DNA from: Limisphaerales bacterium
GTDB taxonomy: Bacteria > Verrucomicrobiota > Verrucomicrobiia > Limisphaerales > UBA8199
Direction: 5' to 3'
Length of the DNA: 64,000 nucleotides
Assembly (NCBI GenBank): GCA_044223735.1
Contig: JBGALR010000038.1
Location: 2,147-66,146 of the forward strand
Part shown: positions 1 through 64,000 of the stretch, in pieces
Layout: each line of letters opens with the position of its first letter
How positions within the stretch are numbered: position 1 is the stretch's first letter
The notes under the pieces: generated by a model
Databases searched by the model: none
Told to the model about the DNA's origin: nothing
Seen by the model: the letters and a program-made list of their open reading frames with translations, nothing else
Program-made: the position numbers and the translations under genes

Positions 1-121
1 GACTTGTGGGACCGTCATGTTCAAGATTTTAGGCGGGAAAGGGAGCACAGCTCCTGCAACCCCTGCCACTCCCGCTGCGCCTGCCAGCGGCTCCGAAGGC
101 AAGGCTTCCTCGAAATAATCT

Positions 122-1294
122 ATGCCCCAACAACTCGCTTACGTAATCATAACGCCCTATTCGCTGCACAAGTCTCGCACTGGTGGCATCCTGACCCGCC
201 TCATTACCCGTACCGGTTGCGACTTGGTGGCCGCCCGGATGTTTTCTCCCAGCGCCGAGCTGATGAAGAAATATTTGGAAGAGACCATCTCGGCCAACGA
301 TCCACAGGATCGCCGCATTCAGCAGCTCATTTACGATTACATTCAGCGCAATCTTTTTCCCGATCCCAAAACAGGCCGCCGTCGCCGGGTGATGGTGCTT
401 TTGTTTCAAGGCGAAGACGCGGTCCGCAAGACCCGCTCGGTCGTGGGTAACATCAGCCAGGAACGTCGTGGCGGTGAGACTATTCGCGACACATACGGCG
501 ATTTGATTTTGGATGAGGACGGTCAGACCCGTTATTTCGAGCCGGCTGTGCTTGCCGCGCCAACTATTGAAGAGGCGCAGTCGAAACTCCGCCTTTGGGC
601 GCAGTATTCCGAGAGCGACGGCGGCGTGGTGGATGATGTCATTGGCTATCAAGCGGGCGAAAAGCCACAGCGCACATTGGTGCTCATCAAACCGGAAAAC
701 TTCCGTTTCCCCACCGGCCGCCCGGGAAACATGATCGATTTCTTCTCTCGCACCGGATTGTACATTGTCGGTGTGAAGGTACATCGGATGAGCGTGTCGC
801 AGGCGATGGAGTTCTATGGCCCTGTGCGTGAAGTGCTGCGCAGCAAGCTCAAAGAGGTGGTCGCTTCAAAAGCGAAGACCGCAATCGAGAAGGCGCTCGA
901 TTTTACCATCGGACCTGAACAGGAACGCCAGCTTGGCGACATTCTTGGACCGCCCTTCGGTGATAACCAATTCGAGAACATCGTCAAATTCATGTCGGGC
1001 CGGACGCCGTCCGAATGTCCGGTTGGCGAAGTCGACAAGCCGGGTTCCGAAAAGTGTATCGCTCTCGTGTATGAAGGTGTCGAGGCCGTTCGTAAGATTC
1101 GCGATGTTCTCGGGCCGACCGATCCTTCGAAGGCCCCCCCGGGCTCCATCCGCCGCGAGTTTGGCCAAACCATCATGGTAAACGCCGCGCACGCCAGCGA
1201 TTCCGAGGACAACGCCAAACGGGAAATGGGCATCGTCAATGTGGGCGAAAACATCTTCCGCGAGGTCGTAGAGCAGTTTTACGGAAAAGTGTAA
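122..1294 (+). CDS. Tandem nucleoside-diphosphate-kinase-like domain protein (N-terminal NDK-like domain lacking the catalytic His + C-terminal NDK domain)
   Basis: The C-terminal half matches the NDK fold: TLVLIKPENF...GLYIVGVKVH...EFYG, then AVRKIRDVLGPTDP...NAAHASDS aligns with the NDK NxxHGSDS active-site His region. The N-terminal half carries a second NDK-like segment (AVRKTRSVVG...TIRDTYGD) without the His. A ~100 aa insertion sits in the second domain. Confidence 0.6.
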   Translation: MPQQLAYVIITPYSLHKSRTGGILTRLITRTGCDLVAARMFSPSAELMKKYLEETISANDPQDRRIQQLIYDYIQRNLFPDPKTGRRRRVMVLLFQGEDAVRKTRSVVGNISQERRGGETIRDTYGDLILDEDGQTRYFEPAVLAAPTIEEAQSKLRLWAQYSESDGGVVDDVIGYQAGEKPQRTLVLIKPENFRFPTGRPGNMIDFFSRTGLYIVGVKVHRMSVSQAMEFYGPVREVLRSKLKEVVASKAKTAIEKALDFTIGPEQERQLGDILGPPFGDNQFENIVKFMSGRTPSECPVGEVDKPGSEKCIALVYEGVEAVRKIRDVLGPTDPSKAPPGSIRREFGQTIMVNAAHASDSEDNAKREMGIVNVGENIFREVVEQFYGKV

Positions 1295-1352
1295 AAATTG
1301 CCTTTGGGTCAGTCTGATCCTGGCCCTGGCGACACTGGCCGTCTATTGGCCG

Positions 1353-3449
1353 GTGACCGGCCACGGGTTTGTTGATTACGACGATAGCGACTACGTCACG
1401 CAGAATGTTTATGTACAGGCGGGGCTGAATTCGAAAAGCCTGGCCTGGGCGTGGACCAGTGACGTGGCTCGTAACTGGCATCCCCTGACGATGATTTCCC
1501 ACATGGCGGATTGCCAGGTCTATGGCATGAAGCCCGGAGGGCATCATTTCACCAGTCTGCTTTTTCATGCCGCGAACACGGTTCTGCTCTTTCTTTTGCT
1601 TAACCGCCTGACCGGAGGCTTTTGGCGAAGTGCGTTGGTGGCGGCACTTTTTTCGCTCCATCCGTTGCACGTGGAATCCGTCGCATGGATTGCCGAGCGC
1701 AAGGACGTGCTCAGCACATTCTTTTTTCTGCTGACGCTTTTTTCATATGCGAATTACGCAAACGCGGTGAAGGGCAGCGAAGCGAAGCGAGGCGAACCCG
1801 AGCGGCGAAAAGGAAAACCTGAACCGCTCGCATCAGCGCCGGCAGGACGCCTGTTGCTTTTCTACGGGCTCGCACTGGTGCTCTTTGCCTGCGGTTTAAT
1901 GAGCAAACCGATGCTGGTAACGACCCCGTTCGTTTTACTGTTATTGGATTTCTGGCCGCTGGGAAGACTTAAGGATTTCAAAACCTTTCCGCGATATTTG
2001 CTGGTCGATAAAATTCCGTTTTTCGTTCTCACCGTCGTTTCCTGCGCTGTGACTTTCAAGGTGCAGCAAAAAGGCGGCGCAGTCCTAACGACGACGCACT
2101 TCTCCATGGTGAATCGCACGGCCAACGCGTTGATGTCGTATGTGCGGTACCTGGGTAAAATGGTGTGGCCGGAAAACCTGGCTCCGCTGTATCTAAAGCA
2201 CGGCGCGTGGCCGCTATGGTCGGCGGCGGTCGCCGCCGTGTTTCTCCTGAGCGTTTCATTTCTCGTTATTATAAACGCTCGTCGGCGTCAGTATCTGGCG
2301 GTCGGCTGGTTTTGGTACCTTGGCACGCTGGTTCCGGTTATAGGGTTGGTGCAGGTGGGGATGCAATCGATGGCGGATCGTTACACCTACATTCCGCTTA
2401 TAGGGATTTTTATCATGGTGGCCTGGGGCACTTGGGACCTGGCAGTTCACTGGCGTCTGCCGCGCCCCGCACTCGGAGCTGTGACCGCTTTGGCATTAAT
2501 CGCGTGTGCCATGCTGACGCGAAAACAATTAACATACTGGAGCACGGGCGAAACGCTGCTGCGGCGCATGATCGCCGTAACCGAGGGGAACTTCATCGCT
2601 CATTATAATCTGGGCAATCGGTACAGTCGCGAAGGGCGCCTGAGCGATGCGGTCACCGAATACGAAGCGGCTCTCGTGGCCGAGCCAAACTATGCCGAGG
2701 CCCACAACAACCTCGGAACAGTATTGTTGCGACAGGGGAAATTCGATAAGGCCATTCTTCACCATGAGGCTGCTGCCCGGCTCCAACCGGAATTTCTATA
2801 TGTATTTAATCTCGCCAATGCGCTGGCGGACGCGCGCAAATTTTCCCAGGCGGTTGCCACCTATCAGAATGCGCTGACGAAAAATCCGAAATCGAGCGAG
2901 GCGTATCACAACCTGGGTCTGGCTCTGCAAGCCGTGGGGCAAGGCGAGCAGGCGGCGGCGGCATTTCGTGCGGCCATTCAACTTCAGCCCGATTACGAAA
3001 GCGCTGAGTTCAATCTCGCCAATCGTCTGGCGGATGCGGGTAAGCTGGATGAGGCGATCGCGCGCTATGCCGTAGCGCAACGGCTCAATCCGGCGCGTGC
3101 GGAAACCGCCAACGGCCTGGGCATTTGTTACGCGATGCAGGGGAAATTTTCCGAGGCTGAGTCGCAATTTCGCATAGCAGTCAGCTTGAAACCCGATTAT
3201 GCGGGAGCCGAAGGAAATCTGGGCAACGCTCTTGGTGCGCAAAACAAAATCGAGGAAGCGATCCCACATTATCAAAAAGCGCTGAAGCTGGATCCGAATG
3301 ATTTTCAAACGCGCTTCAACCTGGGTTTGTCACTGCTCCGACAAGGGCATCGGACGGAAGCAAAAGACCAATTTAGTGAAGCGCTGCGATTGCATCCGGA
3401 TTATCCGGCCGCCCGTGAGGCGCTTGCCAATCTCGAGGCTGGTCGTTGA
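1353..3449 (+). CDS. TPR-repeat membrane protein with N-terminal PMT/TMTC-like (DUF1736-type) polytopic domain
   Basis: The N-terminal ~350 aa contain multiple hydrophobic helices with the motif HPLHVESVAWIAERKDVLSTFFFLLTLF, typical of TMTC/PMT_2-like glycosyltransferase-fold proteins. The C-terminal ~300 aa are canonical TPR repeats (AEAHNNLG, AYHNLGLAL, AEGNLGNAL). The track start at 1353 is GTG. An in-frame hydrophobic stretch LWVSLILALATLAVYWP is encoded upstream (1302-1352) with no canonical start, so the true start is uncertain. Confidence 0.7.
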   Translation: MTGHGFVDYDDSDYVTQNVYVQAGLNSKSLAWAWTSDVARNWHPLTMISHMADCQVYGMKPGGHHFTSLLFHAANTVLLFLLLNRLTGGFWRSALVAALFSLHPLHVESVAWIAERKDVLSTFFFLLTLFSYANYANAVKGSEAKRGEPERRKGKPEPLASAPAGRLLLFYGLALVLFACGLMSKPMLVTTPFVLLLLDFWPLGRLKDFKTFPRYLLVDKIPFFVLTVVSCAVTFKVQQKGGAVLTTTHFSMVNRTANALMSYVRYLGKMVWPENLAPLYLKHGAWPLWSAAVAAVFLLSVSFLVIINARRRQYLAVGWFWYLGTLVPVIGLVQVGMQSMADRYTYIPLIGIFIMVAWGTWDLAVHWRLPRPALGAVTALALIACAMLTRKQLTYWSTGETLLRRMIAVTEGNFIAHYNLGNRYSREGRLSDAVTEYEAALVAEPNYAEAHNNLGTVLLRQGKFDKAILHHEAAARLQPEFLYVFNLANALADARKFSQAVATYQNALTKNPKSSEAYHNLGLALQAVGQGEQAAAAFRAAIQLQPDYESAEFNLANRLADAGKLDEAIARYAVAQRLNPARAETANGLGICYAMQGKFSEAESQFRIAVSLKPDYAGAEGNLGNALGAQNKIEEAIPHYQKALKLDPNDFQTRFNLGLSLLRQGHRTEAKDQFSEALRLHPDYPAAREALANLEAGR

Positions 3450-3547
3450 CCGTCGGAAGTGTTGTCACTTGCGGGAAGGAGTTTCATCCGGCAGCTTTTA
3501 ACGACGGGACAATGGCGGGTGACGAACGGATGACGGGGAATGATATT

Positions 3548-5572
3548 ATGGCTCTCGAGCCGTTAAAAATTTTATTGATCGAACATGACGCGACTTTCGC
3601 GCGTTATGTGAACGAAATGCTGGGTCAGGCTCGCGACATGACGGCGGAAATGCATGCGGCGCCTGATCTGACGGCCGGGGTGTCGCGTTTGCAGCTCGAA
3701 AATTTCGATGCTGCCTTGCTGGATATCTGCGTTCCGGACGGGGCCGGCCTTGCCAATATCGCGATGATCCGCGAACACGCGCCGCAGGTGCCGATTCTGG
3801 CCGTGGGCGATGCGGACGATGATATTCTGGCGCTCGAGGCGATGCATGGCGGCGCGCAAGACTATCTGGTAAAGAGCCAGCTCACGCCGGCGTGGTTGGA
3901 ACGCGCTATTCGTTACGCCATCGAACGCCACCGAATGGACATGACGTTGCTGGAGGCAGAGGAAAAATATCACAGCGTCTTCGACCATCTGGTAGAAGGC
4001 ATTTTTCAGACTACGCCGAACGGTCGCTATCTCATGGCGAACGTCGCCCTCGCGCGGATTTATGGATATGCGTCGCCCGAGGAATTAATGCAGAGCATCA
4101 CCGATATCGGCCGACGCCTTTACGTGCAGGATGATCGGCGTAATGACTTCATGCGATTCATGCAGGAGCATGACACGCTCACCGGCTTTGAGTCGCAGAT
4201 TTATCGCAAAGACGGATCCGTGATCTGGATTTCAGAAAATTGTCGCGCGGTGCGCGACTCTGCGGGCCGATTGCTCTTATACGAGGGCACGGTCGAAGAC
4301 ATTACGCTGCGGCGTCAGGCGGAGGAGAATCTGCGCAACTCTGAGGCGCTGTATCATTCGCTGGTGGAAACCCTGCCACAGAATATCTTTCGCAAGGACC
4401 TGCAAGAGCGCTTTACGTTCGCGAACCAGCATTTCTGCCGCATTCTGGGCAAGACGCTGCCGGAAATTTTGGGCAAGACAGATTTCGATTTTTTCCCGCG
4501 CGAACTGGCCGAAAAGTACCAAAGCGACGACCGGCGCGTGCTCGAAACGGGCAAGGCTTATGAGACGGTGGAGGAACATCGTCCTCCCGACGGCGAGAAA
4601 ATGTACGTCCAGGTTGTGAAAACTCCGTTGTATGGAGGAGGCGGAAAGATAATCGGTTTGCAGGGCCTTTTCTGGGACATCACCCAGCAGCGTCTGGCAG
4701 AGGAAAAGATCCGGCGCATCAATGGTCTGCTGGCGCAGAGCCGCAAGGAGTTACAAGGCAAGAATCAACAAATGGAGGATGACCTGAAGATGGCGCGTGA
4801 AATCCAGTTCACGATGCTTCCGCAGCAGTATCCATTTTTCCCGCGAGCGGGCGCGCCCTCGGAAAACGCATTTCAATTCACCCATCGCTACCTGCCATCC
4901 GGGACCGTGGGCGGTGACTTCTTCGCCATCTCAGCGCTTTCAGAACATGAGGCCGCAGTTTTCATTTGCGATGTGGCGGGCCATGGGGTCCGTTCCGCGC
5001 TAGTTACGGCCATGGTTCGGGCTCTGGTCGAAGAGTTGAAACCGGTCGCAACGGATCCCGGGCGTTTTCTGACTCGATTGAACACCGATTTGCATGCGAT
5101 TTTAAAACACACGGGCAGCCCGATGTTGACCACGGCGTTTTATCTGGTTGCCGATGCCCGCACCGGTGAAATTCGGTGCTCGAATGCGGGGCATCCCAAG
5201 CCGATTTTGATAAGGCGCGATGCCGGAAAAGTGGAACCGCTGGCGGACCTTACGCGCAAGAGTCAGCCGGTGTTGGGTCTTTTTGAGAGCGCGACCTACC
5301 AAACATTCGAGGTGAAACTAGCGCCACACGACATGGTGATGCTTTTCACCGACGGTCTTTACGAGGTGCAAGGGCGTGAAGAATTGTATTCCCAAGCGAT
5401 GTTGGTCAAAGCCGTGGAACGTCGCGCTCAGTTACCGGCCTCACCCATGTTTGATGAACTGCTCGATGAAGTGCGGCAGTTTTCGGACGACAACGCGTTC
5501 GGGGATGACGTCTGCCTGGTGGGTGTCGAGTTTGAAGGTGCCGAAGCGGGCGCTGCCATTACGGCAGGGTAG
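3548..5572 (+). CDS. Response-regulator receiver / PAS-PAS / PP2C (SpoIIE-RsbU-like) serine phosphatase fusion
   Basis: REC domain (MALEPLKILLIEHD ... LDICVPDGAG ... DYLVKSQ), two PAS-like segments, and a C-terminal PP2C/SpoIIE motif region (GGDFFAIS ... ICDVAGHGVRSALVTAM ... FTDGLYE). The longest ORF begins at 3446 (TTG) and overlaps the upstream stop. The ATG at 3548 gives a typical REC N-terminus. Confidence 0.75.
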   Translation: MALEPLKILLIEHDATFARYVNEMLGQARDMTAEMHAAPDLTAGVSRLQLENFDAALLDICVPDGAGLANIAMIREHAPQVPILAVGDADDDILALEAMHGGAQDYLVKSQLTPAWLERAIRYAIERHRMDMTLLEAEEKYHSVFDHLVEGIFQTTPNGRYLMANVALARIYGYASPEELMQSITDIGRRLYVQDDRRNDFMRFMQEHDTLTGFESQIYRKDGSVIWISENCRAVRDSAGRLLLYEGTVEDITLRRQAEENLRNSEALYHSLVETLPQNIFRKDLQERFTFANQHFCRILGKTLPEILGKTDFDFFPRELAEKYQSDDRRVLETGKAYETVEEHRPPDGEKMYVQVVKTPLYGGGGKIIGLQGLFWDITQQRLAEEKIRRINGLLAQSRKELQGKNQQMEDDLKMAREIQFTMLPQQYPFFPRAGAPSENAFQFTHRYLPSGTVGGDFFAISALSEHEAAVFICDVAGHGVRSALVTAMVRALVEELKPVATDPGRFLTRLNTDLHAILKHTGSPMLTTAFYLVADARTGEIRCSNAGHPKPILIRRDAGKVEPLADLTRKSQPVLGLFESATYQTFEVKLAPHDMVMLFTDGLYEVQGREELYSQAMLVKAVERRAQLPASPMFDELLDEVRQFSDDNAFGDDVCLVGVEFEGAEAGAAITAG

Positions 5573-5624
5573 GCGCCAGATAACCTACGCAGTCAGACTT
5601 GCGAGTCAGTTGTTCAGATGTACC

Positions 5625-5646
5625 GACGGCTGCGAAGGCAGCCGCC
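5625..5646. terminator. Weak GC hairpin between convergent genes (possible bidirectional terminator)
   Basis: gacggctgc-gaag-gcagccgcc imperfect stem-loop in the 90 bp gap between the PP2C gene (+) and typA (-). There is no clear U-tract on either strand. Confidence 0.2.
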
Positions 5647-5663
5647 GGCAATAGATCCGTGAT

Positions 5664-7499
5664 TTATTCCGCCACAACTTTGGCGGTCCGGCTTTGAGCC
5701 GCGCGTTTGCGTTGGTTTTCGTCCAACAACTTTTTACGCAACCGCAGGTTTTTCGGAGTGGCTTCAACGTACTCGTCCGAGCCGATATATTCCAACGCCC
5801 GTTCAAGTGACATTTTGAATGGCGGTGCCAGTTGGATGCCTTTGCCGTCGCCTTGCGAGCGCATGTTCGTGAGCTTTTTCGCCTTGCAGGGATTGACAGG
5901 AATGTCATTTTCGCGAGCGTTCTCGCCGACGATCATGCCCTCGTAAATCGCATCACCGGGTTCCACCATGAGACGACCGCGTTCTTGAATCATATTCAAC
6001 GCGTAAGCCATGGCTTCACCGGTTTCCATGCTGACAAGCGAGCCGTTTTTGCGCGCGGCGATTTCCCCGCGATCCGGGCCGTATTCGTGGAATAAATGGC
6101 TGATAACACCCAAACCACGCGTCTGGTTTACGAGATCGGTTTCGAAACCAATCAGCCCGCGGGTCGGGATCAATGCTTCAATACTGATCTGTTCACCATG
6201 ATGATTCATATTGGTGATCTCGCCCTTCCGACCCGCAAGATTTTCCATGATGGCACCCATGGATTCCTTGGGAATTTCCAGGAACAGCTTTTCGATGGGT
6301 TCCATGAGATTGCCGTCCTTGTCTTTGCGATAAATGACCTCAGGCCGGGACACCAGCACTTCATGGCCTTCGCGGCGCATTTGTTCCACGAGGATGGCGA
6401 TTTGCATTTCGCCACGACCACTTACGTTGAAAATATTGGGCGCGTCTGTTTGTGCAATGCGCAGTGCAACGTTGGTTCGAATTTCCTTCACCAGGCGTTC
6501 CCAGATATGGCGCGCGGTGACCAATTGGCCATCCTTGCCGGCGAGTGGGCCGTCGTTCACGGCGAACTGCATCTGAATTGTCGGAGGATCGATCGGCACG
6601 AACGGAAGCGGCACGCGGTCTTCAGAATCGGTAATGGTTTCGCCAATAAACACATCTTCAAAGCCCGCAAGACCAATGACGTCGCCGGCATGCGCTTCCT
6701 GCACTTCAATTCGCTTCAGACCTTCGAAGTGAAAAATAGCGGTGATTTTTGATTTGGTTTTGCGGCCGTCGCCGTGAATGCAAACAAACGGATCGCCAAC
6801 TTTCACGATGCCGCTGTAGATTTTGCCAAACGCAATTCGCCCGAGGTAGTCCGAATAGTCGAGATTGGCAACCATCAGCTTGAACCCTTCGCCGGCATGG
6901 GCGCGGGGCGGGGGAATATGTTTGATGATCGCGTCGAACAACGGTTCCATCGTTCCGCTGGCGTGACTCATTTCGACCTTGGCGAAGCCATCGCGCGCGC
7001 TGGCATAAATCACGGGGAAATCCATTTGTTCATCAGTCGCGTGCAGCGACACAAAGAGGTCCCAAACCAAATCCAGCACTTTGGCGGGGTTTGAGTTTTC
7101 GCGGTCGATCTTGTTGATGACGACGATGGGTTTCGCGCCGGCTTCCAGCGCTTTGCGAAGGACGAAGCGGGTTTGAGCTTGCGGACCGTCCGTGGCATCG
7201 ACGACGAGCAGCACTCCGTCGATCATATTCATGATGCGCTCGACTTCTCCGCCGAAATCCGCGTGTCCGGGAGTGTCGACGATGTTTACGTGGAAATCCT
7301 TGTATTTGAACGCTGCGTTTTTGGCACGGATGGTAATGCCTTTTTCGCGTTCCAAATCCATTGAGTCCATGATCCTTTCCTCGCCGGAGATGGCCTGGTT
7401 GGCGCGGAAAGTTCCGGACTGCTTCAATAGACAGTCGACGAGAGTGGTCTTGCCATGATCCACGTGAGCGATAATGGCGATATTGCGTATATGCTGCAT
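5664..7499 (-). CDS. typA: Translational GTPase TypA/BipA
   Basis: N-terminus MQHIRNIAIIAHVDHGKTTLVD, G-domain motifs (DTPGHADF, NKIDR), and EF-G-like domains over the 611 aa full length. Confidence 0.95.
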   Translation of the reverse strand: MQHIRNIAIIAHVDHGKTTLVDCLLKQSGTFRANQAISGEERIMDSMDLEREKGITIRAKNAAFKYKDFHVNIVDTPGHADFGGEVERIMNMIDGVLLVVDATDGPQAQTRFVLRKALEAGAKPIVVINKIDRENSNPAKVLDLVWDLFVSLHATDEQMDFPVIYASARDGFAKVEMSHASGTMEPLFDAIIKHIPPPRAHAGEGFKLMVANLDYSDYLGRIAFGKIYSGIVKVGDPFVCIHGDGRKTKSKITAIFHFEGLKRIEVQEAHAGDVIGLAGFEDVFIGETITDSEDRVPLPFVPIDPPTIQMQFAVNDGPLAGKDGQLVTARHIWERLVKEIRTNVALRIAQTDAPNIFNVSGRGEMQIAILVEQMRREGHEVLVSRPEVIYRKDKDGNLMEPIEKLFLEIPKESMGAIMENLAGRKGEITNMNHHGEQISIEALIPTRGLIGFETDLVNQTRGLGVISHLFHEYGPDRGEIAARKNGSLVSMETGEAMAYALNMIQERGRLMVEPGDAIYEGMIVGENARENDIPVNPCKAKKLTNMRSQGDGKGIQLAPPFKMSLERALEYIGSDEYVEATPKNLRLRKKLLDENQRKRAAQSRTAKVVAE

Positions 7500-7659
7500 A
7501 AAATCAGTTCAATCAAATCGAGTTGATGTTGCGCGTTCGAATCCGCGCCACGATGCCCCATATTCAAAGGGGCTGTACCAACAACCTCCGATTTGGAATG
7601 AGGCCGGGTAATGTGCCTGACATTTTTGAAAGGTCAAGCCTGACCGCACCGAAAAACCA

Positions 7660-7980
7660 ATGGACAAGCAGCCCAAAATCGCTAAAGTCCCCGCCACGCT
7701 TATGAAAAATAGTCCTTTAACCACGATTTTGCTTCTGGCACTTACCGTGAGCGCGCTTGCTTCGGTGATTATGTGCTGGGCGTATATTTCAAAGACCCGG
7801 GAATTGCGCGCATTGGAAACGCAAACAGCCTTCATCAATCAGAATCGCGCGGTGATCAATGCTTTGCTGAATGATACAATCGAATACAGCAAGCGAAACC
7901 CGGCGATGATTCCAGTGCTGGAATCCGTCGGTTGGAAAACCGGTGGCGCGGCGGCCGCTCCCAAACCTGCAGGAAAATAA
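7660..7980 (+). CDS. Small single-pass membrane protein (paralog 1)
   Basis: 106 aa: polar N-terminus, one TM helix (LTTILLLALTVSALASVIMCWAYI), C-terminal tail ending in an Ala/Pro-rich stretch. AGGAAA lies just upstream of the paralog that follows. Confidence 0.5.
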   Translation: MDKQPKIAKVPATLMKNSPLTTILLLALTVSALASVIMCWAYISKTRELRALETQTAFINQNRAVINALLNDTIEYSKRNPAMIPVLESVGWKTGGAAAAPKPAGK

Positions 7981-7985
7981 TTTCT

Positions 7986-8357
7986 ATGGACACTTTTGAA
8001 TCCAAATCCCCGGAGCAATCGACCGGAGGTGAGACCCAGCAACAATTGGACTCCATCCGGCATTTGGTCGTTTCGGTGTTGGTGCTTGTTCTCGTCGTGA
8101 GCGGCACCTTGAACATTTTCTTTTTGCGTCAGATGAGAGATGTGAAGCGCGATCTCGAAAGAGTGGGGCCGCAAGCCACCCAAATCATGGCCAACTACCA
8201 GAAAACCGAAGCGCCAATGATGCAGACGCTCCTGGCGAAGTTCACCGAGTACGGCCGGGCGCATCCCGATTATGCTCCGATCCTTGCCAAGTACGGCATC
8301 AAACAAAGTGGCGCGACCAACGCCCCCGCGCCCGCTGCAGCTACGGAGAAGAAGTAA
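7986..8357 (+). CDS. Small single-pass membrane protein (paralog 2, tandem duplicate of 7660-7980)
   Basis: ATG at 7986 sits 6 nt after the stop of the previous gene with AGGAAA upstream. Same architecture (TM helix LVVSVLVLVLVVSGTLNIFFL). The tail motif ...PILAKYGIKQSG...APAPAAA parallels ...PVLESVGWKTGG..AAAAPKPA of paralog 1. Confidence 0.5.
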   Translation: MDTFESKSPEQSTGGETQQQLDSIRHLVVSVLVLVLVVSGTLNIFFLRQMRDVKRDLERVGPQATQIMANYQKTEAPMMQTLLAKFTEYGRAHPDYAPILAKYGIKQSGATNAPAPAAATEKK

Positions 8358-9219
8358 TCGGTTTCACAGATGGCGTGGGCTTCGGGCTCCCGACGCCAAG
8401 GGATTCGTCTTTTGACGCCGTCCGGCGTCGGAAGACGATGATATGTTGGCGGGGAAGTACCTCAATGGTTTCCACCCAATTGAGGGGCAGTGCGCTCATT
8501 TCTTTTTTAACCTGGGCCTCGGTCATTTTGTGCACTGGCTTGATGGGCACAGCCGGATCCTCGCCGCGAAATTCGACGAATACCACGCGTCCGCCAGCTT
8601 TCAAGCTCCGGCTGATCGCGTCCATCATCTCGAACGGAAAATCAAACTCGTGATAGACGTCCACCATCAGTGCCAGGTCCACTGATGCGGTGGCCAGCCC
8701 GGGATTGGTGATTGTGCCGAGGACAGGAACAACATTGGTGATCGCCAACCTCGCCATGTTGTTCGTAATAAACTCCAGCATCTCGGGTTGAATATCCACG
8801 GCCATCACTTTTCCCGCAGGGCCAACGACTCGAGAAATACGACGGCTAAAGTACCCTGTGCCGGCGCCGATGTCCGCTACAGTATCGCCCGGTTTGATTT
8901 TCAGTTCCTTCAGTAATTGGCTGGTGTGCTCTTCTTCCTCCCGTTCCGGACGTTCGAGCCAATCAGCGGCAGGATGGCCCATCACGTAGGCAATTTCCCG
9001 TCCCATATAGAACTTGCCGATTCCGTCATGGTCGTGCACTTCCCGAAACTCGTAGCGGTTGGTTGCGGTGCCAGATGGTGGGGTATCGGCTGCGCGAACA
9101 TTTTTCAAAGGGAAAAAGAGCGCCAGTAACGTTAGGCTAATCAACCAGAAAGGCCGGGGGTAAGGCTGGTGCAAGTGAAGCATTGCTCCATAAAACGACT
9201 CCCGCCTGCGGTTGTCCAT
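8341..9219 (-). CDS. Class I SAM-dependent methyltransferase with N-terminal signal/anchor sequence
   Basis: Glycine-rich SAM motif VADIGAGTGYFSRRIS, ...VMAVDIQPEML..., acidic residue after beta-2, and post-I motifs (LALMVDVYHEF). A hydrophobic N-terminal segment (FWLISLTLLALFFPL) precedes the catalytic domain. Confidence 0.7.
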   Translation of the reverse strand: MDNRRRESFYGAMLHLHQPYPRPFWLISLTLLALFFPLKNVRAADTPPSGTATNRYEFREVHDHDGIGKFYMGREIAYVMGHPAADWLERPEREEEEHTSQLLKELKIKPGDTVADIGAGTGYFSRRISRVVGPAGKVMAVDIQPEMLEFITNNMARLAITNVVPVLGTITNPGLATASVDLALMVDVYHEFDFPFEMMDAISRSLKAGGRVVFVEFRGEDPAVPIKPVHKMTEAQVKKEMSALPLNWVETIEVLPRQHIIVFRRRTASKDESLGVGSPKPTPSVKPITSSP

Positions 9220-9239
9220 TGCAATTGATTGGGGCCGCG

Positions 9240-10100
9240 CCTCGGGGCGGTGTTTGCTCGCATTCGCACTTATCTCAAGGATGTTCTACATTGGCTGCGG
9301 CCTGGCAATTTGGACGTGCCCTAACGAGCATCCTTATTGTCAATATGCCCGCACAAATGAAAATGCTGTCGATGCAAGCGGCGGTACCTTACTCACAATG
9401 CGGCCACTCAGCGCGTCGGCACAGAATTTTCCATTTCCGCAACACGCGTCTTACACTGGGGGAACCATCAAGCCCACGATTGCGAGTCAGAGCTCGATGG
9501 ATAATACGGTTTCGAATTTCTAGTTCAGTTGGAAAGGGCGATGTCTCAAGGCTGCGTTCACAGATGCAGACATCAACCATCCGACCGCCAACAACGCGCG
9601 CCTGATGGCCTGGCAACAGGATAAGAATTTTAACGTCATTGGTGGCGCGGAGTCGGCGACCGATGGCGATCTCGATAACGCCTATGGCCTTCTGTTGTCG
9701 CATCAGCATGGGGCAGCACGGGCATGGTTAATTATTTTAGCGCGGCCACGAACATGATCAATGCCATCATGCAAAGGTACGCAAACCAGACGGAGTGAAC
9801 CCTGCGTCTTGGGGACTGGGCCGCCAGCGGCACATCGCACGGCAATAGCTACGCCGCGGCTACGCGCCCTTCGGATTTCATGGTGTCCAACCTCGCGGAG
9901 TATCGGGCGGGCACGAATCCCACCAAATGCCCTCTCCGTTTTTCAAATGCTCTCAGCAGCGACGGCTGGGAACGATCGGGGTGCTCCAATGGAAAGCGGT
10001 TGGTGGCAAGCATTATGTCGTTCCGTCCGTGCCTGCGTTGGGCGGTGCCAACCAATTTAGCGACATCAATCCCGCGATTAGCGTGACGGGGAGCGGAGAT
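9240..10100 (+). pseudogene. Degraded glycoside-hydrolase (GH8-like) gene remnant
   Basis: Across at least two frames the ~1 kb gap between two minus-strand genes translates to hydrolase-like fragments: ...SAQNFPFPQHASYTGGTIKPT..., ...WQQDKNFNVIGGAESATDGDLDNAYGLLLSHQHG... (resembles the GH8 A-[ST]-D-[AG]-D signature), and ...VNYFSAATNMINAIMQRYANQTE... Frameshifts and stops interrupt them. Confidence 0.3.
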
Positions 10101-10259
10101 TCGCAGGCTAACTATACCGATTTTGGAGGTGCGACGAACGCGCAACGGCATTATTATCGCATACAATTGGGGCTTAATCTAAAAGGGGCGGAACCTCTAA
10201 ACAGAACGGGATCCCACGACGACCTCGCCGGGGATCCCGATGTGATTAAGTGTATTGGC

Positions 10260-12227
10260 TTAGCTGCCGACGCTGGCGAGTTCTTCGTTGTTCGCCACGT
10301 TTACAATTTTGAACTGCTCGGCGTGCAACGCGGGATCCGCGCGGAACGAGAGCTTTCCGAAGTAGCGCTTTTCCATTTCGATAAGGTGTTTCTCGTCCTC
10401 CGTCCGGAGACGTTCGAGAATGGTTGGATGCACGACGATGCGGAGCTGGAAATCCGATTCGTCGCGGGCGCGCTTCTTGAGCAACTCGCTCAACTTGCGC
10501 TGAATCTCAACGCTCATGGTGAGCGCGCTCTTAACTTTGCCACGACCTTTGCAATATGGGCAATCATCATAGACTGCCGCGTTCACGCTTTCAGAATGGC
10601 GTTGCCGGGTCATTTCCATGAGCCCAAGCTGCGAGATGGGAAGCACGTGTGTCTTCGCCTTGTCGCGTCGCAGGCCTTCCTTCATGCGCTGATAAACCTG
10701 CTGCTGGTCCCGTCGATTTTTCATGTCGATGAAGTCGAGCACAATGAGGCCGCCCATGTTGCGCAAACGCAACTGGCGGGAGATTTCCTCGGCGGCTTCC
10801 AGATTGACCTTGAGAATGGAGGATTCCTGGTCCTTGCCGCCCTTGTGACGTCCGGTGTTGACGTCGATCGCCACCAGAGCCTCGGTTTCGTCCACGACGA
10901 TATAACCGCCGCTCTTCAGGTGCACCTGGCGGGAGAAGGCATTCTCCAACTGACGAGTTACGTTAAATCGGTCAAAAATCGGCTGCGGGTCGCTATAGAG
11001 TTTGACTTTGCCGGAAGAACGCTTGGAGATCTTCGCGATCATCTCGCGCATCCGGTCGTTGGCCTTGGGGCTGTCCACCACGATGCGTTCGACATCCTCG
11101 GTGAGAAAGTCGCGCACAGTGCGTTCGATCAAATCGGGTTCCTGAAAGACGCAACTCGGTGGTGGTTGGGTTTTGATACGTTCTTGAATCAGGTTCCATT
11201 CGTCAAGTAGCAGGGCAAGGTCGCGGACGAAGTAGCGTTTTTGCTGGCCTTCGCCGACGGTGCGCATGATGACACCCATGCCATCCGGAATGGCCAGTTC
11301 ACGTAGAATTTTTTTCAGGCGCTGGCGTTCTTGCTGGTTTTCAATCTTGCGGGAAATACCGCTTTGATCGGAATTGGGCAGCAGCACGAGATAGCGTCCG
11401 GGCAGCACGAGATTGGTGGTAACACGCGGACCCTTGGTCCCGATGGGGCCTTTGGTGACTTGTGTAATAATTTCGCTGCCAGGAGGGTACAGCCGCGGTA
11501 TGTCCTTCTGTGTGATCTTCGGTTTTTCCCGGCGACGCCCGCCGCGATCCACAATTTCCACACCGCTATCAATGCTGTTTGGAACGATATCCCAATAATG
11601 CAAAAAGGCGTTTTTTTCGAATCCGATGTCGACGAAGGCAGCTTTCAAACCGTCTTCGAGGTTGCGAACCTTGCCTTTAAAAATGCTGCCAACGAGGCGT
11701 TCCTCGGTGGTGCGTTCAATCGTAAATTCTTCGAGCCGGCCCTCTTCAGTGACGGCGACGCGGGTTTCCAGAGTCTCCGCGTTGATGATCACTTCTTTGT
11801 GAATACGCTTCACCGGCTTGATCAAACGCTGGACTTTTTGGACAAGATTGGTGGCGGCCACTCGAATGGCATCGACGATGCCGCGCGGCTGTTCTTTCAG
11901 TGGAACGGGGGAGAATTTTTTTTCTTCCTTTACCTCGGCCGGAGTATTGAGATCCGGCTCCCGAAAGCCGCGTTTGTCGCCCTGAGCTTGATCGTTTTCC
12001 TTGGGCAGGCCTTCAGGCGGCAGTCCGGCGGCGATGTTTTCTGCCCGTTCGATCTCATTGGTATGGCGATGGTCGTAAACCTTTTCGGGAGCTTGTGAGC
12101 CACCCACGGCTTCGGCGCGGGCCTGCAAGGCATCGCGATCCGTCTGCGGAGGTTGCCCGTGACCCAATCCGCGGCTCGGCCGGAAGCGCATGCCGCGCCG
12201 GCGCCGGGAGAAATTTCTATCGTTCAT
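10260..12227 (-). CDS. rng: Rne/Rng-family endoribonuclease (RNase G-like) with Arg/Gly-rich N-terminal extension
   Basis: S1 domain and RNase E/G catalytic core (...RLVGSIFKGKVRNLEDGLKAAFVDIGFEKNAFLHYWDI..., DNase I-like and Zn-link region CPYCKGRG). It is 655 aa, so shorter than RNase E. It lies immediately downstream of the rodA/mrdA/mre cluster. Confidence 0.85.
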   Translation of the reverse strand: MNDRNFSRRRRGMRFRPSRGLGHGQPPQTDRDALQARAEAVGGSQAPEKVYDHRHTNEIERAENIAAGLPPEGLPKENDQAQGDKRGFREPDLNTPAEVKEEKKFSPVPLKEQPRGIVDAIRVAATNLVQKVQRLIKPVKRIHKEVIINAETLETRVAVTEEGRLEEFTIERTTEERLVGSIFKGKVRNLEDGLKAAFVDIGFEKNAFLHYWDIVPNSIDSGVEIVDRGGRRREKPKITQKDIPRLYPPGSEIITQVTKGPIGTKGPRVTTNLVLPGRYLVLLPNSDQSGISRKIENQQERQRLKKILRELAIPDGMGVIMRTVGEGQQKRYFVRDLALLLDEWNLIQERIKTQPPPSCVFQEPDLIERTVRDFLTEDVERIVVDSPKANDRMREMIAKISKRSSGKVKLYSDPQPIFDRFNVTRQLENAFSRQVHLKSGGYIVVDETEALVAIDVNTGRHKGGKDQESSILKVNLEAAEEISRQLRLRNMGGLIVLDFIDMKNRRDQQQVYQRMKEGLRRDKAKTHVLPISQLGLMEMTRQRHSESVNAAVYDDCPYCKGRGKVKSALTMSVEIQRKLSELLKKRARDESDFQLRIVVHPTILERLRTEDEKHLIEMEKRYFGKLSFRADPALHAEQFKIVNVANNEELASVGS

Positions 12228-12230
12228 AGT

Positions 12231-13445
12231 TTAGTATGCCTTTCGATGAATACACACATTTTGCAGCAAGCCCATGGCGATCAACGAGACGAGCACTGAT
12301 GACCCGCCGTAACTTAACAGCGGCAGCGGCACTCCCGTCACGGGCATTATCCGAATGTTCATGCCGATATTTATGAATACATGGCTGAAGAGGAGCGTTA
12401 CGACGCCCACCGCCAGCAATTTTCCCAGACGATCGCGCGCCTGGCCGGCAATCCTGATCCCTGTGAACAGGACCACCGCGTAAAGCGTGAGTACAATCAC
12501 GCTGCCAACGAATCCTTCCTCCTCGGCAATGACGGAGAAAATGAAGTCGTTGTGCGCCACGAGCCGGGGCAGGTAGCCCAACGCATTTTGCGTTCCTTGC
12601 CGCCAGCCTTTGCCTGTCAGCCCTCCCGAGCCGACGGATATCAGCGCCTGACGCACGTTGAACGAATCGTCCAATTGTTGCCGTCGCTGACGTTCCACCT
12701 CCGCTTGTGAAGCGCCCGGGCGGGGTGGAGTTTCCCTGCCGAAGTAAACCATCAGCCTGCGCCTTTGGTAATCCTCCAGCTTAATCTGCCAATTCGGTGG
12801 AGCGAATAGTACGTCCACCAAAAATAACGCACCAAAAATTCCCACTACGGCCGCCAGCCGCAGCAGGTAGCGCCGCGGCGTACCCGCGACATACAACATG
12901 GCCAGCCCCGTAGGGACCAGCACCAGCGCTGACCCGAGGTCCGGTTCCTTCATAATCAGCAAAAATGGGAGAATCATCATCCCGAGCGCCTTGAAGAAAT
13001 TTCCGGGTGTATGCAACTCCTCCACCGGCCGGCTGAGGAAATGCGCCTGGGCGAAGATGAAGGCGAGTTTGGCAAACTCCGACGGTTGCCCCTGAAATGG
13101 TCCCAAATCGATCCAGCGTCGCGCACCCCATCCATGCGTCGTGCCGATGCCCGGAATAAGAACCAACACTAGCGTTAAAATCGAAGTCCAATAAACGAGA
13201 AACGCATAGCGTGCCAGAGAGCGATAATCAACAACACACAACATGCCGGCGACACCGATGCCCAGCGCGTACCAGACCACTTGCCGAAACCAACTCTGGC
13301 TGTACCACGGAGCCGTACGCGCGGACTCGCTAACCATCGTGGCGCTGTAAACGAACGCGACGCCCACGAGCATAAGCCCGGCCAAGGCTGCGATTTGCAG
13401 CCGGTCGATCCGGGACTGATGGTCGTTGAGATCAGCGTCAAACAT
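12231..13445 (-). CDS. rodA: SEDS-family peptidoglycan polymerase RodA
   Basis: FtsW/RodA motifs (...NDFIFSVIAEEEGFVGS..., ...MPVTGVPLPLLSYGGSS...), 10 predicted TM helices, and position directly after mrdA. Confidence 0.9.
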   Translation of the reverse strand: MFDADLNDHQSRIDRLQIAALAGLMLVGVAFVYSATMVSESARTAPWYSQSWFRQVVWYALGIGVAGMLCVVDYRSLARYAFLVYWTSILTLVLVLIPGIGTTHGWGARRWIDLGPFQGQPSEFAKLAFIFAQAHFLSRPVEELHTPGNFFKALGMMILPFLLIMKEPDLGSALVLVPTGLAMLYVAGTPRRYLLRLAAVVGIFGALFLVDVLFAPPNWQIKLEDYQRRRLMVYFGRETPPRPGASQAEVERQRRQQLDDSFNVRQALISVGSGGLTGKGWRQGTQNALGYLPRLVAHNDFIFSVIAEEEGFVGSVIVLTLYAVVLFTGIRIAGQARDRLGKLLAVGVVTLLFSHVFINIGMNIRIMPVTGVPLPLLSYGGSSVLVSLIAMGLLQNVCIHRKAY

Positions 13446-13448
13446 CGT

Positions 13449-15521
13449 TCAGTTGCTTCTCGCCATCGTTCCGACGTTGGTATGCGTGGTCCGCTCACGG
13501 TCCATTAATGCCTGGTAGATAAGCCCCGCCACGGGTGCACAGGTTGTTCCCCCTGACACACGCGGCTCCGATTTTACGTTTTCCACCATCACCACAACGG
13601 CGTAGCGCGGTTTCTCATTGGAGTCCGGCGGGCAAAATGGCGCGAAGGAGGCGAACCATACCGTATAGCCAATTGTGGTATTTCGCTCGTTTTGCACTTG
13701 AGCGGTACCGGTTTTGCCGCAAATACGAAGGCCAGTCAGCGAAACATGGTCGCGCACATGTTTACCTGTTCCATCGGCATCTTCCGTCTCGGCGAGCATC
13801 GCGTCGTGGACTATGGAAAAGGTGCGATCACTCAAGCCGAGGTTCTCCCGGATGACGCCGCTGGGTTTCACATCAGGCGGTGTGCGGGAAAACGGATCGG
13901 CGGGTTCAACGCGATCCACCAATCGAGGTTTCAGTACTTTGCCACCGTTGGCGATGGCTGCAGTCATCACTGCCATTTGCAGGGGCGTTACCCAAGTCGG
14001 GTCCTGACCAATGCTAAGATTTGCTGTTTTGCTCGTGCCCCAACCAGAATCAAGGCGGCTCACGTTCGGAAACGCCCCGGGCACCTCCTGCGCGGTTTTG
14101 GCGAAGCCGGTGCGCTCGCCAAGATGGAGAAGATTGCCCAGCCGGATGATACGCTCGGGCCCGACATTGGTGGCGCAACGAACAAAGTAAGTGTTGCTGG
14201 ATCGTTTGATGGCCAGCTTGAAATCATAGTCACCGGGTGCAACCGTGTCTTTGATCACGTGGTTGCCAATTTTGATGTAACCCTTGCCGCGTTCATTGGG
14301 GTTTTCCTGAACATTGATGATAGCTTTTGGATCCCAGCCCGCCTCCAGTGCCGCCATGGCAACAACGAGCTTGAAAATCGAACCGGGCATGTAATTTTCC
14401 TGGGTTGCGCGGTTCTTTTCGGCGCGTGATTCCACCAATCGGTCCATTTCGGCCTTGGACAGATTCGGTACAAACCAATTCGGATCATACGTGGGGGTGG
14501 AGGCCATCGCCAAAATATCTCCGGTGCGCACATCCATCACCACCGCGGCTCCCCGTGTACCCGGGCCGTTGGCATTTTGCAGTGCTCGTTCAGCGACTTG
14601 TTGCACACCCAGGTCCAGAGTTAACACCACGTTCTCGCCTGCCTTCGCTTCGCTCCAGATATTTTCGGTTTGTCGGTAACCGAGGCTGTTGACGAGCACC
14701 GATTTTGCGCCGGCCACACCGCGCAGTTGCTCGTCGTAGCCGTACTCGATGCCTACAACACCCTTGTAGTCCGGTAAACGAAAGGAAAAATAAGCGTCTT
14801 CGTTGGCGCGCGAGCTGTCATCCCGTCGCAATTGTCCCAGCAGATGCGCTGCGGTGGTGCCGTGAGGATAGGAGCGCATCGATTGGACTTCGATGTCCAC
14901 CCCGACCTGGCCGGAGGATTGTTCTTCAAACAGCGCGATCTGAGCCGGGTTCAAATTGGTGACAATGGGGAAGGGCAGGGCAAGGCTCTTCTCATAATGA
15001 CGCTCGAAGTTAGTCACGTTGAGCGAGAGAGGTTGACGCAAACGTTGACTCACCTGTTGCACCACGTTGCTGCCTACTTCATATCGTGCCTGCCGTCGCA
15101 ACTGGCTCTTGCGCTTGCTTAAAATCGCGGCTGCGGCGCGGCGTTCGGCCTTGTTGAGCTTGCGGCCCAGTTTTTTCTCCTCCTCGTCAACCTGAGCGTT
15201 GAATTGCGCAGTGACCTGTCCGACGTCCTCGCGATAAACCTTGTCGAACTCGCCGCGCAATTCATCGAGATAGAGTCCGACGTTATAGGTGGGGCGGTTC
15301 TCGGCAAGTGGCGCGCCGTTGCGGTCCAGGATTTTTCCACGCACGGCTGGAATGCGCACGGTGCGGAACGACTGCGTTTCGAGATTTGCCTGGTACTGTC
15401 TACTCGAAACAATTTGCACCCACCAGAGGCCGACGAGCAGTATGACGAAGCCAAGGATGACCACCAGCGTCAACACGCGTAATTGCGCATCGTTCTTTTT
15501 CAACTGGTCGAATACGAGCAT
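13449..15521 (-). CDS. mrdA: Penicillin-binding protein 2 (elongasome transpeptidase)
   Basis: N-terminal anchor, dimerisation domain, and transpeptidase motifs (SIFK = SxxK, SSN, KTGTA). It sits between mreD and rodA. Confidence 0.9.
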   Translation of the reverse strand: MLVFDQLKKNDAQLRVLTLVVILGFVILLVGLWWVQIVSSRQYQANLETQSFRTVRIPAVRGKILDRNGAPLAENRPTYNVGLYLDELRGEFDKVYREDVGQVTAQFNAQVDEEEKKLGRKLNKAERRAAAAILSKRKSQLRRQARYEVGSNVVQQVSQRLRQPLSLNVTNFERHYEKSLALPFPIVTNLNPAQIALFEEQSSGQVGVDIEVQSMRSYPHGTTAAHLLGQLRRDDSSRANEDAYFSFRLPDYKGVVGIEYGYDEQLRGVAGAKSVLVNSLGYRQTENIWSEAKAGENVVLTLDLGVQQVAERALQNANGPGTRGAAVVMDVRTGDILAMASTPTYDPNWFVPNLSKAEMDRLVESRAEKNRATQENYMPGSIFKLVVAMAALEAGWDPKAIINVQENPNERGKGYIKIGNHVIKDTVAPGDYDFKLAIKRSSNTYFVRCATNVGPERIIRLGNLLHLGERTGFAKTAQEVPGAFPNVSRLDSGWGTSKTANLSIGQDPTWVTPLQMAVMTAAIANGGKVLKPRLVDRVEPADPFSRTPPDVKPSGVIRENLGLSDRTFSIVHDAMLAETEDADGTGKHVRDHVSLTGLRICGKTGTAQVQNERNTTIGYTVWFASFAPFCPPDSNEKPRYAVVVMVENVKSEPRVSGGTTCAPVAGLIYQALMDRERTTHTNVGTMARSN

Positions 15522-15555
15522 GTGTTGAGGTTTTAGTTACTGTTCCTTGTTTATG

Positions 15556-16119
15556 TCATCGTCCCCGCCGGATTTCCCGGTCGGTACGGAAACTCGATTC
15601 GGTGACGCGTGAGTGCACCAAGGTGCGGTTGAGCCAGCCAAAGAATTCGAACCAGATTGGCGTCGCGACGGCGCCACCGATGCTCATTACGATCAATTGC
15701 CAGATCGTGCCCCAGCCGACCATTGGCTGGCGTCCCTTGGTGAGTATCAGGAGCAACGTGAGCAGCGGCGCCACGGCGCTGGCAATCAGACCGATGGTCA
15801 CTTGGGCAAACAGCTGGTCGCGCAGAATTAATTCGCGAGTAATGTGAATCGTCAACCCGATGGCGAACAGCGGCAGAATACTAACTCCCAATGGATTTGC
15901 CGAAAGCGAGTCGAAGCCGAGGCCGCCCAGCAACGCCAGCAACGCTACAGTGGTGAGGCCGGCGGTCAAAGCCGCATAGACCATCAGCGATGGCAGCAAA
16001 TCGATTTGGGCGCCGAGCAGGAAACGCAGCCCGTTAAAAGCGGATTCCCAGAAGACAGCGAGAATCGCGGCAGCCAGGACAAAAATTGTATTTAACCAGC
16101 TCACGGAAAAACCACCCAA
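15556..16119 (-). CDS. mreD: Rod shape-determining protein MreD
   Basis: Small polytopic membrane protein (5 hydrophobic helices) located between mreC and mrdA. Assigned by position and topology. It overlaps the mreC stop by 19 nt. Confidence 0.65.
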   Translation of the reverse strand: MGGFSVSWLNTIFVLAAAILAVFWESAFNGLRFLLGAQIDLLPSLMVYAALTAGLTTVALLALLGGLGFDSLSANPLGVSILPLFAIGLTIHITRELILRDQLFAQVTIGLIASAVAPLLTLLLILTKGRQPMVGWGTIWQLIVMSIGGAVATPIWFEFFGWLNRTLVHSRVTESSFRTDREIRRGR

Positions 16120-16904
16120 ACTTCCTCGATTGCGTTCAAGTTGACGGCCAGTTTGACTCGGGCGGCGGTGGCCAGGCCGTATTCCACCGAATGAGAGTCA
16201 ACGACCGTCCCAATCATGACATCTTTGGGAAAAACTCCGCCATTACCGAAGGATTTCACCAGTTGTCCCGGCTTGAGATTGGCACTGCCCAGGAGATAAC
16301 TCATTTCCACAAATTCGCTGTTTAACGGACCTGATCCGGTGATGATTCCCGTGTCGTGCGCATCGTTTTCCACGCGAGCGGAAACGCGGCATTCTCGATC
16401 GCCTAACAGCACGACTTGGGAGCGGGTCAGACCAACGGACGAGATTTTCCCCACCAAGCCTTCCATGGTTACCACCGGGAGGTTGTTGCTGAGCCCATTG
16501 CGGCTTCCGAGATCGATTTCGACCGTGCGCCACCAATTCGAGGGATCGCGCAAAACGACTCGGCCCAGCTTGGCTTTCCAAGGCATCTGTCGTTGCCAGC
16601 CCACGAGCTGGCGCAACCGGGCATTTTCCTCGGCAGTCTTTTCGAATTGCATGGCCTGCAACCGAAGGCGTTCGACTTCGCGTCGCAGTTCCGCGTTTTG
16701 CTTCGCCAATTCGCTGCGCGGCACGAGGCGTTCGCTGGCGGACTCAGTGACCTGTTGGGAAGATCCGGCCAGGCCGAAAAGAGGCAGGAACAAGCCGCCG
16801 ATGCCCAGCTTCAACTGGGCCGTGGTTCGGCTTGGCAGGTTCAAAATGATCAGCGCAAACAACACAACCAGCACCAACGCGATGTAATGCGGCCGTTTTA
16901 ACAT
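16101..16904 (-). CDS. mreC: Rod shape-determining protein MreC
   Basis: N-terminal TM helix, coiled-coil segment (ELAKQNAELRREVERLRLQAMQFE), and a C-terminal beta-rich domain. It lies directly downstream of mreB. Confidence 0.8.
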   Translation of the reverse strand: MLKRPHYIALVLVVLFALIILNLPSRTTAQLKLGIGGLFLPLFGLAGSSQQVTESASERLVPRSELAKQNAELRREVERLRLQAMQFEKTAEENARLRQLVGWQRQMPWKAKLGRVVLRDPSNWWRTVEIDLGSRNGLSNNLPVVTMEGLVGKISSVGLTRSQVVLLGDRECRVSARVENDAHDTGIITGSGPLNSEFVEMSYLLGSANLKPGQLVKSFGNGGVFPKDVMIGTVVDSHSVEYGLATAARVKLAVNLNAIEEVWVVFP

Positions 16905-17046
16905 CTATTCTTGCTCACAATTCGTGAGCCGGACTGGTTAGCCCGGCATTTTGCTTAATCCGCCGCCGGCGTGGTCCGTGGACCGCCCGGCAATCAGGCG
17001 TTGCGCAAACCCGGGCCTAACATTTCGGTTGGATGACAGGGAGGAA

Positions 17047-18072
17047 CTATTTCGAATTGGAAGAAACGCGCTTGAGAAATTGGAGTTCTTGCAATACCCG
17101 GCCCGTGCCTTCGGCCACGGCGCTCAGGGGATCATCGGCAACGTGAACCGGCAAACCGGTTTCCTCTGCTACCAGTCGATCAATACCGCGCAATAGCGAC
17201 CCGCCGCCAGCCATGACAATGCCACGGTCCACCAGGTCGGAGGATAATTCGGGCGGACAGCGTTCCAGGGTAATGCGAACAGATTCCAAAATACTCGACA
17301 GCGGCTCCTGCAAGGCCTCGCGGATTTCCTCCGAACGAATGGTCAGCGTTTTCGGCAGACCGGCGCTCAAGTCGCGCCCCTTGACTTCCATGGTTAATTC
17401 CTGCTCCAGCGGAAAAGCTGAGCCAATCTTCATCTTGATCTCTTCCGCCGTGCGTTCGCCTATCATCAGGTTATAGGCCCGTTTAATGTGCGCCACGATC
17501 GTTTCGTCAAATTCGTCCCCGCCCACCCTCAGGCTGCGGCTGAAGACGATGCCAGCGAGGGAGATGATTGCGATTTCGCAAGTTCCGCCGCCAATATCAA
17601 CGATCATGTTGCCCGCCGGCTCATGCACCGGCAATCCGACGCCGATGGCCGAAGCCATGGGCTGTTCAATCAAATACACTTCCCGCGCGCCGGCATGAGT
17701 GGCGGAATCCTTTACCGCCCGTTTCTCAACTTCGGTGATGCCCGAAGGCACCGCCACGACGACCCGGGGCGCAATTAATTTTCGATGGTGGACCTTCTGG
17801 ATGAAGTGGCGGAGCATCGCTTCCGTGATTTCAAAATCAGCGATGACACCATCCTTCATGGGCCGAATGGCCACGATATTTCCGGGCGTACGACCAAGCA
17901 TCCGCTTGGCTTCCTCGCCCACCGCCAGCACATTATTGGTCCCAGCCTGAATCGCGACAACGGATGGTTCCCGTAATACGATCCCTCGATCCCGCACGTA
18001 CACCACGGAATTTGCCGTCCCGAGGTCGATCCCAATGTCGTTGGAAAACAGGCTTTTAAATTGCGCAAACAT
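17047..18072 (-). CDS. mreB: Actin-like rod shape-determining protein MreB
   Basis: [26 protein letters not shown]..., full-length actin/Hsp70 fold motifs ([13 protein letters not shown]). Confidence 0.95.
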
Positions 18073-18293
18073 GAATTTGCCCTAACAAGCGCATCAGTTA
18101 AGAGCAGCCGTGTTACCGGGTCAAGACTATTAAACTTTCAAGCTTTCTAACCCGCTGGTGAGCCCGAAGATACGGAAATTCGTCAATCAATGAGCCCGGC
18201 AGCTCAGCAAAACAAGTGTTTATCGCTCTACCGAGTTACTTAAGATATTTTGAGTATGGCTTTTTATACCCATCCGGCGATGATGTTTTGGAA

Positions 18294-19052
18294 ATGAGCA
18301 GTCGACAACTTCACGGGAAATCCGCTTTGATCACCGGTGCCAGCAAGGGACTGGGTAAAGCCATGGCGCTTGCGCTCTCGGAAGCCGGCGTGCGCGTGGC
18401 GCTCGTATCGCGCGGCCTCGAACAACTCAATCAAACTGCCGAAGCCGTGCGCAACCTTGGCGGTGAAGCGGCTGTTTTCCAGGCTGACCTGACGGACGAG
18501 GCCCAAGTGCGCAAACTCGAAGCCTCGGTGATCGGGGAATTTGGCCGGCCGCAAATACTCATCAATAACGCCGGCGTCAATATCCGCAAACCGGTCACAG
18601 AATTTACCCTCGCGGAATGGCGGCAGGTGATCGACGCGAATCTCACCAGCGTGTTCCTTATGTGCCGCGCTTTTGTGCCTCATTTGAAAGGGCAGGGCTA
18701 CGGCCGTGTCATTAATCTCGGATCTACCATGGCGCACGTTTCCATTGCCGGACGCACCGCCTATTCCTCTTCGAAGGCGGGTGTGCTTGGATTTACCAAG
18801 GCGCTCGCGCTCGAACTGGCTCCGGAAAAAATAACCGTCAACGCGATCAGCCCGGGCCCGATTGTGACCGAACTCAATGCTCCATTGCTGAATGATCCCA
18901 AGTTGAGTCAGGACTTCACTTCGCGCATTCCGCTGAGCCGTTGGGGCAAGGTGGAGGAAGTCGGCAAGCTGGCTGTGTATCTTTGTTCTGAGGATGCGGG
19001 ATTCATCACGGGCACCGACGTGCTCATCGACGGGGGTTGGACCGCGCAGTAA
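18294..19052 (+). CDS. SDR-family oxidoreductase (FabG-like)
   Basis: TGASKGLGKA Rossmann motif, NNAG, and catalytic S...Y(SSSK) tetrad. The ATG at 18294 gives a canonical SDR N-terminus. The track ORF begins at 18216. Confidence 0.85.
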   Translation: MSSRQLHGKSALITGASKGLGKAMALALSEAGVRVALVSRGLEQLNQTAEAVRNLGGEAAVFQADLTDEAQVRKLEASVIGEFGRPQILINNAGVNIRKPVTEFTLAEWRQVIDANLTSVFLMCRAFVPHLKGQGYGRVINLGSTMAHVSIAGRTAYSSSKAGVLGFTKALALELAPEKITVNAISPGPIVTELNAPLLNDPKLSQDFTSRIPLSRWGKVEEVGKLAVYLCSEDAGFITGTDVLIDGGWTAQ

Positions 19053-19235
19053 TCAGCCCGAAAGGCTGTTACACTTGTTGGTCTGCGATTTGCTGAGGAG
19101 CCAATTGTCGAAATGACGATGGGCAAAAATAGCTTGGTGCATTTGGTTCCTCGCGGAACCCGGGCTTGGACTGTCTAAAATTGTGTGCGCGGGCGTGTCT
19201 GGTTTGTGGACACCTCTGTTGCCACCTCGTCAGGT

Positions 19236-20801
19236 ATGGCGTTGCTGCTTATGAATGGCTTTGGCGTTTTCAGTCTGCTGTCCTGCATCCTTCAACTCTC
19301 CGTTCCCTCGTATTCACTCCGCTTGGTCCGGCGATACGGCACCGCGCGGGTGGGCTGGTTTATTGTTACCGCCTTCGCCGCGCTGGCAGTGTTGCAACTG
19401 TTGCGGCCGATGAAACCGATGTCGTCCGGCGGCATGGCGGGAGGAACCATGGACATGCTGATGTGTGGTTCAGCGGTCTTGTTGGTGATCGGCTTGGGTC
19501 ATATCGAAACGCTGCTGGCCGCGCATCAGGAAGCGGAGCGGCAGGCGCGCCGCCTGCGTAACGAATGCGAAACGCAGGCGGAAGAAAAGTCAACCGACCT
19601 CGCCCGCTTGAATCAGGAATTACTTCTGAAGATTGCCGCCTTTGAGAAGAATGAAATTGTTTTGAAAGAGTCGGAGGCGGAATACCGCTTTTTGTTCGCG
19701 GAAAATCCGCAGCCCATGTGGATTTTTGATTTACGATCTTTTAGATTTCTGGCCGTCAACAAAGCCGCTCTTCGCCAATACGGTTATACCCAGGAAGAAT
19801 TTACTGCCCTAAACGCCCGCGATCTCGTTCCTTCCGGGGTATCCGCCCGCTTTCAAACCGACGCAGCCAAACCATGCTCCTCCGTTCAAATGCGTGGCAC
19901 CTGGCAGCATTGCCGAAAGGACCGAAGTCTCCTGGAAGTGGAAATCACGGCTCTCGATTTACGCTATGGCGGTTATCCGGCCCGATTGATTCTCGGCACA
20001 GACATGAGCGTGCGGAACGAGGAGAAAAAGCAATATTTCGAGGATCAGAAACAGGAAGTCGCGGGTCAGCTCGCGGGTGGTGTCGCTCACTATTTCAACA
20101 ATACTCTTAGCATCATCAGTGGTCATGTCAGTCTGCTCGCGCATGAACAGCCGGATCAAAAAGCTGCGGACCATCTAAATCATATCTCGAATGCGGTGAG
20201 TTGTGCCGCCGGCCTTTCCCGGCAACTGCTCATCTCCAGCGGTCACTTTCCCATGAAACAGGAAATGGTCGATTTGAACGCGCTTCTGCGCGGTCTGCAG
20301 CCCACGATTTCACGACTGGTCGGCAAGGATATCGTGGTCCAGTCAATCTTCGGTCTGGAGATGCCGCGCATCCCCGCGGACGCGCGCCTGATCGAACACA
20401 TCGTGATCAACCTCATCCTCAATGCGCGCGACGCGATGTCCGTGGGCGGCACGATCACCGTGCGCACGGAGAGCGTGCGGCTGGGCGAATCTTCGATCGG
20501 CGAACGCGGGGGTATTTCGCGAACCGGAAACTTTGTTCGCCTCGCCATTCGTGATACCGGTTGCGGCATCACACCCGAAGTGCGGGCCCATTTGTTTGAG
20601 CCCTTCTTCTCGACCCGCGGCGTCGGCAAAGGACGCGGACTGGGCCTGGCCAGCGTCCACGGTGCGGTGCGGCAACATGGCGGTTGGGTCGAATATTCCA
20701 GCGAACCCGGTAAGGGCGCTGAGTTCACCATCTTTTTCCCGGAAGTTCCCCCCGCGATCAAGCACACTGAGACCGAATTTCACCGGCGAATGCGCTGCTA
20801 G
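19236..20801 (+). CDS. Membrane-anchored PAS sensor histidine kinase
   Basis: Three N-terminal hydrophobic helices, coiled coil, two PAS-like segments, HisKA (QLAGGVAHYFNNTLSIISGH), and HATPase_c (NLILNARDAM, DTGCGI, GRGLGLA). The longest ORF begins at GTG 19185. Confidence 0.8.
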   Translation: MALLLMNGFGVFSLLSCILQLSVPSYSLRLVRRYGTARVGWFIVTAFAALAVLQLLRPMKPMSSGGMAGGTMDMLMCGSAVLLVIGLGHIETLLAAHQEAERQARRLRNECETQAEEKSTDLARLNQELLLKIAAFEKNEIVLKESEAEYRFLFAENPQPMWIFDLRSFRFLAVNKAALRQYGYTQEEFTALNARDLVPSGVSARFQTDAAKPCSSVQMRGTWQHCRKDRSLLEVEITALDLRYGGYPARLILGTDMSVRNEEKKQYFEDQKQEVAGQLAGGVAHYFNNTLSIISGHVSLLAHEQPDQKAADHLNHISNAVSCAAGLSRQLLISSGHFPMKQEMVDLNALLRGLQPTISRLVGKDIVVQSIFGLEMPRIPADARLIEHIVINLILNARDAMSVGGTITVRTESVRLGESSIGERGGISRTGNFVRLAIRDTGCGITPEVRAHLFEPFFSTRGVGKGRGLGLASVHGAVRQHGGWVEYSSEPGKGAEFTIFFPEVPPAIKHTETEFHRRMRC

Positions 20802-20819
20802 TCAGGGTCGCCAGCGAAC

Positions 20820-22082
20820 CTATCGCGCAGTTGCGATGGCTCGCACGCCTTCGATGAGACGATCCACTTCGCTCTCGGTCGTGTAACATGCGCAGCCCGC
20901 GCGGACGAGTCCCTCGCGGGTCATGCCCAGTTTCGCGAGCACGCCGGTTGCATAAAAATTTCCGTTGGAGACGAACACTGCTTCACGCGTGAGTGCTACT
21001 GCGACGTTTTTTGACTCAAGTCCGCGGACGCTAAAGGACACCGTCGGCGTACGCGGTTTGCCGGGCGGCGGGCCGTAGCATTGCACGCCATCAATTGCCG
21101 ACAAACCATTCCACAATCGCGCAACCAGAGCGTCACCGCGTTCGTGCAGTTCCGAAATCGCGCGCATTAATCGCTCCCGGCGCGTGGCGCCCGGAGCGAG
21201 GGACGCGAGAAACTCAACCGCCGCCGCCGCACCAACAATCCCTTCGTGGTTCTGCGTGCCGGTTTCCATGCGATCGGGAATCTCATCTGGCGCGGGATCC
21301 AGTTTTGGCACATCCAGGGCCGCCATCGTTTCCGCACGACCATACAAAACGCCTGTGTGGGGGCCGTAAAATTTGTAAGGCGAGCACGCGAGAAAATCGC
21401 AGTCCAACGTTTTGACATCGATGACCCGGTGCGCGGCGAAGTGAACGGCATCCACGTAACACAAAGCGCCGTGTTTATGAGCTAGCTGCGCGGCGTCGCG
21501 GACTGCGGAGATGGTGCCGAGTGCGTTGGATGCGGCGCCGATGGCTACGAGGCGGGTCTTCTTATTCACCGCGCACTCCAATTCGTCCCACACCAGTCCG
21601 CCAGTCGCCGGATCAAACGGAACGAGTCGGACCGTGATGCCACGGTCCTTGGCCAGCGCGCGCCACGGAGCGACATTCGCTTGATGGTCCAATTCCGTCA
21701 CCACCACTTCGTCACCCGGTCCCCAGTTGCGTCCCAACGCCCGCGCAGCGTGGAAGGTGATGGTCGTCATATTATTGCCAAACACTACTTCACGTGGCGA
21801 TGCGTTGAACAAGTCTGCGAACGCCTCGCGCGCATGCGTCAATGCGGCATCGGTTTCGGCACTCGTCGGATAGTTCCAATGCGTGTTGGCGTTATGGTTG
21901 AGCAAATAATCGGAAATGGCATTGACCACCTTTTGCGGTACCTGCGTGCCGCCGGGCCCGTCGAAATAAGCGACCGGCTTGCCCGCATGCTTGCGTGACA
22001 GCGCGGGAAAGTGTGAGCGAATGGTTTCAGGCGAGGCCAGCCCTCGATCAGAAATGGTCGGCACGGTTGGTTGTGTGGTCAT
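20820..22082 (-). CDS. Class V aminotransferase-fold PLP enzyme (cysteine desulfurase / SufS-IscS-like superfamily)
   Basis: ...LACSPYKFYGPHTGVLYG... PLP-lysine region, 420 aa, fold-type I AAT class V pattern. Confidence 0.75.
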   Translation of the reverse strand: MTTQPTVPTISDRGLASPETIRSHFPALSRKHAGKPVAYFDGPGGTQVPQKVVNAISDYLLNHNANTHWNYPTSAETDAALTHAREAFADLFNASPREVVFGNNMTTITFHAARALGRNWGPGDEVVVTELDHQANVAPWRALAKDRGITVRLVPFDPATGGLVWDELECAVNKKTRLVAIGAASNALGTISAVRDAAQLAHKHGALCYVDAVHFAAHRVIDVKTLDCDFLACSPYKFYGPHTGVLYGRAETMAALDVPKLDPAPDEIPDRMETGTQNHEGIVGAAAAVEFLASLAPGATRRERLMRAISELHERGDALVARLWNGLSAIDGVQCYGPPPGKPRTPTVSFSVRGLESKNVAVALTREAVFVSNGNFYATGVLAKLGMTREGLVRAGCACYTTESEVDRLIEGVRAIATAR

Positions 22083-22148
22083 AAATCCCCGCGCATGGGA
22101 AAGCGGATCAGCCTATTCGTCAATGGGAAATTACTATTAGTGCCCGCC

Positions 22149-22982
22149 TCACTTTTGCGCGAGCAAAGTGAGCCTCGGCCACCACCACACGATGCGCCCT
22201 TCTTCCGTATCGAGGCGCAATGTGGCGCGTACATGCGCTGAGGCATCGCGGACCGCAGCAAGCACGAGTTCGCGATTCTGAGGCGACGTGCCCGCAGTGT
22301 CGAAATACCATTGCAGATCCGGTTGTTTCAACGGGTGCAATTCGGAGCGCACGACGCGCATGCCCGCATCGCGGATCAATTTTTCCCATGCCCCCGGCGA
22401 TAGGAAACGGCCATGGCTGGGATCGCGCCACTTTTCGACCTGATGTAGCCACGCCTCCGTTTCGGTATCTTTATCCGGCACGCTGCTGTCAATCAGCAGG
22501 AAGTGTCCTTGCGGTCGCAATACCCGTGCGACTTCGAACACGAATTTCGAGGGAGAGCTGAAATGATGCGGCGCCACGCGCGAGGTCACCAAATCAAACG
22601 AACCGTCATCGAACGGCATTGCCTCTGCGGGAAACAATTTTGCGTCCGCCGTGAAGCTGCTCTCCGCCAACAGCCTTTGCGCGTTCACGAGCATGCGGGG
22701 GGCAATGTCGCCCAACGTGACCGACCATCCCTGGCGCGCGAGATACAATGCGGTGTGGCCGCCGCCGGTGGCGACGTCGAGCGCGATGCCATTGGCGGGC
22801 TTCGTAACTCCCGTTAACCCGGCCGCGACATCGCCGGTGTCCGCGAGGATGTGCGCGTGTCCATAGCGATCACTTTGCCGGTCAAATTGGGCCGCCGCTG
22901 CCGCCTGAACCAAGTCAAAATTTTGTTGCTCCACATGACAAAGTTGCCTCCTTCCGTGTTGAAAATCGAGTCTCGGCTGCAA
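22149..22982 (-). CDS. Class I SAM-dependent methyltransferase (Methyltransf_11-like)
   Basis: LDVATGGGHTALYLARQGWSVTLGDIAPRML motif I/II, ...FDLVTSRVAPHHF..., ...LRPQGHFLLID... Confidence 0.7.
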   Translation of the reverse strand: MQPRLDFQHGRRQLCHVEQQNFDLVQAAAAAQFDRQSDRYGHAHILADTGDVAAGLTGVTKPANGIALDVATGGGHTALYLARQGWSVTLGDIAPRMLVNAQRLLAESSFTADAKLFPAEAMPFDDGSFDLVTSRVAPHHFSSPSKFVFEVARVLRPQGHFLLIDSSVPDKDTETEAWLHQVEKWRDPSHGRFLSPGAWEKLIRDAGMRVVRSELHPLKQPDLQWYFDTAGTSPQNRELVLAAVRDASAHVRATLRLDTEEGRIVWWWPRLTLLAQK

Positions 22983-23024
22983 CTTTGTGGACTAATGGAT
23001 GAAGGAGCCCGGGACCCATTTCGA

Positions 23025-23522
23025 TTACGCGACCTGCGAGGTAGCTATTCTTTGGCGGGTGAACGCGATCAATCCGCCTGCGTCAATGATGGCCTGGCGC
23101 GATTTGGGTAATCCCACGATGGGGAATTGCCGTCCGGTTCGCTGGTTAATGACAGCGTGATCAGCGATTTCCAATTCGTCGCCGACCTCGGCTTCGATCT
23201 CGGGGCAGACAATCATGCGCAATCCGAGGTTGATGCCGTTTTGTAGAAAGATGCGCGCAAAGTCGCGCGCCACAATCGTGAGGTTGTGGCCCTTCAGGCA
23301 GGAGACCGCCTGCTCGCGGGATGAGCCGCAACCGAAATTCTTCCCGCCAAGTAGAACACTGGCTGCTGGAATTTGTCCGGACTTGAGTTTGGTATTGAAC
23401 GTGGCGTCGTCCACAAAAGCGAATTGCGGGGTCTCAGTGGGCAACACAGTCGCCATGTAACGGCCCGGATAGATGACGTCGGTTGAAATGTCGTCACCGA
23501 CTTTGAATACGACTTGTGGCAT
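23025..23522 (-). CDS. leuD: 3-isopropylmalate dehydratase small subunit (LeuD, short archaeal-type)
   Basis: 165 aa, MPQVVFKVGDDISTDVIYPGRY..., the aconitase swivel-domain signature of LeuD type 2. It lies directly downstream of leuC. Confidence 0.85.
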   Translation of the reverse strand: MPQVVFKVGDDISTDVIYPGRYMATVLPTETPQFAFVDDATFNTKLKSGQIPAASVLLGGKNFGCGSSREQAVSCLKGHNLTIVARDFARIFLQNGINLGLRMIVCPEIEAEVGDELEIADHAVINQRTGRQFPIVGLPKSRQAIIDAGGLIAFTRQRIATSQVA

Positions 23523-23533
23523 GCGATTGTATT

Positions 23534-24817
23534 TCAGTTTGGTTTTCGAGGGTCAGTGATCACACCGGTCAGGGCGGAAGCGGCAGCGACGGCGGGCGAA
23601 CAGAGATAGACACCGGATTTGGGATTACCCATGCGTCCTTTGAAATTGCGATTGGTGGTCGAGAGGGCCGTTTCGCCGTCGCCGAGCGCGCCTTCGTGGA
23701 CGCCGAGGCACGGACCGCAACCGGGATTCATGACGACGGCGCCAGCTTTGACAAACGCTCCGATATATCCCCGCGCCAAAGCTTGGCGATAAATTTTTCC
23801 AGACGCTGGAAATACGAGCATCCGGGTGTTCCGCGCAACCGTGTGGCCTTTGACGATTCGCGCCGCCATGGCGAGGTCGTCAAGGCGGCCGTTGGTGCAG
23901 GAACCGATGACGACCTGATCCACCTTCACTCCTGTCACCTGCGCAATTGACTTTACGTTGTCCACTGTGTGGGGACAGGCGATTTGCGGCTCCAATTTTG
24001 AAACGTCGATATTGATTGTGCGTTCATAGACGGCGTCTGAATCGGGACGGACAAAATCAATCGGATCTGTCACCCCGGCTTCTTCGCGAAGGTAGCGCTC
24101 AGTTTCTTTGTCCGCGGGGACGATGCCCGCCGTCGCGCCCGCCTCCACCGACATGTTGCAAAGCACGAGTCGCCCGGAGGTCGGCATTCGCTGAATCGCG
24201 GGACCGTGAAATTCGAGCACCTTGAAATTTGCGCCTTGGGCGCTGATTAAGCCTATCAGATGCAGGATAAAGTCCTTCGGTCCGACGAAGTTCGTGAAGC
24301 GCCCAGTGACCACAACCTTGATGGTTGGGGGGACCTCGACATTGAGAACGCAGCCTAACGCCCATACGCTGGCCATTTCGGTCGCGCCGATGCCGAACGC
24401 GAAGGCGCCGAGCGCCCCATGGCTGGTGGTGTGGGAATCCGTGCCTACCACCACGCTGCCGGGACGAACGTAACCGTTTTCCGGCAGAATCTGATGGCAG
24501 ATGCCGCCAACGTCGCCGCGAATGTCATGGAACTTCCTCACATTTTGCGCCGCAACGAAGTTGCGTACTTTCTTTTGATTGGAAGCCGTCTTGGGCGACT
24601 CTGCGGGAACACGATGGTCAAAGACCACGGCCACGCGGGTGGGATCCCAGATTTTCGGTTCCAGCGAAGTGCCCTCATAAATTTCGAGGAATTGGTTGAT
24701 GACCAGCGCGGCATTCTCGTGTGACATCGCGAGATCAACCCGTGGTTCGACGACCTCTCCGGCTTTGAGCGACTCAACGCCGCATGCCCGGGATAGAATT
24801 TTTTCGACGGTGGTCAT
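23534..24817 (-). CDS. leuC: 3-isopropylmalate dehydratase / homoaconitase large subunit (LeuC type 2)
   Basis: 427 aa aconitase-family large subunit (...VGTDSHTTSHGALGAFAFGIG..., Cys ligand region ...GSCTNGRLDD..., ...NPGCGPCLG...). Confidence 0.85.
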   Translation of the reverse strand: MTTVEKILSRACGVESLKAGEVVEPRVDLAMSHENAALVINQFLEIYEGTSLEPKIWDPTRVAVVFDHRVPAESPKTASNQKKVRNFVAAQNVRKFHDIRGDVGGICHQILPENGYVRPGSVVVGTDSHTTSHGALGAFAFGIGATEMASVWALGCVLNVEVPPTIKVVVTGRFTNFVGPKDFILHLIGLISAQGANFKVLEFHGPAIQRMPTSGRLVLCNMSVEAGATAGIVPADKETERYLREEAGVTDPIDFVRPDSDAVYERTINIDVSKLEPQIACPHTVDNVKSIAQVTGVKVDQVVIGSCTNGRLDDLAMAARIVKGHTVARNTRMLVFPASGKIYRQALARGYIGAFVKAGAVVMNPGCGPCLGVHEGALGDGETALSTTNRNFKGRMGNPKSGVYLCSPAVAAASALTGVITDPRKPN

Positions 24818-24843
24818 ATCGATTTGGGGTGCGGATCCGACGA

Positions 24844-25776
24844 TTACGCAACGATCTTTTTCTCGCCCCGGTATTTGTTTTCGATTTTATCGGCCGGGAG
24901 ATAATTGTTCTCCAGCGTGCGGTAATCTTTGAGGCCCACGAAATCGGTGAATTGTTCGAAGGAGGAAACCCATTCCGTTTGACCCGCGAGGATCCCCGTG
25001 GGTGATTTCTTCAGCGCGGTGAAAAACGTCATGAGCGACTTGTGCGTCACCATGATGGAGGCAACGGGGATCGAGACACGCCCGACACCCATCGCAGCGA
25101 GTTCGGGAATGGGCACCAGTTCGGTTTTCATGCCCGAAATGGCATCCATCAAATTGACGGAGAGTGGTCCTTCGAGTTCTTTGATGGCGCGTTGAATGTC
25201 TGCCCGGGTTTTGATGCCATCGATGAAAGCCAGGTCGGCTCCGGCTTCGAGGTAAAGATTGCAGCGGGCGATGGCCTCATCAAGGCCGAGCACCGAAAAC
25301 GCATCGGTCCGGGCGTTGATAATGAAATCCTTGTCGAGCGCTTTGCGCACGTCGTCGCAGGCGCGAATTTTCCCCGCCATTTCCTTGGCCGAGATTACTT
25401 CCTTGCCGCCCATGTGACCGCATCGCTTCGGGAAGACCTGGTCTTCGAGATTCATTCCCGCCACCTCCATGGCGATCAAACGCTCGGTAACCCAGGCGGC
25501 GTTGATGGCGTTGCCGCCACCGGTATCGACGTCAGCCATGACAGGGATGGAGACGGCCTGCGCAATGTTCCAGGTCAGGTCCAGGATGTCCTTCATTTGG
25601 ACCAGCCCGACGTCCGGCCTGGCCAGCAGCGACGCGGCGATGCCGTAGCCGGAAATTTGCACGGCTTCAAAGCCGCATTTCTCGATGATCTTCGCGCTTA
25701 GGGCATCATGGCAACCGGGGACGACTACCGCACGCCGGTTCATGACAGCGCGCCTCAGAACGGTGGATTGTTTCAT
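24844..25776 (-). CDS. Isocitrate lyase / PEP mutase superfamily protein (methylisocitrate-lyase PrpB-like)
   Basis: ...VVPGCHDALSAKIIEKCGFEAVQISGYG..., ...PVMADVDTGGG..., ...NLEDQVFPKRCGHMGGKEVIS..., which is the ICL/PEPM family signature K[RK]CGH. The ATG at 25776 abuts the leuB stop (25773). The track ORF begins earlier, at 25917. Confidence 0.75.
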   Translation of the reverse strand: MKQSTVLRRAVMNRRAVVVPGCHDALSAKIIEKCGFEAVQISGYGIAASLLARPDVGLVQMKDILDLTWNIAQAVSIPVMADVDTGGGNAINAAWVTERLIAMEVAGMNLEDQVFPKRCGHMGGKEVISAKEMAGKIRACDDVRKALDKDFIINARTDAFSVLGLDEAIARCNLYLEAGADLAFIDGIKTRADIQRAIKELEGPLSVNLMDAISGMKTELVPIPELAAMGVGRVSIPVASIMVTHKSLMTFFTALKKSPTGILAGQTEWVSSFEQFTDFVGLKDYRTLENNYLPADKIENKYRGEKKIVA

Positions 25777-26900
25777 AAGAATTTGTTGGCGATGGCTTGC
25801 GCCATTTGCAGGGTGGTTGCGGAGCCGCCCATATCGTAAGTGCGAACTTTGCCGTCGGCGATGACTTGGGCCACGGCATATTCCACCGCAGCGGCTTTGG
25901 CTGTTTCGCCCAACCACTCCAGCATCATTTTTGCCGCCAGGATTGTGGCGATTGGATTAACCTTGTTTTGACCCGCGTATTTGGGCGCGGAACCGTGCGT
26001 GGGTTCAAACACAGCAAGCTTCTGGCCGATGTTGCCCGAGCAGGCAAAACCAAGGCCACCGACCATTTGCGCGCACAAATCGGATATGATATCCCCATAG
26101 AGATTAGGGGCGACCAGCACGTCGTAGTTCAACGGATTCTTAAGCAACCACATGGTCAACGCGTCGATGTTCGCCTCGTCCATTTGAATCTCGGGGTAAT
26201 CCCTGGCGACCGTGCGGGCGGCTTCCAGGAAGAGGCCATCGGTGGCGCGCACCACGTTGGCCTTGTGAACGACGGTGACCTTCTTCCGGTTAAATTTGCG
26301 GGCGAAATCAAACGCGGCGCGGGCGATTCTTTCGGAACCGGCCCGAGTATTGATCTTGCACGATACAGCGTATTCGTCCGGCGCCAGCCGCGCAAACGGC
26401 GCGAATGGCTTGGCCAGCCTTTCCAGCGTACTGGCCAGCTCCGCTGGCACCGGAGAAAATTCCACTCCCGCGTAAAGGTCCTCGGTATTCTCGCGGAAAA
26501 CGACGAGGTTGATCTTCTCTTTGAAATTGAGGGCGTTGCCTGGATAGCCCTTGCAGGGCCGCAGACAAACGTACAAATCAAACAATTGGCGCATGCGAAC
26601 AATCGGAGATCGATAAGTGAGGCCTTTGTTCTGCAACGGCGGGTCCAATTCGTTCGCGGCGATACGGGTGGGCTTCGAGGTGATCGCGCCAAACATCGCT
26701 GCGTCCACGTTTTTCAAAAGGTCGATCGTTCGTGTGGGAAACGAATCGCCTTCATGGCGCCAGCAGTCCCAGCCGATGTCGCCTGGAATATATTCGGCCT
26801 CAACCCCGGTAGCGTTCAATACCAGCCTCGCGGCTTCCAGTACTTCGGTCCCCACTCCATCACCCGGCAACCATGCAATCTTGTATTTGGCCATACGCAA
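25773..26900 (-). CDS. leuB: Isocitrate/isopropylmalate dehydrogenase family protein (LeuB-like beta-decarboxylating dehydrogenase)
   Basis: MAKYKIAWLPGDGVGTEV..., ...NLYGDIISDL... signature of the ICDH/IPMDH family. It heads the cluster with leuC/leuD. Confidence 0.75.
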   Translation of the reverse strand: MRMAKYKIAWLPGDGVGTEVLEAARLVLNATGVEAEYIPGDIGWDCWRHEGDSFPTRTIDLLKNVDAAMFGAITSKPTRIAANELDPPLQNKGLTYRSPIVRMRQLFDLYVCLRPCKGYPGNALNFKEKINLVVFRENTEDLYAGVEFSPVPAELASTLERLAKPFAPFARLAPDEYAVSCKINTRAGSERIARAAFDFARKFNRKKVTVVHKANVVRATDGLFLEAARTVARDYPEIQMDEANIDALTMWLLKNPLNYDVLVAPNLYGDIISDLCAQMVGGLGFACSGNIGQKLAVFEPTHGSAPKYAGQNKVNPIATILAAKMMLEWLGETAKAAAVEYAVAQVIADGKVRTYDMGGSATTLQMAQAIANKFL

Positions 26901-27122
26901 TTAATATGTCTGACGCATGAGAAAGTTAGCCCTCCAGTGGTGTGTGGGGCTCCTCATGTGTTGCCAATCCTTGACCGCTTTTTGCCGTTCCCTGATAGAC
27001 TCAACGGCCGCTTACTCCCTTGAAAAGGCGCTTCCCATGCTTCACCTCGTGGTTTAGTTTCGTCAGCCTGCAATCCACGGTGCAGGGTGGGTTGAATGTC
27101 TTGAGCGAGAATCCGTAACCAT

Positions 27123-28445
27123 ATGAATTGCGATTCTAGTTTTGCCCTCAGATGGTCCCGCAGCATCCGAAGTTTTTTTCCGTTCTGCGTTTTGGTGGCG
27201 GCAGGGTTTTTGAACGCTGCTGAACCAGCTACGAACAATCAAGTTCCAGTGGTTGATGGGGTCGTGATGCCAAAGAGGGCCGTCGTCGCCACCATCGTGG
27301 ACGCCATGCAGTTCCTGAAAAAGGCGGACGGCGCGTATGTGCCCGGCCGCATCGACGGCGAACTCGCCGGCTATTTTACGAGCGCGTTTGTCAATGCAGA
27401 TGGCACGCGTTCCGACCGCAAGCTTTCCTATCCGGCGCGACAACATGCGTATTTTATTTTTACGTTTCTGCGCTACGCCGCTTACAGCGGCGAAGAGGAG
27501 TGGCTCTTGCGCGCGCGAGATTTGGCGGATTGGAATTTGCGCCATCTGACGCCGACCAACGCGGTGTATGCGGGCATTCCTTATTCCACCATGCAAAACG
27601 GCAAGCCCGGTGGCTCGCGAGATGCGGATAGCATTGAACCAGACAAGGCCGCATTTATCGGCAGTGCGTATCTGGCATTGTACGACGCGACGAAGGCCCA
27701 GAGGTATCTTGATGAGGCGAGTAATATCGCGGACACACTCGTCCGTCACCAAAATGCGGATGGCAGTTGGCCGTTCCGCGCGGTGCCCGAAGACGGCACC
27801 GTAAGGCAATCCATTGGCGGTGCCCCGGTTTTCTTCGTGGAGTTTTTTGAGGGTATGGTACGCCATGCCAAGAAGCCGGCATATCAAGAGGCGCATGATC
27901 GCGCGCTGAAATTGATGCTCACGCGGAACGTCGAAAAAAATCTCTGGGGGACCTACCATGAGGATATCGGGGGCAAAGCCGACGATTACCTCTCCGCTGA
28001 ACCGATGTCGTTCACCGCCGACTATCTGTTTCGCCATGCCAAGGCACACCCCGATTACATAGCGCTGGGCCAGCAAGTGCTTAAAAGCATGGAAGGCCGG
28101 TTGGTGTTCACCAACGGCCACGCTGCGGCGCCGGCTCCAGCAGTCGCGGAACAAGCTGGCTTTGTGCATATCATGCCGGGTCACACCGCACGGTATTGCC
28201 TCGCCCTCGCTGACGAATACCAGGCGACCGGCAACCGAGCGGTCAAAAAAAAGGCGATCTCCGGGATCAACGCCATAACCTATATGCAATCGCCGACGGG
28301 CCTGTTCGCGACTTTTTTCTTTTCCGTGAAAGAGAATGCGCGGAACAAGGAAAGGCCGAATTGGTATTCGCAGCACCTTTACACAGTTTGCCATCTGTTG
28401 GAAATAATGCCCCTCATACCCGACGCCTTTCCGGTTCAGAAATAG
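27123..28445 (+). CDS. Secreted hypothetical protein (signal peptide; possibly alpha/alpha-toroid glycosidase-like)
   Basis: N-terminal signal peptide (FFPFCVLVAAGFLNAAEP). Composition and motifs (DGSWPF, WGTYHED) fit a secreted enzyme. The opposite-strand ORF 27063-28472 is Arg-rich antisense noise. Confidence 0.5.
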   Translation: MNCDSSFALRWSRSIRSFFPFCVLVAAGFLNAAEPATNNQVPVVDGVVMPKRAVVATIVDAMQFLKKADGAYVPGRIDGELAGYFTSAFVNADGTRSDRKLSYPARQHAYFIFTFLRYAAYSGEEEWLLRARDLADWNLRHLTPTNAVYAGIPYSTMQNGKPGGSRDADSIEPDKAAFIGSAYLALYDATKAQRYLDEASNIADTLVRHQNADGSWPFRAVPEDGTVRQSIGGAPVFFVEFFEGMVRHAKKPAYQEAHDRALKLMLTRNVEKNLWGTYHEDIGGKADDYLSAEPMSFTADYLFRHAKAHPDYIALGQQVLKSMEGRLVFTNGHAAAPAPAVAEQAGFVHIMPGHTARYCLALADEYQATGNRAVKKKAISGINAITYMQSPTGLFATFFFSVKENARNKERPNWYSQHLYTVCHLLEIMPLIPDAFPVQK

Positions 28446-28505
28446 CCCGAGTCTACCGCATTCGTAGATCACAAGAAACGAACCATCTTAATCGCGCGAG
28501 CATTG

Positions 28506-30038
28506 TCATGCGTCGGAGGCCTTTTCAGGAATGCGCTCCTTGCCTGCGGCACCTCGTTCCTCGCGCATCAAATCGGCGCGCACCTGGGGCAGACTCTGCG
28601 GGTAATTTGCCTGAATATAGGCGATCAGTTTTTCCCGAAGTTCACAGCGCAGCTCCCAGGCTTTGGAAGAATCCGCCGCAGTCGCCAGCACGCGAATTTG
28701 CATCGCCTTGTCGTTCGCGTCGGTCACCTGCAAATTCCAGAAACGCTTGTCCCACAGGGCGCTGCCTTCGACGATTTGCTGAGTGGCTTTCCGCATCAAT
28801 TCGAGTGGTAACGTGTAATCCACCCAGAGGAAAACGGAGCCGAGCAGGTGCGCCGAAGCGCGCGTCCAGTTTTGAAACGGCTTCTCGATGAAATAGCTCA
28901 ACGGCACGATGAGCCGCCGGTCGTCCCAGATATGCACGACCACATACGTTAGCGTGATTTCTTCCACGCGCCCCCATTCGCCTTCCACGATCACGACGTC
29001 GTCGATCCGGATGGGCTGCGTCATGGCCACTTGAAAGCCCGCGAATAAATTCGCGATCGTTCGTTGGGCGGCGAAGCCCGCAATTATGCCAACCACTCCC
29101 GCGGAGGCGAGCAGGCTGGTCCCGAGCCGGCGAACTTCGTCAAACAGCATCAACACCGACGCCACCGCGAAAATCGAGATGACCACGTAGATCGTTTTGC
29201 CGAGCACGTGGACCTGCGTGTAAACCTTCCGCGCCTGAAGATTGTCGGCCGCGTTGATGTCGTACCTTGCCATCGCTGCCCGCTCGCCCAGTTGCACCGC
29301 CTGAAACAGAATCCAGGTGATCATCACGATCACCAGGATGCTGCTGCCCTTGGTGATCACGCCGGCATACTCTTGCGAAAGTCCGATGACAGGCAACGCA
29401 AAGATCAAGCCCATCAAGGGAATGACCAAGCGCAGCGTCCTCACCAACAGCGGCATCAACAAGTCGTCCAATTTATTCTCGGTCCGCTTTGCCCACGCAA
29501 TCAGCCGAACCTCCAGCACATCGGTGAAACGAAAGAACGTCCAGAACAGCGCGCAGAAAAAACCGATGTTAAAAAACGCGTGCAGAAAATGGCGAATGGG
29601 ATGCGGGCCCTCACCGGTGGAAAGCTTCTGCGCCAGCGGTGAAGCTGCGAGATAAATCCCATAAATCCAGATGAGCAAATAGAGCGGTTTGTCGAGCACG
29701 CGAAAGGCATCCGCGCGCCAATTCTGCAAGTCAGGATTGGCCTCCAGCCGCCGCGTTTGCCGCCGCAGGATGGCCGCCGCGAGCCCATTGATTACCAGCA
29801 CCAGCAAGACGAAGCAGGCGAACACCCCGAAGTCTGCCCACGTCAATGGCCCCAATACCGGAGTTTGCACCCCAGGCCCGAAGAGCCTTTCCAATCCATC
29901 GGATATTGGGCCAGCGAGACTATCAGCCGTTTCATCCAAAAAGCTCCTGCCCGTAATCGGCAAATTCATGCTCATGCGATCATCCAACTTTTCCCGTGCC
30001 CTGACGCGGCTGCATTCACGCCAAAAGCGGATGAACAA
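28506..30038 (-). CDS. MscS-family mechanosensitive ion channel
   Basis: Multiple N-terminal TM helices followed by the MscS pore/beta-domain motif (...IANLFAGFQVAMTQPIRIDDVVIVEGEWGRVEEITLTYVVVHIWDDRRLIVPLSYF...). Confidence 0.85.
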   Translation of the reverse strand: MFIRFWRECSRVRAREKLDDRMSMNLPITGRSFLDETADSLAGPISDGLERLFGPGVQTPVLGPLTWADFGVFACFVLLVLVINGLAAAILRRQTRRLEANPDLQNWRADAFRVLDKPLYLLIWIYGIYLAASPLAQKLSTGEGPHPIRHFLHAFFNIGFFCALFWTFFRFTDVLEVRLIAWAKRTENKLDDLLMPLLVRTLRLVIPLMGLIFALPVIGLSQEYAGVITKGSSILVIVMITWILFQAVQLGERAAMARYDINAADNLQARKVYTQVHVLGKTIYVVISIFAVASVLMLFDEVRRLGTSLLASAGVVGIIAGFAAQRTIANLFAGFQVAMTQPIRIDDVVIVEGEWGRVEEITLTYVVVHIWDDRRLIVPLSYFIEKPFQNWTRASAHLLGSVFLWVDYTLPLELMRKATQQIVEGSALWDKRFWNLQVTDANDKAMQIRVLATAADSSKAWELRCELREKLIAYIQANYPQSLPQVRADLMREERGAAGKERIPEKASDA

Positions 30039-30573
30039 CTCATCCTCGAGGGGTCATATCTATTCTCAATCACCTTGGACGGGATTACAACCGGAACCCG
30101 CCTCTCGCCTTTTTCGGAACGAGACGAATGTGACGTAATTCGCCGACCGAAAATCAGCCTTCCAACCTGATTTTGGGGTTCGATTTGGGCTTTTTTTGCG
30201 CTGGTTTTGGGTTCGTTTTATGTCGAAAAACCCCAATTATTGTCAAAGAACCATCAATGACTTCGTTTGTGAATGGCCCCCGTTGGAATGGGCGGCCGGC
30301 CCTTTGCGCTTTTTGCTTGGAAGACTTTTGTGAAATGCCGAAGAGGAAACCTCATCGACCCCGTTTGGCCCATTTCGTCGTGGCAGCGAATGATTCGTGC
30401 AAGTTCACCATACTCCATTTGGCCGCACCTCCGTCAGCGAGGCGCGTTTTTTCAGACGCCCGGCGGATTCAGTTTGGCCAAGTCTGATGGCCGCGGAGCG
30501 ACGCTTTGTATCCTGTGGTTGAGGCTTGGCAATTACCCCACCCGGTGAGAAGGCCATTCCGAATATCTTGAGC

Positions 30574-31581
30574 CTACTTCAAATATTTGTCGAGTGGCGG
30601 ATGGAGCAAGTCGTTGATCTCCGGCTGCTCCATATTTTTGGGCGTCACCAGTACGACGCCCGTGTCGATCCGGTTTTCGACTTTTTCGCCTTGCAGGTGC
30701 TTCATCACGGTGATGACTGAAAGGTAACCCATGAGCATCGGATTTTGCACGACGAGCCCCTGAACGTCGCCGTTTTTCATATCAAGCACGGACTGGGTGC
30801 CGGCGTCAAAGCCGACCATATTGACTTTGCCGCCTGCCTTGCCGATATCGCGCAGAGCCTTGGTCATGGCAATGGTCGCCGGTTCGCAGACGCAGAATAC
30901 GCCGTTTACTTCGGCGCCAAACCGGTTCAGCAAATTCTGCGAGGCCTGATAGGCGGTCTCCACCGTGGGGCCGGCATATTGATCGCTGGAGATCAATTTG
31001 ATGTCAGGAAATTTGCCCAGCCCGTCGAGGAAACCCTTCTCGCGTTCCTCCGTGCTGTTCGAGCCCACCGCGTAACGCAGCAGAATCACGTTGCCCTTGC
31101 CCCCCAGCAATTCACCCATGTATTGGGCGGCGAGCTGCCCCCCTTTGAAATTATCGGTGGCCACGAAGCTCAGGTATTTGTCCGACTTCAAACCGGAGTC
31201 CATGATGACAACCGGGATGCCGGCCTGCACCGCGCTCTCCACGGGATTGACCAGCGCCTGCGAATCCAGCGGCGCCAGCACGAGGCCGCTCACATGGCGG
31301 CTCGTGAAGTTTTCCACGACCTGGATTTGCTGATCGCGATCGTCCTCCCGCAGCGGACCTTTCCAGACCACTTCCACCGGTACGCCTTTGGCGACCAGTT
31401 CCTGCTGGGCTTTGACCGCGCCCGCGTGGATCGATTTCCAAAACTCATGCGTCGTTCCCTTGGGAATGACCGCGATGGTGTAGGGTTTTTTTTCGTCCGC
31501 CTTGTTTTCGTCCGCTTTCTTTTCGCAGCCGATGAGAGCAACGACGGCTAGCGCCAGCGCCAGGTGAAGTAAAAATTTCAC
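30574..31581 (-). CDS. Sugar ABC transporter periplasmic substrate-binding protein (RbsB/LacI-type PBP fold)
   Basis: Lipoprotein-like signal (LIGCEKK), ...YTIAVIPKGTTHEFWKSIHAGAVKA..., type I periplasmic binding fold. It lies directly downstream of the inositol oxygenase gene. Confidence 0.85.
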   Translation of the reverse strand: MKFLLHLALALAVVALIGCEKKADENKADEKKPYTIAVIPKGTTHEFWKSIHAGAVKAQQELVAKGVPVEVVWKGPLREDDRDQQIQVVENFTSRHVSGLVLAPLDSQALVNPVESAVQAGIPVVIMDSGLKSDKYLSFVATDNFKGGQLAAQYMGELLGGKGNVILLRYAVGSNSTEEREKGFLDGLGKFPDIKLISSDQYAGPTVETAYQASQNLLNRFGAEVNGVFCVCEPATIAMTKALRDIGKAGGKVNMVGFDAGTQSVLDMKNGDVQGLVVQNPMLMGYLSVITVMKHLQGEKVENRIDTGVVLVTPKNMEQPEINDLLHPPLDKYLK

Positions 31582-31607
31582 GCGTGATTCGATGCCAGGA
31601 ATGCCTC

Positions 31608-32516
31608 TTACCAGTTAACCTTCGCGGGAAAATATTCCCCGATCAACGCTTCGTAATACGGCCGCAACGCTTTCACATCCGGCTTCGCGTGATTCTTCGT
31701 GTAGAGATCGTAGCGATTGAATTTCAGCACCCACTCCATCATCTCCCGATCGTGCGCGGTGGTCAGACGGTTGTATTCCCCCTCCCGATGCCACGGATAA
31801 AACGAATGATACCGCAGCATGTAGAGTCCTTCCTCGGGCAGATAATCCTTGGCGACGTGATAAATGTATTCGTCATGACCCCAGGAAATCTGCACGGCAT
31901 CCAGGCCGCAACCCTCCTCGTAAACCCCCAATTCCGTTTGGTAACGCTGATTCCTGCTGTCTGGGTTGTCCGCAAAGAACTGCGGAAAAACAATCTTCGG
32001 CGAGAAACGGCATCCCGTCGCGAACGTATCCCCCACCACCGCCCACTGCGGTTCGCCCCACAGGCACAGCATCTTGCCGAGATCGTGAATCAATCCGGTG
32101 AGAATGAACCAGCGCGGATGACCGTCCGCGCGGATCTGCTCCGAGGTCTGCAACAAATGCTCGAGCTGCGAAAGGTCCGTATCCGGGTCGCTGTCATCCA
32201 CCAGCGTATTGAGATATTCCATTGCCTCCCACACACCCATCTTGCGGCGATTCAAGCCCAGATATTCCTTCCGCTTCGCCTGCACGAAATCGTAGGTCTG
32301 GTGGAGATGATTCTGGCGGTAAAACTCCCGCACACTCGGCCGCGCATTCGCCTCGTAATTGCGAAACTGCTCCGGCTTTTTCTCCGGATCCACCGTTTGA
32401 AAACGCGGCGTGGCCGGAGGCGCGGGCTCGGGATAGCGTTCCTTGAGAAAATCCTCCCACTCATCCATGCTCTCAAGCGGAGAGTGACTGTTCGACCGGG
32501 GTTCGGACGATTTCAT
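31608..32516 (-). CDS. myo-Inositol oxygenase (MIOX, HD-domain di-iron enzyme)
   Basis: ...HPRWFILTGLIHDLGKML..., ...WGEPQWAVVGDTFATGC..., ...ISWGHDEYIYHV..., ...YMLRYHSFYPWHREGEY... are the diagnostic MIOX motifs. Confidence 0.9.
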   Translation of the reverse strand: MKSSEPRSNSHSPLESMDEWEDFLKERYPEPAPPATPRFQTVDPEKKPEQFRNYEANARPSVREFYRQNHLHQTYDFVQAKRKEYLGLNRRKMGVWEAMEYLNTLVDDSDPDTDLSQLEHLLQTSEQIRADGHPRWFILTGLIHDLGKMLCLWGEPQWAVVGDTFATGCRFSPKIVFPQFFADNPDSRNQRYQTELGVYEEGCGLDAVQISWGHDEYIYHVAKDYLPEEGLYMLRYHSFYPWHREGEYNRLTTAHDREMMEWVLKFNRYDLYTKNHAKPDVKALRPYYEALIGEYFPAKVNW

Positions 32517-33575
32517 AGCTTATGATTTAGTGCATTTGCCGAAGCAGCGCAAGACGCTTGCGGCAGCGCGGCAACGCAAGGTCGCAGCCCACCGTATACC
32601 TGAGGAGGTCATCCGCCGACGGCATATCACCAGCTCTCCTGAAAAGCCCCGCTTCATTGTTGTTCCTGCCTCATTCGTCCAAAATCCCAAATTTTCACTT
32701 AGGGATTCTCCCATTCGACATTCGAAACTCAGCATCGCACTCCATTTCGCTTCCATTTGGTTTCCTCATTTTGCATTCGAAAATCTTCATTCTGCATTCA
32801 AAAGTTGGGTTCGTTTTTCTTTTTCTTAATGTTTAAAAACGTCGCAAGTTATTGTCAGTAAGATGGTTGCGAGATTTTAAAGTTGGGTTCGTTTGGTAAA
32901 ATTTACATTTACGCAAACTTCCATCTCACCCCGAAACCACGCTGCGCAACGGTACGCAACATGGCACACCATGCCGTAACCCTCCACGACTCGGCCCCAC
33001 CAGCCCGCAATCATTCCCATCCCCGTCACGTCCCCAACATCCCTCCATATCCAGCCGCCCCCCATCAAGCCCGACAAGCCACCGAAATCCTCCCCCACAC
33101 GTTGTAATTTCGCGTCTTTGACATGATTCTTCGGCCCTCCGCGACTCCGCTGCTCCGCGGTTCAATCCCTTCCATATTCAAATGTCAAAGATCATCGCCC
33201 CGCCCGGCCCTGTCCGCAGGCCCCGGACGGGACACACACACCAGTTTAACTCGCACGCATAATATTACAAGAACTTTCTAGGAACTTCGTAAGAAAAGCG
33301 GAATCGCCGGGGACGCGGGAATCCCGCGCCAGGAGCCGGCGGCCATCCTGGATCATGGCCCTCGAGTCACTGCGCCGGACGGAGATCAAACCAGCCAGGC
33401 ACTCGTCCGCGCGCCTGCCGGGCCGTGGCTTGCGGCCGATGAGAGGCGGCGAGGACGATAGTCATTAGCCTGCGGGCCGTGCAATTCATCTCCTCCGCCC
33501 ACTTTACTGGCAGCGAAGCGGCACCGCACCGCTTCCCCAACCAGCTTGGACGCCCCCGCGGGACATGCGGCTTGA

Positions 33576-33840
33576 TGCCCCTGAGTTAATCCCCGAATCT
33601 AAAATGCACAATTTGACCTCGGCAGGATCTGAGGTGGTAGGGCGGCCTCTCCGAGGGCGCCGCGATAGAAAAGTGTTCCTCGGCGGTCTCCGCGACCGCC
33701 CAAATAGTCTTGCCCGAAGCCGCGCCGTAATGGAAACCCGACTCGGACGGGGAATGAGAATATTTGATCGGTCCTTGAGACCGCTGAAGCATAACTTTTT
33801 CTTTCGGTCCCGCATGCGGGAGAGAGGTCGCCCTACCTCC
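33576..33840 (+). repeat. Structured repeat family, copy 1 (contains a ~208 nt rod-like hairpin 33633-33840)
   Basis: 5' arm ggtggtagggcggcctctcc (33633-33652) is the inverted complement of 3' arm gagaggtcgccctacctcc (33822-33840). Internal long-range complements are ggcggtctc/gagaccgc, gaccg/cggtc and caaata/tatttg. The 5' ~130 nt (gcccctgagttaatccccgaatctaaaatgcacaatttg...) are shared with copies 2 and 3. Confidence 0.6.
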
Positions 33841-33870
33841 TAAAAGTTCGCTAGCTGTTTTGCGGTTGCT

Positions 33871-34140
33871 GCCCCTGAGTTAATCCCCGAATCTAAAATG
33901 CACAATTTGGCCTCGGCAAGACCTGCGGTGGTAGGGCGGCCTCTCCGAGGGCGCCGCGATAGAAAAGTGATTCCCCGGCGGTCTCCGCGACCGCCCACAT
34001 ATTTTCCGGAATGCTTCGTCCCGGAATTTTGGATTCTTGTGACTAAATACGTATGGAGCATCAAGAATTATCGGAGCACGGTTGCCGGAATGGCGGAAAG
34101 CTTGCGATCATTCCATTGCCGGGCAAACATTGGAGCGGAT
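33871..34140 (+). repeat. Structured repeat family, copy 2 (alternative 3' module)
   Basis: It shares the 5' ~130 nt with copy 1. Its 3' ~150 nt (...tttccggaatgcttcgtcccggaattttgg...gccgggcaaacattggagc...) are shared with copy 3 at 42058-42340, with most positions identical by eye. Confidence 0.6.
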
Positions 34141-34420
34141 TAGAAATTGGACGGTTCAAATAGATATTAGAACCGCAGGCGCCGTGCTAGACAAAGGCTC
34201 AAATGACCAAAGCCATCAGGCCAATGTTTTAAAATTATAGGACTGAGCCTTTCACTCGCTCCCTCCTCGGACGGGGTCGAAAGCCGGCAGGCGACGACCA
34301 ACTATTTTGACCTGCTGGGGCGCATTTGGAAAACAACCCTGCCAGATAATACGAGTGTGACCAACGATTATTACACCACTGGCGTGCTCAGACTGACTCG
34401 ATGCGGCTTCACGGCTGGCG

Positions 34421-36250
34421 GTGATGTCCGACGGCACCAATTCCGCGACGTATACCTACCTTGCCAATTCGCCGCTGGTGAGCCAGATTGCCTTCAAGCA
34501 GAACGCCACCACCCGAATGACGACGACGAAGGTTTACGATTTTCTGAACCGGCTGAAATCCATCAGTTCGGTGTCGGCGGTGACGACCAACAGCTTCGTT
34601 TACTCCTACAACAACGCCAATCAACGCAGCGGCGTGACCAATGTGGATAATTCGAAGTGGGTTTATCAATATGACGACCTCGGCCAGGTTATCTCCGGCA
34701 AGAAATACTGGAGCGACGGCACTCCCGTGGCGGGCCAGCAGTTTGAGTATGCCTTCGACGACATTGGCAACCGCACCTCGACCAAGGCGGGTGGCGACCA
34801 GTCGGGCGCCAACCTGCGCTCGGCCACCTATGACGCCAATGCGCTGAACCAATACGACAGCCGCACCGTCCCCGGCGCGGTGGACATCCTCGGTTCGGCG
34901 ACCAATGCCGCCACGGTGACCGTCAATAACCAGCCGACGTACCGCAAGGGCAATTATTTCCGAGACCAGCTTGCGCTCAACAACGGGTCCGCCGCAGTGT
35001 GGGCCGGCATCACCAATGTGGCGGCGCTGAACAACGGAACCAACTCGGACATCGTGGCCACGAACCTCGGTTACGTGTTCTTGCCAAAAACCCCGGAGAG
35101 CTTCTCGTACGATGCCGATGGCAATTTGACCCAGGATGGCCGCTGGCAATACACTTGGGACGGCGAGAACCGCTTGGTAAACATGACCAGTCTCACCAAC
35201 GCTCCTACTGCTTCCAAACTCAAGTTGGACTTCGCCTACGACTACATGGGCCGCCGCGTTCAGAAAACGGTCTCGACCAACAACGGCAGCGGCTATTTTC
35301 CGCTCTACACCAACCGCTTCATCTATGACGGCTGGAATCTCCTGGCCGAACTGAATCCGTCGCACACCGTCATTCGTTCATTTGTGTGGGGAACCGATTT
35401 GAGCGGCACGATGCAAGATGCAGGCGGAGTGGGCGGACTGCTGGTAGTCTCGGATTCCGCGCTCGGATCAAGTTTCGTCGCGTTCGACGGAAATGGAAAT
35501 GTGAACGGACTGACGCGCATCACCGACGGCAGTACGGTCGCACAGTACCAGTATGGTCCCTTCGGTGAAGCCATCCGCGCCACCGGCCCCATGGCCAAGG
35601 CCAATCCCTTCCGGTTCTCGACCAAATACCAGGATGACGAGACAGACCTGCTTTACTACGGGTATCGGTATTACAACGCCAGCACGGGACGGTGGGGAAG
35701 CAGGGATCCTCTAGGTGAGTTAGGATTTGAAGCGACACGTGTCTCGGATGATGAAGAGATCATTGGTAGCCCGAATTCTTACGTCTTCATCGGCAACACG
35801 CCAACGACGCAGGTTGATTTGCTTGGCTTGCGCTCCTGCAAAGAGATCTGCAAGGCAATAATTGACGGCAGCTATCCCCCCCCTATTGCCGGGTTTGTTG
35901 GGTGTGAAGATGGAAAGAAATGTCCCTGCAATGCTAAATGGGATGCGATGGGATACAATCCTGGTGATTGTCCCGAAATTGATAAATCTGTGCTAAAGCA
36001 CGAGAAAAAGCATTTTGATGATGTCAGTTGCCCCAAGGGCTGCGGCTTGAAGATTGCCCCATGGAAAGACGATATGTCTAACGAAGATAAGGAGAAGTCC
36101 GAATGTGAGCGTGCAGAAGAAGACATAAAGACTTTGCAGAAGCTTGCTAAAAAGCTCACTGGCAATTGCCAGACTGTCGCAAAAAACCTGCTTGATTTTA
36201 AGCAGAAATATGTGAAGGACCATAACTGTGACAGCTTTAAGAAGAAATGA
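34421..36250 (+). CDS. RHS/YD-repeat protein, 5'-truncated fragment with C-terminal cysteine-rich HExxH-containing toxin-like tip
   Basis: YD repeats (YTYLANSPL..., VYQYDDLGQV..., FEYAFDDIGNRTS...) and the RHS core ending ...GYRYYNASTGRWGSRDPLGE...PNSYVFIGNTPTTQVDLLGL, the PxxxxDPxGL-type junction. The ~140 aa tip after it has 10 Cys and HEKKH. Upstream RHS-like sequence (34207-34420, ...TTNYFDLLGRIWKTTLPDNTSV...) is in a different frame, so the gene is frameshifted. There is no N-terminal RHS portion, because the upstream DNA is the repeat family. Confidence 0.8.
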   Translation: MMSDGTNSATYTYLANSPLVSQIAFKQNATTRMTTTKVYDFLNRLKSISSVSAVTTNSFVYSYNNANQRSGVTNVDNSKWVYQYDDLGQVISGKKYWSDGTPVAGQQFEYAFDDIGNRTSTKAGGDQSGANLRSATYDANALNQYDSRTVPGAVDILGSATNAATVTVNNQPTYRKGNYFRDQLALNNGSAAVWAGITNVAALNNGTNSDIVATNLGYVFLPKTPESFSYDADGNLTQDGRWQYTWDGENRLVNMTSLTNAPTASKLKLDFAYDYMGRRVQKTVSTNNGSGYFPLYTNRFIYDGWNLLAELNPSHTVIRSFVWGTDLSGTMQDAGGVGGLLVVSDSALGSSFVAFDGNGNVNGLTRITDGSTVAQYQYGPFGEAIRATGPMAKANPFRFSTKYQDDETDLLYYGYRYYNASTGRWGSRDPLGELGFEATRVSDDEEIIGSPNSYVFIGNTPTTQVDLLGLRSCKEICKAIIDGSYPPPIAGFVGCEDGKKCPCNAKWDAMGYNPGDCPEIDKSVLKHEKKHFDDVSCPKGCGLKIAPWKDDMSNEDKEKSECERAEEDIKTLQKLAKKLTGNCQTVAKNLLDFKQKYVKDHNCDSFKKK

Positions 36251-36591
36251 AAACAACCTTTTGCTCCTCTGTGGCGACGGTTTGTCTTTGTTTGTTGCCG
36301 ATCTTGTTCGGTTGCCTGTTGGGATGTTCTACGACCGTGGTCCCGCAAAAACATATTGAGCCAGCGCCGGACTTTAGCAGGTCAGCGTTGGAAAGAGCAG
36401 ATCTGGCTTTGAAGACGGCTATACGTGTTTTCGACGAAAAAGTTGGACTGGATAATTGTAAATTTAGGATCGACATGCGAAGGGTCTACGGGGCATGGAG
36501 AATAACATTTGTTTATATCCCGGAGGCGCCTGACTATTCTGGTGTGGTAATTGTGCATGATAATGGTGAGACGGAATCTTTTCTAAAATAG
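36247..36591 (+). CDS. Lipoprotein, candidate cognate immunity protein of the RHS C-terminal toxin
   Basis: The start overlaps the rhs stop by 4 nt (ATGA). Signal peptide with lipobox LLGCS. 114 aa with no recognisable enzymatic motif. This is the classic toxin/immunity gene arrangement. Confidence 0.55.
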   Translation: MKTTFCSSVATVCLCLLPILFGCLLGCSTTVVPQKHIEPAPDFSRSALERADLALKTAIRVFDEKVGLDNCKFRIDMRRVYGAWRITFVYIPEAPDYSGVVIVHDNGETESFLK

Positions 36592-36673
36592 CCGTCGCCA
36601 AGACTTGCCGGCTTTCGCTTCCCCTTAAAAGAGCTACGTCGCGAAACACGGCAAGACTTGGCTCCCCCCTGTG

Positions 36674-36982
36674 AAGGGTCGGTCCTAGAATTATGACACT
36701 TTTGCGCTGGACACGGGTTTCGAGGTCTGCCTAAGCTGGGCGCGCCATGGCCAGGCCGATTCGCATTCAGTATCCGGGCCGGTTGGGCTTGAGCGAAACG
36801 GATCTGGAGGAACTGCCGCCGGGCGCAGTGGAGAAAGTGGCTTTGGCGTGTCAGTCAGGCCGTGAGCCGGATGCAGACCAAACCATCCCGCAAGCTGAAA
36901 AAACTGCGGGATCAACTGAACCGGGGAAACGAATGACCAGGTCGAGGCAGCCAAAGTGTCATGATTCTAGGACCGACCCCTT
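36674..36982 (+). mobile_element. MITE-like internal-deletion derivative (copy A) of the IS200/RAYT-like element
   Basis: Terminal inverted repeats aagggtcggtcctagaattatgacactt ... aagtgtcatgattctaggaccgacccctt. It retains only the first 11 codons of the transposase (MARPIRIQYPG) and the 3' subterminal region. Confidence 0.7.
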
Positions 36983-37043
36983 TAAAGTCGGCCTGTCAAT
37001 AGGGGATTACAAATTCTGGCTCAAACCGGAAGGAAAAAAATAT

Positions 37044-37610
37044 GTGAAGTATGATGATCGCGTAGAATTGGAAAAGCAAATATGTATTGGTGATAAATTT
37101 AGTATTCCTAATCAGGTGCTAATCGTCGTCGGAGATCAAATTGCAGCGACTGGATCAAGAAAAATGGCAAACTACGGAGTCCAGGTTATGCAAGCGCGTG
37201 GTTTTTCTGTTGCATATTATGATTACAATATTCAACAAGTGACTGGCAATACCATTACTGATTATGTTGCAAGCGGGAATTTGTGGGGGTTCTCGTTTTT
37301 TGGACATGGCGTGGTTAACTGGAATCCGTTAGATAGGGCATCTAATGGAGGCTTCAACATTAACCATGCGGATGACATCCTCTACCCAAGTTCTATGCTC
37401 CTAAGTCGGCGGCAGTTCGGCGACGGCAAAACTATGGGGAGCTCTAAATATGGATTAGTCATTGCCTTCATGTGTAGTGCATCTTCTGCTTCTTGGAGCT
37501 CTCTCTCGTCCGGTGAAGCTTGGCAAAGCCCCTGGCTCTTTCAGCCAGCACGAAACTTCCCAATGGAGCAGGAAATCAGGGACACCTTTAAGAGAGCTAG
37601 TGCAAAATGA
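37044..37610 (+). CDS. Hypothetical protein encoded in a low-GC orphan module (possible orphan toxin/effector)
   Basis: ORF continuous with the MITE copy A. The GTG at 37044 is preceded by GGAAGGAAAAAAA. The region is AT-rich relative to the window, and I recognise no family. The stop overlaps the next ORF by 4 nt. Confidence 0.4.
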   Translation: MKYDDRVELEKQICIGDKFSIPNQVLIVVGDQIAATGSRKMANYGVQVMQARGFSVAYYDYNIQQVTGNTITDYVASGNLWGFSFFGHGVVNWNPLDRASNGGFNINHADDILYPSSMLLSRRQFGDGKTMGSSKYGLVIAFMCSASSASWSSLSSGEAWQSPWLFQPARNFPMEQEIRDTFKRASAK

Positions 37611-38014
37611 ATTTTAATTTGAAGCGATTCGGTAAGGCTGGGTGTTTGGCGGCAGCTTTATTTATCATTTTCGCCATATGGCTTTTCTTTTGGATTGTTG
37701 AGCCTCCAGGACGAGCAGAAAGCGCATATTTGAGAGCATCATTCAATGCGTGTTACCGAAGTGTAGTCGCTGTTCAAAAAAGCGAGGCGACATTGCGAGC
37801 GTTTCCTGATTGTATTACGAACTTATTCCTAAATCCCCCGGGTAAAGACCATATTGAGTTCATGCCAATTGCAGATGTTGATAAGATCACGACTAATACC
37901 ATTTTATGCCGAAGTAGAAATAGAATCAAAGGGCGCTATATGTTGCTGTTGGGATCTGGGGAAATCACGTGGATCAACGAAATCAATAAGTCAAATGTTC
38001 TAGAAGCACCCTGA
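37607..38014 (+). CDS. Hypothetical membrane protein (possible immunity partner of the preceding ORF)
   Basis: ATGA overlap with the upstream ORF, an N-terminal TM helix (CLAAALFIIFAIWLFFWIV), 135 aa, low GC. Confidence 0.45.
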   Translation: MNFNLKRFGKAGCLAAALFIIFAIWLFFWIVEPPGRAESAYLRASFNACYRSVVAVQKSEATLRAFPDCITNLFLNPPGKDHIEFMPIADVDKITTNTILCRSRNRIKGRYMLLLGSGEITWINEINKSNVLEAP

Positions 38015-38279
38015 AATTCTGACTCCTCTCCGTCGGATATTGCAAGTTGCTCCGAATTTTGTATGGGAATTGATGCCGGAATTAGTGCGGTTGCACTGCA
38101 GATGGGGTTTTGAGGGAGTGCTTTAAGCTAATTGCGATTCCCAGGCCGGTCCGGAATCAATATTTGAGTGCGGCTAATCCGTAATGGCCGGGGGAGCCGC
38201 GGGTAGAGATCTTTGTGGATATTGTCGATGGCAACCGCTTCTTTCGGGATACACGTTTTGCAATCGGATAAGGCGATTG

Positions 38280-38663
38280 AAGGGGTCGGTCCTAGAATTA
38301 TGACACTTTTGCGCTGGACACGGGTTTCGAGTTCTGTCTAAGCTGGGCGCGCCATGGCCAGGCCGATTCGCATTCAGTATCCGGGCCGGTTGGGATTGAG
38401 CGAAACGGATCTGGAGGAACTGCAGCCGGGCGCAGTGGAGAAAGTGGCTTTGGCGTGGTGGTTGAGGCGACGCACCACGGCATCGTTGCGCTGGGCCACC
38501 GGGCGCTTGCGGATGGGCCACTACAGCCGGGTCAGCCAGGCCGTGAGCCGGATGCAGAACAAACCATCCCGCAAGCTGAAAAAACTGCGGGATCAACTGA
38601 GCCGGGGAAACGAATGACTAGGTCGAGGCAGCCAAAGTGTCATAATTCTAGGACCGACCCCTT
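38280..38663 (+). mobile_element. MITE-like internal-deletion derivative (copy B) of the IS200/RAYT-like element
   Basis: Same inverted repeats as copies A and C. It retains the first 11 codons plus a longer 3' segment (ggcgtggtggttgaggcgacgcaccacgg...) that is identical to the 3' part of copy C. Confidence 0.7.
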
Positions 38664-38664
38664 T

Positions 38665-39042
38665 ATGTGCCAATCGACGGCTTTTGAAAAAGTAAAAATG
38701 AATATCTACGAGGTAATTTATTGGGGGGCAAAGCTGAAGGAAAGGGATGAAGACACTATCTTTTTGGTTCGTGCACCTGATTTCAGAAGCGCAATCGAGG
38801 AGGTGGCAAGGAATGGTTCTTCTTCCGTGATCGGTTCCGATAAAGTGGCACATGTTGTTTTTGAATTGGGAAAAGATCTTTCCGAACCTGCTGATGGCTA
38901 TTCCTCAATTTTGCGAGGTCCTTATTTTCAGTGTGCTTATAATCATGGCTGGCGCGCTTGGCATAGGCAATATGAGGGATCGACCTATACGGACCAGTGG
39001 CGTGAAGAGCCAAAGAACCCGTCGGAAAAAGATTCGCCGTAG
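38665..39042 (+). CDS. Small hypothetical cytoplasmic protein (low-GC orphan; immunity-protein-like size)
   Basis: The ATG sits directly after the right inverted repeat of MITE copy B. About 125 aa, no TM helix, AT-rich. Confidence 0.35.
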   Translation: MCQSTAFEKVKMNIYEVIYWGAKLKERDEDTIFLVRAPDFRSAIEEVARNGSSSVIGSDKVAHVVFELGKDLSEPADGYSSILRGPYFQCAYNHGWRAWHRQYEGSTYTDQWREEPKNPSEKDSP

Positions 39043-39083
39043 GCCCAAGGCGATTAAAAAGCCCGCCGTCACGCCTCGCCCCT

Positions 39084-39608
39084 TCACGGTACGCGAGTGC
39101 GCAGAAGCCAGCCCACTTCCGCGGGAGGCGCATCTTCGTTGAGTTGCGTCAGAATGCCATTGGCCCGTGATTCCTCCACGCTGGTGACTCGCACGAAATC
39201 TTCCGTGTGGCCGGGCTTTCTGGCCCAGAGTTCCATGCCCGGCCGCAACCCCTCTTTAATGCCGGCATCCAAAGAGACCGGTGTATCCCTGAAGAAATCC
39301 TTGGAGCCTTCCGTGATGGGACGCTTTGAGCTGACGCCTGTGGCGGCGATGCGCGCCTCGATTGGCTTGGGCGGAAGGTAGGCGCGAAACTCTGGCGGCA
39401 CCTCGGGCAAGCCCTCGACGAGATTTGTTTCGTCACCCCGCCGCAATAAGAAATGTCCTCGTTCCTTGTGGCGCGGCTCGCGACCTTCTCGGATCTGGTT
39501 AAAGAATTGGATCATTTCGTTCGCCGGGATCAGGTAATGCCGGGCACCCCACGAAATGGGAATCAGTTCGGCTTCGAACCCCGTGAAGGGGACGGTCCTG
39601 AATGGCAC
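39084..39608 (-). CDS. Hypothetical protein
   Basis: 174 aa ORF with ordinary composition. I recognise no motifs. Confidence 0.35.
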   Translation of the reverse strand: MPFRTVPFTGFEAELIPISWGARHYLIPANEMIQFFNQIREGREPRHKERGHFLLRRGDETNLVEGLPEVPPEFRAYLPPKPIEARIAATGVSSKRPITEGSKDFFRDTPVSLDAGIKEGLRPGMELWARKPGHTEDFVRVTSVEESRANGILTQLNEDAPPAEVGWLLRTRVP

Positions 39609-39985
39609 TTAGTTAAGGGTGCGGTAATTTCGTGGTTTGGCTTTCCAATGGCGATTTCGGTGTGGGATTTCACGAAACTGGTGACGTGGTCGGTTGAGCA
39701 AGGGGTACTGTTTTGGTCGGCGTTTGAGTGCGCGGGGTTCGCGCCGTCCCGGGCGAAGAGGCACCAGGTCACGGGCAAGGTTAAGGAGGAGATCGAGCCA
39801 GAGTTCTCGTCGGCATTTTTGGTTGGGAGCTCGATCCAGCGCGGCGCTGAATTGGCGCAATCCGTCCAGGGCTCCTTTGAAACTGAGGCGGTCGAGCTGG
39901 GCGTGGAACTGCGCCACCGACTCGGCCATGAGGCAGCGGACCAAATTGTGGGCGATCAGGTAGGCCAGCAGTTCCTTTTCCGCCA
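39609..39985 (-). pseudogene. C-terminal fragment of an IS4/IS5-superfamily DDE transposase (remnant)
   Basis: ...AEKELLAYLIAHNLVRCLMAESVAQ...RPGRREPRALKRRPKQYPLLNRPR... resembles the conserved C-terminal region of IS4-family transposases. The fragment begins exactly at the left end of element copy C. The rest of the track ORF 39609-40601 is antisense to copy C. Confidence 0.4.
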
Positions 39986-39993
39986 TGGCTGTG

Positions 39994-40625
39994 AAGGGGT
40001 CGGTCCTATAATTATGACACTTTTGCGCTGGACAGAGATTTCGATGTCCGTTTAGATTAGGGCACCATGGCCAGGCCGATTCGCATTCAGTATCCGGGGG
40101 CGGTGTATCACGTGATGGCGCGGGGCAATCACGGACAGAAAATCTTTGCCGATGACGCCGATCGCAAAACATTCCTCTCGGCGCTGGCGGAGGCGTGCGC
40201 CAAGACCCGCTGGCGCATTCACGCTTACGTCCTGATGGCCAACCACTACCACCTGCTGCTCCAGACACCCGAACCCAATCTCGTGGACGGCATGAAATGG
40301 CTGCAGGGCGTTTACACGTTGCACCACAATTCGCGGCACAAGGTCCGGGGACATCTCTTTCAGGGACGTTACAAGGCCATTCCGGTGGAAACTGCGGACG
40401 GCACCGGGGATTATTTCGGCGTGGTGGTTGAGGCGACGCACCACGGTATCGTTGCGCTGGGCCACCGGGCGGTTGCGGATGGGCCACTACAGCCGGGTCA
40501 GCCAGGCCGTGAGCCGGATGCAGACCAAACCATCCCGCAAGCTGAAAAAACTGCGGGATCAACTGAACCGGGGAAACGAATGACCAGGTCGAGGCAGCCA
40601 AAGTGTCATAATTCTAGGACCCCTT
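39994..40625 (+). mobile_element. IS200/IS605-superfamily (RAYT-like) element, copy C, with ~29 bp terminal inverted repeats
   Basis: Inverted repeats aaggggtcggtcctataattatgacactt ... aagtgtcataattctaggac(cgac deleted)ccctt. It carries the longest tnpA remnant. Confidence 0.75.
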
Positions 40626-40666
40626 TACAATTAACGGCACCTCGCCTTGCGCCTTGCGATATTTGA
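40067..40666 (+). CDS. tnpA: Y1 HuH (IS200/RAYT-type) tyrosine transposase, N-terminal catalytic half only
   Basis: MARPIRIQYPGAVYHVMARGNHGQKIFADDADRKTFLSALAEACAKTRWRIHAYVLMANHYHLLLQTPE...GHLFQGRYKAI has the HuH motif HYHLLL and the GRYKA Tyr motif. After about residue 110 the ORF runs into the 3' subterminal repeat, and its stop lies outside the element. It is therefore probably non-functional. Confidence 0.7.
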   Translation: MARPIRIQYPGAVYHVMARGNHGQKIFADDADRKTFLSALAEACAKTRWRIHAYVLMANHYHLLLQTPEPNLVDGMKWLQGVYTLHHNSRHKVRGHLFQGRYKAIPVETADGTGDYFGVVVEATHHGIVALGHRAVADGPLQPGQPGREPDADQTIPQAEKTAGSTEPGKRMTRSRQPKCHNSRTPLQLTAPRLAPCDI

Positions 40667-40705
40667 AGTCCTGAAATTCCTGGTCGCGTGAATTGTCCTG
40701 ATGCC

Positions 40706-41902
40706 TTAAAAAAGATGCGTTATGCGCATTGCAAAGATGGCAAACAACAATCCGACCAGCCCCGAAAACATCGTCCCATTCCACGCCATGGTAGCCGCTG
40801 CCGCCGGCCGGGGGAAATCGGGCGTCACGCCAGCCGCCAAAATCCGGTCATAAAGATGCGGATGGGTCGTCCGGTTCTTCGCGGTGACGGCCGGCAGGAG
40901 GTTATCTGCATAGAGCCGGGTCAGGGCGCGGGCATAAGTTCCCGCATCACCCTGATGGTCTGTGGCCATCAGGTCCGCCCGTGATTCCAGCTTCCGGCTG
41001 ATGCTTCGGTAAATGCGGGGAACGCCGAGAGTGACTAGGAGCAACCCGTAAAAGGCAAAAAGGCCAAAGGCGTGCAGCAACGGATTGAAGAACATCCACG
41101 GTAGAAATGACATCATTTGGATGGAGCGTGAATATCGGGATGTCCTTGATTCGGTGAGGTGCGCCAATTCATGAGCGCAGACACTGGCAATTTCATCATC
41201 GGAGAGCAATTCGAGCAACCGTTCCGTGAATAACAGCTGGCGTGTGTGCGGAAGCGCGGCGGCTTGGGCCATGGGGGAACGCATCAATACGACTTCACGA
41301 AACGGAACTTTCATTCTGGTGGAAGTATCGCGGGCAATTTTCTCCAATCGCTCGGTGGCCGGTTGGAACCAGCCGAGCATTTTGCCAAACCAAATCAGAC
41401 CGCCACGCACCCAAATCACCCATAAAACAACCACCGTCCCGCCAATTCCCAGCGCCATTGGATTGAACTCGTCCGGCATGAATACCGCCGCGCCGAGGAA
41501 TACGAACCAGATCAGAAACCGCAACAGGATGCCAATGCCCACTGAACGCAGCAGTTCACGCATCGGAATGCGTGGGAAAAGCTCGTGATCGAAGGGCAAC
41601 GTTCCGGCGTGGGCGCCTAAAACTGAAACCATGCCAGTGAACAACCAAAGCGGTGACGAATCCGGCCATAACAGCAACACAGCCAGCGTGAGAACGCCCG
41701 GAACCGTCAGGAGATTGGACCGCGCCGCGACGCTGACCGGATACACCAACCGCGCCTGTTCAGACCAATGCGTGTCCTGGCTGCGTCGCCAGGGAATTAA
41801 CGCCAGCCAATTCGTAATAAAGGTCAAGCCCGCTGCCAGCAAGCCCGCGCCGATGATGATCATCCCATTCAAGCTTGGTGGAGTAAAACAACCGGCAGGC
41901 AA
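40706..41902 (-). CDS. M48-family (HtpX/Ste24-like) integral membrane zinc metallopeptidase
   Basis: Multiple TM helices, HExxH motif (CAHELAHL), and a downstream Glu-rich segment, as in peptidase M48/M56. Confidence 0.75.
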   Translation of the reverse strand: MPAGCFTPPSLNGMIIIGAGLLAAGLTFITNWLALIPWRRSQDTHWSEQARLVYPVSVAARSNLLTVPGVLTLAVLLLWPDSSPLWLFTGMVSVLGAHAGTLPFDHELFPRIPMRELLRSVGIGILLRFLIWFVFLGAAVFMPDEFNPMALGIGGTVVVLWVIWVRGGLIWFGKMLGWFQPATERLEKIARDTSTRMKVPFREVVLMRSPMAQAAALPHTRQLLFTERLLELLSDDEIASVCAHELAHLTESRTSRYSRSIQMMSFLPWMFFNPLLHAFGLFAFYGLLLVTLGVPRIYRSISRKLESRADLMATDHQGDAGTYARALTRLYADNLLPAVTAKNRTTHPHLYDRILAAGVTPDFPRPAAAATMAWNGTMFSGLVGLLFAIFAMRITHLF

Positions 41903-41989
41903 AAGCTAAAGCGGAAACCTTACTCTGCATAAGCCGAATCAGGACAACGCGCCATGCAGGATAGGGGGACTCATGTCATTTTTGAGCGT

Positions 41990-42340
41990 TGATAATTCGC
42001 ATGCGGGAAAGAGGCCGCCCTACCACCTCGAAGTTCCCTTACGATCTCGCGACCCGATGCCCCTAATTTAATGCCGAAATCGAGGGCTCACAATTTGACC
42101 AGGAAATGACTGCGGTGGTAGGGCGAGCTCTCCGAGCGCGCCGCGATAGAAAAGTGTTCCCCGGCGGTCTCCGCGACCGCCCAAATATTTCCGTGAAACG
42201 CTTCGTCCCGGAAATTTGGATGCTTGTGACTAAATGCCTGTGGAGCATCAGGAATAATCGGAACGCGGCCACCGGAATGGGGGCAAGCTTGCAATCATTC
42301 CATGGCCGGGCAAACATTGGAGCAGGTTAGAAACGGGACG
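41990..42340 (+). repeat. Structured repeat family, copy 3, preceded by a ~40 nt remnant of the copy-1 3' arm
   Basis: 41990-42029 (cgcatgcgggaaagaggccgccctaccacctcgaagttc) matches the 3' end of copy 1. 42058-42340 matches copy 2 over its full length. It is in direct orientation relative to copy 2 and brackets the 34.1-42.0 kb island. Confidence 0.6.
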
Positions 42341-42347
42341 GCTAAAA

Positions 42348-43562
42348 TCATTTTGCCGTTTTTTTGATGGCTCCGGCCTCCTTTAGCAATTTCAATGTCG
42401 GACCCAATGGCAATGCTTCCACCGTACCCTGAAAACCTCGCACGGTTTCAGCGCGAAACATGGAGTCATAAATCGCCTCTTCCGTAGCGTCGGCCACCGC
42501 CTTGAACAGCGGCGACATCCGGGCATTTGAGATCTCCTTGAAATTGTGAATTTCCGCATCGAATTGCCTTCGGCACCCGGCGGCGGTGGAAAAAGCGATA
42601 GCGTAGTCGCCCGACCCGTTGGACATGCTTGAACCCGTCCGCGCCAATCCAACCATCGCGCGCGATGCAAGCCGTTCGAGGTTGCGGGAACTTAGCGGAG
42701 CATCAGTCGCCACCACGATCATAATGCTGCCGTTGCCGGAATTGTTTCCTGGTTCGCGCCGCAACAATTCACGCTCCACATGAACCCCATCAATGGATAG
42801 TTCTCCGCCAAAATTACTCTGCACCAGCACGCCAACAGCATAGCCCCCGGATTCTTTCGGCAGCAGGCGCGAACTGGTGCCAATGCCGCCTTTCCAACCA
42901 AAGGCGACCGTTCCAGCGCCCGCACCGACGCAGCCCTCTTCCACCACACCGTTGGTCGCGTTTTCCAAGGCGTTAAAGACGTCCTCTGCGCGAATGGGCC
43001 GGGCGCGAATGTCATTTAGCAGGCCGTCGTTCGTTTCGCCGACCAACGGGTTGATGGAACGCACGTCCGCCATGCCCGGTTGCGCGAGCAGCCACGAGAC
43101 CATCGCGTCGGCAACTTTCCAGACACTCAACGTCCCCGTCAGCACAATAGGCGTTTCCAGTTCACCCATTTCCCTGACCTGGGTGATGCCCAGTAATTTA
43201 CCATATCCGTTGCCGACAAAAATTGCGGCGGGCACACGCTCCTTAAACACGTTTCCGCCGTGCGGAAAAATTGTCGTGACCCCAGTATGAAATCGTTCAC
43301 CGTCAATGACACTCACCTGGCCGACGCGCACGCCGGCCACGTCCGTGATCGCGTTTAACGGGCCAGTCGGCAACGTGCCAATTACAATTCCAGCTTCGCG
43401 CGCACGTGGCCGCGGTTCAGGCAGTGCTCCATTCGTAGGCAGGGAAACTCCGAGGACCGTGACGAAAGCGCAGACAAGTTGAAAGCGGAGCGCGACGCAT
43501 TTTTTCATAAAACTTGGTTGCGTCCCAACCGCGGGCGCGCGATTGACGACGGGGAGGCTCAC
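42348..43562 (-). CDS. DmpA/OAT-family (peptidase S58) L-aminopeptidase / D-Ala-esterase-amidase
   Basis: Signal peptide, ...GIVIGTLPTGPLNAITDVAGVRVGQVSVIDGERFHTGVTTIF..., ...GAGAGTVAFGWKGGIGTSSR..., the P1/DmpA self-processing family pattern. Confidence 0.75.
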   Translation of the reverse strand: MSLPVVNRAPAVGTQPSFMKKCVALRFQLVCAFVTVLGVSLPTNGALPEPRPRAREAGIVIGTLPTGPLNAITDVAGVRVGQVSVIDGERFHTGVTTIFPHGGNVFKERVPAAIFVGNGYGKLLGITQVREMGELETPIVLTGTLSVWKVADAMVSWLLAQPGMADVRSINPLVGETNDGLLNDIRARPIRAEDVFNALENATNGVVEEGCVGAGAGTVAFGWKGGIGTSSRLLPKESGGYAVGVLVQSNFGGELSIDGVHVERELLRREPGNNSGNGSIMIVVATDAPLSSRNLERLASRAMVGLARTGSSMSNGSGDYAIAFSTAAGCRRQFDAEIHNFKEISNARMSPLFKAVADATEEAIYDSMFRAETVRGFQGTVEALPLGPTLKLLKEAGAIKKTAK

Positions 43563-43571
43563 AAAGGCAGA

Positions 43572-44561
43572 TTAAACCGGGATCTTCGCTTGGCGAGAAA
43601 AAACGCGGAGATGCTTATTCCGCATTACATAATCAGCAACGTATTCGCGGAATGATGCCTGCAATTGCGCCGTGACTGTGTCCGGTCCCAGCGCGAAGCG
43701 TACGTCATCAATCGCATTGACCGGACAGATTTCCTTCGTAGTGCTGACCACAAAACACTCGCTGAAAGTCGAAAGCTCCTCTGGACGAATGGCGGCCTCC
43801 TTCATGGTCACTCCGGCACCGCGCGCCACGGGTCCCAATACTGCGGCGCGGGTAATTCCTTCGAGCAGTCCAGCCGTTAACGGCGGCGTGCAGGCAATAT
43901 GGTCGCGAACCAAAAAAATATTCGACACGGCGGACTCACAGATTTCCCCCGAAAGATTGGTCATTAGGACCTCATCCGCACCGGCGGCGATGGCTTCGCG
44001 CAGGCAAAGAATATTATTCAGGTAATTGCCCGTCTTCCACAGAGGATTGAGCGTGGATGGGTGGTTGCGGCGCAAGGTTTTTGCCACGGCGAGTTTCAGG
44101 CCCCGAGCGGACTCTTCGGAAGACATTCCTTTCAAGTGTTGAACGAGCAGAACGTAATCGGGATTATCCGCGAGCCGGGAGTTGAGTCCGATGGCGCCCG
44201 CACCGCGCGAGACTTGCAACCGAATATACAGTTCTCCGATCGCGGTCGATTTGCGGAAGAAGGCGCGAACCGTGCGGCGGATCTCATTGAACATTTCGGC
44301 CTGCGTAAAGGGGAGGCTGAATCCCAGCGCCAGGGCAGACCGTTCCAGCCGCAACCAATGCTCTTCCCAGGCAAAGAGAATCCCGTCATACGTCCGCCAC
44401 ACTTCGTAGATGGCATCACCGTAAAGAAAACCGCGATCCAGTGGCGAAATGCTAGGTTTGGTCGCGGCGCTCAGTTTGCCATTTGTGTTGGCCTGGATGT
44501 AGTTGGAATTCATCGGAATTGAGTCTCGGATGGAGCGGGTATTTTGAGGCGGGGATTTCAA
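43572..44561 (-). CDS. Class IV (D-amino-acid / branched-chain) aminotransferase-fold PLP enzyme
   Basis: ...LDRGFLYGDAIYEVWRTYDG..., ...VSNIFLVRDH...TPPL...LEGITR... fold-type IV signature. Confidence 0.8.
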   Translation of the reverse strand: MKSPPQNTRSIRDSIPMNSNYIQANTNGKLSAATKPSISPLDRGFLYGDAIYEVWRTYDGILFAWEEHWLRLERSALALGFSLPFTQAEMFNEIRRTVRAFFRKSTAIGELYIRLQVSRGAGAIGLNSRLADNPDYVLLVQHLKGMSSEESARGLKLAVAKTLRRNHPSTLNPLWKTGNYLNNILCLREAIAAGADEVLMTNLSGEICESAVSNIFLVRDHIACTPPLTAGLLEGITRAAVLGPVARGAGVTMKEAAIRPEELSTFSECFVVSTTKEICPVNAIDDVRFALGPDTVTAQLQASFREYVADYVMRNKHLRVFSRQAKIPV

Positions 44562-44840
44562 GAGCCTGGGTTATGCTGATTTCGGAAATTCGCGCTCACC
44601 CCTCACGCCTTGGATGGCTAAAATCAGAAGTCCGACCGCTAAATATATTTCGGAGTCGTGCACATCAAGAATTTGTCGCCCGGGCAATTATTAAAGAGTT
44701 CGTTTGTATCTGGACATCAAAAATCGCAAATCCGCTTGGAAATCAAAGTTTTTTAAAGCGAGATGCCATATTGACGCAGCCCCTTAAAAACCAGCGTGTC
44801 CGCCGTAATCTGTCGGCTATCCGTTAACACTACGGAGCCT

Positions 44841-45027
44841 AAGGGCCTGGAGTTATGACGCTTTTATGCCGGACAATGTCTTCGAGTTGCGTTTGAGTTG
44901 GGGCGGTTTATCACGAGCAGGCGCGTGGAACCGCGGGCAGAAATCTTTGTCCATGATGGCGATCACAAAAGGTTCGCCAGGCATTACCGCCTCGCGCGGC
45001 TGAAGTCGCAAACGGCTGTCACCCCTT
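44841..45027 (+). mobile_element. Degraded relic of a fourth, more divergent IS200/RAYT-like element copy
   Basis: aagggcctgg-agttatgacgcttttatgccggacaatgtcttcgagttgcg... aligns with the left end of copy C. ...gtttatcacgagcaggcgcgtggaaccgcgggcagaaatctttg... aligns with the AVYHVMARGNHGQKIF coding region but contains a stop. The right end is ...aagtcgcaaacggctgtcacccctt. Confidence 0.4.
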
Positions 45028-46008
45028 CATCCGGCTCTGGCGCAGCAGATCCAGACCGACGGCGATGATGATGACGATGCCGATGATGATTTCCTGGGTG
45101 AAATTTTGCCAGCCCATCTGGTTTGAGCCGTTGCGGAGAACGGCCATGATCAACGCTCCGATCATCGAGCCCAAAATGCTCCCGGTGCCGCCGCTCAGGC
45201 TGGCTCCGCCGATGACCACGGCGGCGATGATGTCGAGTTCGAGGCCGACGGCGACGGTGGGGTCGCCGATGGTGAGTCGCGAGACTTGCATGAGACCCGC
45301 CAGGCCGAACAGCAGGCCTGCCAGGGAATAGATCACAACCTTTTGCAGCGGGACGCGGATGCCGCACAGGCGCGCGGTGGCTTCGTTCGAGCCGATGGCG
45401 AAAATGTAACGTCCGAAAACGGTTTGTCGCATCACGACGAATACGAGGATGGCGAGCACGATGGCGATCCAGACGCCGGGCGGCAGCGGGAACAACCGGT
45501 CCGGCTTCGCGATGGCCATCAGTTGCGTGATTTTCGCTCCGGGCGGCAGCAGGACGGTCTGGTTGCCCGCGAGCCATTTCGCGGAGCCGCGCAGTATCCC
45601 CATCATTCCCAAGGTCACGATGAATGGCGGCATGCGAAAGCCGGCGATGACGAGTCCGTTGAGCAGGCCGGTGATGCCGCCCGTCAGCACCGTTGCCATG
45701 ACGGCGGTGGCGGTGGAGCAACCTTTGACGAGCAACGTTGCGGCGACAATGCCGGTCAACGCGACGGCCGAGCCCACGCTCAAATCAATGCCGCCACTGA
45801 CGATGATCATCGTCATGCCGAGCGCGCCGATGGCCACGATGACGGTTTGCGTCAGGATGATCTTGAAATTTCCTCCCGTGAACAGGTAGGGACGCACCTC
45901 CGAACTCAGCGAAAAAAGTCCAAGCACGAGCAACAGACCGATGAAAGGTCCGGCCACGTTCAAGACGCGAATGGGGTTAAGACGTTTTGGGGTAGCGGAA
46001 GCGTTCAT
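45019..46008 (-). CDS. Sugar ABC transporter permease (RbsC/branched-chain permease family)
   Basis: About 10 TM helices and the typical permease motifs of the ribose/xylose family. It lies directly downstream of the ATPase gene. Confidence 0.85.
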   Translation of the reverse strand: MNASATPKRLNPIRVLNVAGPFIGLLLVLGLFSLSSEVRPYLFTGGNFKIILTQTVIVAIGALGMTMIIVSGGIDLSVGSAVALTGIVAATLLVKGCSTATAVMATVLTGGITGLLNGLVIAGFRMPPFIVTLGMMGILRGSAKWLAGNQTVLLPPGAKITQLMAIAKPDRLFPLPPGVWIAIVLAILVFVVMRQTVFGRYIFAIGSNEATARLCGIRVPLQKVVIYSLAGLLFGLAGLMQVSRLTIGDPTVAVGLELDIIAAVVIGGASLSGGTGSILGSMIGALIMAVLRNGSNQMGWQNFTQEIIIGIVIIIAVGLDLLRQSRMKG

Positions 46009-46014
46009 GAAAAC

Positions 46015-47553
46015 TCAGGGTGGGGCAGGGCCGGGCTGTCCGATGGCGGCGGCCATGATGCGGTGTTCGGTCCATTGTTCCGCCGGGCGAACCTCGGACA
46101 GCATCCCGCGACACATGACGCCGATGGTGTCGCAGACACCTAGCAATTCCGGCAGGTAGGAACTGACGAACACCACCGCCTTGCCTTCAGCGGCGAGTTG
46201 CCCGATCAATTTATAAATCTGCGCCTTGCTGCCGACGTCGATGCCACGCGTTGGCTCATCCATGAGAAAAATGCTGGCATCGTGATGCAGCAATCGGCCG
46301 AGGGCGATTTTCTGCTGGTTGCCGCCGGACAATTGGTCGATGCGCTGGCAGGGATCGGAGGCGCGCACTTGCAGTTTTTCGATCCAGCCTTGCGTCACCT
46401 GCCGCTGCCGGCCGGTTTGAACAAATCCCAGACGCGAAATCGGGCCGTAGTGGGTGAGTGTCAGATTGTCGGCGAGACTGCGGTTGAGCATCAGCCCTTC
46501 GGCCTTGCGATTTTCACTCAGCAGCCCGATGCCGTTGGCGAGCCGCCCGGCGGGGGTGCAATGCGTGGCGGTTTGCGACCGGACCAATACGGTTCCGCTC
46601 TCGATGTGATCCAGCCCGAAGCAGGCGCGCAACGTTTCGGTGCGGCCGGAGCCGATCAGGCCGGCGATGCCCAAAATTTCCCCCTCGCGCAACGTGAACG
46701 TGGCCGACTGCGGCTTGAAACGCCCGGCCAGCGCGCGGCATTCGAGCACGGGCCTGCCGATGGTGTGCGGAATGCGCGGATAAATCTCGCTCATCTCGCG
46801 TCCCACCATCCAGTGAATGATTTGCGGCAGGTCCGCCTTCGCCATCTCGCCGGTGGCCACGCTTTCCCCGTCGCGCAGGACGGTAAAGCGGTCGGCGATG
46901 CGCTGGCATTCCTCCAGAAAGTGGCTGATATAGATCACGCTCACGCCGCGCGCCTTGAGGCGGCCGATGATGGCAAAAAGATTTTCCGCGTCCGCTTGTG
47001 TCAGGCTGCTCGTCGGCTCATCCATGATCACGAGCCGGGCGTCGCCAATGAACGCGCGGGCGATCTCCACGATTTGCTGTTCCGCGATGCTGCGGGTGTT
47101 GACCGGCGCGGACAACGGAATGTTTTCGTGCCGCAACTCCGCGAGTGCCTTGCGGGCCAGTTCCCGGCGACGCGATCGATCCAGCCAGCCGAAGCGCGCC
47201 GGCTCCTGTCCCAGCAGAATATTTTCCTCCACGCTCAGATGCGGCGCCAGCGTCAGTTCCTGATAGATCATCGCCACGCCCCGGCGGCGCGCCTGCAGGG
47301 GACTGGCCGGGGCAAAGGCTTCGCCATCCAGCTCGACGTCGCCCGCGTCCGGCTGATGCGCGCCGCTGAGAATTTTCATCAGCGTGCTCTTGCCCGCGCC
47401 GTTTTCTCCGATCAGGACATGGACCTCGCCCGGGGCGACTTCGAAGGAAACATTTCTCAGCGCGCGAGTCGCGCCGAAGCTTTTCTGCACGGCGGACATG
47501 CGCAGGCGGGGGACCGTTGACGTTGCTATGCCCATCAATTTTAGATCTCGCAA
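46015..47553 (-). CDS. Sugar ABC transporter ATP-binding protein (duplicated ATPase, RbsA-like)
   Basis: Two nucleotide-binding domains: Walker A GENGAGKST and a second one, signature LSGGNQQK, and Walker B motifs. 512 aa. Confidence 0.9.
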   Translation of the reverse strand: MRDLKLMGIATSTVPRLRMSAVQKSFGATRALRNVSFEVAPGEVHVLIGENGAGKSTLMKILSGAHQPDAGDVELDGEAFAPASPLQARRRGVAMIYQELTLAPHLSVEENILLGQEPARFGWLDRSRRRELARKALAELRHENIPLSAPVNTRSIAEQQIVEIARAFIGDARLVIMDEPTSSLTQADAENLFAIIGRLKARGVSVIYISHFLEECQRIADRFTVLRDGESVATGEMAKADLPQIIHWMVGREMSEIYPRIPHTIGRPVLECRALAGRFKPQSATFTLREGEILGIAGLIGSGRTETLRACFGLDHIESGTVLVRSQTATHCTPAGRLANGIGLLSENRKAEGLMLNRSLADNLTLTHYGPISRLGFVQTGRQRQVTQGWIEKLQVRASDPCQRIDQLSGGNQQKIALGRLLHHDASIFLMDEPTRGIDVGSKAQIYKLIGQLAAEGKAVVFVSSYLPELLGVCDTIGVMCRGMLSEVRPAEQWTEHRIMAAAIGQPGPAPP

Positions 47554-47659
47554 TCCAGGACCGCGGCTGGCTGCCGCGAATCATGGCGGCGTCGGGGAAG
47601 GGGGGCGAGTTAAAAAAACCGGCGGGTCACCTCGCCGGCGGGATTGAAGTGAAGATCCC

Positions 47660-49996
47660 CTACGGTTTGTGAAGACGGAAGAAACGGCGTGGATCGGTCG
47701 TGGTGTTCGTCACGTAATAGCGATCGCCGACAATCACCGGTGAGCCGCCGAGGATGGACCAACCGCCAGCCGCGCCCAGGTTGGTTTTGGTCTCGACGTT
47801 GAAGCCGGTCATGTTGGTGAACCATGAGAAGATGAGTTTGTTGCCGGAATAGGTGGTGTTCACCTGCACCGGATAGAGGAGGAAGACGTTCGTGGCGTTG
47901 GGACTGCTGCCGGCCACCAGGACGCTTTCCTGCGCGTACGTCAGATTGTTGGCGAGGATGACCCCGCTTTCATTGATGGCCAGGGCGGTTTTGAAGGTGG
48001 ACGTTTGCGGATTGAAGAGCAGCGTGTTCAGGTCGTAAATCGTGCCGTTGCGATACAGCACGGCGCGAGTGCCCCCGGTTTCAATGGGCATGAGAGGTGT
48101 GGAAACCTCGCCGACGGAGTCACGGGCGTTGTTAATGTCGGTGGCCTGGCCAAACAGCCGTCCGAACAGGCCAAAATCGTTGAAGACATTATTGATGCGC
48201 ACGATGCCGTGCGGCGCGCCATCCGGGCTGATCGGGGTCGCGGCGATGTCGCTGAAAGAGTTCAGCCGCGTCGGCCAGCCATAAGGTGGTGAAAGACTCG
48301 GGATCGCGGTCATCACGCCGTTGTGATAGAGAAACGCCTTCCGATCGAACTGGGCGCCATTGCCGGAGAGTTGCCAGGAAACACCATAGATGTCGCCGTT
48401 ATCCGAGATGCCCCAGGCCTCGCCCCCGCCATCGCCGGGCAATACGCCGAGGTCGGTGATGGTGTTGTTCTGCCAGCGGACCGGTCGCACGTTGCCGCCG
48501 TTGTTATTGGTGGGAAATTGCGACGCGCCCACGATGGTTCCGGAGCTGTTAATGGCCCAGGCCCAGCTCTGCGTCGCGTTGTTCGCGGGCAACACGCCCA
48601 GATCCTGCATGCTTCCATTGGCCCAACGAAAGGCATGGATGGCATAATTGTTCGCCGTTTCCGAGTAGCCCGCGATCACGCGCGAATCGTTGATCCCGCG
48701 CGCAAAACTGTGCCGCCCGCCGGGCAGCGTGCCCAGATCCTGCATGGAGCCATTCGCGTAAAGAAAGGCGTGCGTGTTCGTGCCCTCCACTCCCGCGTAC
48801 GCGAATCCCACCGCGTCGCCGAGATTGTTCAAATCGGTGCCAAAGGTATATCCATGGCCCAGCGAACCGATGGGCCTGGCCACATACAGTTGATTGGGAA
48901 TTTGCCTCCCGGCGGAAAACTCCGACGTGTTGCCGTTCGTGTCGGTCGCGGTCGCGCAGAGAAAGTAACCCGCTGGCACCGGCGCGGCGAAGACGTTGCT
49001 GAACGTCGCGAAGCCGCTCCCATCGGTGGTCACATTCGTCCAACCCACAAAATCCTTGGCGTAGGCGTAATCGGGCAGGAAATTCACCGGCCCGGAAAAG
49101 AACTCCAGGCGGTAGCGCTGGTTGGCGGCGGTTTGCAGCGTGCCTTGCGCGAGCACTCCGCCAGGGGCGACGGCTGCGTTCGTAATCACGGGAAAATTCT
49201 GCCGTTGATTGCCGCCGGTGTCTGAATCATCGAAGTCGTTTGCGGTGCGGCCATTATAATCGAGATCGATGCCAAAGCCGTCGATCGCGAAAATGGAATT
49301 GCCGAGAATGCTGTTATTGGTCCCCGAAAAAACACCGACGCCCGCCCCGGAACTGAAGCCGATGATGTTTCGCTGCCACAGGTTGGTGCCGCCGACGCGA
49401 TTGTTGGAGGAATTGATGCGGACGGCCATGTAGCCGTTGCCCCAATCCAGCAGGCCTTTTGGGTCGGTGCCGAACAGGCAGCCTTCCACGACGTTGCTCC
49501 CGCCGGATTGCAGATAAATCGCCGCCACCTGGAATTGCCGCATGCTCAGCCCGCGAATGGTGACCCCGCTGGCCTGCACGTTGAATCCGCCGAGTCCCTG
49601 CGCCGACGGATGGATGTTTACCAACAGTATTGAATTGTCGCCAATCGCCAGCGTGTTGGAGGTGCAGCCGGGCTGTGAAAAACCGTCAATCGTCATCGAG
49701 TTGGTGATGATCGGCAGCGCCGTGAAAAGATAGATGTCGCGCTCGCCAGTACCGGGGAGGTTAAAGGCGATTTTATTCCCCGCCGTCGGGTTTGCGTCCA
49801 GGATCGCCTGACGAAGCGAGCCGGCGCCGGTGTCGTTGGTGTTGATGACAGTGTAGGTGGCGCCTTGAGCGGCGAGGGAAACCGCAAGGATGGCTGCGGC
49901 CCAAAACGATTTTGCGTCCATACTTCTCCGAATGTGGCTTTCCCGCAGTATGGGGAAAGCTGATGCACAGTATAACCCGGGTTTTGGGGACGACAA
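47660..49996 (-). CDS. Secreted protein with N-terminal parallel beta-helix region and HAF-type extracellular repeats
   Basis: A signal peptide is seen after the Met at ~49921. Repeated ...N..HAF.YANGSMQDLGTLPGG..S.A.GIN..G.I.G.S... units match the HAF repeat family, with HAF literally present twice. Confidence 0.55.
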   Translation of the reverse strand: MSSPKPGLYCASAFPILRESHIRRSMDAKSFWAAAILAVSLAAQGATYTVINTNDTGAGSLRQAILDANPTAGNKIAFNLPGTGERDIYLFTALPIITNSMTIDGFSQPGCTSNTLAIGDNSILLVNIHPSAQGLGGFNVQASGVTIRGLSMRQFQVAAIYLQSGGSNVVEGCLFGTDPKGLLDWGNGYMAVRINSSNNRVGGTNLWQRNIIGFSSGAGVGVFSGTNNSILGNSIFAIDGFGIDLDYNGRTANDFDDSDTGGNQRQNFPVITNAAVAPGGVLAQGTLQTAANQRYRLEFFSGPVNFLPDYAYAKDFVGWTNVTTDGSGFATFSNVFAAPVPAGYFLCATATDTNGNTSEFSAGRQIPNQLYVARPIGSLGHGYTFGTDLNNLGDAVGFAYAGVEGTNTHAFLYANGSMQDLGTLPGGRHSFARGINDSRVIAGYSETANNYAIHAFRWANGSMQDLGVLPANNATQSWAWAINSSGTIVGASQFPTNNNGGNVRPVRWQNNTITDLGVLPGDGGGEAWGISDNGDIYGVSWQLSGNGAQFDRKAFLYHNGVMTAIPSLSPPYGWPTRLNSFSDIAATPISPDGAPHGIVRINNVFNDFGLFGRLFGQATDINNARDSVGEVSTPLMPIETGGTRAVLYRNGTIYDLNTLLFNPQTSTFKTALAINESGVILANNLTYAQESVLVAGSSPNATNVFLLYPVQVNTTYSGNKLIFSWFTNMTGFNVETKTNLGAAGGWSILGGSPVIVGDRYYVTNTTTDPRRFFRLHKP

Positions 49997-50041
49997 TTAA
50001 AAATCAGGCGTCAGGTCGTTTTCGGCGACGGAGGAACTGCG

Positions 50042-52057
50042 CTATTTGCGCGTCGCTTCGCTGGCGCGTAATCCTGGCGGGACGGGGCTGAAAAACTTCA
50101 GGGTAAAACTGTCGGTGTTCGAACTGCCGCCATAGACGCTGAAGAAGAAATATTTTGCCACCTGTTCAAAGGGCGGGAGCAGCGATGCGTCCAGCCAGCC
50201 CTTGCCATCCCTGCCCCCGTTGTTCAAACCGGGAATGCCGGGCAGGGGGCTCAAGCCGGAGATTTCCGCCACCGCCGCGGGATCGCGTTTGGCCGTCTCA
50301 AAAATCTCCCGCATCGCTTCTTCGTTATTCTCGTAGAAGAGGAAGGAGGTGCCGGCGCCGCCCGCTTTCTGCGCGGCGTCGAGCAGGCCGGCCTTTTCCC
50401 GCAGGGATTTGGCGAGGCTCTCGCTGCTGCGCAAATATTCCTCCAGGATGGACGGGTCGGTGGACAAGGCCACGTAACTTGCGCCCGCGACGAAGGTGAG
50501 ATTGCGGCGCACCGACTGCCGCGCCGCGCCGGGCACGGCGACGGGCAAATCCGGCATCGGCACCGAATAAATTTTGCGACCCAGAAAATCACGCTCCGCA
50601 ATAGTATCGCCTTCTGGAAATACCACGAATAAGGCGCGCAACGCGGCCGCGAGCGATTCCGGGGCCGGTGACCCGATCAAAAGCAAGGACGGCGCGCTGG
50701 CGAGTGCCGCCGGTGTGTCATCGCGTGGCGGTTTTTCGTAGCGGATCAAATCGTCACCGAGATTTGCGACCAGTGTTTTCCGCAGATCGAAGCCCGCGTT
50801 GAGCTCTTTCGCGCGTGCGGCCGCCGTGTCGATGATCCAATTAAGTGTCTTGAGCGATTGCGGGGAACCTTCCGCCAGCATCGCTTCGAGCGTCCGCCAG
50901 GTTTTTGGGCCGTCGAGGCGCCAGCGCCAGAAATTCACCGCGTCGGCCGGAACGAAAGCCGGGGGCGTGGCGTCCTTGCCTTCGTTGGCCAGGATTTTGA
51001 AAAAGCCCTGTCGCGCGCTGTCCGGCGCGTTGACGACGACTTGAAACAACGTGCCCTCGTTCGACACTTGAAAATTAAACGCCGCCGATTTGAGGCCGGT
51101 GAGGCCCGTGACCGAGTAGGTCTTGTCCGGCTTGATCGGTTCGAGCGGATCCAATTCATCGCCACCATCCTTGTCCGGCGGTTTATGGCTGAGTACGTCG
51201 AACAGAAGCTTCGCATTCAGCCAGCCGTAAAAGGGCGCGTCGCGAAAGAGCGCCGTGTGGTCCGTCTGATAAGCGGGCAATTCCGCAAGCGGCGGCATCG
51301 CTCCACCGGTAAGCCGGGTGATAACTTTTTCGATCCCTGCGGAAGAATTGCCCGCGATCAATAGTGAATCCACCTGGCCAATGATCAATTCCTTGCTGCT
51401 CGCGAGCATGGACGATATCGCGTCGAACAACGGTCCCAGCTTGCCTGGGTCGTTGGCGTCCGGTTTCGAGCCCACCTGGCCCGGCGGGGCGGTGAAGTGA
51501 TAGGGTTCGGGAAAAAATCGCCGCAGCGTCTTGGGCAGGTTGTTGCTCGAAATCGGAAAAAAGGAAAATTCCACGCCCCGGATTGTTTCCCGCCGGATCA
51601 TCTTGCCCGCCTCGACCCAGTTTTTGCGCAGCTCCGCGAGGTTTGTTTTCAACTGGGAGCTCTTGTCCTTCGCGTCCAGCAGCATGAGAAAGCCCATGGG
51701 ATTCTCGTCGGTGCCGTTCCACTCGGCTTTGGTGAGCGCGAGGGTGAACTGGCCTTGCGGCAGGCTCGCATAGGAATCGAAGCTGACGTTCAACTCGCGT
51801 TCGAGCGGACGCACGAATTCCTCCTGCCAGCGCGAAAAGAAACGGTTCTTGAGCGGCTTCATCGCCGGGTCTTCCCAGAATCGCGTTTGGGGAAGATTGC
51901 CGTAAATCGTGCGCATCCGCGCAAAGTCGGGCGCGGTGACGACCAGCAGCGTGTCCTGCGGCAGTAATTGTTCGGGTGGCGGCACGGCCGCAACGGCAGG
52001 CCGCGCCAGCAAGACGAGGGCGGCGCCGAGCAGGAGAGTGAACCGGCGGAGGATCAT
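50042..52057 (-). CDS. Secreted hypothetical protein (671 aa)
   Basis: Signal peptide (LLLGAALVLLARPAVAA) and non-repetitive sequence. It sits in an operon-like arrangement between the S1C protease and the HAF protein. The overlapping ORF 51183-52214 is Arg/Pro-rich noise. Confidence 0.5.
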   Translation of the reverse strand: MILRRFTLLLGAALVLLARPAVAAVPPPEQLLPQDTLLVVTAPDFARMRTIYGNLPQTRFWEDPAMKPLKNRFFSRWQEEFVRPLERELNVSFDSYASLPQGQFTLALTKAEWNGTDENPMGFLMLLDAKDKSSQLKTNLAELRKNWVEAGKMIRRETIRGVEFSFFPISSNNLPKTLRRFFPEPYHFTAPPGQVGSKPDANDPGKLGPLFDAISSMLASSKELIIGQVDSLLIAGNSSAGIEKVITRLTGGAMPPLAELPAYQTDHTALFRDAPFYGWLNAKLLFDVLSHKPPDKDGGDELDPLEPIKPDKTYSVTGLTGLKSAAFNFQVSNEGTLFQVVVNAPDSARQGFFKILANEGKDATPPAFVPADAVNFWRWRLDGPKTWRTLEAMLAEGSPQSLKTLNWIIDTAAARAKELNAGFDLRKTLVANLGDDLIRYEKPPRDDTPAALASAPSLLLIGSPAPESLAAALRALFVVFPEGDTIAERDFLGRKIYSVPMPDLPVAVPGAARQSVRRNLTFVAGASYVALSTDPSILEEYLRSSESLAKSLREKAGLLDAAQKAGGAGTSFLFYENNEEAMREIFETAKRDPAAVAEISGLSPLPGIPGLNNGGRDGKGWLDASLLPPFEQVAKYFFFSVYGGSSNTDSFTLKFFSPVPPGLRASEATRK

Positions 52058-52077
52058 CCTGGTGAAAAAGCCGTGGC

Positions 52078-53064
52078 CTAGTTGTGGGGGGCGGCCTGCC
52101 GGGTCCGGCTCGGGGGTTCCAGATAGCGATACGGATTGCCGGGATTGTCGTTCGCGTAGGCGAAGGCATCGCGGTGATCGAGGAAATATTTGACGACCTC
52201 CACCGGGATGGCAAAGCCGAGGCCTTCGCCAGCGGTGACTTTCATGTTCGTCACACCCACGACTTCGCCGCTCAAACTGAAGAGCGGGCCGCCGCTGTTG
52301 CCCGGATTGATCTGGGCGGTGGTCTGCAAATAAAGGGTGCCGCCCATCTCGCGTGTCTTGGTGCTGATGATGCCTTCGGTGACGGTGCGTTCGAGCCCGA
52401 GCGGACTGCCGATGGCGAACACGCGTTCACCGACCGACATCGCGTCGGAACTCCCCAGCGGAACGAATTTGAATTTTCCCTCGCCGGGGTCCTCAATCTT
52501 CAGCAACGCGAGGTCCGCAAACTTGTTCAATGCCATGATGCGAACCTGGCGATAAATCTTTCGGTCAAGCTGACCGTTCTTCTGCTGATAGACTTCCACC
52601 GAAATTCGCGTCTCGCCTTCGATGACATGGAAATTCGTTATCAGGTAACCTTCATCGTTGATGAAAAAGCCGGAACCGAGTCCTCCGGGAGTGCGCACCT
52701 GTACCACCGCTTCGCCGAGTTGCTTGACGAGGTCCAGCACCGTTTGCACCGCGCCGGGCTTGTTCGGAGACAGGTAGAAACCGGCCCGGGCGTCCAAACC
52801 TTCTTTGACGCCGACACCGCCGGGGCCGGCGCCGGGTATCGTCGGCGCGGGCGTGGCCAGTGTTTCGGTTTTGGAAATTTTAAGAATCTGATCCCGAGGG
52901 ACGACCAAAATGGTGTATCCCAGGTCCACCGCGATTTGGTCCGGCTTTTCCGCGAGCACCTTGCCGCTGATCGAAGCCCTGTCCTTCAATTGAATCGTAT
53001 CCGCCCACGCGCCGGTCAGGCCCAGCCCAACCAGTCCCGTCAGCAAAACACGGTATTTTAACAT
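52078..53064 (-). CDS. Trypsin-like (S1C/DegP-type) serine protease without PDZ domain
   Basis: Signal peptide, catalytic His region (TNFHVIEG), and Ser motif GNSGGPLF. The N-terminal ~90 aa form an extra domain. Confidence 0.8.
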   Translation of the reverse strand: MLKYRVLLTGLVGLGLTGAWADTIQLKDRASISGKVLAEKPDQIAVDLGYTILVVPRDQILKISKTETLATPAPTIPGAGPGGVGVKEGLDARAGFYLSPNKPGAVQTVLDLVKQLGEAVVQVRTPGGLGSGFFINDEGYLITNFHVIEGETRISVEVYQQKNGQLDRKIYRQVRIMALNKFADLALLKIEDPGEGKFKFVPLGSSDAMSVGERVFAIGSPLGLERTVTEGIISTKTREMGGTLYLQTTAQINPGNSGGPLFSLSGEVVGVTNMKVTAGEGLGFAIPVEVVKYFLDHRDAFAYANDNPGNPYRYLEPPSRTRQAAPHN

Positions 53065-53186
53065 GTTTTGACAGTAATGGAGGAAGTGGGGTTTGACAAG
53101 GAGCGGCGTTGGCAGGAGCGGCGTTGGCAGAGGGCGGCTTTCGGGGTTGAGGACCTAAGTCTGAGGAAACCCGGAAGAAAGGAAAT

Positions 53187-53516
53187 TCATTTTCGCTGCA
53201 GCACTTCCTCGCCTCTCCCCTTCAGATACCGGCCCAGCCGAAGCAACGCGTAGGCCATGCCCGCCGTGCTTACGATTTCACCCAGGCGAATGAAAAATGC
53301 CGGCGAGTCGGGATCGGTTTCTGTCCTTCGCCAGAAAAACAGCGCAATACCAGTCACCAGAACGAGGACGCCGGCCAGCCGACAGGCCAGCGCGGTGGCG
53401 CGGAAGCGGCGCCGCTCCTCCGGTGACAGCGGAGACGTCGCCGGGACTGCTCCGCCGCATTGCAGGCAAAAGGTCCTTCCCGGAGCGTTATCCCACCCGC
53501 ATAGCGAGCATTTTTT
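53187..53516 (-). CDS. Zinc-ribbon plus two-TM small membrane protein
   Basis: MKKCSLCG...CLQCGG (CxxC...CxxC) followed by two hydrophobic helices. It is divergent from the radical SAM gene. Confidence 0.4.
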   Translation of the reverse strand, partial: KKCSLCGWDNAPGRTFCLQCGGAVPATSPLSPEERRRFRATALACRLAGVLVLVTGIALFFWRRTETDPDSPAFFIRLGEIVSTAGMAYALLRLGRYLKGRGEEVLQRK

Positions 53517-53817
53517 CATTCGATGACAGTGAGGCCTCGTGTCTTTCGGTGACGCGACGCATACCTCCACGCGTGGTCCGATACGATTTCTCAACGGAAT
53601 TTAATTGGGCGATCATCCTCGTGACTTGCTCCGGAAGCTAGCATGGCCCACAGGGGGCTGGCAAGGTGCGTCAATCATTTACCGTGCTTCAGCCCAATCT
53701 TGTTCTGGGGTCGACAACTCTCGACAAGCTTTTTCCAGACATAAATCTCGTTGGCGTTGGGCGCGGCGGTACAGTGAGCGGAAGCTTCATGGAGAAGCGA
53801 CCGCGCCGGTTATCGAT

Positions 53818-55776
53818 ATGAAAATTTTGCTCACCAGTGTCTGCCGCCCGATGGGACCTCAGTATGGCGATGCTCCTTCGGTCGGTTACGAATTGCTTTA
53901 CCGCCAGGTGACGCGCGCGCAGGGCATATTCAGTCCGCGCACGGTCAACATTCATTTTGGCCTCGAATACATTGCGGAAAATCTGGACGCGCCGACGGTT
54001 GTCTTGCAGTACCCCTCGAAGCGCGAACTCATCCGCGAATTGAAGAAGGGTTACGATTACGTGGGGATTTCCTTTCTGATGGCCGTGATGCACAAGATGA
54101 AGGAAGCAGTCGCGCTGATTCGAAAATACGCGCCGAAAAGTAAGATCGTATTGGGCGGCTACGGGACGGTGTTGAAGGATGAGGTGCTTAAACCGTATGG
54201 CGACTATATCTGTCGCGAGGAGGGGGTGGCTTTCTTTCGGCGTCTGCTGGGCGAGCCGCCCATTCCAATGCCGTACAAACACCCGTTGCTTGTGAGCTGG
54301 CTCAAAGTGTTCGGCCTGAAAGTGTCAGGCACCGGCAAAATCTTCGCGGGACTGGGCTGCCCCAACGGTTGCGACTTTTGCTGCACCTCGCATTTCTTTT
54401 CGCGAAAGCACATCAAACTGCTGCCCCACGGCAGGGATATTTACGAAGTGGTGGAGCGTTATCTGGATATGGATCCGCGGCTGGTATTCCTGATTCTGGA
54501 CGAGGACTTTCTGTTAAATAAAAAGCGCGCGATGGAGTTTCGCGAATGCGTGATGCGGGGCGGAAAAACCATTTCCATTTTTGCCTTTTCGAGTGTGAAA
54601 GCCATCAGTCAATACACGGTCGAGGAAATCCTTGAAATGGGGATTGACGGCTTTTGGATTGGTTATGAAGGCACGCGGTCGAACTACGCCAAACAGCAGG
54701 GCCGGCCCATCGAGGAAATACTTGCCGAATTTCGCGAACACGGCATTACCGTCCTGACCTCCATGATCGTGGGTTTCGACTATCAGAACCGGGAGGTCGT
54801 GGCGAAGGAACTCGACGGCTTGATGAAACTCAAGCCGTCACTCGCGCAATTTCTGATTTATGGGCCGGTGCCCGGCACGCCATTTCATGAACGCATCATT
54901 CGCGAAAATCTGCTGCATGACCGTTACACCAGTGACAAGGACTTCATGTACCGGCGGGGCGACGGGTTCAGCACCATGATCAAACATCCGACACTCTCGC
55001 CGGAGGAGATCGAAGCAATCCAGGAGTGGTGCTTTGAGGAGGATTTCCAGCGGCTGGGCCCAAGCATCTATCGGGTGCTGGAGACGCGTTTATTGGGTTA
55101 TCAAAAACTCAAGCATTCGCGAAATCCCAGTCTTCGGGCGCGCGCCGAATACTACGCGCGCGAACTGCGCATTGCCTACCCGGTTTTCCTGGCCGGCCGC
55201 TTGCTGGGGCCAAATGCCGCGGTGCGCCGCTGGATCAGCAATTTGGAGTGCCGGATTCACGCTGAATTACTGGGGCCTACGCTGGCCGAGGGAGGCAAAT
55301 CGGTGCTCGCGGTCGGCGCGGCGCTGTGGACGTGGGTAACGTTGAAGCTGGACCTCTTCCAGCATCCCGGTCGGATCCGCACCACTTACCGGGTATCGAA
55401 TGAGCAATGGAGCGCGTTCGAACGCTGGCAGGAACTCCACCGCAAATTCAGCACGCCGGAATTTTCCGTGCAAGTCGACCTGCAACACGCAAAACAGCAG
55501 GTCTGGATGCGCCTGGAGGGAGTCTTGCCCGCGAGTGGAGCTGAGAGTTTGGCCCATCGCATCAGTGAATCGCTCGCTCAATGCGGGAACAACCTCGTGT
55601 TGGATCTGAAGAAGCTTCACTGGGACCATGCCACAAATCTGCGACCTTTGCGGGAGAAATTGGCCGCGTATCGCTCACGCATCCGGGTGGTCCTGCCCCA
55701 ATCCTCCGTTGCTCAACCTGAGCTGACGCTATTGGCGGGAATGTTTCCTCCATACGAGGCGAGGTCCGGCATTTAG
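53818..55776 (+). CDS. B12-binding-domain radical SAM protein with C-terminal STAS-like domain
   Basis: N-terminal cobalamin-binding Rossmann-like region, radical SAM cluster motif CPNGCDFC (CxxxCxxC), and a long C-terminal extension. Its last ~100 aa (...VQVDLQHAKQQVWMRLEGVLPASGAESLAHRISESLAQCGNNLVLDLKKLHWDHATNL...) resemble an anti-sigma-antagonist/STAS fold. The ATG at 53818 is chosen; the track ORF starts at 53605. Confidence 0.75.
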   Translation: MKILLTSVCRPMGPQYGDAPSVGYELLYRQVTRAQGIFSPRTVNIHFGLEYIAENLDAPTVVLQYPSKRELIRELKKGYDYVGISFLMAVMHKMKEAVALIRKYAPKSKIVLGGYGTVLKDEVLKPYGDYICREEGVAFFRRLLGEPPIPMPYKHPLLVSWLKVFGLKVSGTGKIFAGLGCPNGCDFCCTSHFFSRKHIKLLPHGRDIYEVVERYLDMDPRLVFLILDEDFLLNKKRAMEFRECVMRGGKTISIFAFSSVKAISQYTVEEILEMGIDGFWIGYEGTRSNYAKQQGRPIEEILAEFREHGITVLTSMIVGFDYQNREVVAKELDGLMKLKPSLAQFLIYGPVPGTPFHERIIRENLLHDRYTSDKDFMYRRGDGFSTMIKHPTLSPEEIEAIQEWCFEEDFQRLGPSIYRVLETRLLGYQKLKHSRNPSLRARAEYYARELRIAYPVFLAGRLLGPNAAVRRWISNLECRIHAELLGPTLAEGGKSVLAVGAALWTWVTLKLDLFQHPGRIRTTYRVSNEQWSAFERWQELHRKFSTPEFSVQVDLQHAKQQVWMRLEGVLPASGAESLAHRISESLAQCGNNLVLDLKKLHWDHATNLRPLREKLAAYRSRIRVVLPQSSVAQPELTLLAGMFPPYEARSGI

Positions 55777-55785
55777 CATGGGCGC

Positions 55786-56742
55786 GTGGCCACGCACAAG
55801 TTCGCCCATGTCAGCATGCATACCGCGACTCCCATCAATGTGCCAGAATCCTATCCGGTCTTTCCGGCCAGTCGGAGGTTGACGGTTGTTGCCTGGGTCG
55901 TGACGATTTCGGTGAGCACTTTGCCGGATATCGGATTCCACCATTGGAGCAAAGTTTCTTTCGCCTCCCTCATTGCCGCCAAGGTGGGATTGCTGCTGGT
56001 TTTGGCTGCGCTGGCACTGGTGTGGAAACCGTTGCGGCCGCTGCGCAATTTTTTTGTCGTTCTGTCGATGATGTTAGCCCTGAACGAATTGCGCCCGCAG
56101 GTGAATTTTACCGCCCCCGCCATGCAGCGTGCTTTCGGAGCCAGTGCCTTCGATGCCCGCATGCAGGCGGAGCAAACGGCAAAGCTCGCGGTTTCCATAG
56201 GCATGATCGTGGTGCTGTTGGCGCTCGGTTATTCCCGGCGCGATTTTTTCCTCGTGCGCGGAAATTTGCGCGCCGTCATTGAACCAGTGCGGGTGCTGGG
56301 CTTTCCGAAGCGTGAGTCCTGGGCAAGCTTTGGCTTGCAATGGGGATGCTACATTGCAACCGGCTTGGCAGTGGTTCAATACTGGGGCACAACTCCGAGT
56401 CGCTCGGTGATGGTCCGGGTTCTGCCCCTGCTGCCGTCCGTTCTTTTTTATGCGGCCTTAAATGCCTTCAACGAGGAGATGACCTATCGCGCTCCCATGC
56501 TCGCGACGTTGGAACCGGTGGGAGGCAGCAAGCAAGCGCTGTGGATGTCGGCTTATTTCTTTGGCATCGCACATTATTTCGGCACTCCCGGAGGGTTGGG
56601 CGGCGGCATCGCCTCGATTTTTATGGGCTGGATTCTGGGCAAGGCGATGCTTGAAACGCGCGGCTTGTTTTGGTCCTGGTGGATTCATTTCCTTTCCGAT
56701 GTGGCCATCTTTTTCTTCCTTGCCGCGACATTGCTGCGATGA
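55786..56742 (+). CDS. CPBP-family (CAAX protease / Abi) intramembrane metalloprotease
   Basis: Polytopic membrane protein with motifs EEMTYR (motif 1), FGIAHYF (motif 2, FxxxH) and a later H, the Rce1/CPBP pattern. It starts 10 nt after the rSAM stop. Confidence 0.7.
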   Translation: MATHKFAHVSMHTATPINVPESYPVFPASRRLTVVAWVVTISVSTLPDIGFHHWSKVSFASLIAAKVGLLLVLAALALVWKPLRPLRNFFVVLSMMLALNELRPQVNFTAPAMQRAFGASAFDARMQAEQTAKLAVSIGMIVVLLALGYSRRDFFLVRGNLRAVIEPVRVLGFPKRESWASFGLQWGCYIATGLAVVQYWGTTPSRSVMVRVLPLLPSVLFYAALNAFNEEMTYRAPMLATLEPVGGSKQALWMSAYFFGIAHYFGTPGGLGGGIASIFMGWILGKAMLETRGLFWSWWIHFLSDVAIFFFLAATLLR

Positions 56743-57129
56743 ACCGCCGGTCTCTCTTGTATTGCGCTCAGTATTTGCGTGGCCGTTTGGGCCTGTCCTC
56801 CAAACCGAGACAGACCACAAATGGAAAGATAAACAAGGAAACCGGCATACAAAAGGCAACGAGAAACAAAAACATGAAGATACCACCGGCCGTGTCCGGG
56901 CCGTATCCCTTGGCCTTCGCCAGATTGAAACTGGCGGCCATTCTGATTTGGAAGCGATCGGATGGTCAGGCCCCGTTACCCAAGAATCCCCTTATGCGAT
57001 CTGGACGCCTTTCCGACAGTAAGACGTGATGGTTCACGATTGAAATGCCACTACGGCTGGCTACACCTTGGGAATTTCGTGAATGGAAAATCTGTATCGC
57101 TCTATTCCAGCGAATAGACCTCAGGTAGA

Positions 57130-57732
57130 TTATCGCAGAAGACTCGCTTGCTCGCGCGGCTTGCGCCACGTTCCGAAGACGTAGTCGGTAGACTTGGCAG
57201 CGCTGTGGCACTGAACACACGAGCCGATGGGCCCGCTCTCCACGTCCGACGGGTCTTCAAAATCAAAATATTCCCAATCGCCATTCGCCGGGTCGTAACC
57301 CGCCGGGCGTTTCACCATGCCGCCCACTTTTTTCTTCCGTAACTCGGAGGACCATTCGCCTTTGTCCGTGGGCGGAATGGCCATCTTCTGTTTAACAATC
57401 GCCGCGCCGACGGGGTAGGCGTCTGCCCCGGAGCGAAAGGCCCGGGCCGCCCGGGCGTTCATGTAAATCATCACTGCCGCCTTGTCCCGCGCTCCATTCC
57501 GGATTTGTGCAGCCTCCGCTTCCGCCGCGGAAATGCCGAGGCACCGAAGGGAGAGGTCGGAAGTTACCAATACGTAATCGTCGGTGAGCCTGGAGTAATT
57601 CGTATAGTTGACCGCCACCGCCTGGATGGAAGGGCCGGTATAAGTGACGGCAAAAGTGGAACGCGGCGCAGGCTTGGCACACCCCGAAATGGCGGCTGAC
57701 AGCAGGACACAGGCGAAACGAGCGATTCTCAT
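57130..57732 (-). CDS. Cytochrome P460-family-like haem lipoprotein
   Basis: Lipoprotein signal (LLSAAISGCAK). About 200 aa with a single CxxCH haem-binding motif (CVQCH) near the C-terminus, the characteristic architecture of cytochrome P460 / c'-beta proteins. Confidence 0.45.
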   Translation of the reverse strand: MRIARFACVLLSAAISGCAKPAPRSTFAVTYTGPSIQAVAVNYTNYSRLTDDYVLVTSDLSLRCLGISAAEAEAAQIRNGARDKAAVMIYMNARAARAFRSGADAYPVGAAIVKQKMAIPPTDKGEWSSELRKKKVGGMVKRPAGYDPANGDWEYFDFEDPSDVESGPIGSCVQCHSAAKSTDYVFGTWRKPREQASLLR

Positions 57733-57877
57733 TTGGGTACTGACAATGGCGCTACTCTCAAAGCTTCCGACCGTTTGCCCGTAAATGCAACTCCGACTTT
57801 TTCTATCGCGTGGAAAGGTATTCCCATTTCACTTTACTGCCACGGCAAAATACGAAGACTGCCCAAGGGATGCATCG

Positions 57878-58627
57878 ATGAAATTGCTTTGCCTGACGCC
57901 CTTTCGAAATTCGGAAAGTGATCTGCCGGGCTTTTTTCGCTCGGTGACGGCTTTTTGCGATGGAGTTGTCGCGCTGGACGATGGAAGCACGGATGAGACC
58001 GCTCGTTTGCTGGCGGCGAACCGAAATGTCTTCATGCTGCTAAAAAATCGTGTCCGCCGCACTTATGCGGGCTGGAATGATGCGGATAACCGCCAGCGGC
58101 TGCTCGAGGCGGCGGGGCAGTTTTACCCTGATTGGATTATCCAATTGGATGCCGACGAACGCATTGATCGCAATTCCGGACAAGCGTTGCGAAAATTTCT
58201 GGATACCGAGGCATGCAAAGAGTTCGCGTATGGCTTCGACCGTTGCCGGATGATCAACGATGCGCGTCACTATGACAAATCCATGGTCGTATATCGCCTT
58301 TTCGCCTATCGCCCCGGGCTGCGACTTCCCGGTCAGAAGCTTCACCTCATCCCGGTGCCTACAGCCGTTCCACAGGACAGGTGGTTTCGGCTGACGATTC
58401 GTATCAAGCATCTCGCGGGATTGACAACGGCACTGCGAAGACGGCGTTTCGAGAAATTCAAGGAAGCTGATCCAACGAATATCTGGCAGGCGAGCTATCG
58501 CAATCTCCTCGATAAGCCGGAGGCAATAAAGCGGTGGAAAAACCAGGCGGGCACCTCGGTTTTGTTTTGCCCGGAACGACATCGAAAATTGCAGCGACTG
58601 CTTCACGGTGCGGGCAAAGCGGCTTAG
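57878..58627 (+). CDS. Family 2 glycosyltransferase
   Basis: MKLLCLTPFRNSESDLPGFF...ALDDGSTDETARLL... GT-A fold N-terminus with the DxD region. The track ORF starts earlier at 57785. Confidence 0.75.
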   Translation: MKLLCLTPFRNSESDLPGFFRSVTAFCDGVVALDDGSTDETARLLAANRNVFMLLKNRVRRTYAGWNDADNRQRLLEAAGQFYPDWIIQLDADERIDRNSGQALRKFLDTEACKEFAYGFDRCRMINDARHYDKSMVVYRLFAYRPGLRLPGQKLHLIPVPTAVPQDRWFRLTIRIKHLAGLTTALRRRRFEKFKEADPTNIWQASYRNLLDKPEAIKRWKNQAGTSVLFCPERHRKLQRLLHGAGKAA

Positions 58628-58989
58628 CAAGAGGTTGACTACGACCAGTTTGCAAGGTCGGCTTTGGCTTACCTTGACAACTTACCGCGTTATGTTATTA
58701 AGAGGTTGTTAGTGTTAATGCAGCCTAAGCCTGGCTTTCCTTCCTGGAGGCCAGCGCGGGGAACCCAAATTCCTCGAACCTCGGGTTCGGGGACGGGGCG
58801 CATGGCCGCGGGTAACCGTGGCCAAGGTCACTTCCATGACCGAGCCCGTCAGCTAACCTCGCCGGCAATTGGAAGGGCGATCCTCTAGGATCCCGCTGGT
58901 GCGGGACACCCACGTTCACCCCGTCTGAAAACTCGCGTACGCTTGCGTACGCGAACTGGCCGCGGTGTGCGGCGGGATTGGAGATTGGT

Positions 58990-60804
58990 ATGAGAATGGT
59001 GTTTGAACTTGCCTGGGAACATCCAGTTATCACTGGATTTATCATATTGTTTATCTTTTCGTGGTTAACGCCGACCTTGAGTGGCGCCGTGTTGATTCGG
59101 GAGCGTCAGGTAGGGATCGTAGTGAAGAAATTCGGTGCGCGCTCACTGCCGCCGGGGCGGCTGGTCGCGTTGAACGGCGAATCCGGGTATCAAGCCGACA
59201 CCCTGCCGCCAGGGCTGCACTTCGGCTACTTCCGCTGGCAATATCGCATCATGAAAATGCCGGTGGTCACGGTGCCGCAGGGCGAGATTGCGCTCGTGCT
59301 CGCGGCGGATGGCGCCTCCATCCCGTCCGAGCGCATCCTGGGAAAGGTGGTCGATTGCGACAACTTCCAGGACGCGCGCCGCTTCCTGCTTGAAGGTGGC
59401 GAAAAGGGTCGTCAACTTGGCATTCTCACCGCCGGCACGTATCGGATCAACCTCGCGTTGTTCACCGTGATTCGCTCTGAAAACGCGGAGGACAATGGCA
59501 TGTCCTCATTCCAACTCCATTTGCAGCGCGTGGAGCCGGACAAGGTCGGCATTGTCACGACACTCGACGGCCGGCCGATTGAGGCGGGCGAAATTGCGGG
59601 CCCCACGATTCCGGCGCACGAGAATTTTCAGAACGCCCAGGCGTTTCTCGATGGCGGTGGCCGGCGCGGTTTGCAGGAGCAAATCCTGTTGTCCGGGACA
59701 TGGAACCTAAACCCGTGGTTCGTGCAGGTGGAGCAAGTCCCGATGGTTCAAATTCCGATCGGCTACATCGGCGTGGTAATCTCCTACGTGGGCAAGGCGC
59801 ACGTGGATGTCAGCGGCCTTGAGTTCAAGCACGGTGATCTGGTGAATCAAGGCCACAAAGGTGTCTGGGTGACGCCGCTGTATCCGGGCAAACATCCGTT
59901 GAACACCGCCGTCATGCGGGTCGAACTGGTGCCGACGACCAATATCGTCCTCAACTGGGCGACGCGCACGGAAGCGCATCATTTCGACGAGAAGCTGCAG
60001 TCCATCACGGTGCGCTCGAAGGACGGCTTCGCGTTCAACCTGGACGTGGCGCAGATCATCCATGTGGGCGCTTTGGATGCGCCAAAGGTCATCTCGCGCG
60101 TTGGTTCGATGCAAAACCTCGTGGACCACGTCCTGCAACCAATCGTCGGAAATTATTTCCGCAACTCCGCGCAGGATTATACGGTGCTCGATTTCCTTGG
60201 CGCGCGCAGCCAGCGCCAGGTCGAAGCCGCGGAGCATATTCGCGCCGCCATCGGCGCGTACGACGTGCAGGCGATTGACACCTTGATCGGCGATATCAAT
60301 CCGCCGGCGCAATTGATGCAGACGCAGACCGACCGCAAGATCGCGGAGGAGCAGCGCAAGACTTATGAGGTGCAGGAGGCCGCGCAGAAGCAGCGCCAGC
60401 AACTCGTGCGTGAAACGTCCATCGCGGATATCCAACACCAGGTCGTCGGCGCGGAGCAGGGCGTGAATATCGCCGAGCTACAGGCCAACGCGCAAATCAA
60501 ACAGGCGACCGGCGAAGCGGAATCGGTGCGCTTGCGCGCCCATGGCGAAGCCGAGGCGATTCGCGCCACGGGTAACGCCAAGGCCGAAGCCTATCGCGCA
60601 GGCGTGCAATCGCTTGGTGCGCAGGGTTACACCGTCATGCAACTCATGCAGATCGTCGGCGATCGCCACGTGCGCATCGTCCCAGACGTCGCCGTAAGCG
60701 GAGCGAGCGGCAGCACGGGCATCGTGGACGGCCTGCTCGGCGTGATGTTGCGCCAGCAAACGAGCGCTCACGCGGAGCCGAAAGAAGAACCTGCGAAGTC
60801 ATAG
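58990..60804 (+). CDS. SPFH/band-7 (flotillin-like) protein with long coiled-coil C-terminal region
   Basis: N-terminal TM helix, SPFH domain, then Ala/Gln/Glu-rich heptad-like region (...QEAAQKQRQQLVRETSIADIQHQVVGAEQGVNIAELQANAQIKQATGEAE...). GGAG lies 5 nt before the ATG at 58990. Confidence 0.85.
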   Translation: MRMVFELAWEHPVITGFIILFIFSWLTPTLSGAVLIRERQVGIVVKKFGARSLPPGRLVALNGESGYQADTLPPGLHFGYFRWQYRIMKMPVVTVPQGEIALVLAADGASIPSERILGKVVDCDNFQDARRFLLEGGEKGRQLGILTAGTYRINLALFTVIRSENAEDNGMSSFQLHLQRVEPDKVGIVTTLDGRPIEAGEIAGPTIPAHENFQNAQAFLDGGGRRGLQEQILLSGTWNLNPWFVQVEQVPMVQIPIGYIGVVISYVGKAHVDVSGLEFKHGDLVNQGHKGVWVTPLYPGKHPLNTAVMRVELVPTTNIVLNWATRTEAHHFDEKLQSITVRSKDGFAFNLDVAQIIHVGALDAPKVISRVGSMQNLVDHVLQPIVGNYFRNSAQDYTVLDFLGARSQRQVEAAEHIRAAIGAYDVQAIDTLIGDINPPAQLMQTQTDRKIAEEQRKTYEVQEAAQKQRQQLVRETSIADIQHQVVGAEQGVNIAELQANAQIKQATGEAESVRLRAHGEAEAIRATGNAKAEAYRAGVQSLGAQGYTVMQLMQIVGDRHVRIVPDVAVSGASGSTGIVDGLLGVMLRQQTSAHAEPKEEPAKS

Positions 60805-60843
60805 TTTAGGGGTGGGGCAAAATTGGAGTCCCGCTGACTCCGG

Positions 60844-60875
60844 CCCTCTTCCCGCAATGGGAAGAGGGCATTTTT
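60844..60875 (+). terminator. Rho-independent terminator after the flotillin gene
   Basis: ccctcttccc-gcaat-gggaagaggg perfect 10 bp stem followed by cattttt. Confidence 0.6.
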
Positions 60876-60929
60876 AAGTCTGAAAAGCGCGCTTAATTGA
60901 ACTGAGATTTACTACTGGAGTAATGTTTT

Positions 60930-61133
60930 ATGACTGCGGATGCATGTTCGAAATGCGGATCCCAGGATCGAAAACGGGGGAAACTTTGTGCCAGTAGCGG
61001 CACCCCAATTGAATTCAGGGAAGAAGAGACCTCTCCTCTGTTCATCCTAAAAAAAGATGTCGTGGTGATCGGTTGTAACGCCTGCGGCCATGTGGAAATG
61101 ATTTTGAGAGAGCGCGAGAAAAGAGCGGCCTGA
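60930..61133 (+). CDS. Possible small zinc-ribbon protein
   Basis: 67 aa ORF with CSKCGS ... CNACGH (two CxxC pairs). There is no other support. Confidence 0.25.
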   Translation: MTADACSKCGSQDRKRGKLCASSGTPIEFREEETSPLFILKKDVVVIGCNACGHVEMILREREKRAA

Positions 61134-61149
61134 TCGAGCTCGATTCAAA

Positions 61150-61803
61150 TCAGTTCGAAACAAACAGCCATTTGTCACGCAGCATTTTATTGATCGGCCA
61201 CGAAGTCGATTTGGCTGGGTCGGTTTCACTAACACCCGTGGAAAGATAGTAGTAGCCGGAGCGTCGGGCGGGAAAGCCGGATTCGGTGACGAACAAAACT
61301 TTTAAAACTCCGTTGGTGCTTTTTTCAGCGAACACGGCGTGAACCCACATCGCTTCTTTTTCCGCCTGGGGTATTTCGTCATATTTGGCCGAGACCGGTA
61401 TGGCGCCGGATTCCATTCGCTCGACGACTTTTTCGTACGTCGGAAATGTCCGCGCGAAGATCGCGTGCCGGAGGAGTTGTGTCAAATAGCCGGAGGCAAG
61501 GATCGAAGCCGCGAATACGGCCAGCGGAATAAGCGAACGCCAACGCCGAGTCGGCCACTCCACGAGGATACATAGCAGTGCGATAAACGGAGCTGCGATA
61601 AAAAGGACCACAAGTGGCAGAGCGCCGAGAATAAAAAAATTGGTGCGACGTGAAAAAAGCGCCGCGATGCCAAGACACCAAAGAACCGAGGCGACGATGG
61701 AGAGTTTGCCTTCGCCGGACATGCCGGGAACGGCAGCCGGCTTTGTGATGGCGGAAGGCTCGTCAGGTGGTTGCACCGGAGGCACGATAATTGGGCTTAT
61801 CAC
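61150..61803 (-). CDS. Hypothetical membrane protein
   Basis: Three predicted TM helices followed by a soluble domain. Co-directional with rnr. Confidence 0.4.
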   Translation of the reverse strand: MISPIIVPPVQPPDEPSAITKPAAVPGMSGEGKLSIVASVLWCLGIAALFSRRTNFFILGALPLVVLFIAAPFIALLCILVEWPTRRWRSLIPLAVFAASILASGYLTQLLRHAIFARTFPTYEKVVERMESGAIPVSAKYDEIPQAEKEAMWVHAVFAEKSTNGVLKVLFVTESGFPARRSGYYYLSTGVSETDPAKSTSWPINKMLRDKWLFVSN

Positions 61804-61875
61804 CAGCGTCCAGACGGGACTGGACGACTGTGATCTCGCCGTTCTGATGATGCCGGGCTATCAGGGCAGGAAGTC

Positions 61876-64000
61876 CTACCGCCGCCGACTTGACCGCCCC
61901 TGACCGGGCCGCGTCTTTTTGCGGAAGCCGGCTTGCAGCATGTTGCCACCGGATAATTTGCGACCCGGACCCTGCCTCTCTTGCTGGCGTCCGGGTGCGG
62001 GGCGATACGACGCCGTAAAGGTTTTCATCCCGGACGCCGGTTTGTTTTCCGGACGCGCGGTTGCGGGCGCGGGGCGGCGGCGTGAATCGAAGTTGCTTTT
62101 GCCGCGTGCGGGTTTGCCCGGCTGGCGGGAGGGAGCGGAGCGATGACGGCCTTCCTTCGAGTGCGTTGCCGCTCCGCGACGGGAGCTTGCGGTTGGATAG
62201 CGCGGTGTGCGGGCGCTCTCGGCCAGTTTGAAATCCACCTGCTTCTTGAAGGTGTCCACCTTGCCGACCTGGACTTCCATTTTATCGCCCAACTTGAAAA
62301 TACGACGGGTGCGGCGGCCGACGAGTTGGGTGCGTCCTTGGTCGAATATATAAAAGTCGTCGGTCAAACCGGACAGCGGCACCAGGCCGCTCATGCCCAG
62401 TTCGAACACGTCCACGAAGAAACCAAAGTTGCGAACGTCGGTGACCATGGCGCCGTAGCGCGGAGGATTCGCGGATTTGGTCTGGGCGATGAGAAAGGCG
62501 AACAGCTTCACGTCGCGGCTGTCGCGCTCGGCATCGGCGGAGTTGCGTTCGGTTTCGGAAATATGATCGGCGACCGCCGCGAGCGGTTGCGCGGAGACGG
62601 CCGAACCTGGTTCCTGAAACAAGGCGCGATGCACCACGAGGTCCGCGTAGCGGCGAATGGGCGAAGTGAAATGCGTGTATTTCTTTTTCGCGAGACCGTA
62701 ATGGCCGAGCGGCTCGACGGCGTAGCGGGCGCGCATCAGGGAGCGGAGAAATCCGATCTTGAGAGCCGCGCCGATGGGAATCGTATCGAGCTTGTGCAAC
62801 AGCTTTTGCACTTCGCCGCGATTCGACAGATTGCCGCACGGAATGTGATGGCTTAGCACATCTTCGCGATATTCGTTGATGCGGCGGGTGTCCGGCGATT
62901 CGTGAACACGATAGAGCGCCGGGCGATTCATCCCCATGAGGCGCGAGGCGACGGCCTCGTTCGCCAGCAGCATGTATTCCTCGATCAACTGGTGCGACCA
63001 GTCGTTTTCAATTTTTTCGATACGCAGGATTTTGCCCTGTTCATCGAGCCGGATTTTGGTTTCGGGAAAATCCAGCGCGAGCGAGCCGGCGGCGAAGCGG
63101 GCGCGGCGAATTTTTTGCGCCAGCGCGTGGGCATCGTGCAGCAGGCGTTCCGCATCATCGGTGGGGCGGCGCTGCAGGATCTCGAACACCTGCTTGTAAT
63201 GATACCGCCGCCGGGAATGGATCACGGCCGGATAAAATTGCGATTTCAAAACCCGGCCGTCCGGTCCAAGGAGGAACTCGACGCATTTGGTCAGGCGGTC
63301 AACGTTGGGTTTCAGCGAACATAACTCGTTGCTCAACGCCTCGGGCAACATGGGCACGACACGGTCCACGAGGTAGGTGGAGTTGCCGCGGCGGGCGGCT
63401 TCGTTGTCGAGTTCCGTGCCGAATTTTGACGTAATGGGAAACGTCGGCGATGTGGACCCAGACCTTCCAGTTCCCGCCGTCGCCCCGCTGAATGCAAATG
63501 GCGTCGTCGAAATCCTTCGCGTCCTCGGGATCGATGGTGAAGACCTCGTGCTCACGGCAATCCATGCGGCCCACGAGATCACTGGCCATCACCTGGTTGC
63601 CGATGACTCGGGCCTCTTCCAGCACTTCCTTGGGGAAGTGAAGGGAAAGGTTGTACTGGCGGATAACGGAAAGCATGTCGACGCCCTCGGCGTCGGGTGA
63701 GCCCAGCACTTCGATGATTTCGCCCTCGGGATTGACATGACGTGACGGCCAGTCGCGCAATTCGACGACGACCTTGTCACCGACGAGGGCTTCGCGACCA
63801 ACGGCGCGCGGCGGCGGCACGTAGATGTCATGGGAGATGCGCGGGTCGTCGGGAATAACGTAGAGAAACTGTTTGCTGCGCTGGAGCGTGCCGACGAAGT
63901 TGGTCCGACTGCGCTCCAGGATGCGCATGACGCGACCACCGGTGGTTTCGCCGCGACCGGAGGTTTCACGACGGACCATCACGGCGATCACCATGCAGCG
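61876..64000 (-). CDS. rnr: Ribonuclease R (RNB-family 3'-5' exoribonuclease), interrupted by an apparent +1 frameshift; continues beyond window end
   Basis: The downstream piece (61876-63582) has ...[28 protein letters not shown]..., an S1 domain, and a basic C-terminal tail. The upstream piece (63299-63994) has cold-shock/RNB N-terminus ...EVFTIDPEDAKDFDDAICIQR...[13 protein letters not shown]. The frames switch at the run gtcaaaattcgg (plus strand 63420-63431). Confidence 0.8.

Follow-up and report, generated by a model that had tools for sequence, protein, structure and literature searches.

The 64-kb window (the whole stretch of DNA that was analysed) contains an operon for sugar (inositol) uptake from an uncultured Verrucomicrobium, which is interrupted by a 12.5-kb patchwork (Table 1). 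The closest relatives of its MIOX are found in Verrucomicrobiia/Limisphaerales MAGs (83-85% identity). Among 80 related loci, 14 Verrucomicrobial genomes carry the permease directly upstream of MIOX, with a gap of 50-630 bp, vs. 12,502 bp (32517-45018) in the window, and therefore the gap splits an ancestral ATPase-permease-MIOX-SBP operon. Of the genomes in which upstream sequence is kept together with the transporter, the two closest, L005 and L004 (MIOX 83-84% identical), have exactly this gene order, with permease-to-MIOX gaps of ~330 and 85 bp, respectively. The permease-MIOX adjacency is shared by 12 further genomes, and the SBP also lies downstream of MIOX in L002-L005. These loci show that permease-MIOX adjacency is the common state among the relatives, which bears out the proposal of the first-pass annotation that the inositol locus was once contiguous. 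In L003 (84%), the transporter is likewise missing upstream of MIOX; given this locus, the permease-MIOX junction may be rearranged by TIRtron-independent means. The DNA of 32517-45018 has no match in any of the 80 related loci. This includes the spacer upstream of MIOX, the ORFs of which have no Pfam match. It contains an exact 16-nt direct repeat, one copy at 32801-32816 and one at 32879-32894 (AAAGTTGGGTTCGTTT, two occurrences vs. 0.06 expected), a C-rich tract, and a GC skew down to -0.33.

Table 1. Features of the interrupted inositol locus, in window coordinates.
Feature	Position	Strand	Evidence or remark
Periplasmic sugar-binding protein (SBP)	30574-31581	-	Pfam Peripla_BP_4, 2e-58; final gene of ancestral operon
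MIOX (myo-inositol oxygenase)	31608-32516	-	Pfam MIOX, 2.6e-111
Non-coding spacer upstream of MIOX	32517-33571		left edge of lineage-specific 12.5-kb stretch
Repeat copy A, core only	33572-33716	+	tandem to B, period 294; nhmmer E = 1e-43
Repeat copy B, ~350-bp non-coding unit	33811-34161	+	alignment with C
Solo diverged right-hand TIR of old TIRtron	34220-34255	+	78% complementary to E3 left TIR; 9/35 mismatches
rhs fragment, 5'-truncated, frameshifted	34256-36250	+	RHS_repeat, 2.5e-10
Candidate immunity gene, 114 aa, predicted lipoprotein	36247-36591	+	start overlaps rhs stop by 4 bp
E1, 315-bp TIRtron internal-deletion derivative	36671-36985	+	both TIRs; alignments
Low-GC ORFan pair	36986-38014	+	5'-open frame 36986-37610 and membrane ORF 37607-38014, 4-bp overlap
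Old decayed TIRtron 5' fragment	38050-38261	+	just before E2; nhmmer to E3 positions 77-191, E = 9e-4; to L087 element, E = 1e-3
E2, 388-bp TIRtron internal-deletion derivative	38278-38665	+	both TIRs; alignments
orfB, 114 aa	38698-39042	+	ORF list; family searches without match
orfC	39084-39582	-	ORF 39084-39608; family searches without match
17-nt stub of TIRtron left TIR (GTGAAGGGGACGGTCCT)	39583-39599	+	AGGACCGNCCC match; cut by IS4 end
IS4-family remnant	39600-39988	-	terminal sequence GAATGGCACTTAGTTAAG (39600-39617) and C-terminal 126 transposase codons
E3, longest TIRtron derivative, ~640 bp	39989-40631	+	Y1_Tnp, 1.1e-11
M48 zinc metalloprotease, intact	40706-41902	-	Peptidase_M48, 3e-15
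Repeat copy C	41998-42348	+	right end adjoins S58 stop codon; left end 96 bp upstream of M48 start
S58 (DmpA-type) peptidase	42348-43562	-	Peptidase_S58, 2.9e-115
Class IV aminotransferase	43572-44561	-	Aminotran_4, 2e-49
Old decayed TIRtron 5' fragment	44831-45001	+	left TIR and first ~130 nt of gene; nhmmer to E3, E = 4.5e-8; to L087 element, E = 3e-4
ABC permease	45019-46008	-	BPD_transp_2, 1.4e-44
Double ABC ATPase	46015-47553	-	ABC_tran, 2.4e-51; with permease, first genes of ancestral operon

The stretch holds a TIRtron copy or fragment at each block junction (7 in total) and, in addition, one IS4 remnant. These junction elements are a single TIRtron family, in which a RAYT-like Y1 (HUH) tyrosine transposase gene (TIRYT) is bounded by ~35-bp TIRs that begin with T(G/A)AAGGGGTCGG. 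Three of the copies are young internal-deletion derivatives (E1-E3) and four are older fragments; all lie in one orientation, and none keeps the catalytic-tyrosine region. What is left of the gene in E1 is its first 11 codons and its 3' end; E1 has its 5' deletion junction in common with E2. The C-terminal 71 codons of E2 are 68% identical to the TIRYT C-terminus of a full-length relative, L087 (344-1483), which has 28-nt TIRs that are 93% complementary and TIR dimers nearby. E3, at 78% identity to the L087 TIRYT, retains the N-terminal 120 codons, among them the HUH motif (HYH). Its internal deletion removes the catalytic-tyrosine region, its right TIR has a 4-nt deletion, and its REP_Tyr_transpos score (40.6 bits) is under the cut-off of 80. 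The three derivatives differ in their internal deletions and in length (315, 388, and 640 bp), and their left ends have diverged (87-90%). TIR matches across the 64 kb are confined to 34.2-45.0 kb, with 0 in shuffles, and a match as good as the solo TIR was absent from 20 shuffles. TIR ends coincide exactly with the ends of four reading frames, namely rhs (34256), an ORFan (36986), orfC (39582), and the IS4 transposase (39988). The rightmost fragment, a 65% copy in the repeat search, lies 17 bp from the permease stop and marks the right edge of the gap. The three IS200/RAYT-like elements noticed earlier are thus present; they had been listed as cargo, yet they are the structuring repeats.

TIRYT, TIRtron, and the TIR motif GGGGWSAS are used here as defined previously (Di Nocera et al., 2013, PMC3733652; Quentin et al., 2018, PMC6006769), and TIRtrons correspond to TnpA-REP subclass 2.1 in the latter classification. 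Like TIRtrons, the window gene is a RAYT-like Y1 HUH transposase flanked by long TIRs instead of REP hairpins, with GGGGWSAS near the TIR tip (GGGGTCGG in the window, GGGGTCAG in L087) and a C-terminal extension with HTH-like sequence; solo and dimeric TIRs occur near the relative L087. Unlike TIRtrons, the window copies are all non-autonomous internal-deletion derivatives or fragments, and are clustered (seven in 11 kb) in one orientation at junctions of unrelated blocks. Neither a deletion type recurring in other contigs (MITE-like spread) nor Verrucomicrobiota as an example appears in the available text of the two papers (PMC3733652, PMC6006769). The REPIN-RAYT system is similar in its related Y1 transposase clade, its short flanking inverted sequences, its extragenic location, and the emergence of non-autonomous doublets (Bertels and Rainey, 2011; Bertels et al., 2017, PMC5581495). 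However, a typical RAYT is a single-copy gene with vertical inheritance, and the palindromic REPs at its flanks abound throughout the genome (PMC5581495), whereas the window gene is multi-copy and decaying, its TIRs are not self-palindromic, and no TIRtron copy lies outside the locus in the 64 kb.

The DNA between the TIRtron copies is of two kinds. The rhs fragment (YD repeats from 34256, a frame shift near 34385-34420, and an ORF at 34421-36250) aligns with residues 1319-1951 of a 1951-aa RHS protein (48% identity), with an upstream YD peptide in another frame. Rhs_assc_core is matched at residues 378-470 of the ORF (8e-17; Rhs core about 35552-35830), and the C-terminus (35831-36247) is a cysteine-rich HExxH toxin domain with an AF2 model at pLDDT 96, for which a PDB analogue was not found. 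The rhs piece is a pseudogene, and is undeliverable as it stands because the N-terminal ~1300 residues are missing and the frame is shifted. The lipoprotein encoded next has a signal peptide with an LLGC lipobox and no match in family searches; from its position only, it would be the immunity protein for the rhs toxin. Orphan rhs toxin-immunity modules occur in Salmonella, E. coli, and Serratia. The window piece resembles them in being 5'-truncated while keeping YD repeats, the Rhs core (DPxGL), and a variable C-terminal toxin, followed by a small gene with a 4-bp overlap. In contrast to those modules, it has no full-length rhs upstream within the window, it carries a frameshift, and its truncation falls at a TIRtron end rather than in a recombination tract.

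The ORFan pair has no Pfam, NCBIfam, or PADLOC match, finds only itself among 5.8 billion proteins, and gives an AF2 pLDDT of 29; its region has a GC content of 0.43-0.47 and a tetranucleotide z of up to 9.6. Low-GC orphan ORFs are present as first noticed, but they have no detectable homologues and are at most putative toxin modules. At its apparent 5' end, orfC continues into the TIR stub and the end of the IS4 element, its first codons being IS4 IR and TIR sequence, and orfC is thus probably 5'-truncated. The IS4 remnant (39609-39989) is 40-43% identical to annotated IS4 transposases by tblastn (best E 2e-11), without a Pfam match. It is truncated by E3, while the IS4 end itself cuts a TIRtron TIR; the end sequence GAATGGCACTTAGTTAAG also occurs in contig L088.

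The second kind of DNA looks native. M48 has a z < 1.5, and its orthologues, found in varying genomic contexts, form a graded series (76% down to 50% identity). S58 and the class IV aminotransferase, which look native as well, lie with 1 kb of non-coding DNA beyond the 350-bp repeats and within the operon gap; in none of the 80 related loci does either gene lie near MIOX. In windowed composition, GC drops to 0.47 and tetranucleotide z reaches 9.6 only at about 35.5-39.5 kb, while 39.5-45 kb is like the rest of the window, so that only ~4 kb is compositionally foreign. The deviant composition first ascribed to all of the DNA between the repeats thus holds for its low-GC part and fails at 39.5-45 kb, and the accompanying "strand bias" is merely a switch of coding strand. 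Taken together, with a probability of about 0.6, 32517-45018 is a lineage-specific mobile-element mosaic, wedged stepwise into the permease-MIOX spacer and organised by TIRtrons and one IS4, not by the 350-bp repeats.

The direct repeats reported in the first-pass annotation are real. Copies B and C are ~85% identical over ~350 bp at an offset of 8187 (gap-free blocks 76-90%), and copy A, a partial tandem copy, is 95% identical to B in the core. A 23-mer of the core was found only at the three copies within 64 kb (0 expected). The substitutions lack codon periodicity, stops occur in all frames, and within copy B, positions of about 33811-33840 and 33926-33960 form an imperfect inverted repeat of ~25-30 bp, accompanied by a 7-bp GC hairpin (33977-33995). 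The unit is a non-coding repeat that happens to bracket 8 kb of the mosaic. A rather unlikely alternative, compatible with a mosaic, is that the unit has a non-coding function, as a structured RNA or as a regulatory leader/terminator, and belongs natively between S58 and M48, with A and B as duplicates carried by rearrangement and unrelated to mosaic formation. A core of ~85 nt is almost invariant in all three copies against flanks at 63-85%, copy C exactly fills the S58-M48 space from the S58 stop codon, and the GC hairpin is followed by a T-rich tail. RNAalifold on the minus strand (that of S58/M48) gives an outer stem of ~25 bp and inner helices with 3 compensatory pairs; however, with two full copies only, this covariation has no statistical weight, and the folding energy is unexceptional (z = -0.9 to -2.2, mononucleotide shuffles). 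Further against it, there is no Rfam match even at E <= 5, nothing similar lies upstream of the M48 orthologues in L084-L086, exact-word scans of metagenome and viral contigs returned chance matches only, and no gene follows copies A and B.

The original proposal was of a single composite island at 33560-42345 between the inositol genes, with the repeats as att-like borders, forming a hot spot that gathers polymorphic-toxin cassettes. The locus is indeed interrupted relative to its relatives, and the repeats, in direct orientation around 8 kb, bracket an rhs toxin tip with its immunity candidate as well as low-GC ORF pairs with 4-bp overlaps; the genes it listed (SBP, MIOX, permease, ATPase, rhs, IS4 remnant, M48, and three related elements, the longest with Y1_Tnp) are all present. 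Its DNA also resembles integrase-borne islands in being variable, missing in relatives, partly atypical in composition, and bracketed by direct repeats. Nevertheless, it is improbable. The repeats lie 1.3 and 2.7 kb inside the true gap (32517-45018), with S58 and the aminotransferase beyond them, so that they sit inside the variable region and not on its borders. At 350 bp in length and ~15% divergence, with one copy partly tandem-duplicated and neither an integrase among the scanned ORFs nor a tRNA target, they do not resemble attL/attR or target duplications, and their divergence is too great for insertion scars. The uninterrupted sites of L004 and L005, where a single copy had been expected, hold none. 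By composition, 39.5-42.3 kb, half of the DNA between the repeats, is native, and the toxin hot spot comes down to one truncated rhs fragment, with no full-length rhs in the window and ORFans as the other modules.

Similarly improbable is that misassembly accounts for part of the block order, with 97-98% identical TIRtron copies misjoined into a chimera of several loci. Some joins could be assembly errors, because this is a metagenome-assembled contig with a repeat at every block junction; short-read contigs from a same-strain sample break near or inside repeats (32819, 40592, and 42160), and L088 joins the E1 left flank (100% over 253 bp) to another element variant and another right flank. 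On the other hand, E1-E3 are distinguishable by length and left end and short enough for read-pair bridging. Confirmation by independent contigs is limited to two stretches, MIOX-SBP plus 303 bp upstream (L001) and the run from the E3 right end through M48 to the left part of unit C (L082). Should some joins be wrong, the operon is split all the same, because non-operon DNA adjoins MIOX for at least 1.7 kb and the permease for at least 4 kb.

In the stepwise mosaic, the first step would have been the arrival of an early TIRtron immediately 3' of the permease gene. Later events at element ends, either insertions with subsequent deletion of adjacent DNA or recombination between copies in the same orientation, would then have brought together the native-composition block (M48, 350-bp unit, S58, and aminotransferase) and the low-GC foreign DNA (rhs 3' third with immunity gene, and ORFans), and the young non-autonomous derivatives E1-E3 would have come last. 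This order of events is inferred only, because the comparison turned up no conspecific genome in which the site is empty or at an intermediate stage, the nearest comparators being only 83-85% identical in MIOX. TIRtrons may also, REP-like, simply prefer intergenic DNA and have inserted between pre-existing blocks. The E3-type deletion junction recurs in two other public sequences (L088, at the E1 site, and P0243, a protein on a different NCBI contig), and this recurrence suggests MITE-like spread. The mosaic is built of already known kinds of elements and is a fairly ordinary genomic junkyard, in which the rhs fragment could serve as a silent toxin-tip donor and the immunity gene may still be protective.

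The genes for the sugar-binding protein (SBP) and MIOX (minus strand, 30.6-32.5 kb) and those for the permease and double ABC ATPase (45.0-47.6 kb), in which the first-pass annotation saw a possible once-contiguous uptake and catabolism locus, are present in the window, whose flanks consist of housekeeping genes (mreB, mreC, PBP2, rodA, RNase G, aconitase-family, and isopropylmalate-type dehydrogenase genes). The best relatives of MIOX are 83-85% identical and come from Verrucomicrobiia/Limisphaerales metagenome-assembled genomes. The window proteins were mapped onto 81 loci, namely 80 related genomes and L001, a contig from the same strain. Among the closest MIOX relatives, L005 has the order ATPase-permease-MIOX-SBP with a permease-to-MIOX gap of ~330 bp, and in L004 this gap is ~85 bp; the permease lies directly upstream of MIOX in 12 further genomes, with gaps of ~50-630 bp (L012, L018, L021, L023, L032, L035, L039, L040, L053, L062, L065, and L074). 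The once-contiguous locus is thus supported, because relatives keep the permease next to MIOX, whereas the two are 12,502 bp apart here. The DNA within this gap has no match in any related locus, and S58, aminotransferase, and M48 genes are absent from the vicinity of MIOX in the related loci outside the window. One close relative, L003 (positions 1-4536; MIOX 84% identical), carries argB, a copper-translocating P-type ATPase gene, and a small ORF upstream of MIOX, not ABC genes. The permease-MIOX junction is therefore unstable in the clade and has been rearranged independently elsewhere. Upstream of the MIOX start, at a distance of 285-378 bp, AAAGTTGGGTTCGTTT occurs in two exact copies 78 bp from each other (0.06 expected by chance); these are possibly an operator or a promoter element of the now separate MIOX-SBP unit. 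Elsewhere in the window, a c-di-AMP (ydaO-type) riboswitch (55.9 bits; gathering score 38) is situated ~100 nt upstream of an ORF with an SPFH/Band 7 domain.

Features of the split inositol locus and of the window around it, in window positions (TIR, terminal inverted repeat; E1-E3, young TIRtron derivatives; A-C, copies of the ~350-bp non-coding unit)
Feature	Position	Remark
Permease-MIOX gap	32517-45018
AAAGTTGGGTTCGTTT, first copy	32801-32816
AAAGTTGGGTTCGTTT, second copy	32879-32894
Unit copy A	33572-33716	Partial, tandem
Unit copy B	33811-34161
Solo right TIR	34220-34255	Sensitive search
rhs ORF	34421-36250
Putative immunity ORF	36247-36591
E1	36671-36985	Formerly 'IS200/RAYT-like'
Low-GC ORFan	37002-37610
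Decayed TIRtron 5' fragment	38050-38261	Sensitive search
E2	38278-38665	Formerly 'IS200/RAYT-like'
Left-TIR stub	39583-39599	17 nt, cut by IS4 end
E3	39989-40631	Formerly 'IS200/RAYT-like'
Unit copy C	41998-42348	Offset 8187 bp from B
Decayed left TIR and 5' gene fragment	44831-45001	17 bp from permease stop codon
c-di-AMP riboswitch	58712-58882	Plus strand
SPFH/Band 7 ORF	58978-60804

The three related elements formerly called RAYT-like do encode, in their longest copy, a Y1 transposase domain: the E3 ORF matches Pfam Y1_Tnp (1.1e-11), with the HUH motif present as HYH in MANHYHLLLQ. The best NCBIfam model for the E3 protein is REP_Tyr_transpos, which scores 40.6 bits against a cut-off of 80 because the protein is truncated. 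E1, E2, and E3 are each bounded by 33-36-nt TIRs that are 92-97% complementary, and form a nested internal-deletion series of one gene. A homology search returned 1356 relatives. One of them lies on locus L087, which holds a full-length element of 1.14 kb, comprising a left TIR, a gene of ~345 codons (frameshifted), and a right TIR; the gene encodes Y1_Tnp, a YIHLNP tyrosine motif (STYIHLNPARAG), and an HTH-like C-terminal tail. Such a TIR-flanked gene, as opposed to one accompanied by REP hairpins, is named TIRtron/TIRYT by Di Nocera et al. (PMC3733652), and is placed in TnpA-REP subclass 2.1 by Quentin et al. (PMC6006769). The definition used here, including GGGGWSAS at the TIR tip, is taken from these two papers; the window TIRs read GGGGTCGG (7/8) and those of L087 GGGGTCAG (8/8). 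For the C-terminal HTH of TIRtrons (Bac_DnaA_C, HTH_23, or HTH_28), the C-terminal ORF of L087 gave only a weak HTH_1 match (E = 0.16), and that of E2 no match. The catalytic-tyrosine region (YIHLNP-type) is deleted in E1, E2, and E3 and occurs in no window copy, so that all are non-autonomous derivatives and not functional members of the family. A few hundred bp downstream of its full-length TIRtron, L087 has additional TIRs (2043-2090 and 2153-2173), present as dimers spaced by 8 nt and as one solo TIR; the doublets are REPIN-like, of a TIRYT family.

Membership in IS200/IS605 was rejected, as the elements have long TIRs and their score with NCBIfam transpos_IS200 (18.8) is below the cut-off of 55. 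IS200/IS605 elements have subterminal hairpins, lack terminal inverted repeats, and generate no target duplication; the window copies, which have no target duplications, agree in this last point. A REPIN-RAYT system, on the other hand, consists of a single-copy gene with palindromic REPs or REPINs abundant in the genome, whereas seven copies or fragments lie within 11 kb here, and their TIRs are not palindromic and show no self-folding (z about 0).

To E1, E2, and E3, more sensitive searches added four older fragments. All seven TIRtron copies and fragments share one orientation, and no further copies or TIRs were found elsewhere in the 64 kb. Every boundary between unrelated blocks has a TIRtron copy or fragment, and four reading frames (rhs, the low-GC ORFan, orfC, and the IS4 transposase) stop exactly at TIR ends. 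The rhs frame starts at 34256, the first base past the solo TIR, the ORFan frame is open from the right end of E1, orfC extends into the sequence of the TIR stub and IS4 end, and the IS4 transposase is cut at the left end of E3. This pattern points to events at element ends (insertion with adjacent deletion, or recombination between copies), not to a single integration. The IS4-like remnant of the first-pass annotation corresponds to the C-terminal 126 aa of a transposase, which matches annotated IS4-family transposases at 40-43% (tblastn, E 2e-11) and has no match in Pfam or NCBIfam; of the terminal inverted repeats that, with a DDE transposase, characterize IS4 elements, one end only is in the window, and a matching inverted end is found in L088, an 878-bp activated-sludge contig. 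We therefore read the region as a mosaic assembled stepwise and organised by TIRtron copies and the IS4 element, with a probability of about 0.6. A bolder reading would make the TIRtron derivatives the agents that assembled the array and not passive debris: TIRYT, supplied in trans, would capture segments of foreign and of native DNA and place them side by side via same-orientation TIRs, each module would be TIR-bounded as in ISCR/IS91-type or integron-like capture, and the 350-bp unit could be a further undescribed mobile or structured-RNA element. We consider this highly improbable.

The stepwise mosaic differs in several respects from the earlier picture of an island inserted at 33560-42345 and bracketed by long direct repeats. 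Long direct repeats do exist: a repeat search and three-way alignment place the ~350-bp unit at B and C, which are 76-90% identical in gap-free blocks with an almost invariant core of ~85 nt; the partial copy A shares 95% identity with the core of B. Within the 64 kb, a 23-mer of the core is confined to these three places (0 expected). The true gap is larger than the bracketed interval, however, and the repeats are set in from its edges by 1.3 and 2.7 kb. An integrative genomic island has an integrase and near-identical att repeats at its borders, often at a tRNA gene, whereas these repeats are ~85% identical and internal. Integrase families were absent from every ORF of 32.5-45 kb and from the flanks scanned, and no tRNA gene was found. 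Given ~15% divergence, a partial tandem duplicate, and the lack of integrase and tRNA, the units resemble neither attL/attR nor target-site duplications, and a role of the repeats as island borders is not supported. Striking long direct repeats thus need not be island borders, and comparator genomes set the true insertion.

That the core is nearly invariant hints at constraint of some sort or at gene conversion. An nhmmer profile of B and C found no other unit elsewhere in the window, nor in any of the 80 MIOX loci and three loci with M48 orthologues (L084-L086); a metagenome 19-mer scan gave a single chance match, in a Clp-N-like ORF, and a viral 20-mer scan likewise a single chance match. 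Coding DNA was rejected, as B-C substitutions show no codon periodicity or third-position bias and all six frames contain stops. No Rfam family matched at gathering thresholds or at E <= 5, a mir-241 match (E = 0.054) being noise, and exceptional folding energy was not found. Within the unit are a 7-bp GC hairpin and an imperfect inverted repeat of ~25-30 bp that encloses ~90 nt. For the two full copies, RNAalifold gave three compensatory pairs, to which two sequences lend no statistical weight. Copy C occupies exactly the stretch between the S58 stop codon and a point 96 bp short of the M48 start; no gene follows A or B. The unit is not part of a TIRtron, showing no similarity to the full-length element or to TIRYT proteins. 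By eye, a DGR was dismissed (mismatches not adenine-specific, no reverse transcriptase), as were CRISPR and attC (no integron integrase, no attC boxes).

Windowed GC and tetranucleotide distance (z) across the region bear out the reported atypical composition for ~35.5-39.5 kb (GC 0.43-0.49, z = 9.6) and not for 39.5-45 kb, which is window-like. The M48 protease gene listed in the first-pass annotation is present in this latter part, and the block from E3 to 44831 (M48, unit C, S58, aminotransferase) has native composition. M48 belongs to a smooth orthologue series in varying contexts; in each of the three relatives it has different neighbors, without a match to any window gene. We infer that this block is relocated host DNA.

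In the low-GC part, the rhs gene was recognized correctly: its ORF contains RHS repeats (RHS_repeat, 2.5e-10) and the Rhs-associated core (TIGR03696, 8e-17, residues 378-470, with GSRDPLGELG; the core ends in DPxGL), and a PDB profile search matches Rhs/Tc core ends. Of a 1951-aa RHS protein, the fragment covers residues 1319-1951 only, and it has a frameshift near 34385-34420; it is not a complete Rhs polymorphic toxin, which has an N-terminal delivery region and a full shell. Residues 471-609 have 94 representative homologues, in which the match is always at the protein C-terminus, and the carriers include RHS and eCIS_core (DUF4157) proteins. HExxH, a downstream Glu, and ~10 Cys are conserved among them, and Foldseek with the predicted model gave no match at E <= 0.001 (TM <= 0.36). 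The rhs tip belongs to an uncharacterised HExxH, Cys-rich toxin domain family, confidently modelled and common to Rhs and eCIS-type carriers. The next ORF, which overlaps rhs by 4 bp, encodes a predicted lipoprotein that is, judging only from its position, plausibly the immunity protein for a periplasm-acting metallopeptidase. The ORFan has no homologue, and its single-sequence AF2 model is unusable (pLDDT 29); a candidate caspase-like H-G...C dyad in it is a guess. The rhs/immunity (36247-36250) and ORFan/membrane-ORF (37607-37610) pairs have the same 4-bp ATGA stop-start overlap, which hints that the latter, though it lacks homologues, is likewise a genuine pair of co-translated genes. Toxin-cassette labels for two further 'orphan modules' are unsupported because they have no homologues, and the 'toxin-cassette hot spot' is not supported either. 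A defense-system reading was also dropped, as PADLOC gave no match for nine ORFs.

Signs of recent activity or heterogeneity come from L088, which shares with the window a stretch of 253 bp at 100% identity, spanning the end of the immunity gene and the left end of E1, and continues with an E3-type derivative and then a different right flank with the other IS4 end. A third protein with the E3-type deletion junction is encoded on a 104-kb NCBI contig. Either the E3-type derivative has spread or copies recombine; L088 is possibly a chimeric short-read contig. At 820-878, L088 has a pair of facing IS4 ends with 11 bp between them (CTTAACTAAGTGCCATTC AGGACCGACCC GAATGGCACTTAGTTAAG), the 11-mer being the tip region of the TIRtron TIR. 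The arrangement resembles either an end-to-end junction of IS4 or a pair of IS4 copies inserted into one TIR target. The window, too, has a TIR cut by this IS4 end, and the position of the cut (39599/39600) is the same. The window comes from a metagenome bin and all its block junctions are repeats; independent support, from two short Logan contigs of one sample, covers only MIOX-SBP with 303 bp upstream and the stretch from the right end of E3 through M48 to the left part of unit C. The first of these contigs, L001, ends at 32819, just past the first AAAGTTGGGTTCGTTT copy.

All component kinds are already known, and current understanding is not overturned. The modest novelties are the clustering of MITE-like TIRtron derivatives at the junctions of the rearrangement, the conserved but unexplained non-coding unit, and the uncharacterised HExxH toxin domain. 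The case documents a catabolic ABC-MIOX operon broken by mobile DNA in an uncultured Verrucomicrobium. The locus also offers a rare view of TIRtrons, which here act like ordinary decaying, MITE-producing insertion sequences, and this bears on whether TIRYTs are active transposases.

Follow-up and report, generated by a model that had tools for sequence, protein, structure and literature searches.

The central part of a stretch of 64,000 nt from a Limisphaerales bacterium (contig JBGALR010000038.1; the whole stretch is referred to below as the window) contains a family of related repeats, and the question raised by this locus is what kind of element they are. The original prediction described one copy as a rod-like hairpin of about 208 nt (copy 1) and two further copies as sister modules of about 280 nt (copies 2 and 3), all sharing a 5′ segment of about 130 nt. 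Genes of structured RNAs, att-like sites, a new class of MITE and palindromic repeat elements were all named there as candidate identities. Judged from comparisons of sequence, the region is probably a small cluster of GTAG-tagged REP/REPIN-type palindromic DNA repeats and not an RNA gene family. The host is a relative of Pedosphaera among the Verrucomicrobia; the homologues of its S58 peptidase carry the names Verrucomicrobia or Pedosphaera parvula, the closest of them being 83% identical.

All three copies were recovered at the predicted sites, with a homology that extends slightly past the predicted ends. The leader and core of copy 1 (33566-33706) are 93.7% identical to those of copy 2 (33861-34001) and 82% identical to those of copy 3 (42049-42187). 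Moreover, positions 33811-34161 and 41998-42348 form a single contiguous match of 81% over 353 nt, and the matching block runs from the last 33 nt of the rod through the spacer to the end of copy 2. The 16-nt terminal motif GGTAGGGCGNNCTCTC was found six times in the window at ≤2 mismatches, compared with 0.31 occurrences expected, and five of these six are located within the copies. The features of the two loci, with the assignments as interpreted here, are the following.

33566-33633 (+): leader 1, located 5′ of the GTAG tag; spacer of a tail-to-tail REP arrangement, with no promoter-like site
33634-33706 (+): P core 1, a degenerate head-to-head REP dimer and the 5′ arm of the rod
33637-33661 (+): left REP unit of P core 1, GTAG and a 9-bp stem with a 3-nt loop, followed by a spacer of ~20 nt
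33682-33700: decayed right REP unit of P core 1, GGCGGTC/TCCGC/GACCGCC, with 2 nt lost and a CTAC tag that reads CAAA
33707-33760 (no strand): rod centre, partly self-complementary in the fold, with no homologue elsewhere
33761-33843 (-): Q, which forms the 3′ arm of the rod; a P core in inverted orientation that has diverged (~65%)
33808-33821: 14-nt perfect palindrome CCCGCATGCGGG in Q, the point where the duplicate at 41998 breaks off
33822-33837 (-): GTAG-tagged end of Q
33844-33927 (+): spacer and leader 2
33928-34001 (+): P core 2, with a REP unit at 33931-33955 and a decayed right REP at 33977-33995
34002-34161 (+): R module of copy 2, the ‘sister’ 3′ module, 83% identical to 42188-42348
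41998-42030 (-): Q-arm remnant, left-truncated at the CGCATGCGGG palindrome, with its GTAG-tagged end at 42009-42024 (-)
42031-42114 (+): spacer and leader 3, 65% identical to 33844-33927
42115-42187 (+): P core 3, with a REP unit at 42118-42142 and a decayed right REP at 42163-42181
42188-42348 (+): R module of copy 3, in which the homology to copy 2 stops exactly at the stop codon of the S58 peptidase gene

The order along the cluster is Q(←) leader P(→) centre Q(←) leader P(→) R. The succession Q(←)-leader-P(→) is a tail-to-tail arrangement, so that successive REPs change orientation.

Within the shared 5′ segment, conservation centres on a core of 74 nt, and the segment of 130 nt as a whole appears to be composed of a leader of 65 nt and one decayed head-to-head REP dimer, namely this P core. 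The REP unit is a sequence of 25 nt with the design GTAG + GGCG-NN-CTC / TCC / GAG-N′N′-CGCC, that is the GTAG tag and a hairpin with a 9-bp stem and a 3-nt loop, of which eight of nine pairs are formed in the window units. The building block is a REPIN-like, head-to-head dimer of ~75 nt, in which a left unit reading GTAG-GGCGNNCTC-TCC-GAGNNCGCC is followed by a spacer of ~20 nt and by an inverted right unit. In the dimers of the window the right unit is decayed by the loss of 2 nt and by mutation of the CTAC tag, which reads CAAA. Copies 2 and 3 would each consist of a leader and a P core, followed by an unrelated R segment of 160 nt. Only three canonical and two degenerate units were found in the 64-kb window, all of them intergenic and confined to the two loci.

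Genome and metagenome collections were scanned with a pattern derived from the rod arms. The scan yielded 16 further REP units of identical design in the contigs L004, L007, L011, L014, L017, L020, L023 and L030; as these external units were retrieved with a pattern from this element, their invariant columns are partly fixed, and free variation is confined to the NN positions, the spacers and the right-hand units. The GTAG tag was invariant in 19 of 19 units, including those at 33637-33640, 33931-33934 and 42118-42121, although GTAGGGCG belonged to the pattern used for the scan. Stem pair 5 is mismatched in all three window units and in no external unit. Inverted REP pairs with the GTAG tags pointing outward and 17-45 nt apart were present in six metagenome contigs (L011, L014, L017, L020, L023 and L030), and tandem REP units were present in a Pirellulaceae MAG (L004 and L007). 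Fourteen other pattern matches with an identical spacing of 64 nt were discarded as belonging to one conserved protein-coding gene, and a few others as chance. L011 was considered as a possible case of a REP-flanked RAYT and rejected, its ORF of 189 aa being by eye unlike a Y1 transposase.

The dimer organisation is not confined to the window. The 74-nt core and the reverse complement of the rod 3′ arm align end to end with head-to-head REP dimers of 75-100 nt, and a profile HMM of the window shared segment matched these dimers at profile positions 60-136 (nhmmer, filters off) with E-values of 4e-8 (L020), 3e-6 (L030), 8e-6 (L023) and 4e-5 (L017). The same profile matched the 3′ arm of the rod itself (33843-33761, minus strand, E=3.5e-5). 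In the MAFFT alignment A3, which includes the reverse complement of the rod 3′ arm, the correspondence runs end to end through left REP, spacer of ~20 nt and right REP. The expectation that the copies might be palindromic repeat elements was thus borne out, since both the termini of the rod and the conserved core that the copies share are probably GTAG-tagged REP units in inverted dimers, homologous to REP dimers from other PVC-type sequences.

Two observations were made on the external dimers themselves. In three contigs of metagenome Ga0123354 (L017 185-285, L023 215-330 and L030 175-285) the dimer is located within a longer palindrome of the form ...TCTGATGGGATTGCG[dimer]CGCCCGATCCCATCAGA..., and the outer flanks differ between the contigs, which points to a multi-copy composite palindromic element there. 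In L020 (2400-2490) the REP dimer is apparently located inside an ORF, with coding-like sequence on both sides.

Compensatory base changes, the search for which had been proposed with the original prediction, were detected in the short local REP hairpins and not in the long hairpin. For the single-unit hairpin, eight distinct variants were 97% paired and gave seven double-change cells, compared with 3.1 in shuffles (0/500), and the two variable stem positions of the REP unit covary. When the two local hairpins were evaluated on ten dimer sequences, 89.9% of the cells were paired, four pairs showed a compensatory change and the covariation score was 0.136, compared with 0.040 in shuffles (0/500). 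The long hairpin across units, evaluated on the dimers, was 77.9% paired with 0 compensatory pairs, and every shuffle was at least as good. Within the window, stem pair 6 of the local hairpin is swapped from C-G to G-C between copies 1 and 2 on the one hand and copy 3 on the other. The conserved entity is thus likely to be the short REP hairpin and not the rod. Variable bases that covary within the 9-bp hairpins and not across the long hairpin argue for a rod that is an inverted pair of decayed dimers.

The folding data are consistent with this. The rod (33632-33841) is an imperfect inverted repeat of ~210 nt, with a self-inverted alignment of 65% over 221 columns (E=2e-13). The end-to-end fold claimed for copy 1 was reproduced, including the closing stem of 19 bp and all of the inner complementary blocks that had been named, with a minimum free energy of -103.5 kcal/mol for the RNA compared with -76.8 +/- 4.4 for shuffles (z -6.05). 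The opposite strand of the rod folds comparably (z -5.77), as does the rod with DNA parameters (z -5.80). What copy 1 displays is the structure of a palindrome in DNA. For copies 2 and 3 the folds were no more stable than those of shuffled sequences (z -0.35 and -0.28), and the two predictions disagree with each other; the description of the modules as structured therefore holds for copy 1 (z about -6) and not for copies 2 and 3 (z about -0.3). The closing stem of the rod begins with G-GTAG-GGCGGCCTC-TCC-GAGGGCGCC, i.e. with GTAG followed by a local 9-bp/3-nt hairpin. The rod thus appears to be an inverted pair of two decayed REP dimers around a centre of ~55 nt, which may have arisen by inverted duplication of a dimer, and it would fold end to end on either strand because the two dimers sit in inverted orientation. 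The 3′ arm left at 42 kb finds a perfect partner (20/20) in the 5′ arms of copies 1 and 2, whereas it does not pair perfectly with its own neighbour.

Segmental duplication and truncation account for the relation between the two loci. The remnant of 40 nt from the 3′ arm that had been described ahead of copy 3 was confirmed, both by a profile match at 41995-42040 (nhmmer E=1e-4) and by the contiguous block of 353 nt. The 42-kb locus is best described as a left-truncated, 81%-identical duplicate of the rod tail, the spacer and copy 2, and the breakpoint of the duplicate falls within the perfect palindrome CCCGCATGCGGG (33808-33821). The original prediction also emphasised that the two module types recur in the same order at both boundaries of the island. 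The order does recur, but one truncated segmental duplication suffices and no independent assembly is needed. Both loci would descend from a composite of ~600 nt with the order leader-P-Q-leader-P-R, and the module order would be repeated because this composite was duplicated once as a segment and truncated at 41998. The second copy, at 42 kb, would have been truncated inside Q at the small perfect palindrome, and the island of RHS-orphan and Y1-transposase genes would now separate both copies of the composite.

The frame-shifting indels reported between the copies are real and 1 nt in size, and the accompanying claim that conservation is not at the level of protein holds as well, no frame being conserved between the copies and none of the six ORFs overlapping the copies having a Pfam match. 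The R module was considered as a coding sequence and rejected, since none of the frames can be read through both copies unless a frame shift is assumed, and since the substitutions are mostly non-synonymous. A comparison of the spurious ORF spanning copy 2 with 5.8 billion predicted proteins gave no match. Pattern scans of viral contigs and blastn against plasmids gave nothing, and for the leader, the rod centre and the R modules no homologue was found in the contigs of relatives, among the 5.8 billion predicted proteins, in viral contigs or in plasmids.

The neighbourhood was analysed for the genes located between and beside the two loci. Between the loci lie an RHS fragment, low-G+C toxin/immunity-like ORFs, three elements bounded by terminal inverted repeats (TIRs) and a gene for an M48 peptidase. 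The principal features are the following.

34243-36250: RHS fragment, 5′-truncated, with a frameshift near 34400 and YD-repeat coding from ~34243 in another frame
34421-36250: ORF with an Rhs-associated core
36671-36985 and 38278-38663: TIR-bounded, MITE-like internal-deletion derivatives of the Y1 element, each located just upstream of an orphan ORF
39992-40626 (+): Y1 (HUH) transposase element with TIRs of ~33 nt (AAGGGGTCGGTCCTAGAATTATGACACTTTTGC) unrelated to the GTAG REPs; Pfam Y1_Tnp 45 bits
42348-43562 (-): gene for an S58 (DmpA-type) peptidase, convergent to copy 3

The Y1 gene (40067-40666) contains HYH and GRYKA motifs, and its best NCBIfam match was a REP-associated tyrosine transposase with 40.6 bits, which falls short of the cutoff of 80. 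At 44833-44895 a further TIR-like copy, the fourth and a degenerate one, was noted. In the interval 34243-36591 the RHS ORF is followed by low-G+C (45-48%) ORFs without a family match, as in orphan toxin/immunity arrays. In four contigs of relatives (L033-L036), which were reached via S58 homologues, the region downstream of the peptidase is not conserved, no related element was found and no empty site could be defined. An exact look-up of the MIOX protein of the window returned only a Logan contig of 2.7 kb, which ends short of the element.

The element was subsequently compared with known systems of palindromic repeats. Members of the GTAG REP superfamily, which includes families in Opitutus terrae and Planctomycetes, have reported stems of 5-13 bp and loops of 2-20 nt, and in their clusters the units are repeated along with the DNA that flanks them (Di Nocera et al. 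2013, PMC3733652). The units described here share with them the unpaired GTAG at one end of a short GC-rich stem-loop (here 9 bp / 3 nt), inverted dimers with outward tags and a spacer of ~20 nt (the criterion being 20-100 bp), clusters that repeat units with flanking DNA and a host from the PVC superphylum; the tags of the rod also point outward, and the unit of 25 nt lies within the 20-40 bp given for a short imperfect palindrome. A high copy number and a dispersal mainly through extragenic DNA belong to the definition of the superfamily. The present units differ from it in the very low copy number in the 64-kb window and in the decay of the right-hand partners. The sequence type GTAGGGCG-NN-CTCTCCGAG-NN-CGCC was absent from the text and supplements of PMC3733652 and from the wider literature searched. 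Intragenic REPs have been reported for O. terrae, and their peptides (e.g. VGPALAAG, PMC3733652) differ from the translation of the present unit, VVGRPLRGRR.

A REPIN is by definition a pair of inverted REPs separated by a spacer (PMC3337134), and REPINs are further defined as abundant populations replicated by a single-copy RAYT which is itself flanked by them (Bertels & Rainey 2011; PMC3116915, PMC3337134). The P core has the REPIN layout and the rod repeats it on a larger scale. In a REPIN system both REPs of the doublet are intact and the doublets form a near-identical population; the window contains three P cores of 93-96% identity, each with a right-hand REP that lacks 2 nt and the tag. 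Unlike usual REPINs, the rod of ~210 nt is about twice the common size and built from two dimers. A RAYT gene flanked by the same REPs is not located within the window; the only Y1 gene, at 40067-40666, has unrelated TIRs of 33 nt, and the flanking of the only nearby Y1 transposase by these TIRs and not by the present REPs is a point against the reading as a REP cluster. Further points against it are the small number of units in the window, the mismatch at stem pair 5, the lost tag of the right-hand partners, and the leader and R modules, which have no homologue in the collections searched. In the BIMEs of Enterobacteria, a mosaic of REPs in alternating orientation with alternating conserved spacers between them is likewise found, but the REP sequence types differ. 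The motif classes of BIMEs and their binding of IHF and gyrase have been defined for Enterobacteria. A further resemblance, to TIRtrons/TIRYT, concerns the neighbouring Y1 element, whose TIRs are unrelated to the GTAG units: the Y1 gene of the island has long TIRs starting with AAGGGGTCGG, close to the GGGGWSAS motif reported for TIRs flanking RAYT-like genes, and short TIR-bounded derivatives are located nearby (PMC3733652).

Taken with the search results, GTAGGGCG-NN-CTCTCCGAG-NN-CGCC is best filed as a new sequence type within the known GTAG REP / REPIN / BIME-like kind, documented here as covarying head-to-head dimers in Verrucomicrobia- and Planctomycetes-type sequences. REP units arise and spread as single-stranded DNA hairpins which are recognised and cut beside the GTAG by a RAYT-type HUH tyrosine transposase, and once in place they are passive hairpins at gene ends and recombination-prone repeats. 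The window copies may be regarded as decayed relics of REP dimers that are now multiplied by local duplication, flanking DNA included. The cluster would thus display the decay of REPs and their copying along with flanking DNA beside an RHS toxin island, and a false lead would be removed, the ‘rod’ being a DNA palindrome of REP units and not a new RNA. To our knowledge, REP clusters in the PVC superphylum have hardly been studied.

The pattern of conservation within the copies bears on whether the dimers are merely relics. The P cores are 93-96% identical among the copies (core 2 being 96% identical to core 1 and 93% to core 3). Leader 1 is 91% identical to leader 2 and only 68% to leader 3; between the loci the leader reaches only 65-68% and the R module 83%, and the difference between P core and leader was significant (Fisher P=1.4e-5). 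Constraint, gene conversion and a younger age are all possible causes of the conservation of the P core. A different reading, to which we give little credence, is that the 74-nt P core is actively maintained and not a relic, with the dimer-of-dimers clusters serving as preferred recombination or landing sites that shuffle RHS/Y1 cassettes, or with the P core acting as a selected protein-binding or RNA 3′-end element. Active maintenance would explain an identity of 93-96% inside flanks that have drifted to 65-83%. If it were true, REP clusters of Pedosphaera-like Verrucomicrobia would capture and shuffle RHS orphan-toxin cassettes and Y1-transposase elements, and if the conservation of the core reflects function, a small handle on the role of REP clusters in the PVC superphylum would be gained.

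The cluster of decayed REP dimers, which remains the preferred reading, was also weighed against the identities named in the original prediction. The suggestion of att-like sites, in which the ~350-nt direct repeats (33811-34161 and 41998-42348) would be attL/attR-like junctions of a site-specific or Campbell-type integration of the RHS/Y1 island, is unlikely. The repeats are direct, lie 8187 nt apart and bracket the lower-G+C (45-48%) RHS-orphan region with its mobile-element genes, which speaks for such junctions. However, they are long and only 81% identical, unlike att cores, with a divergence that is very uneven along the repeat (65% to 93%), and the same core occurs in a third, tandem copy. 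In addition, the island ORFs tested gave no match to an integrase or recombinase domain, and the interval beside copy 3, which holds the M48 peptidase gene, has ordinary G+C.

Very unlikely, too, is a new class of MITE, with copy 1 as a conventional deletion derivative of a DDE-type IS with TIRs of ~19 bp and copies 2 and 3 as broken left halves. The length of ~210 nt, the 19-bp TIR and the missing coding capacity of copy 1 do agree with the definition of MITEs quoted in PMC3733652, but no target-site duplication is present around 33632-33841 (the left flank reads ...atctga and the right flank taaaag...). Moreover, the termini are homologous to GTAG REP units, which have a covarying local hairpin of their own, the window contains no parent IS with these ends and no match was obtained in plasmids or viral contigs.

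Least probable of all is the novel structured RNA family of the original prediction, a 6S-like rod and a sister RNA of ~280 nt with a common 5′ domain, for which the very stable rod, the better conservation of the P core than of its flanks and the weak hairpin followed by a T-run (+ strand) at the end of copy 3 could be cited, but against which stand a rod whose opposite strand folds equally well, sister modules that are unstructured and differ in their predicted folds, a long hairpin without covariation, a 42-kb remnant 3′ arm whose pairing with its neighbour is poorer than that with the 5′ arms of copies 1 and 2, no promoter-like site, a T-run of copy 3 that falls inside the coding sequence of the S58 peptidase, and no match to an Rfam family even at E up to 10. 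No sigma-70-like promoter was found, and terminator-like sites were not above expectation. A known RNA family such as 6S, tmRNA or RNase P is likewise not indicated, the Rfam comparison having given only chance-level matches at E up to 10 for 33400-34400 and none at E up to 1 for 41900-42450.

The hairpin and T-run after copy 3 (+ strand) overlap the last codons of the S58 gene. When the whole window was compared with Rfam 15 at gathering thresholds, the only family found was a c-di-AMP riboswitch at 58.7 kb. This riboswitch (RF00379, 58712-58882, + strand, 55.9 bits, E=3e-10) is located ~95 nt upstream of a gene (58978-60804) for an SPFH/Band_7-domain protein of 608 aa.
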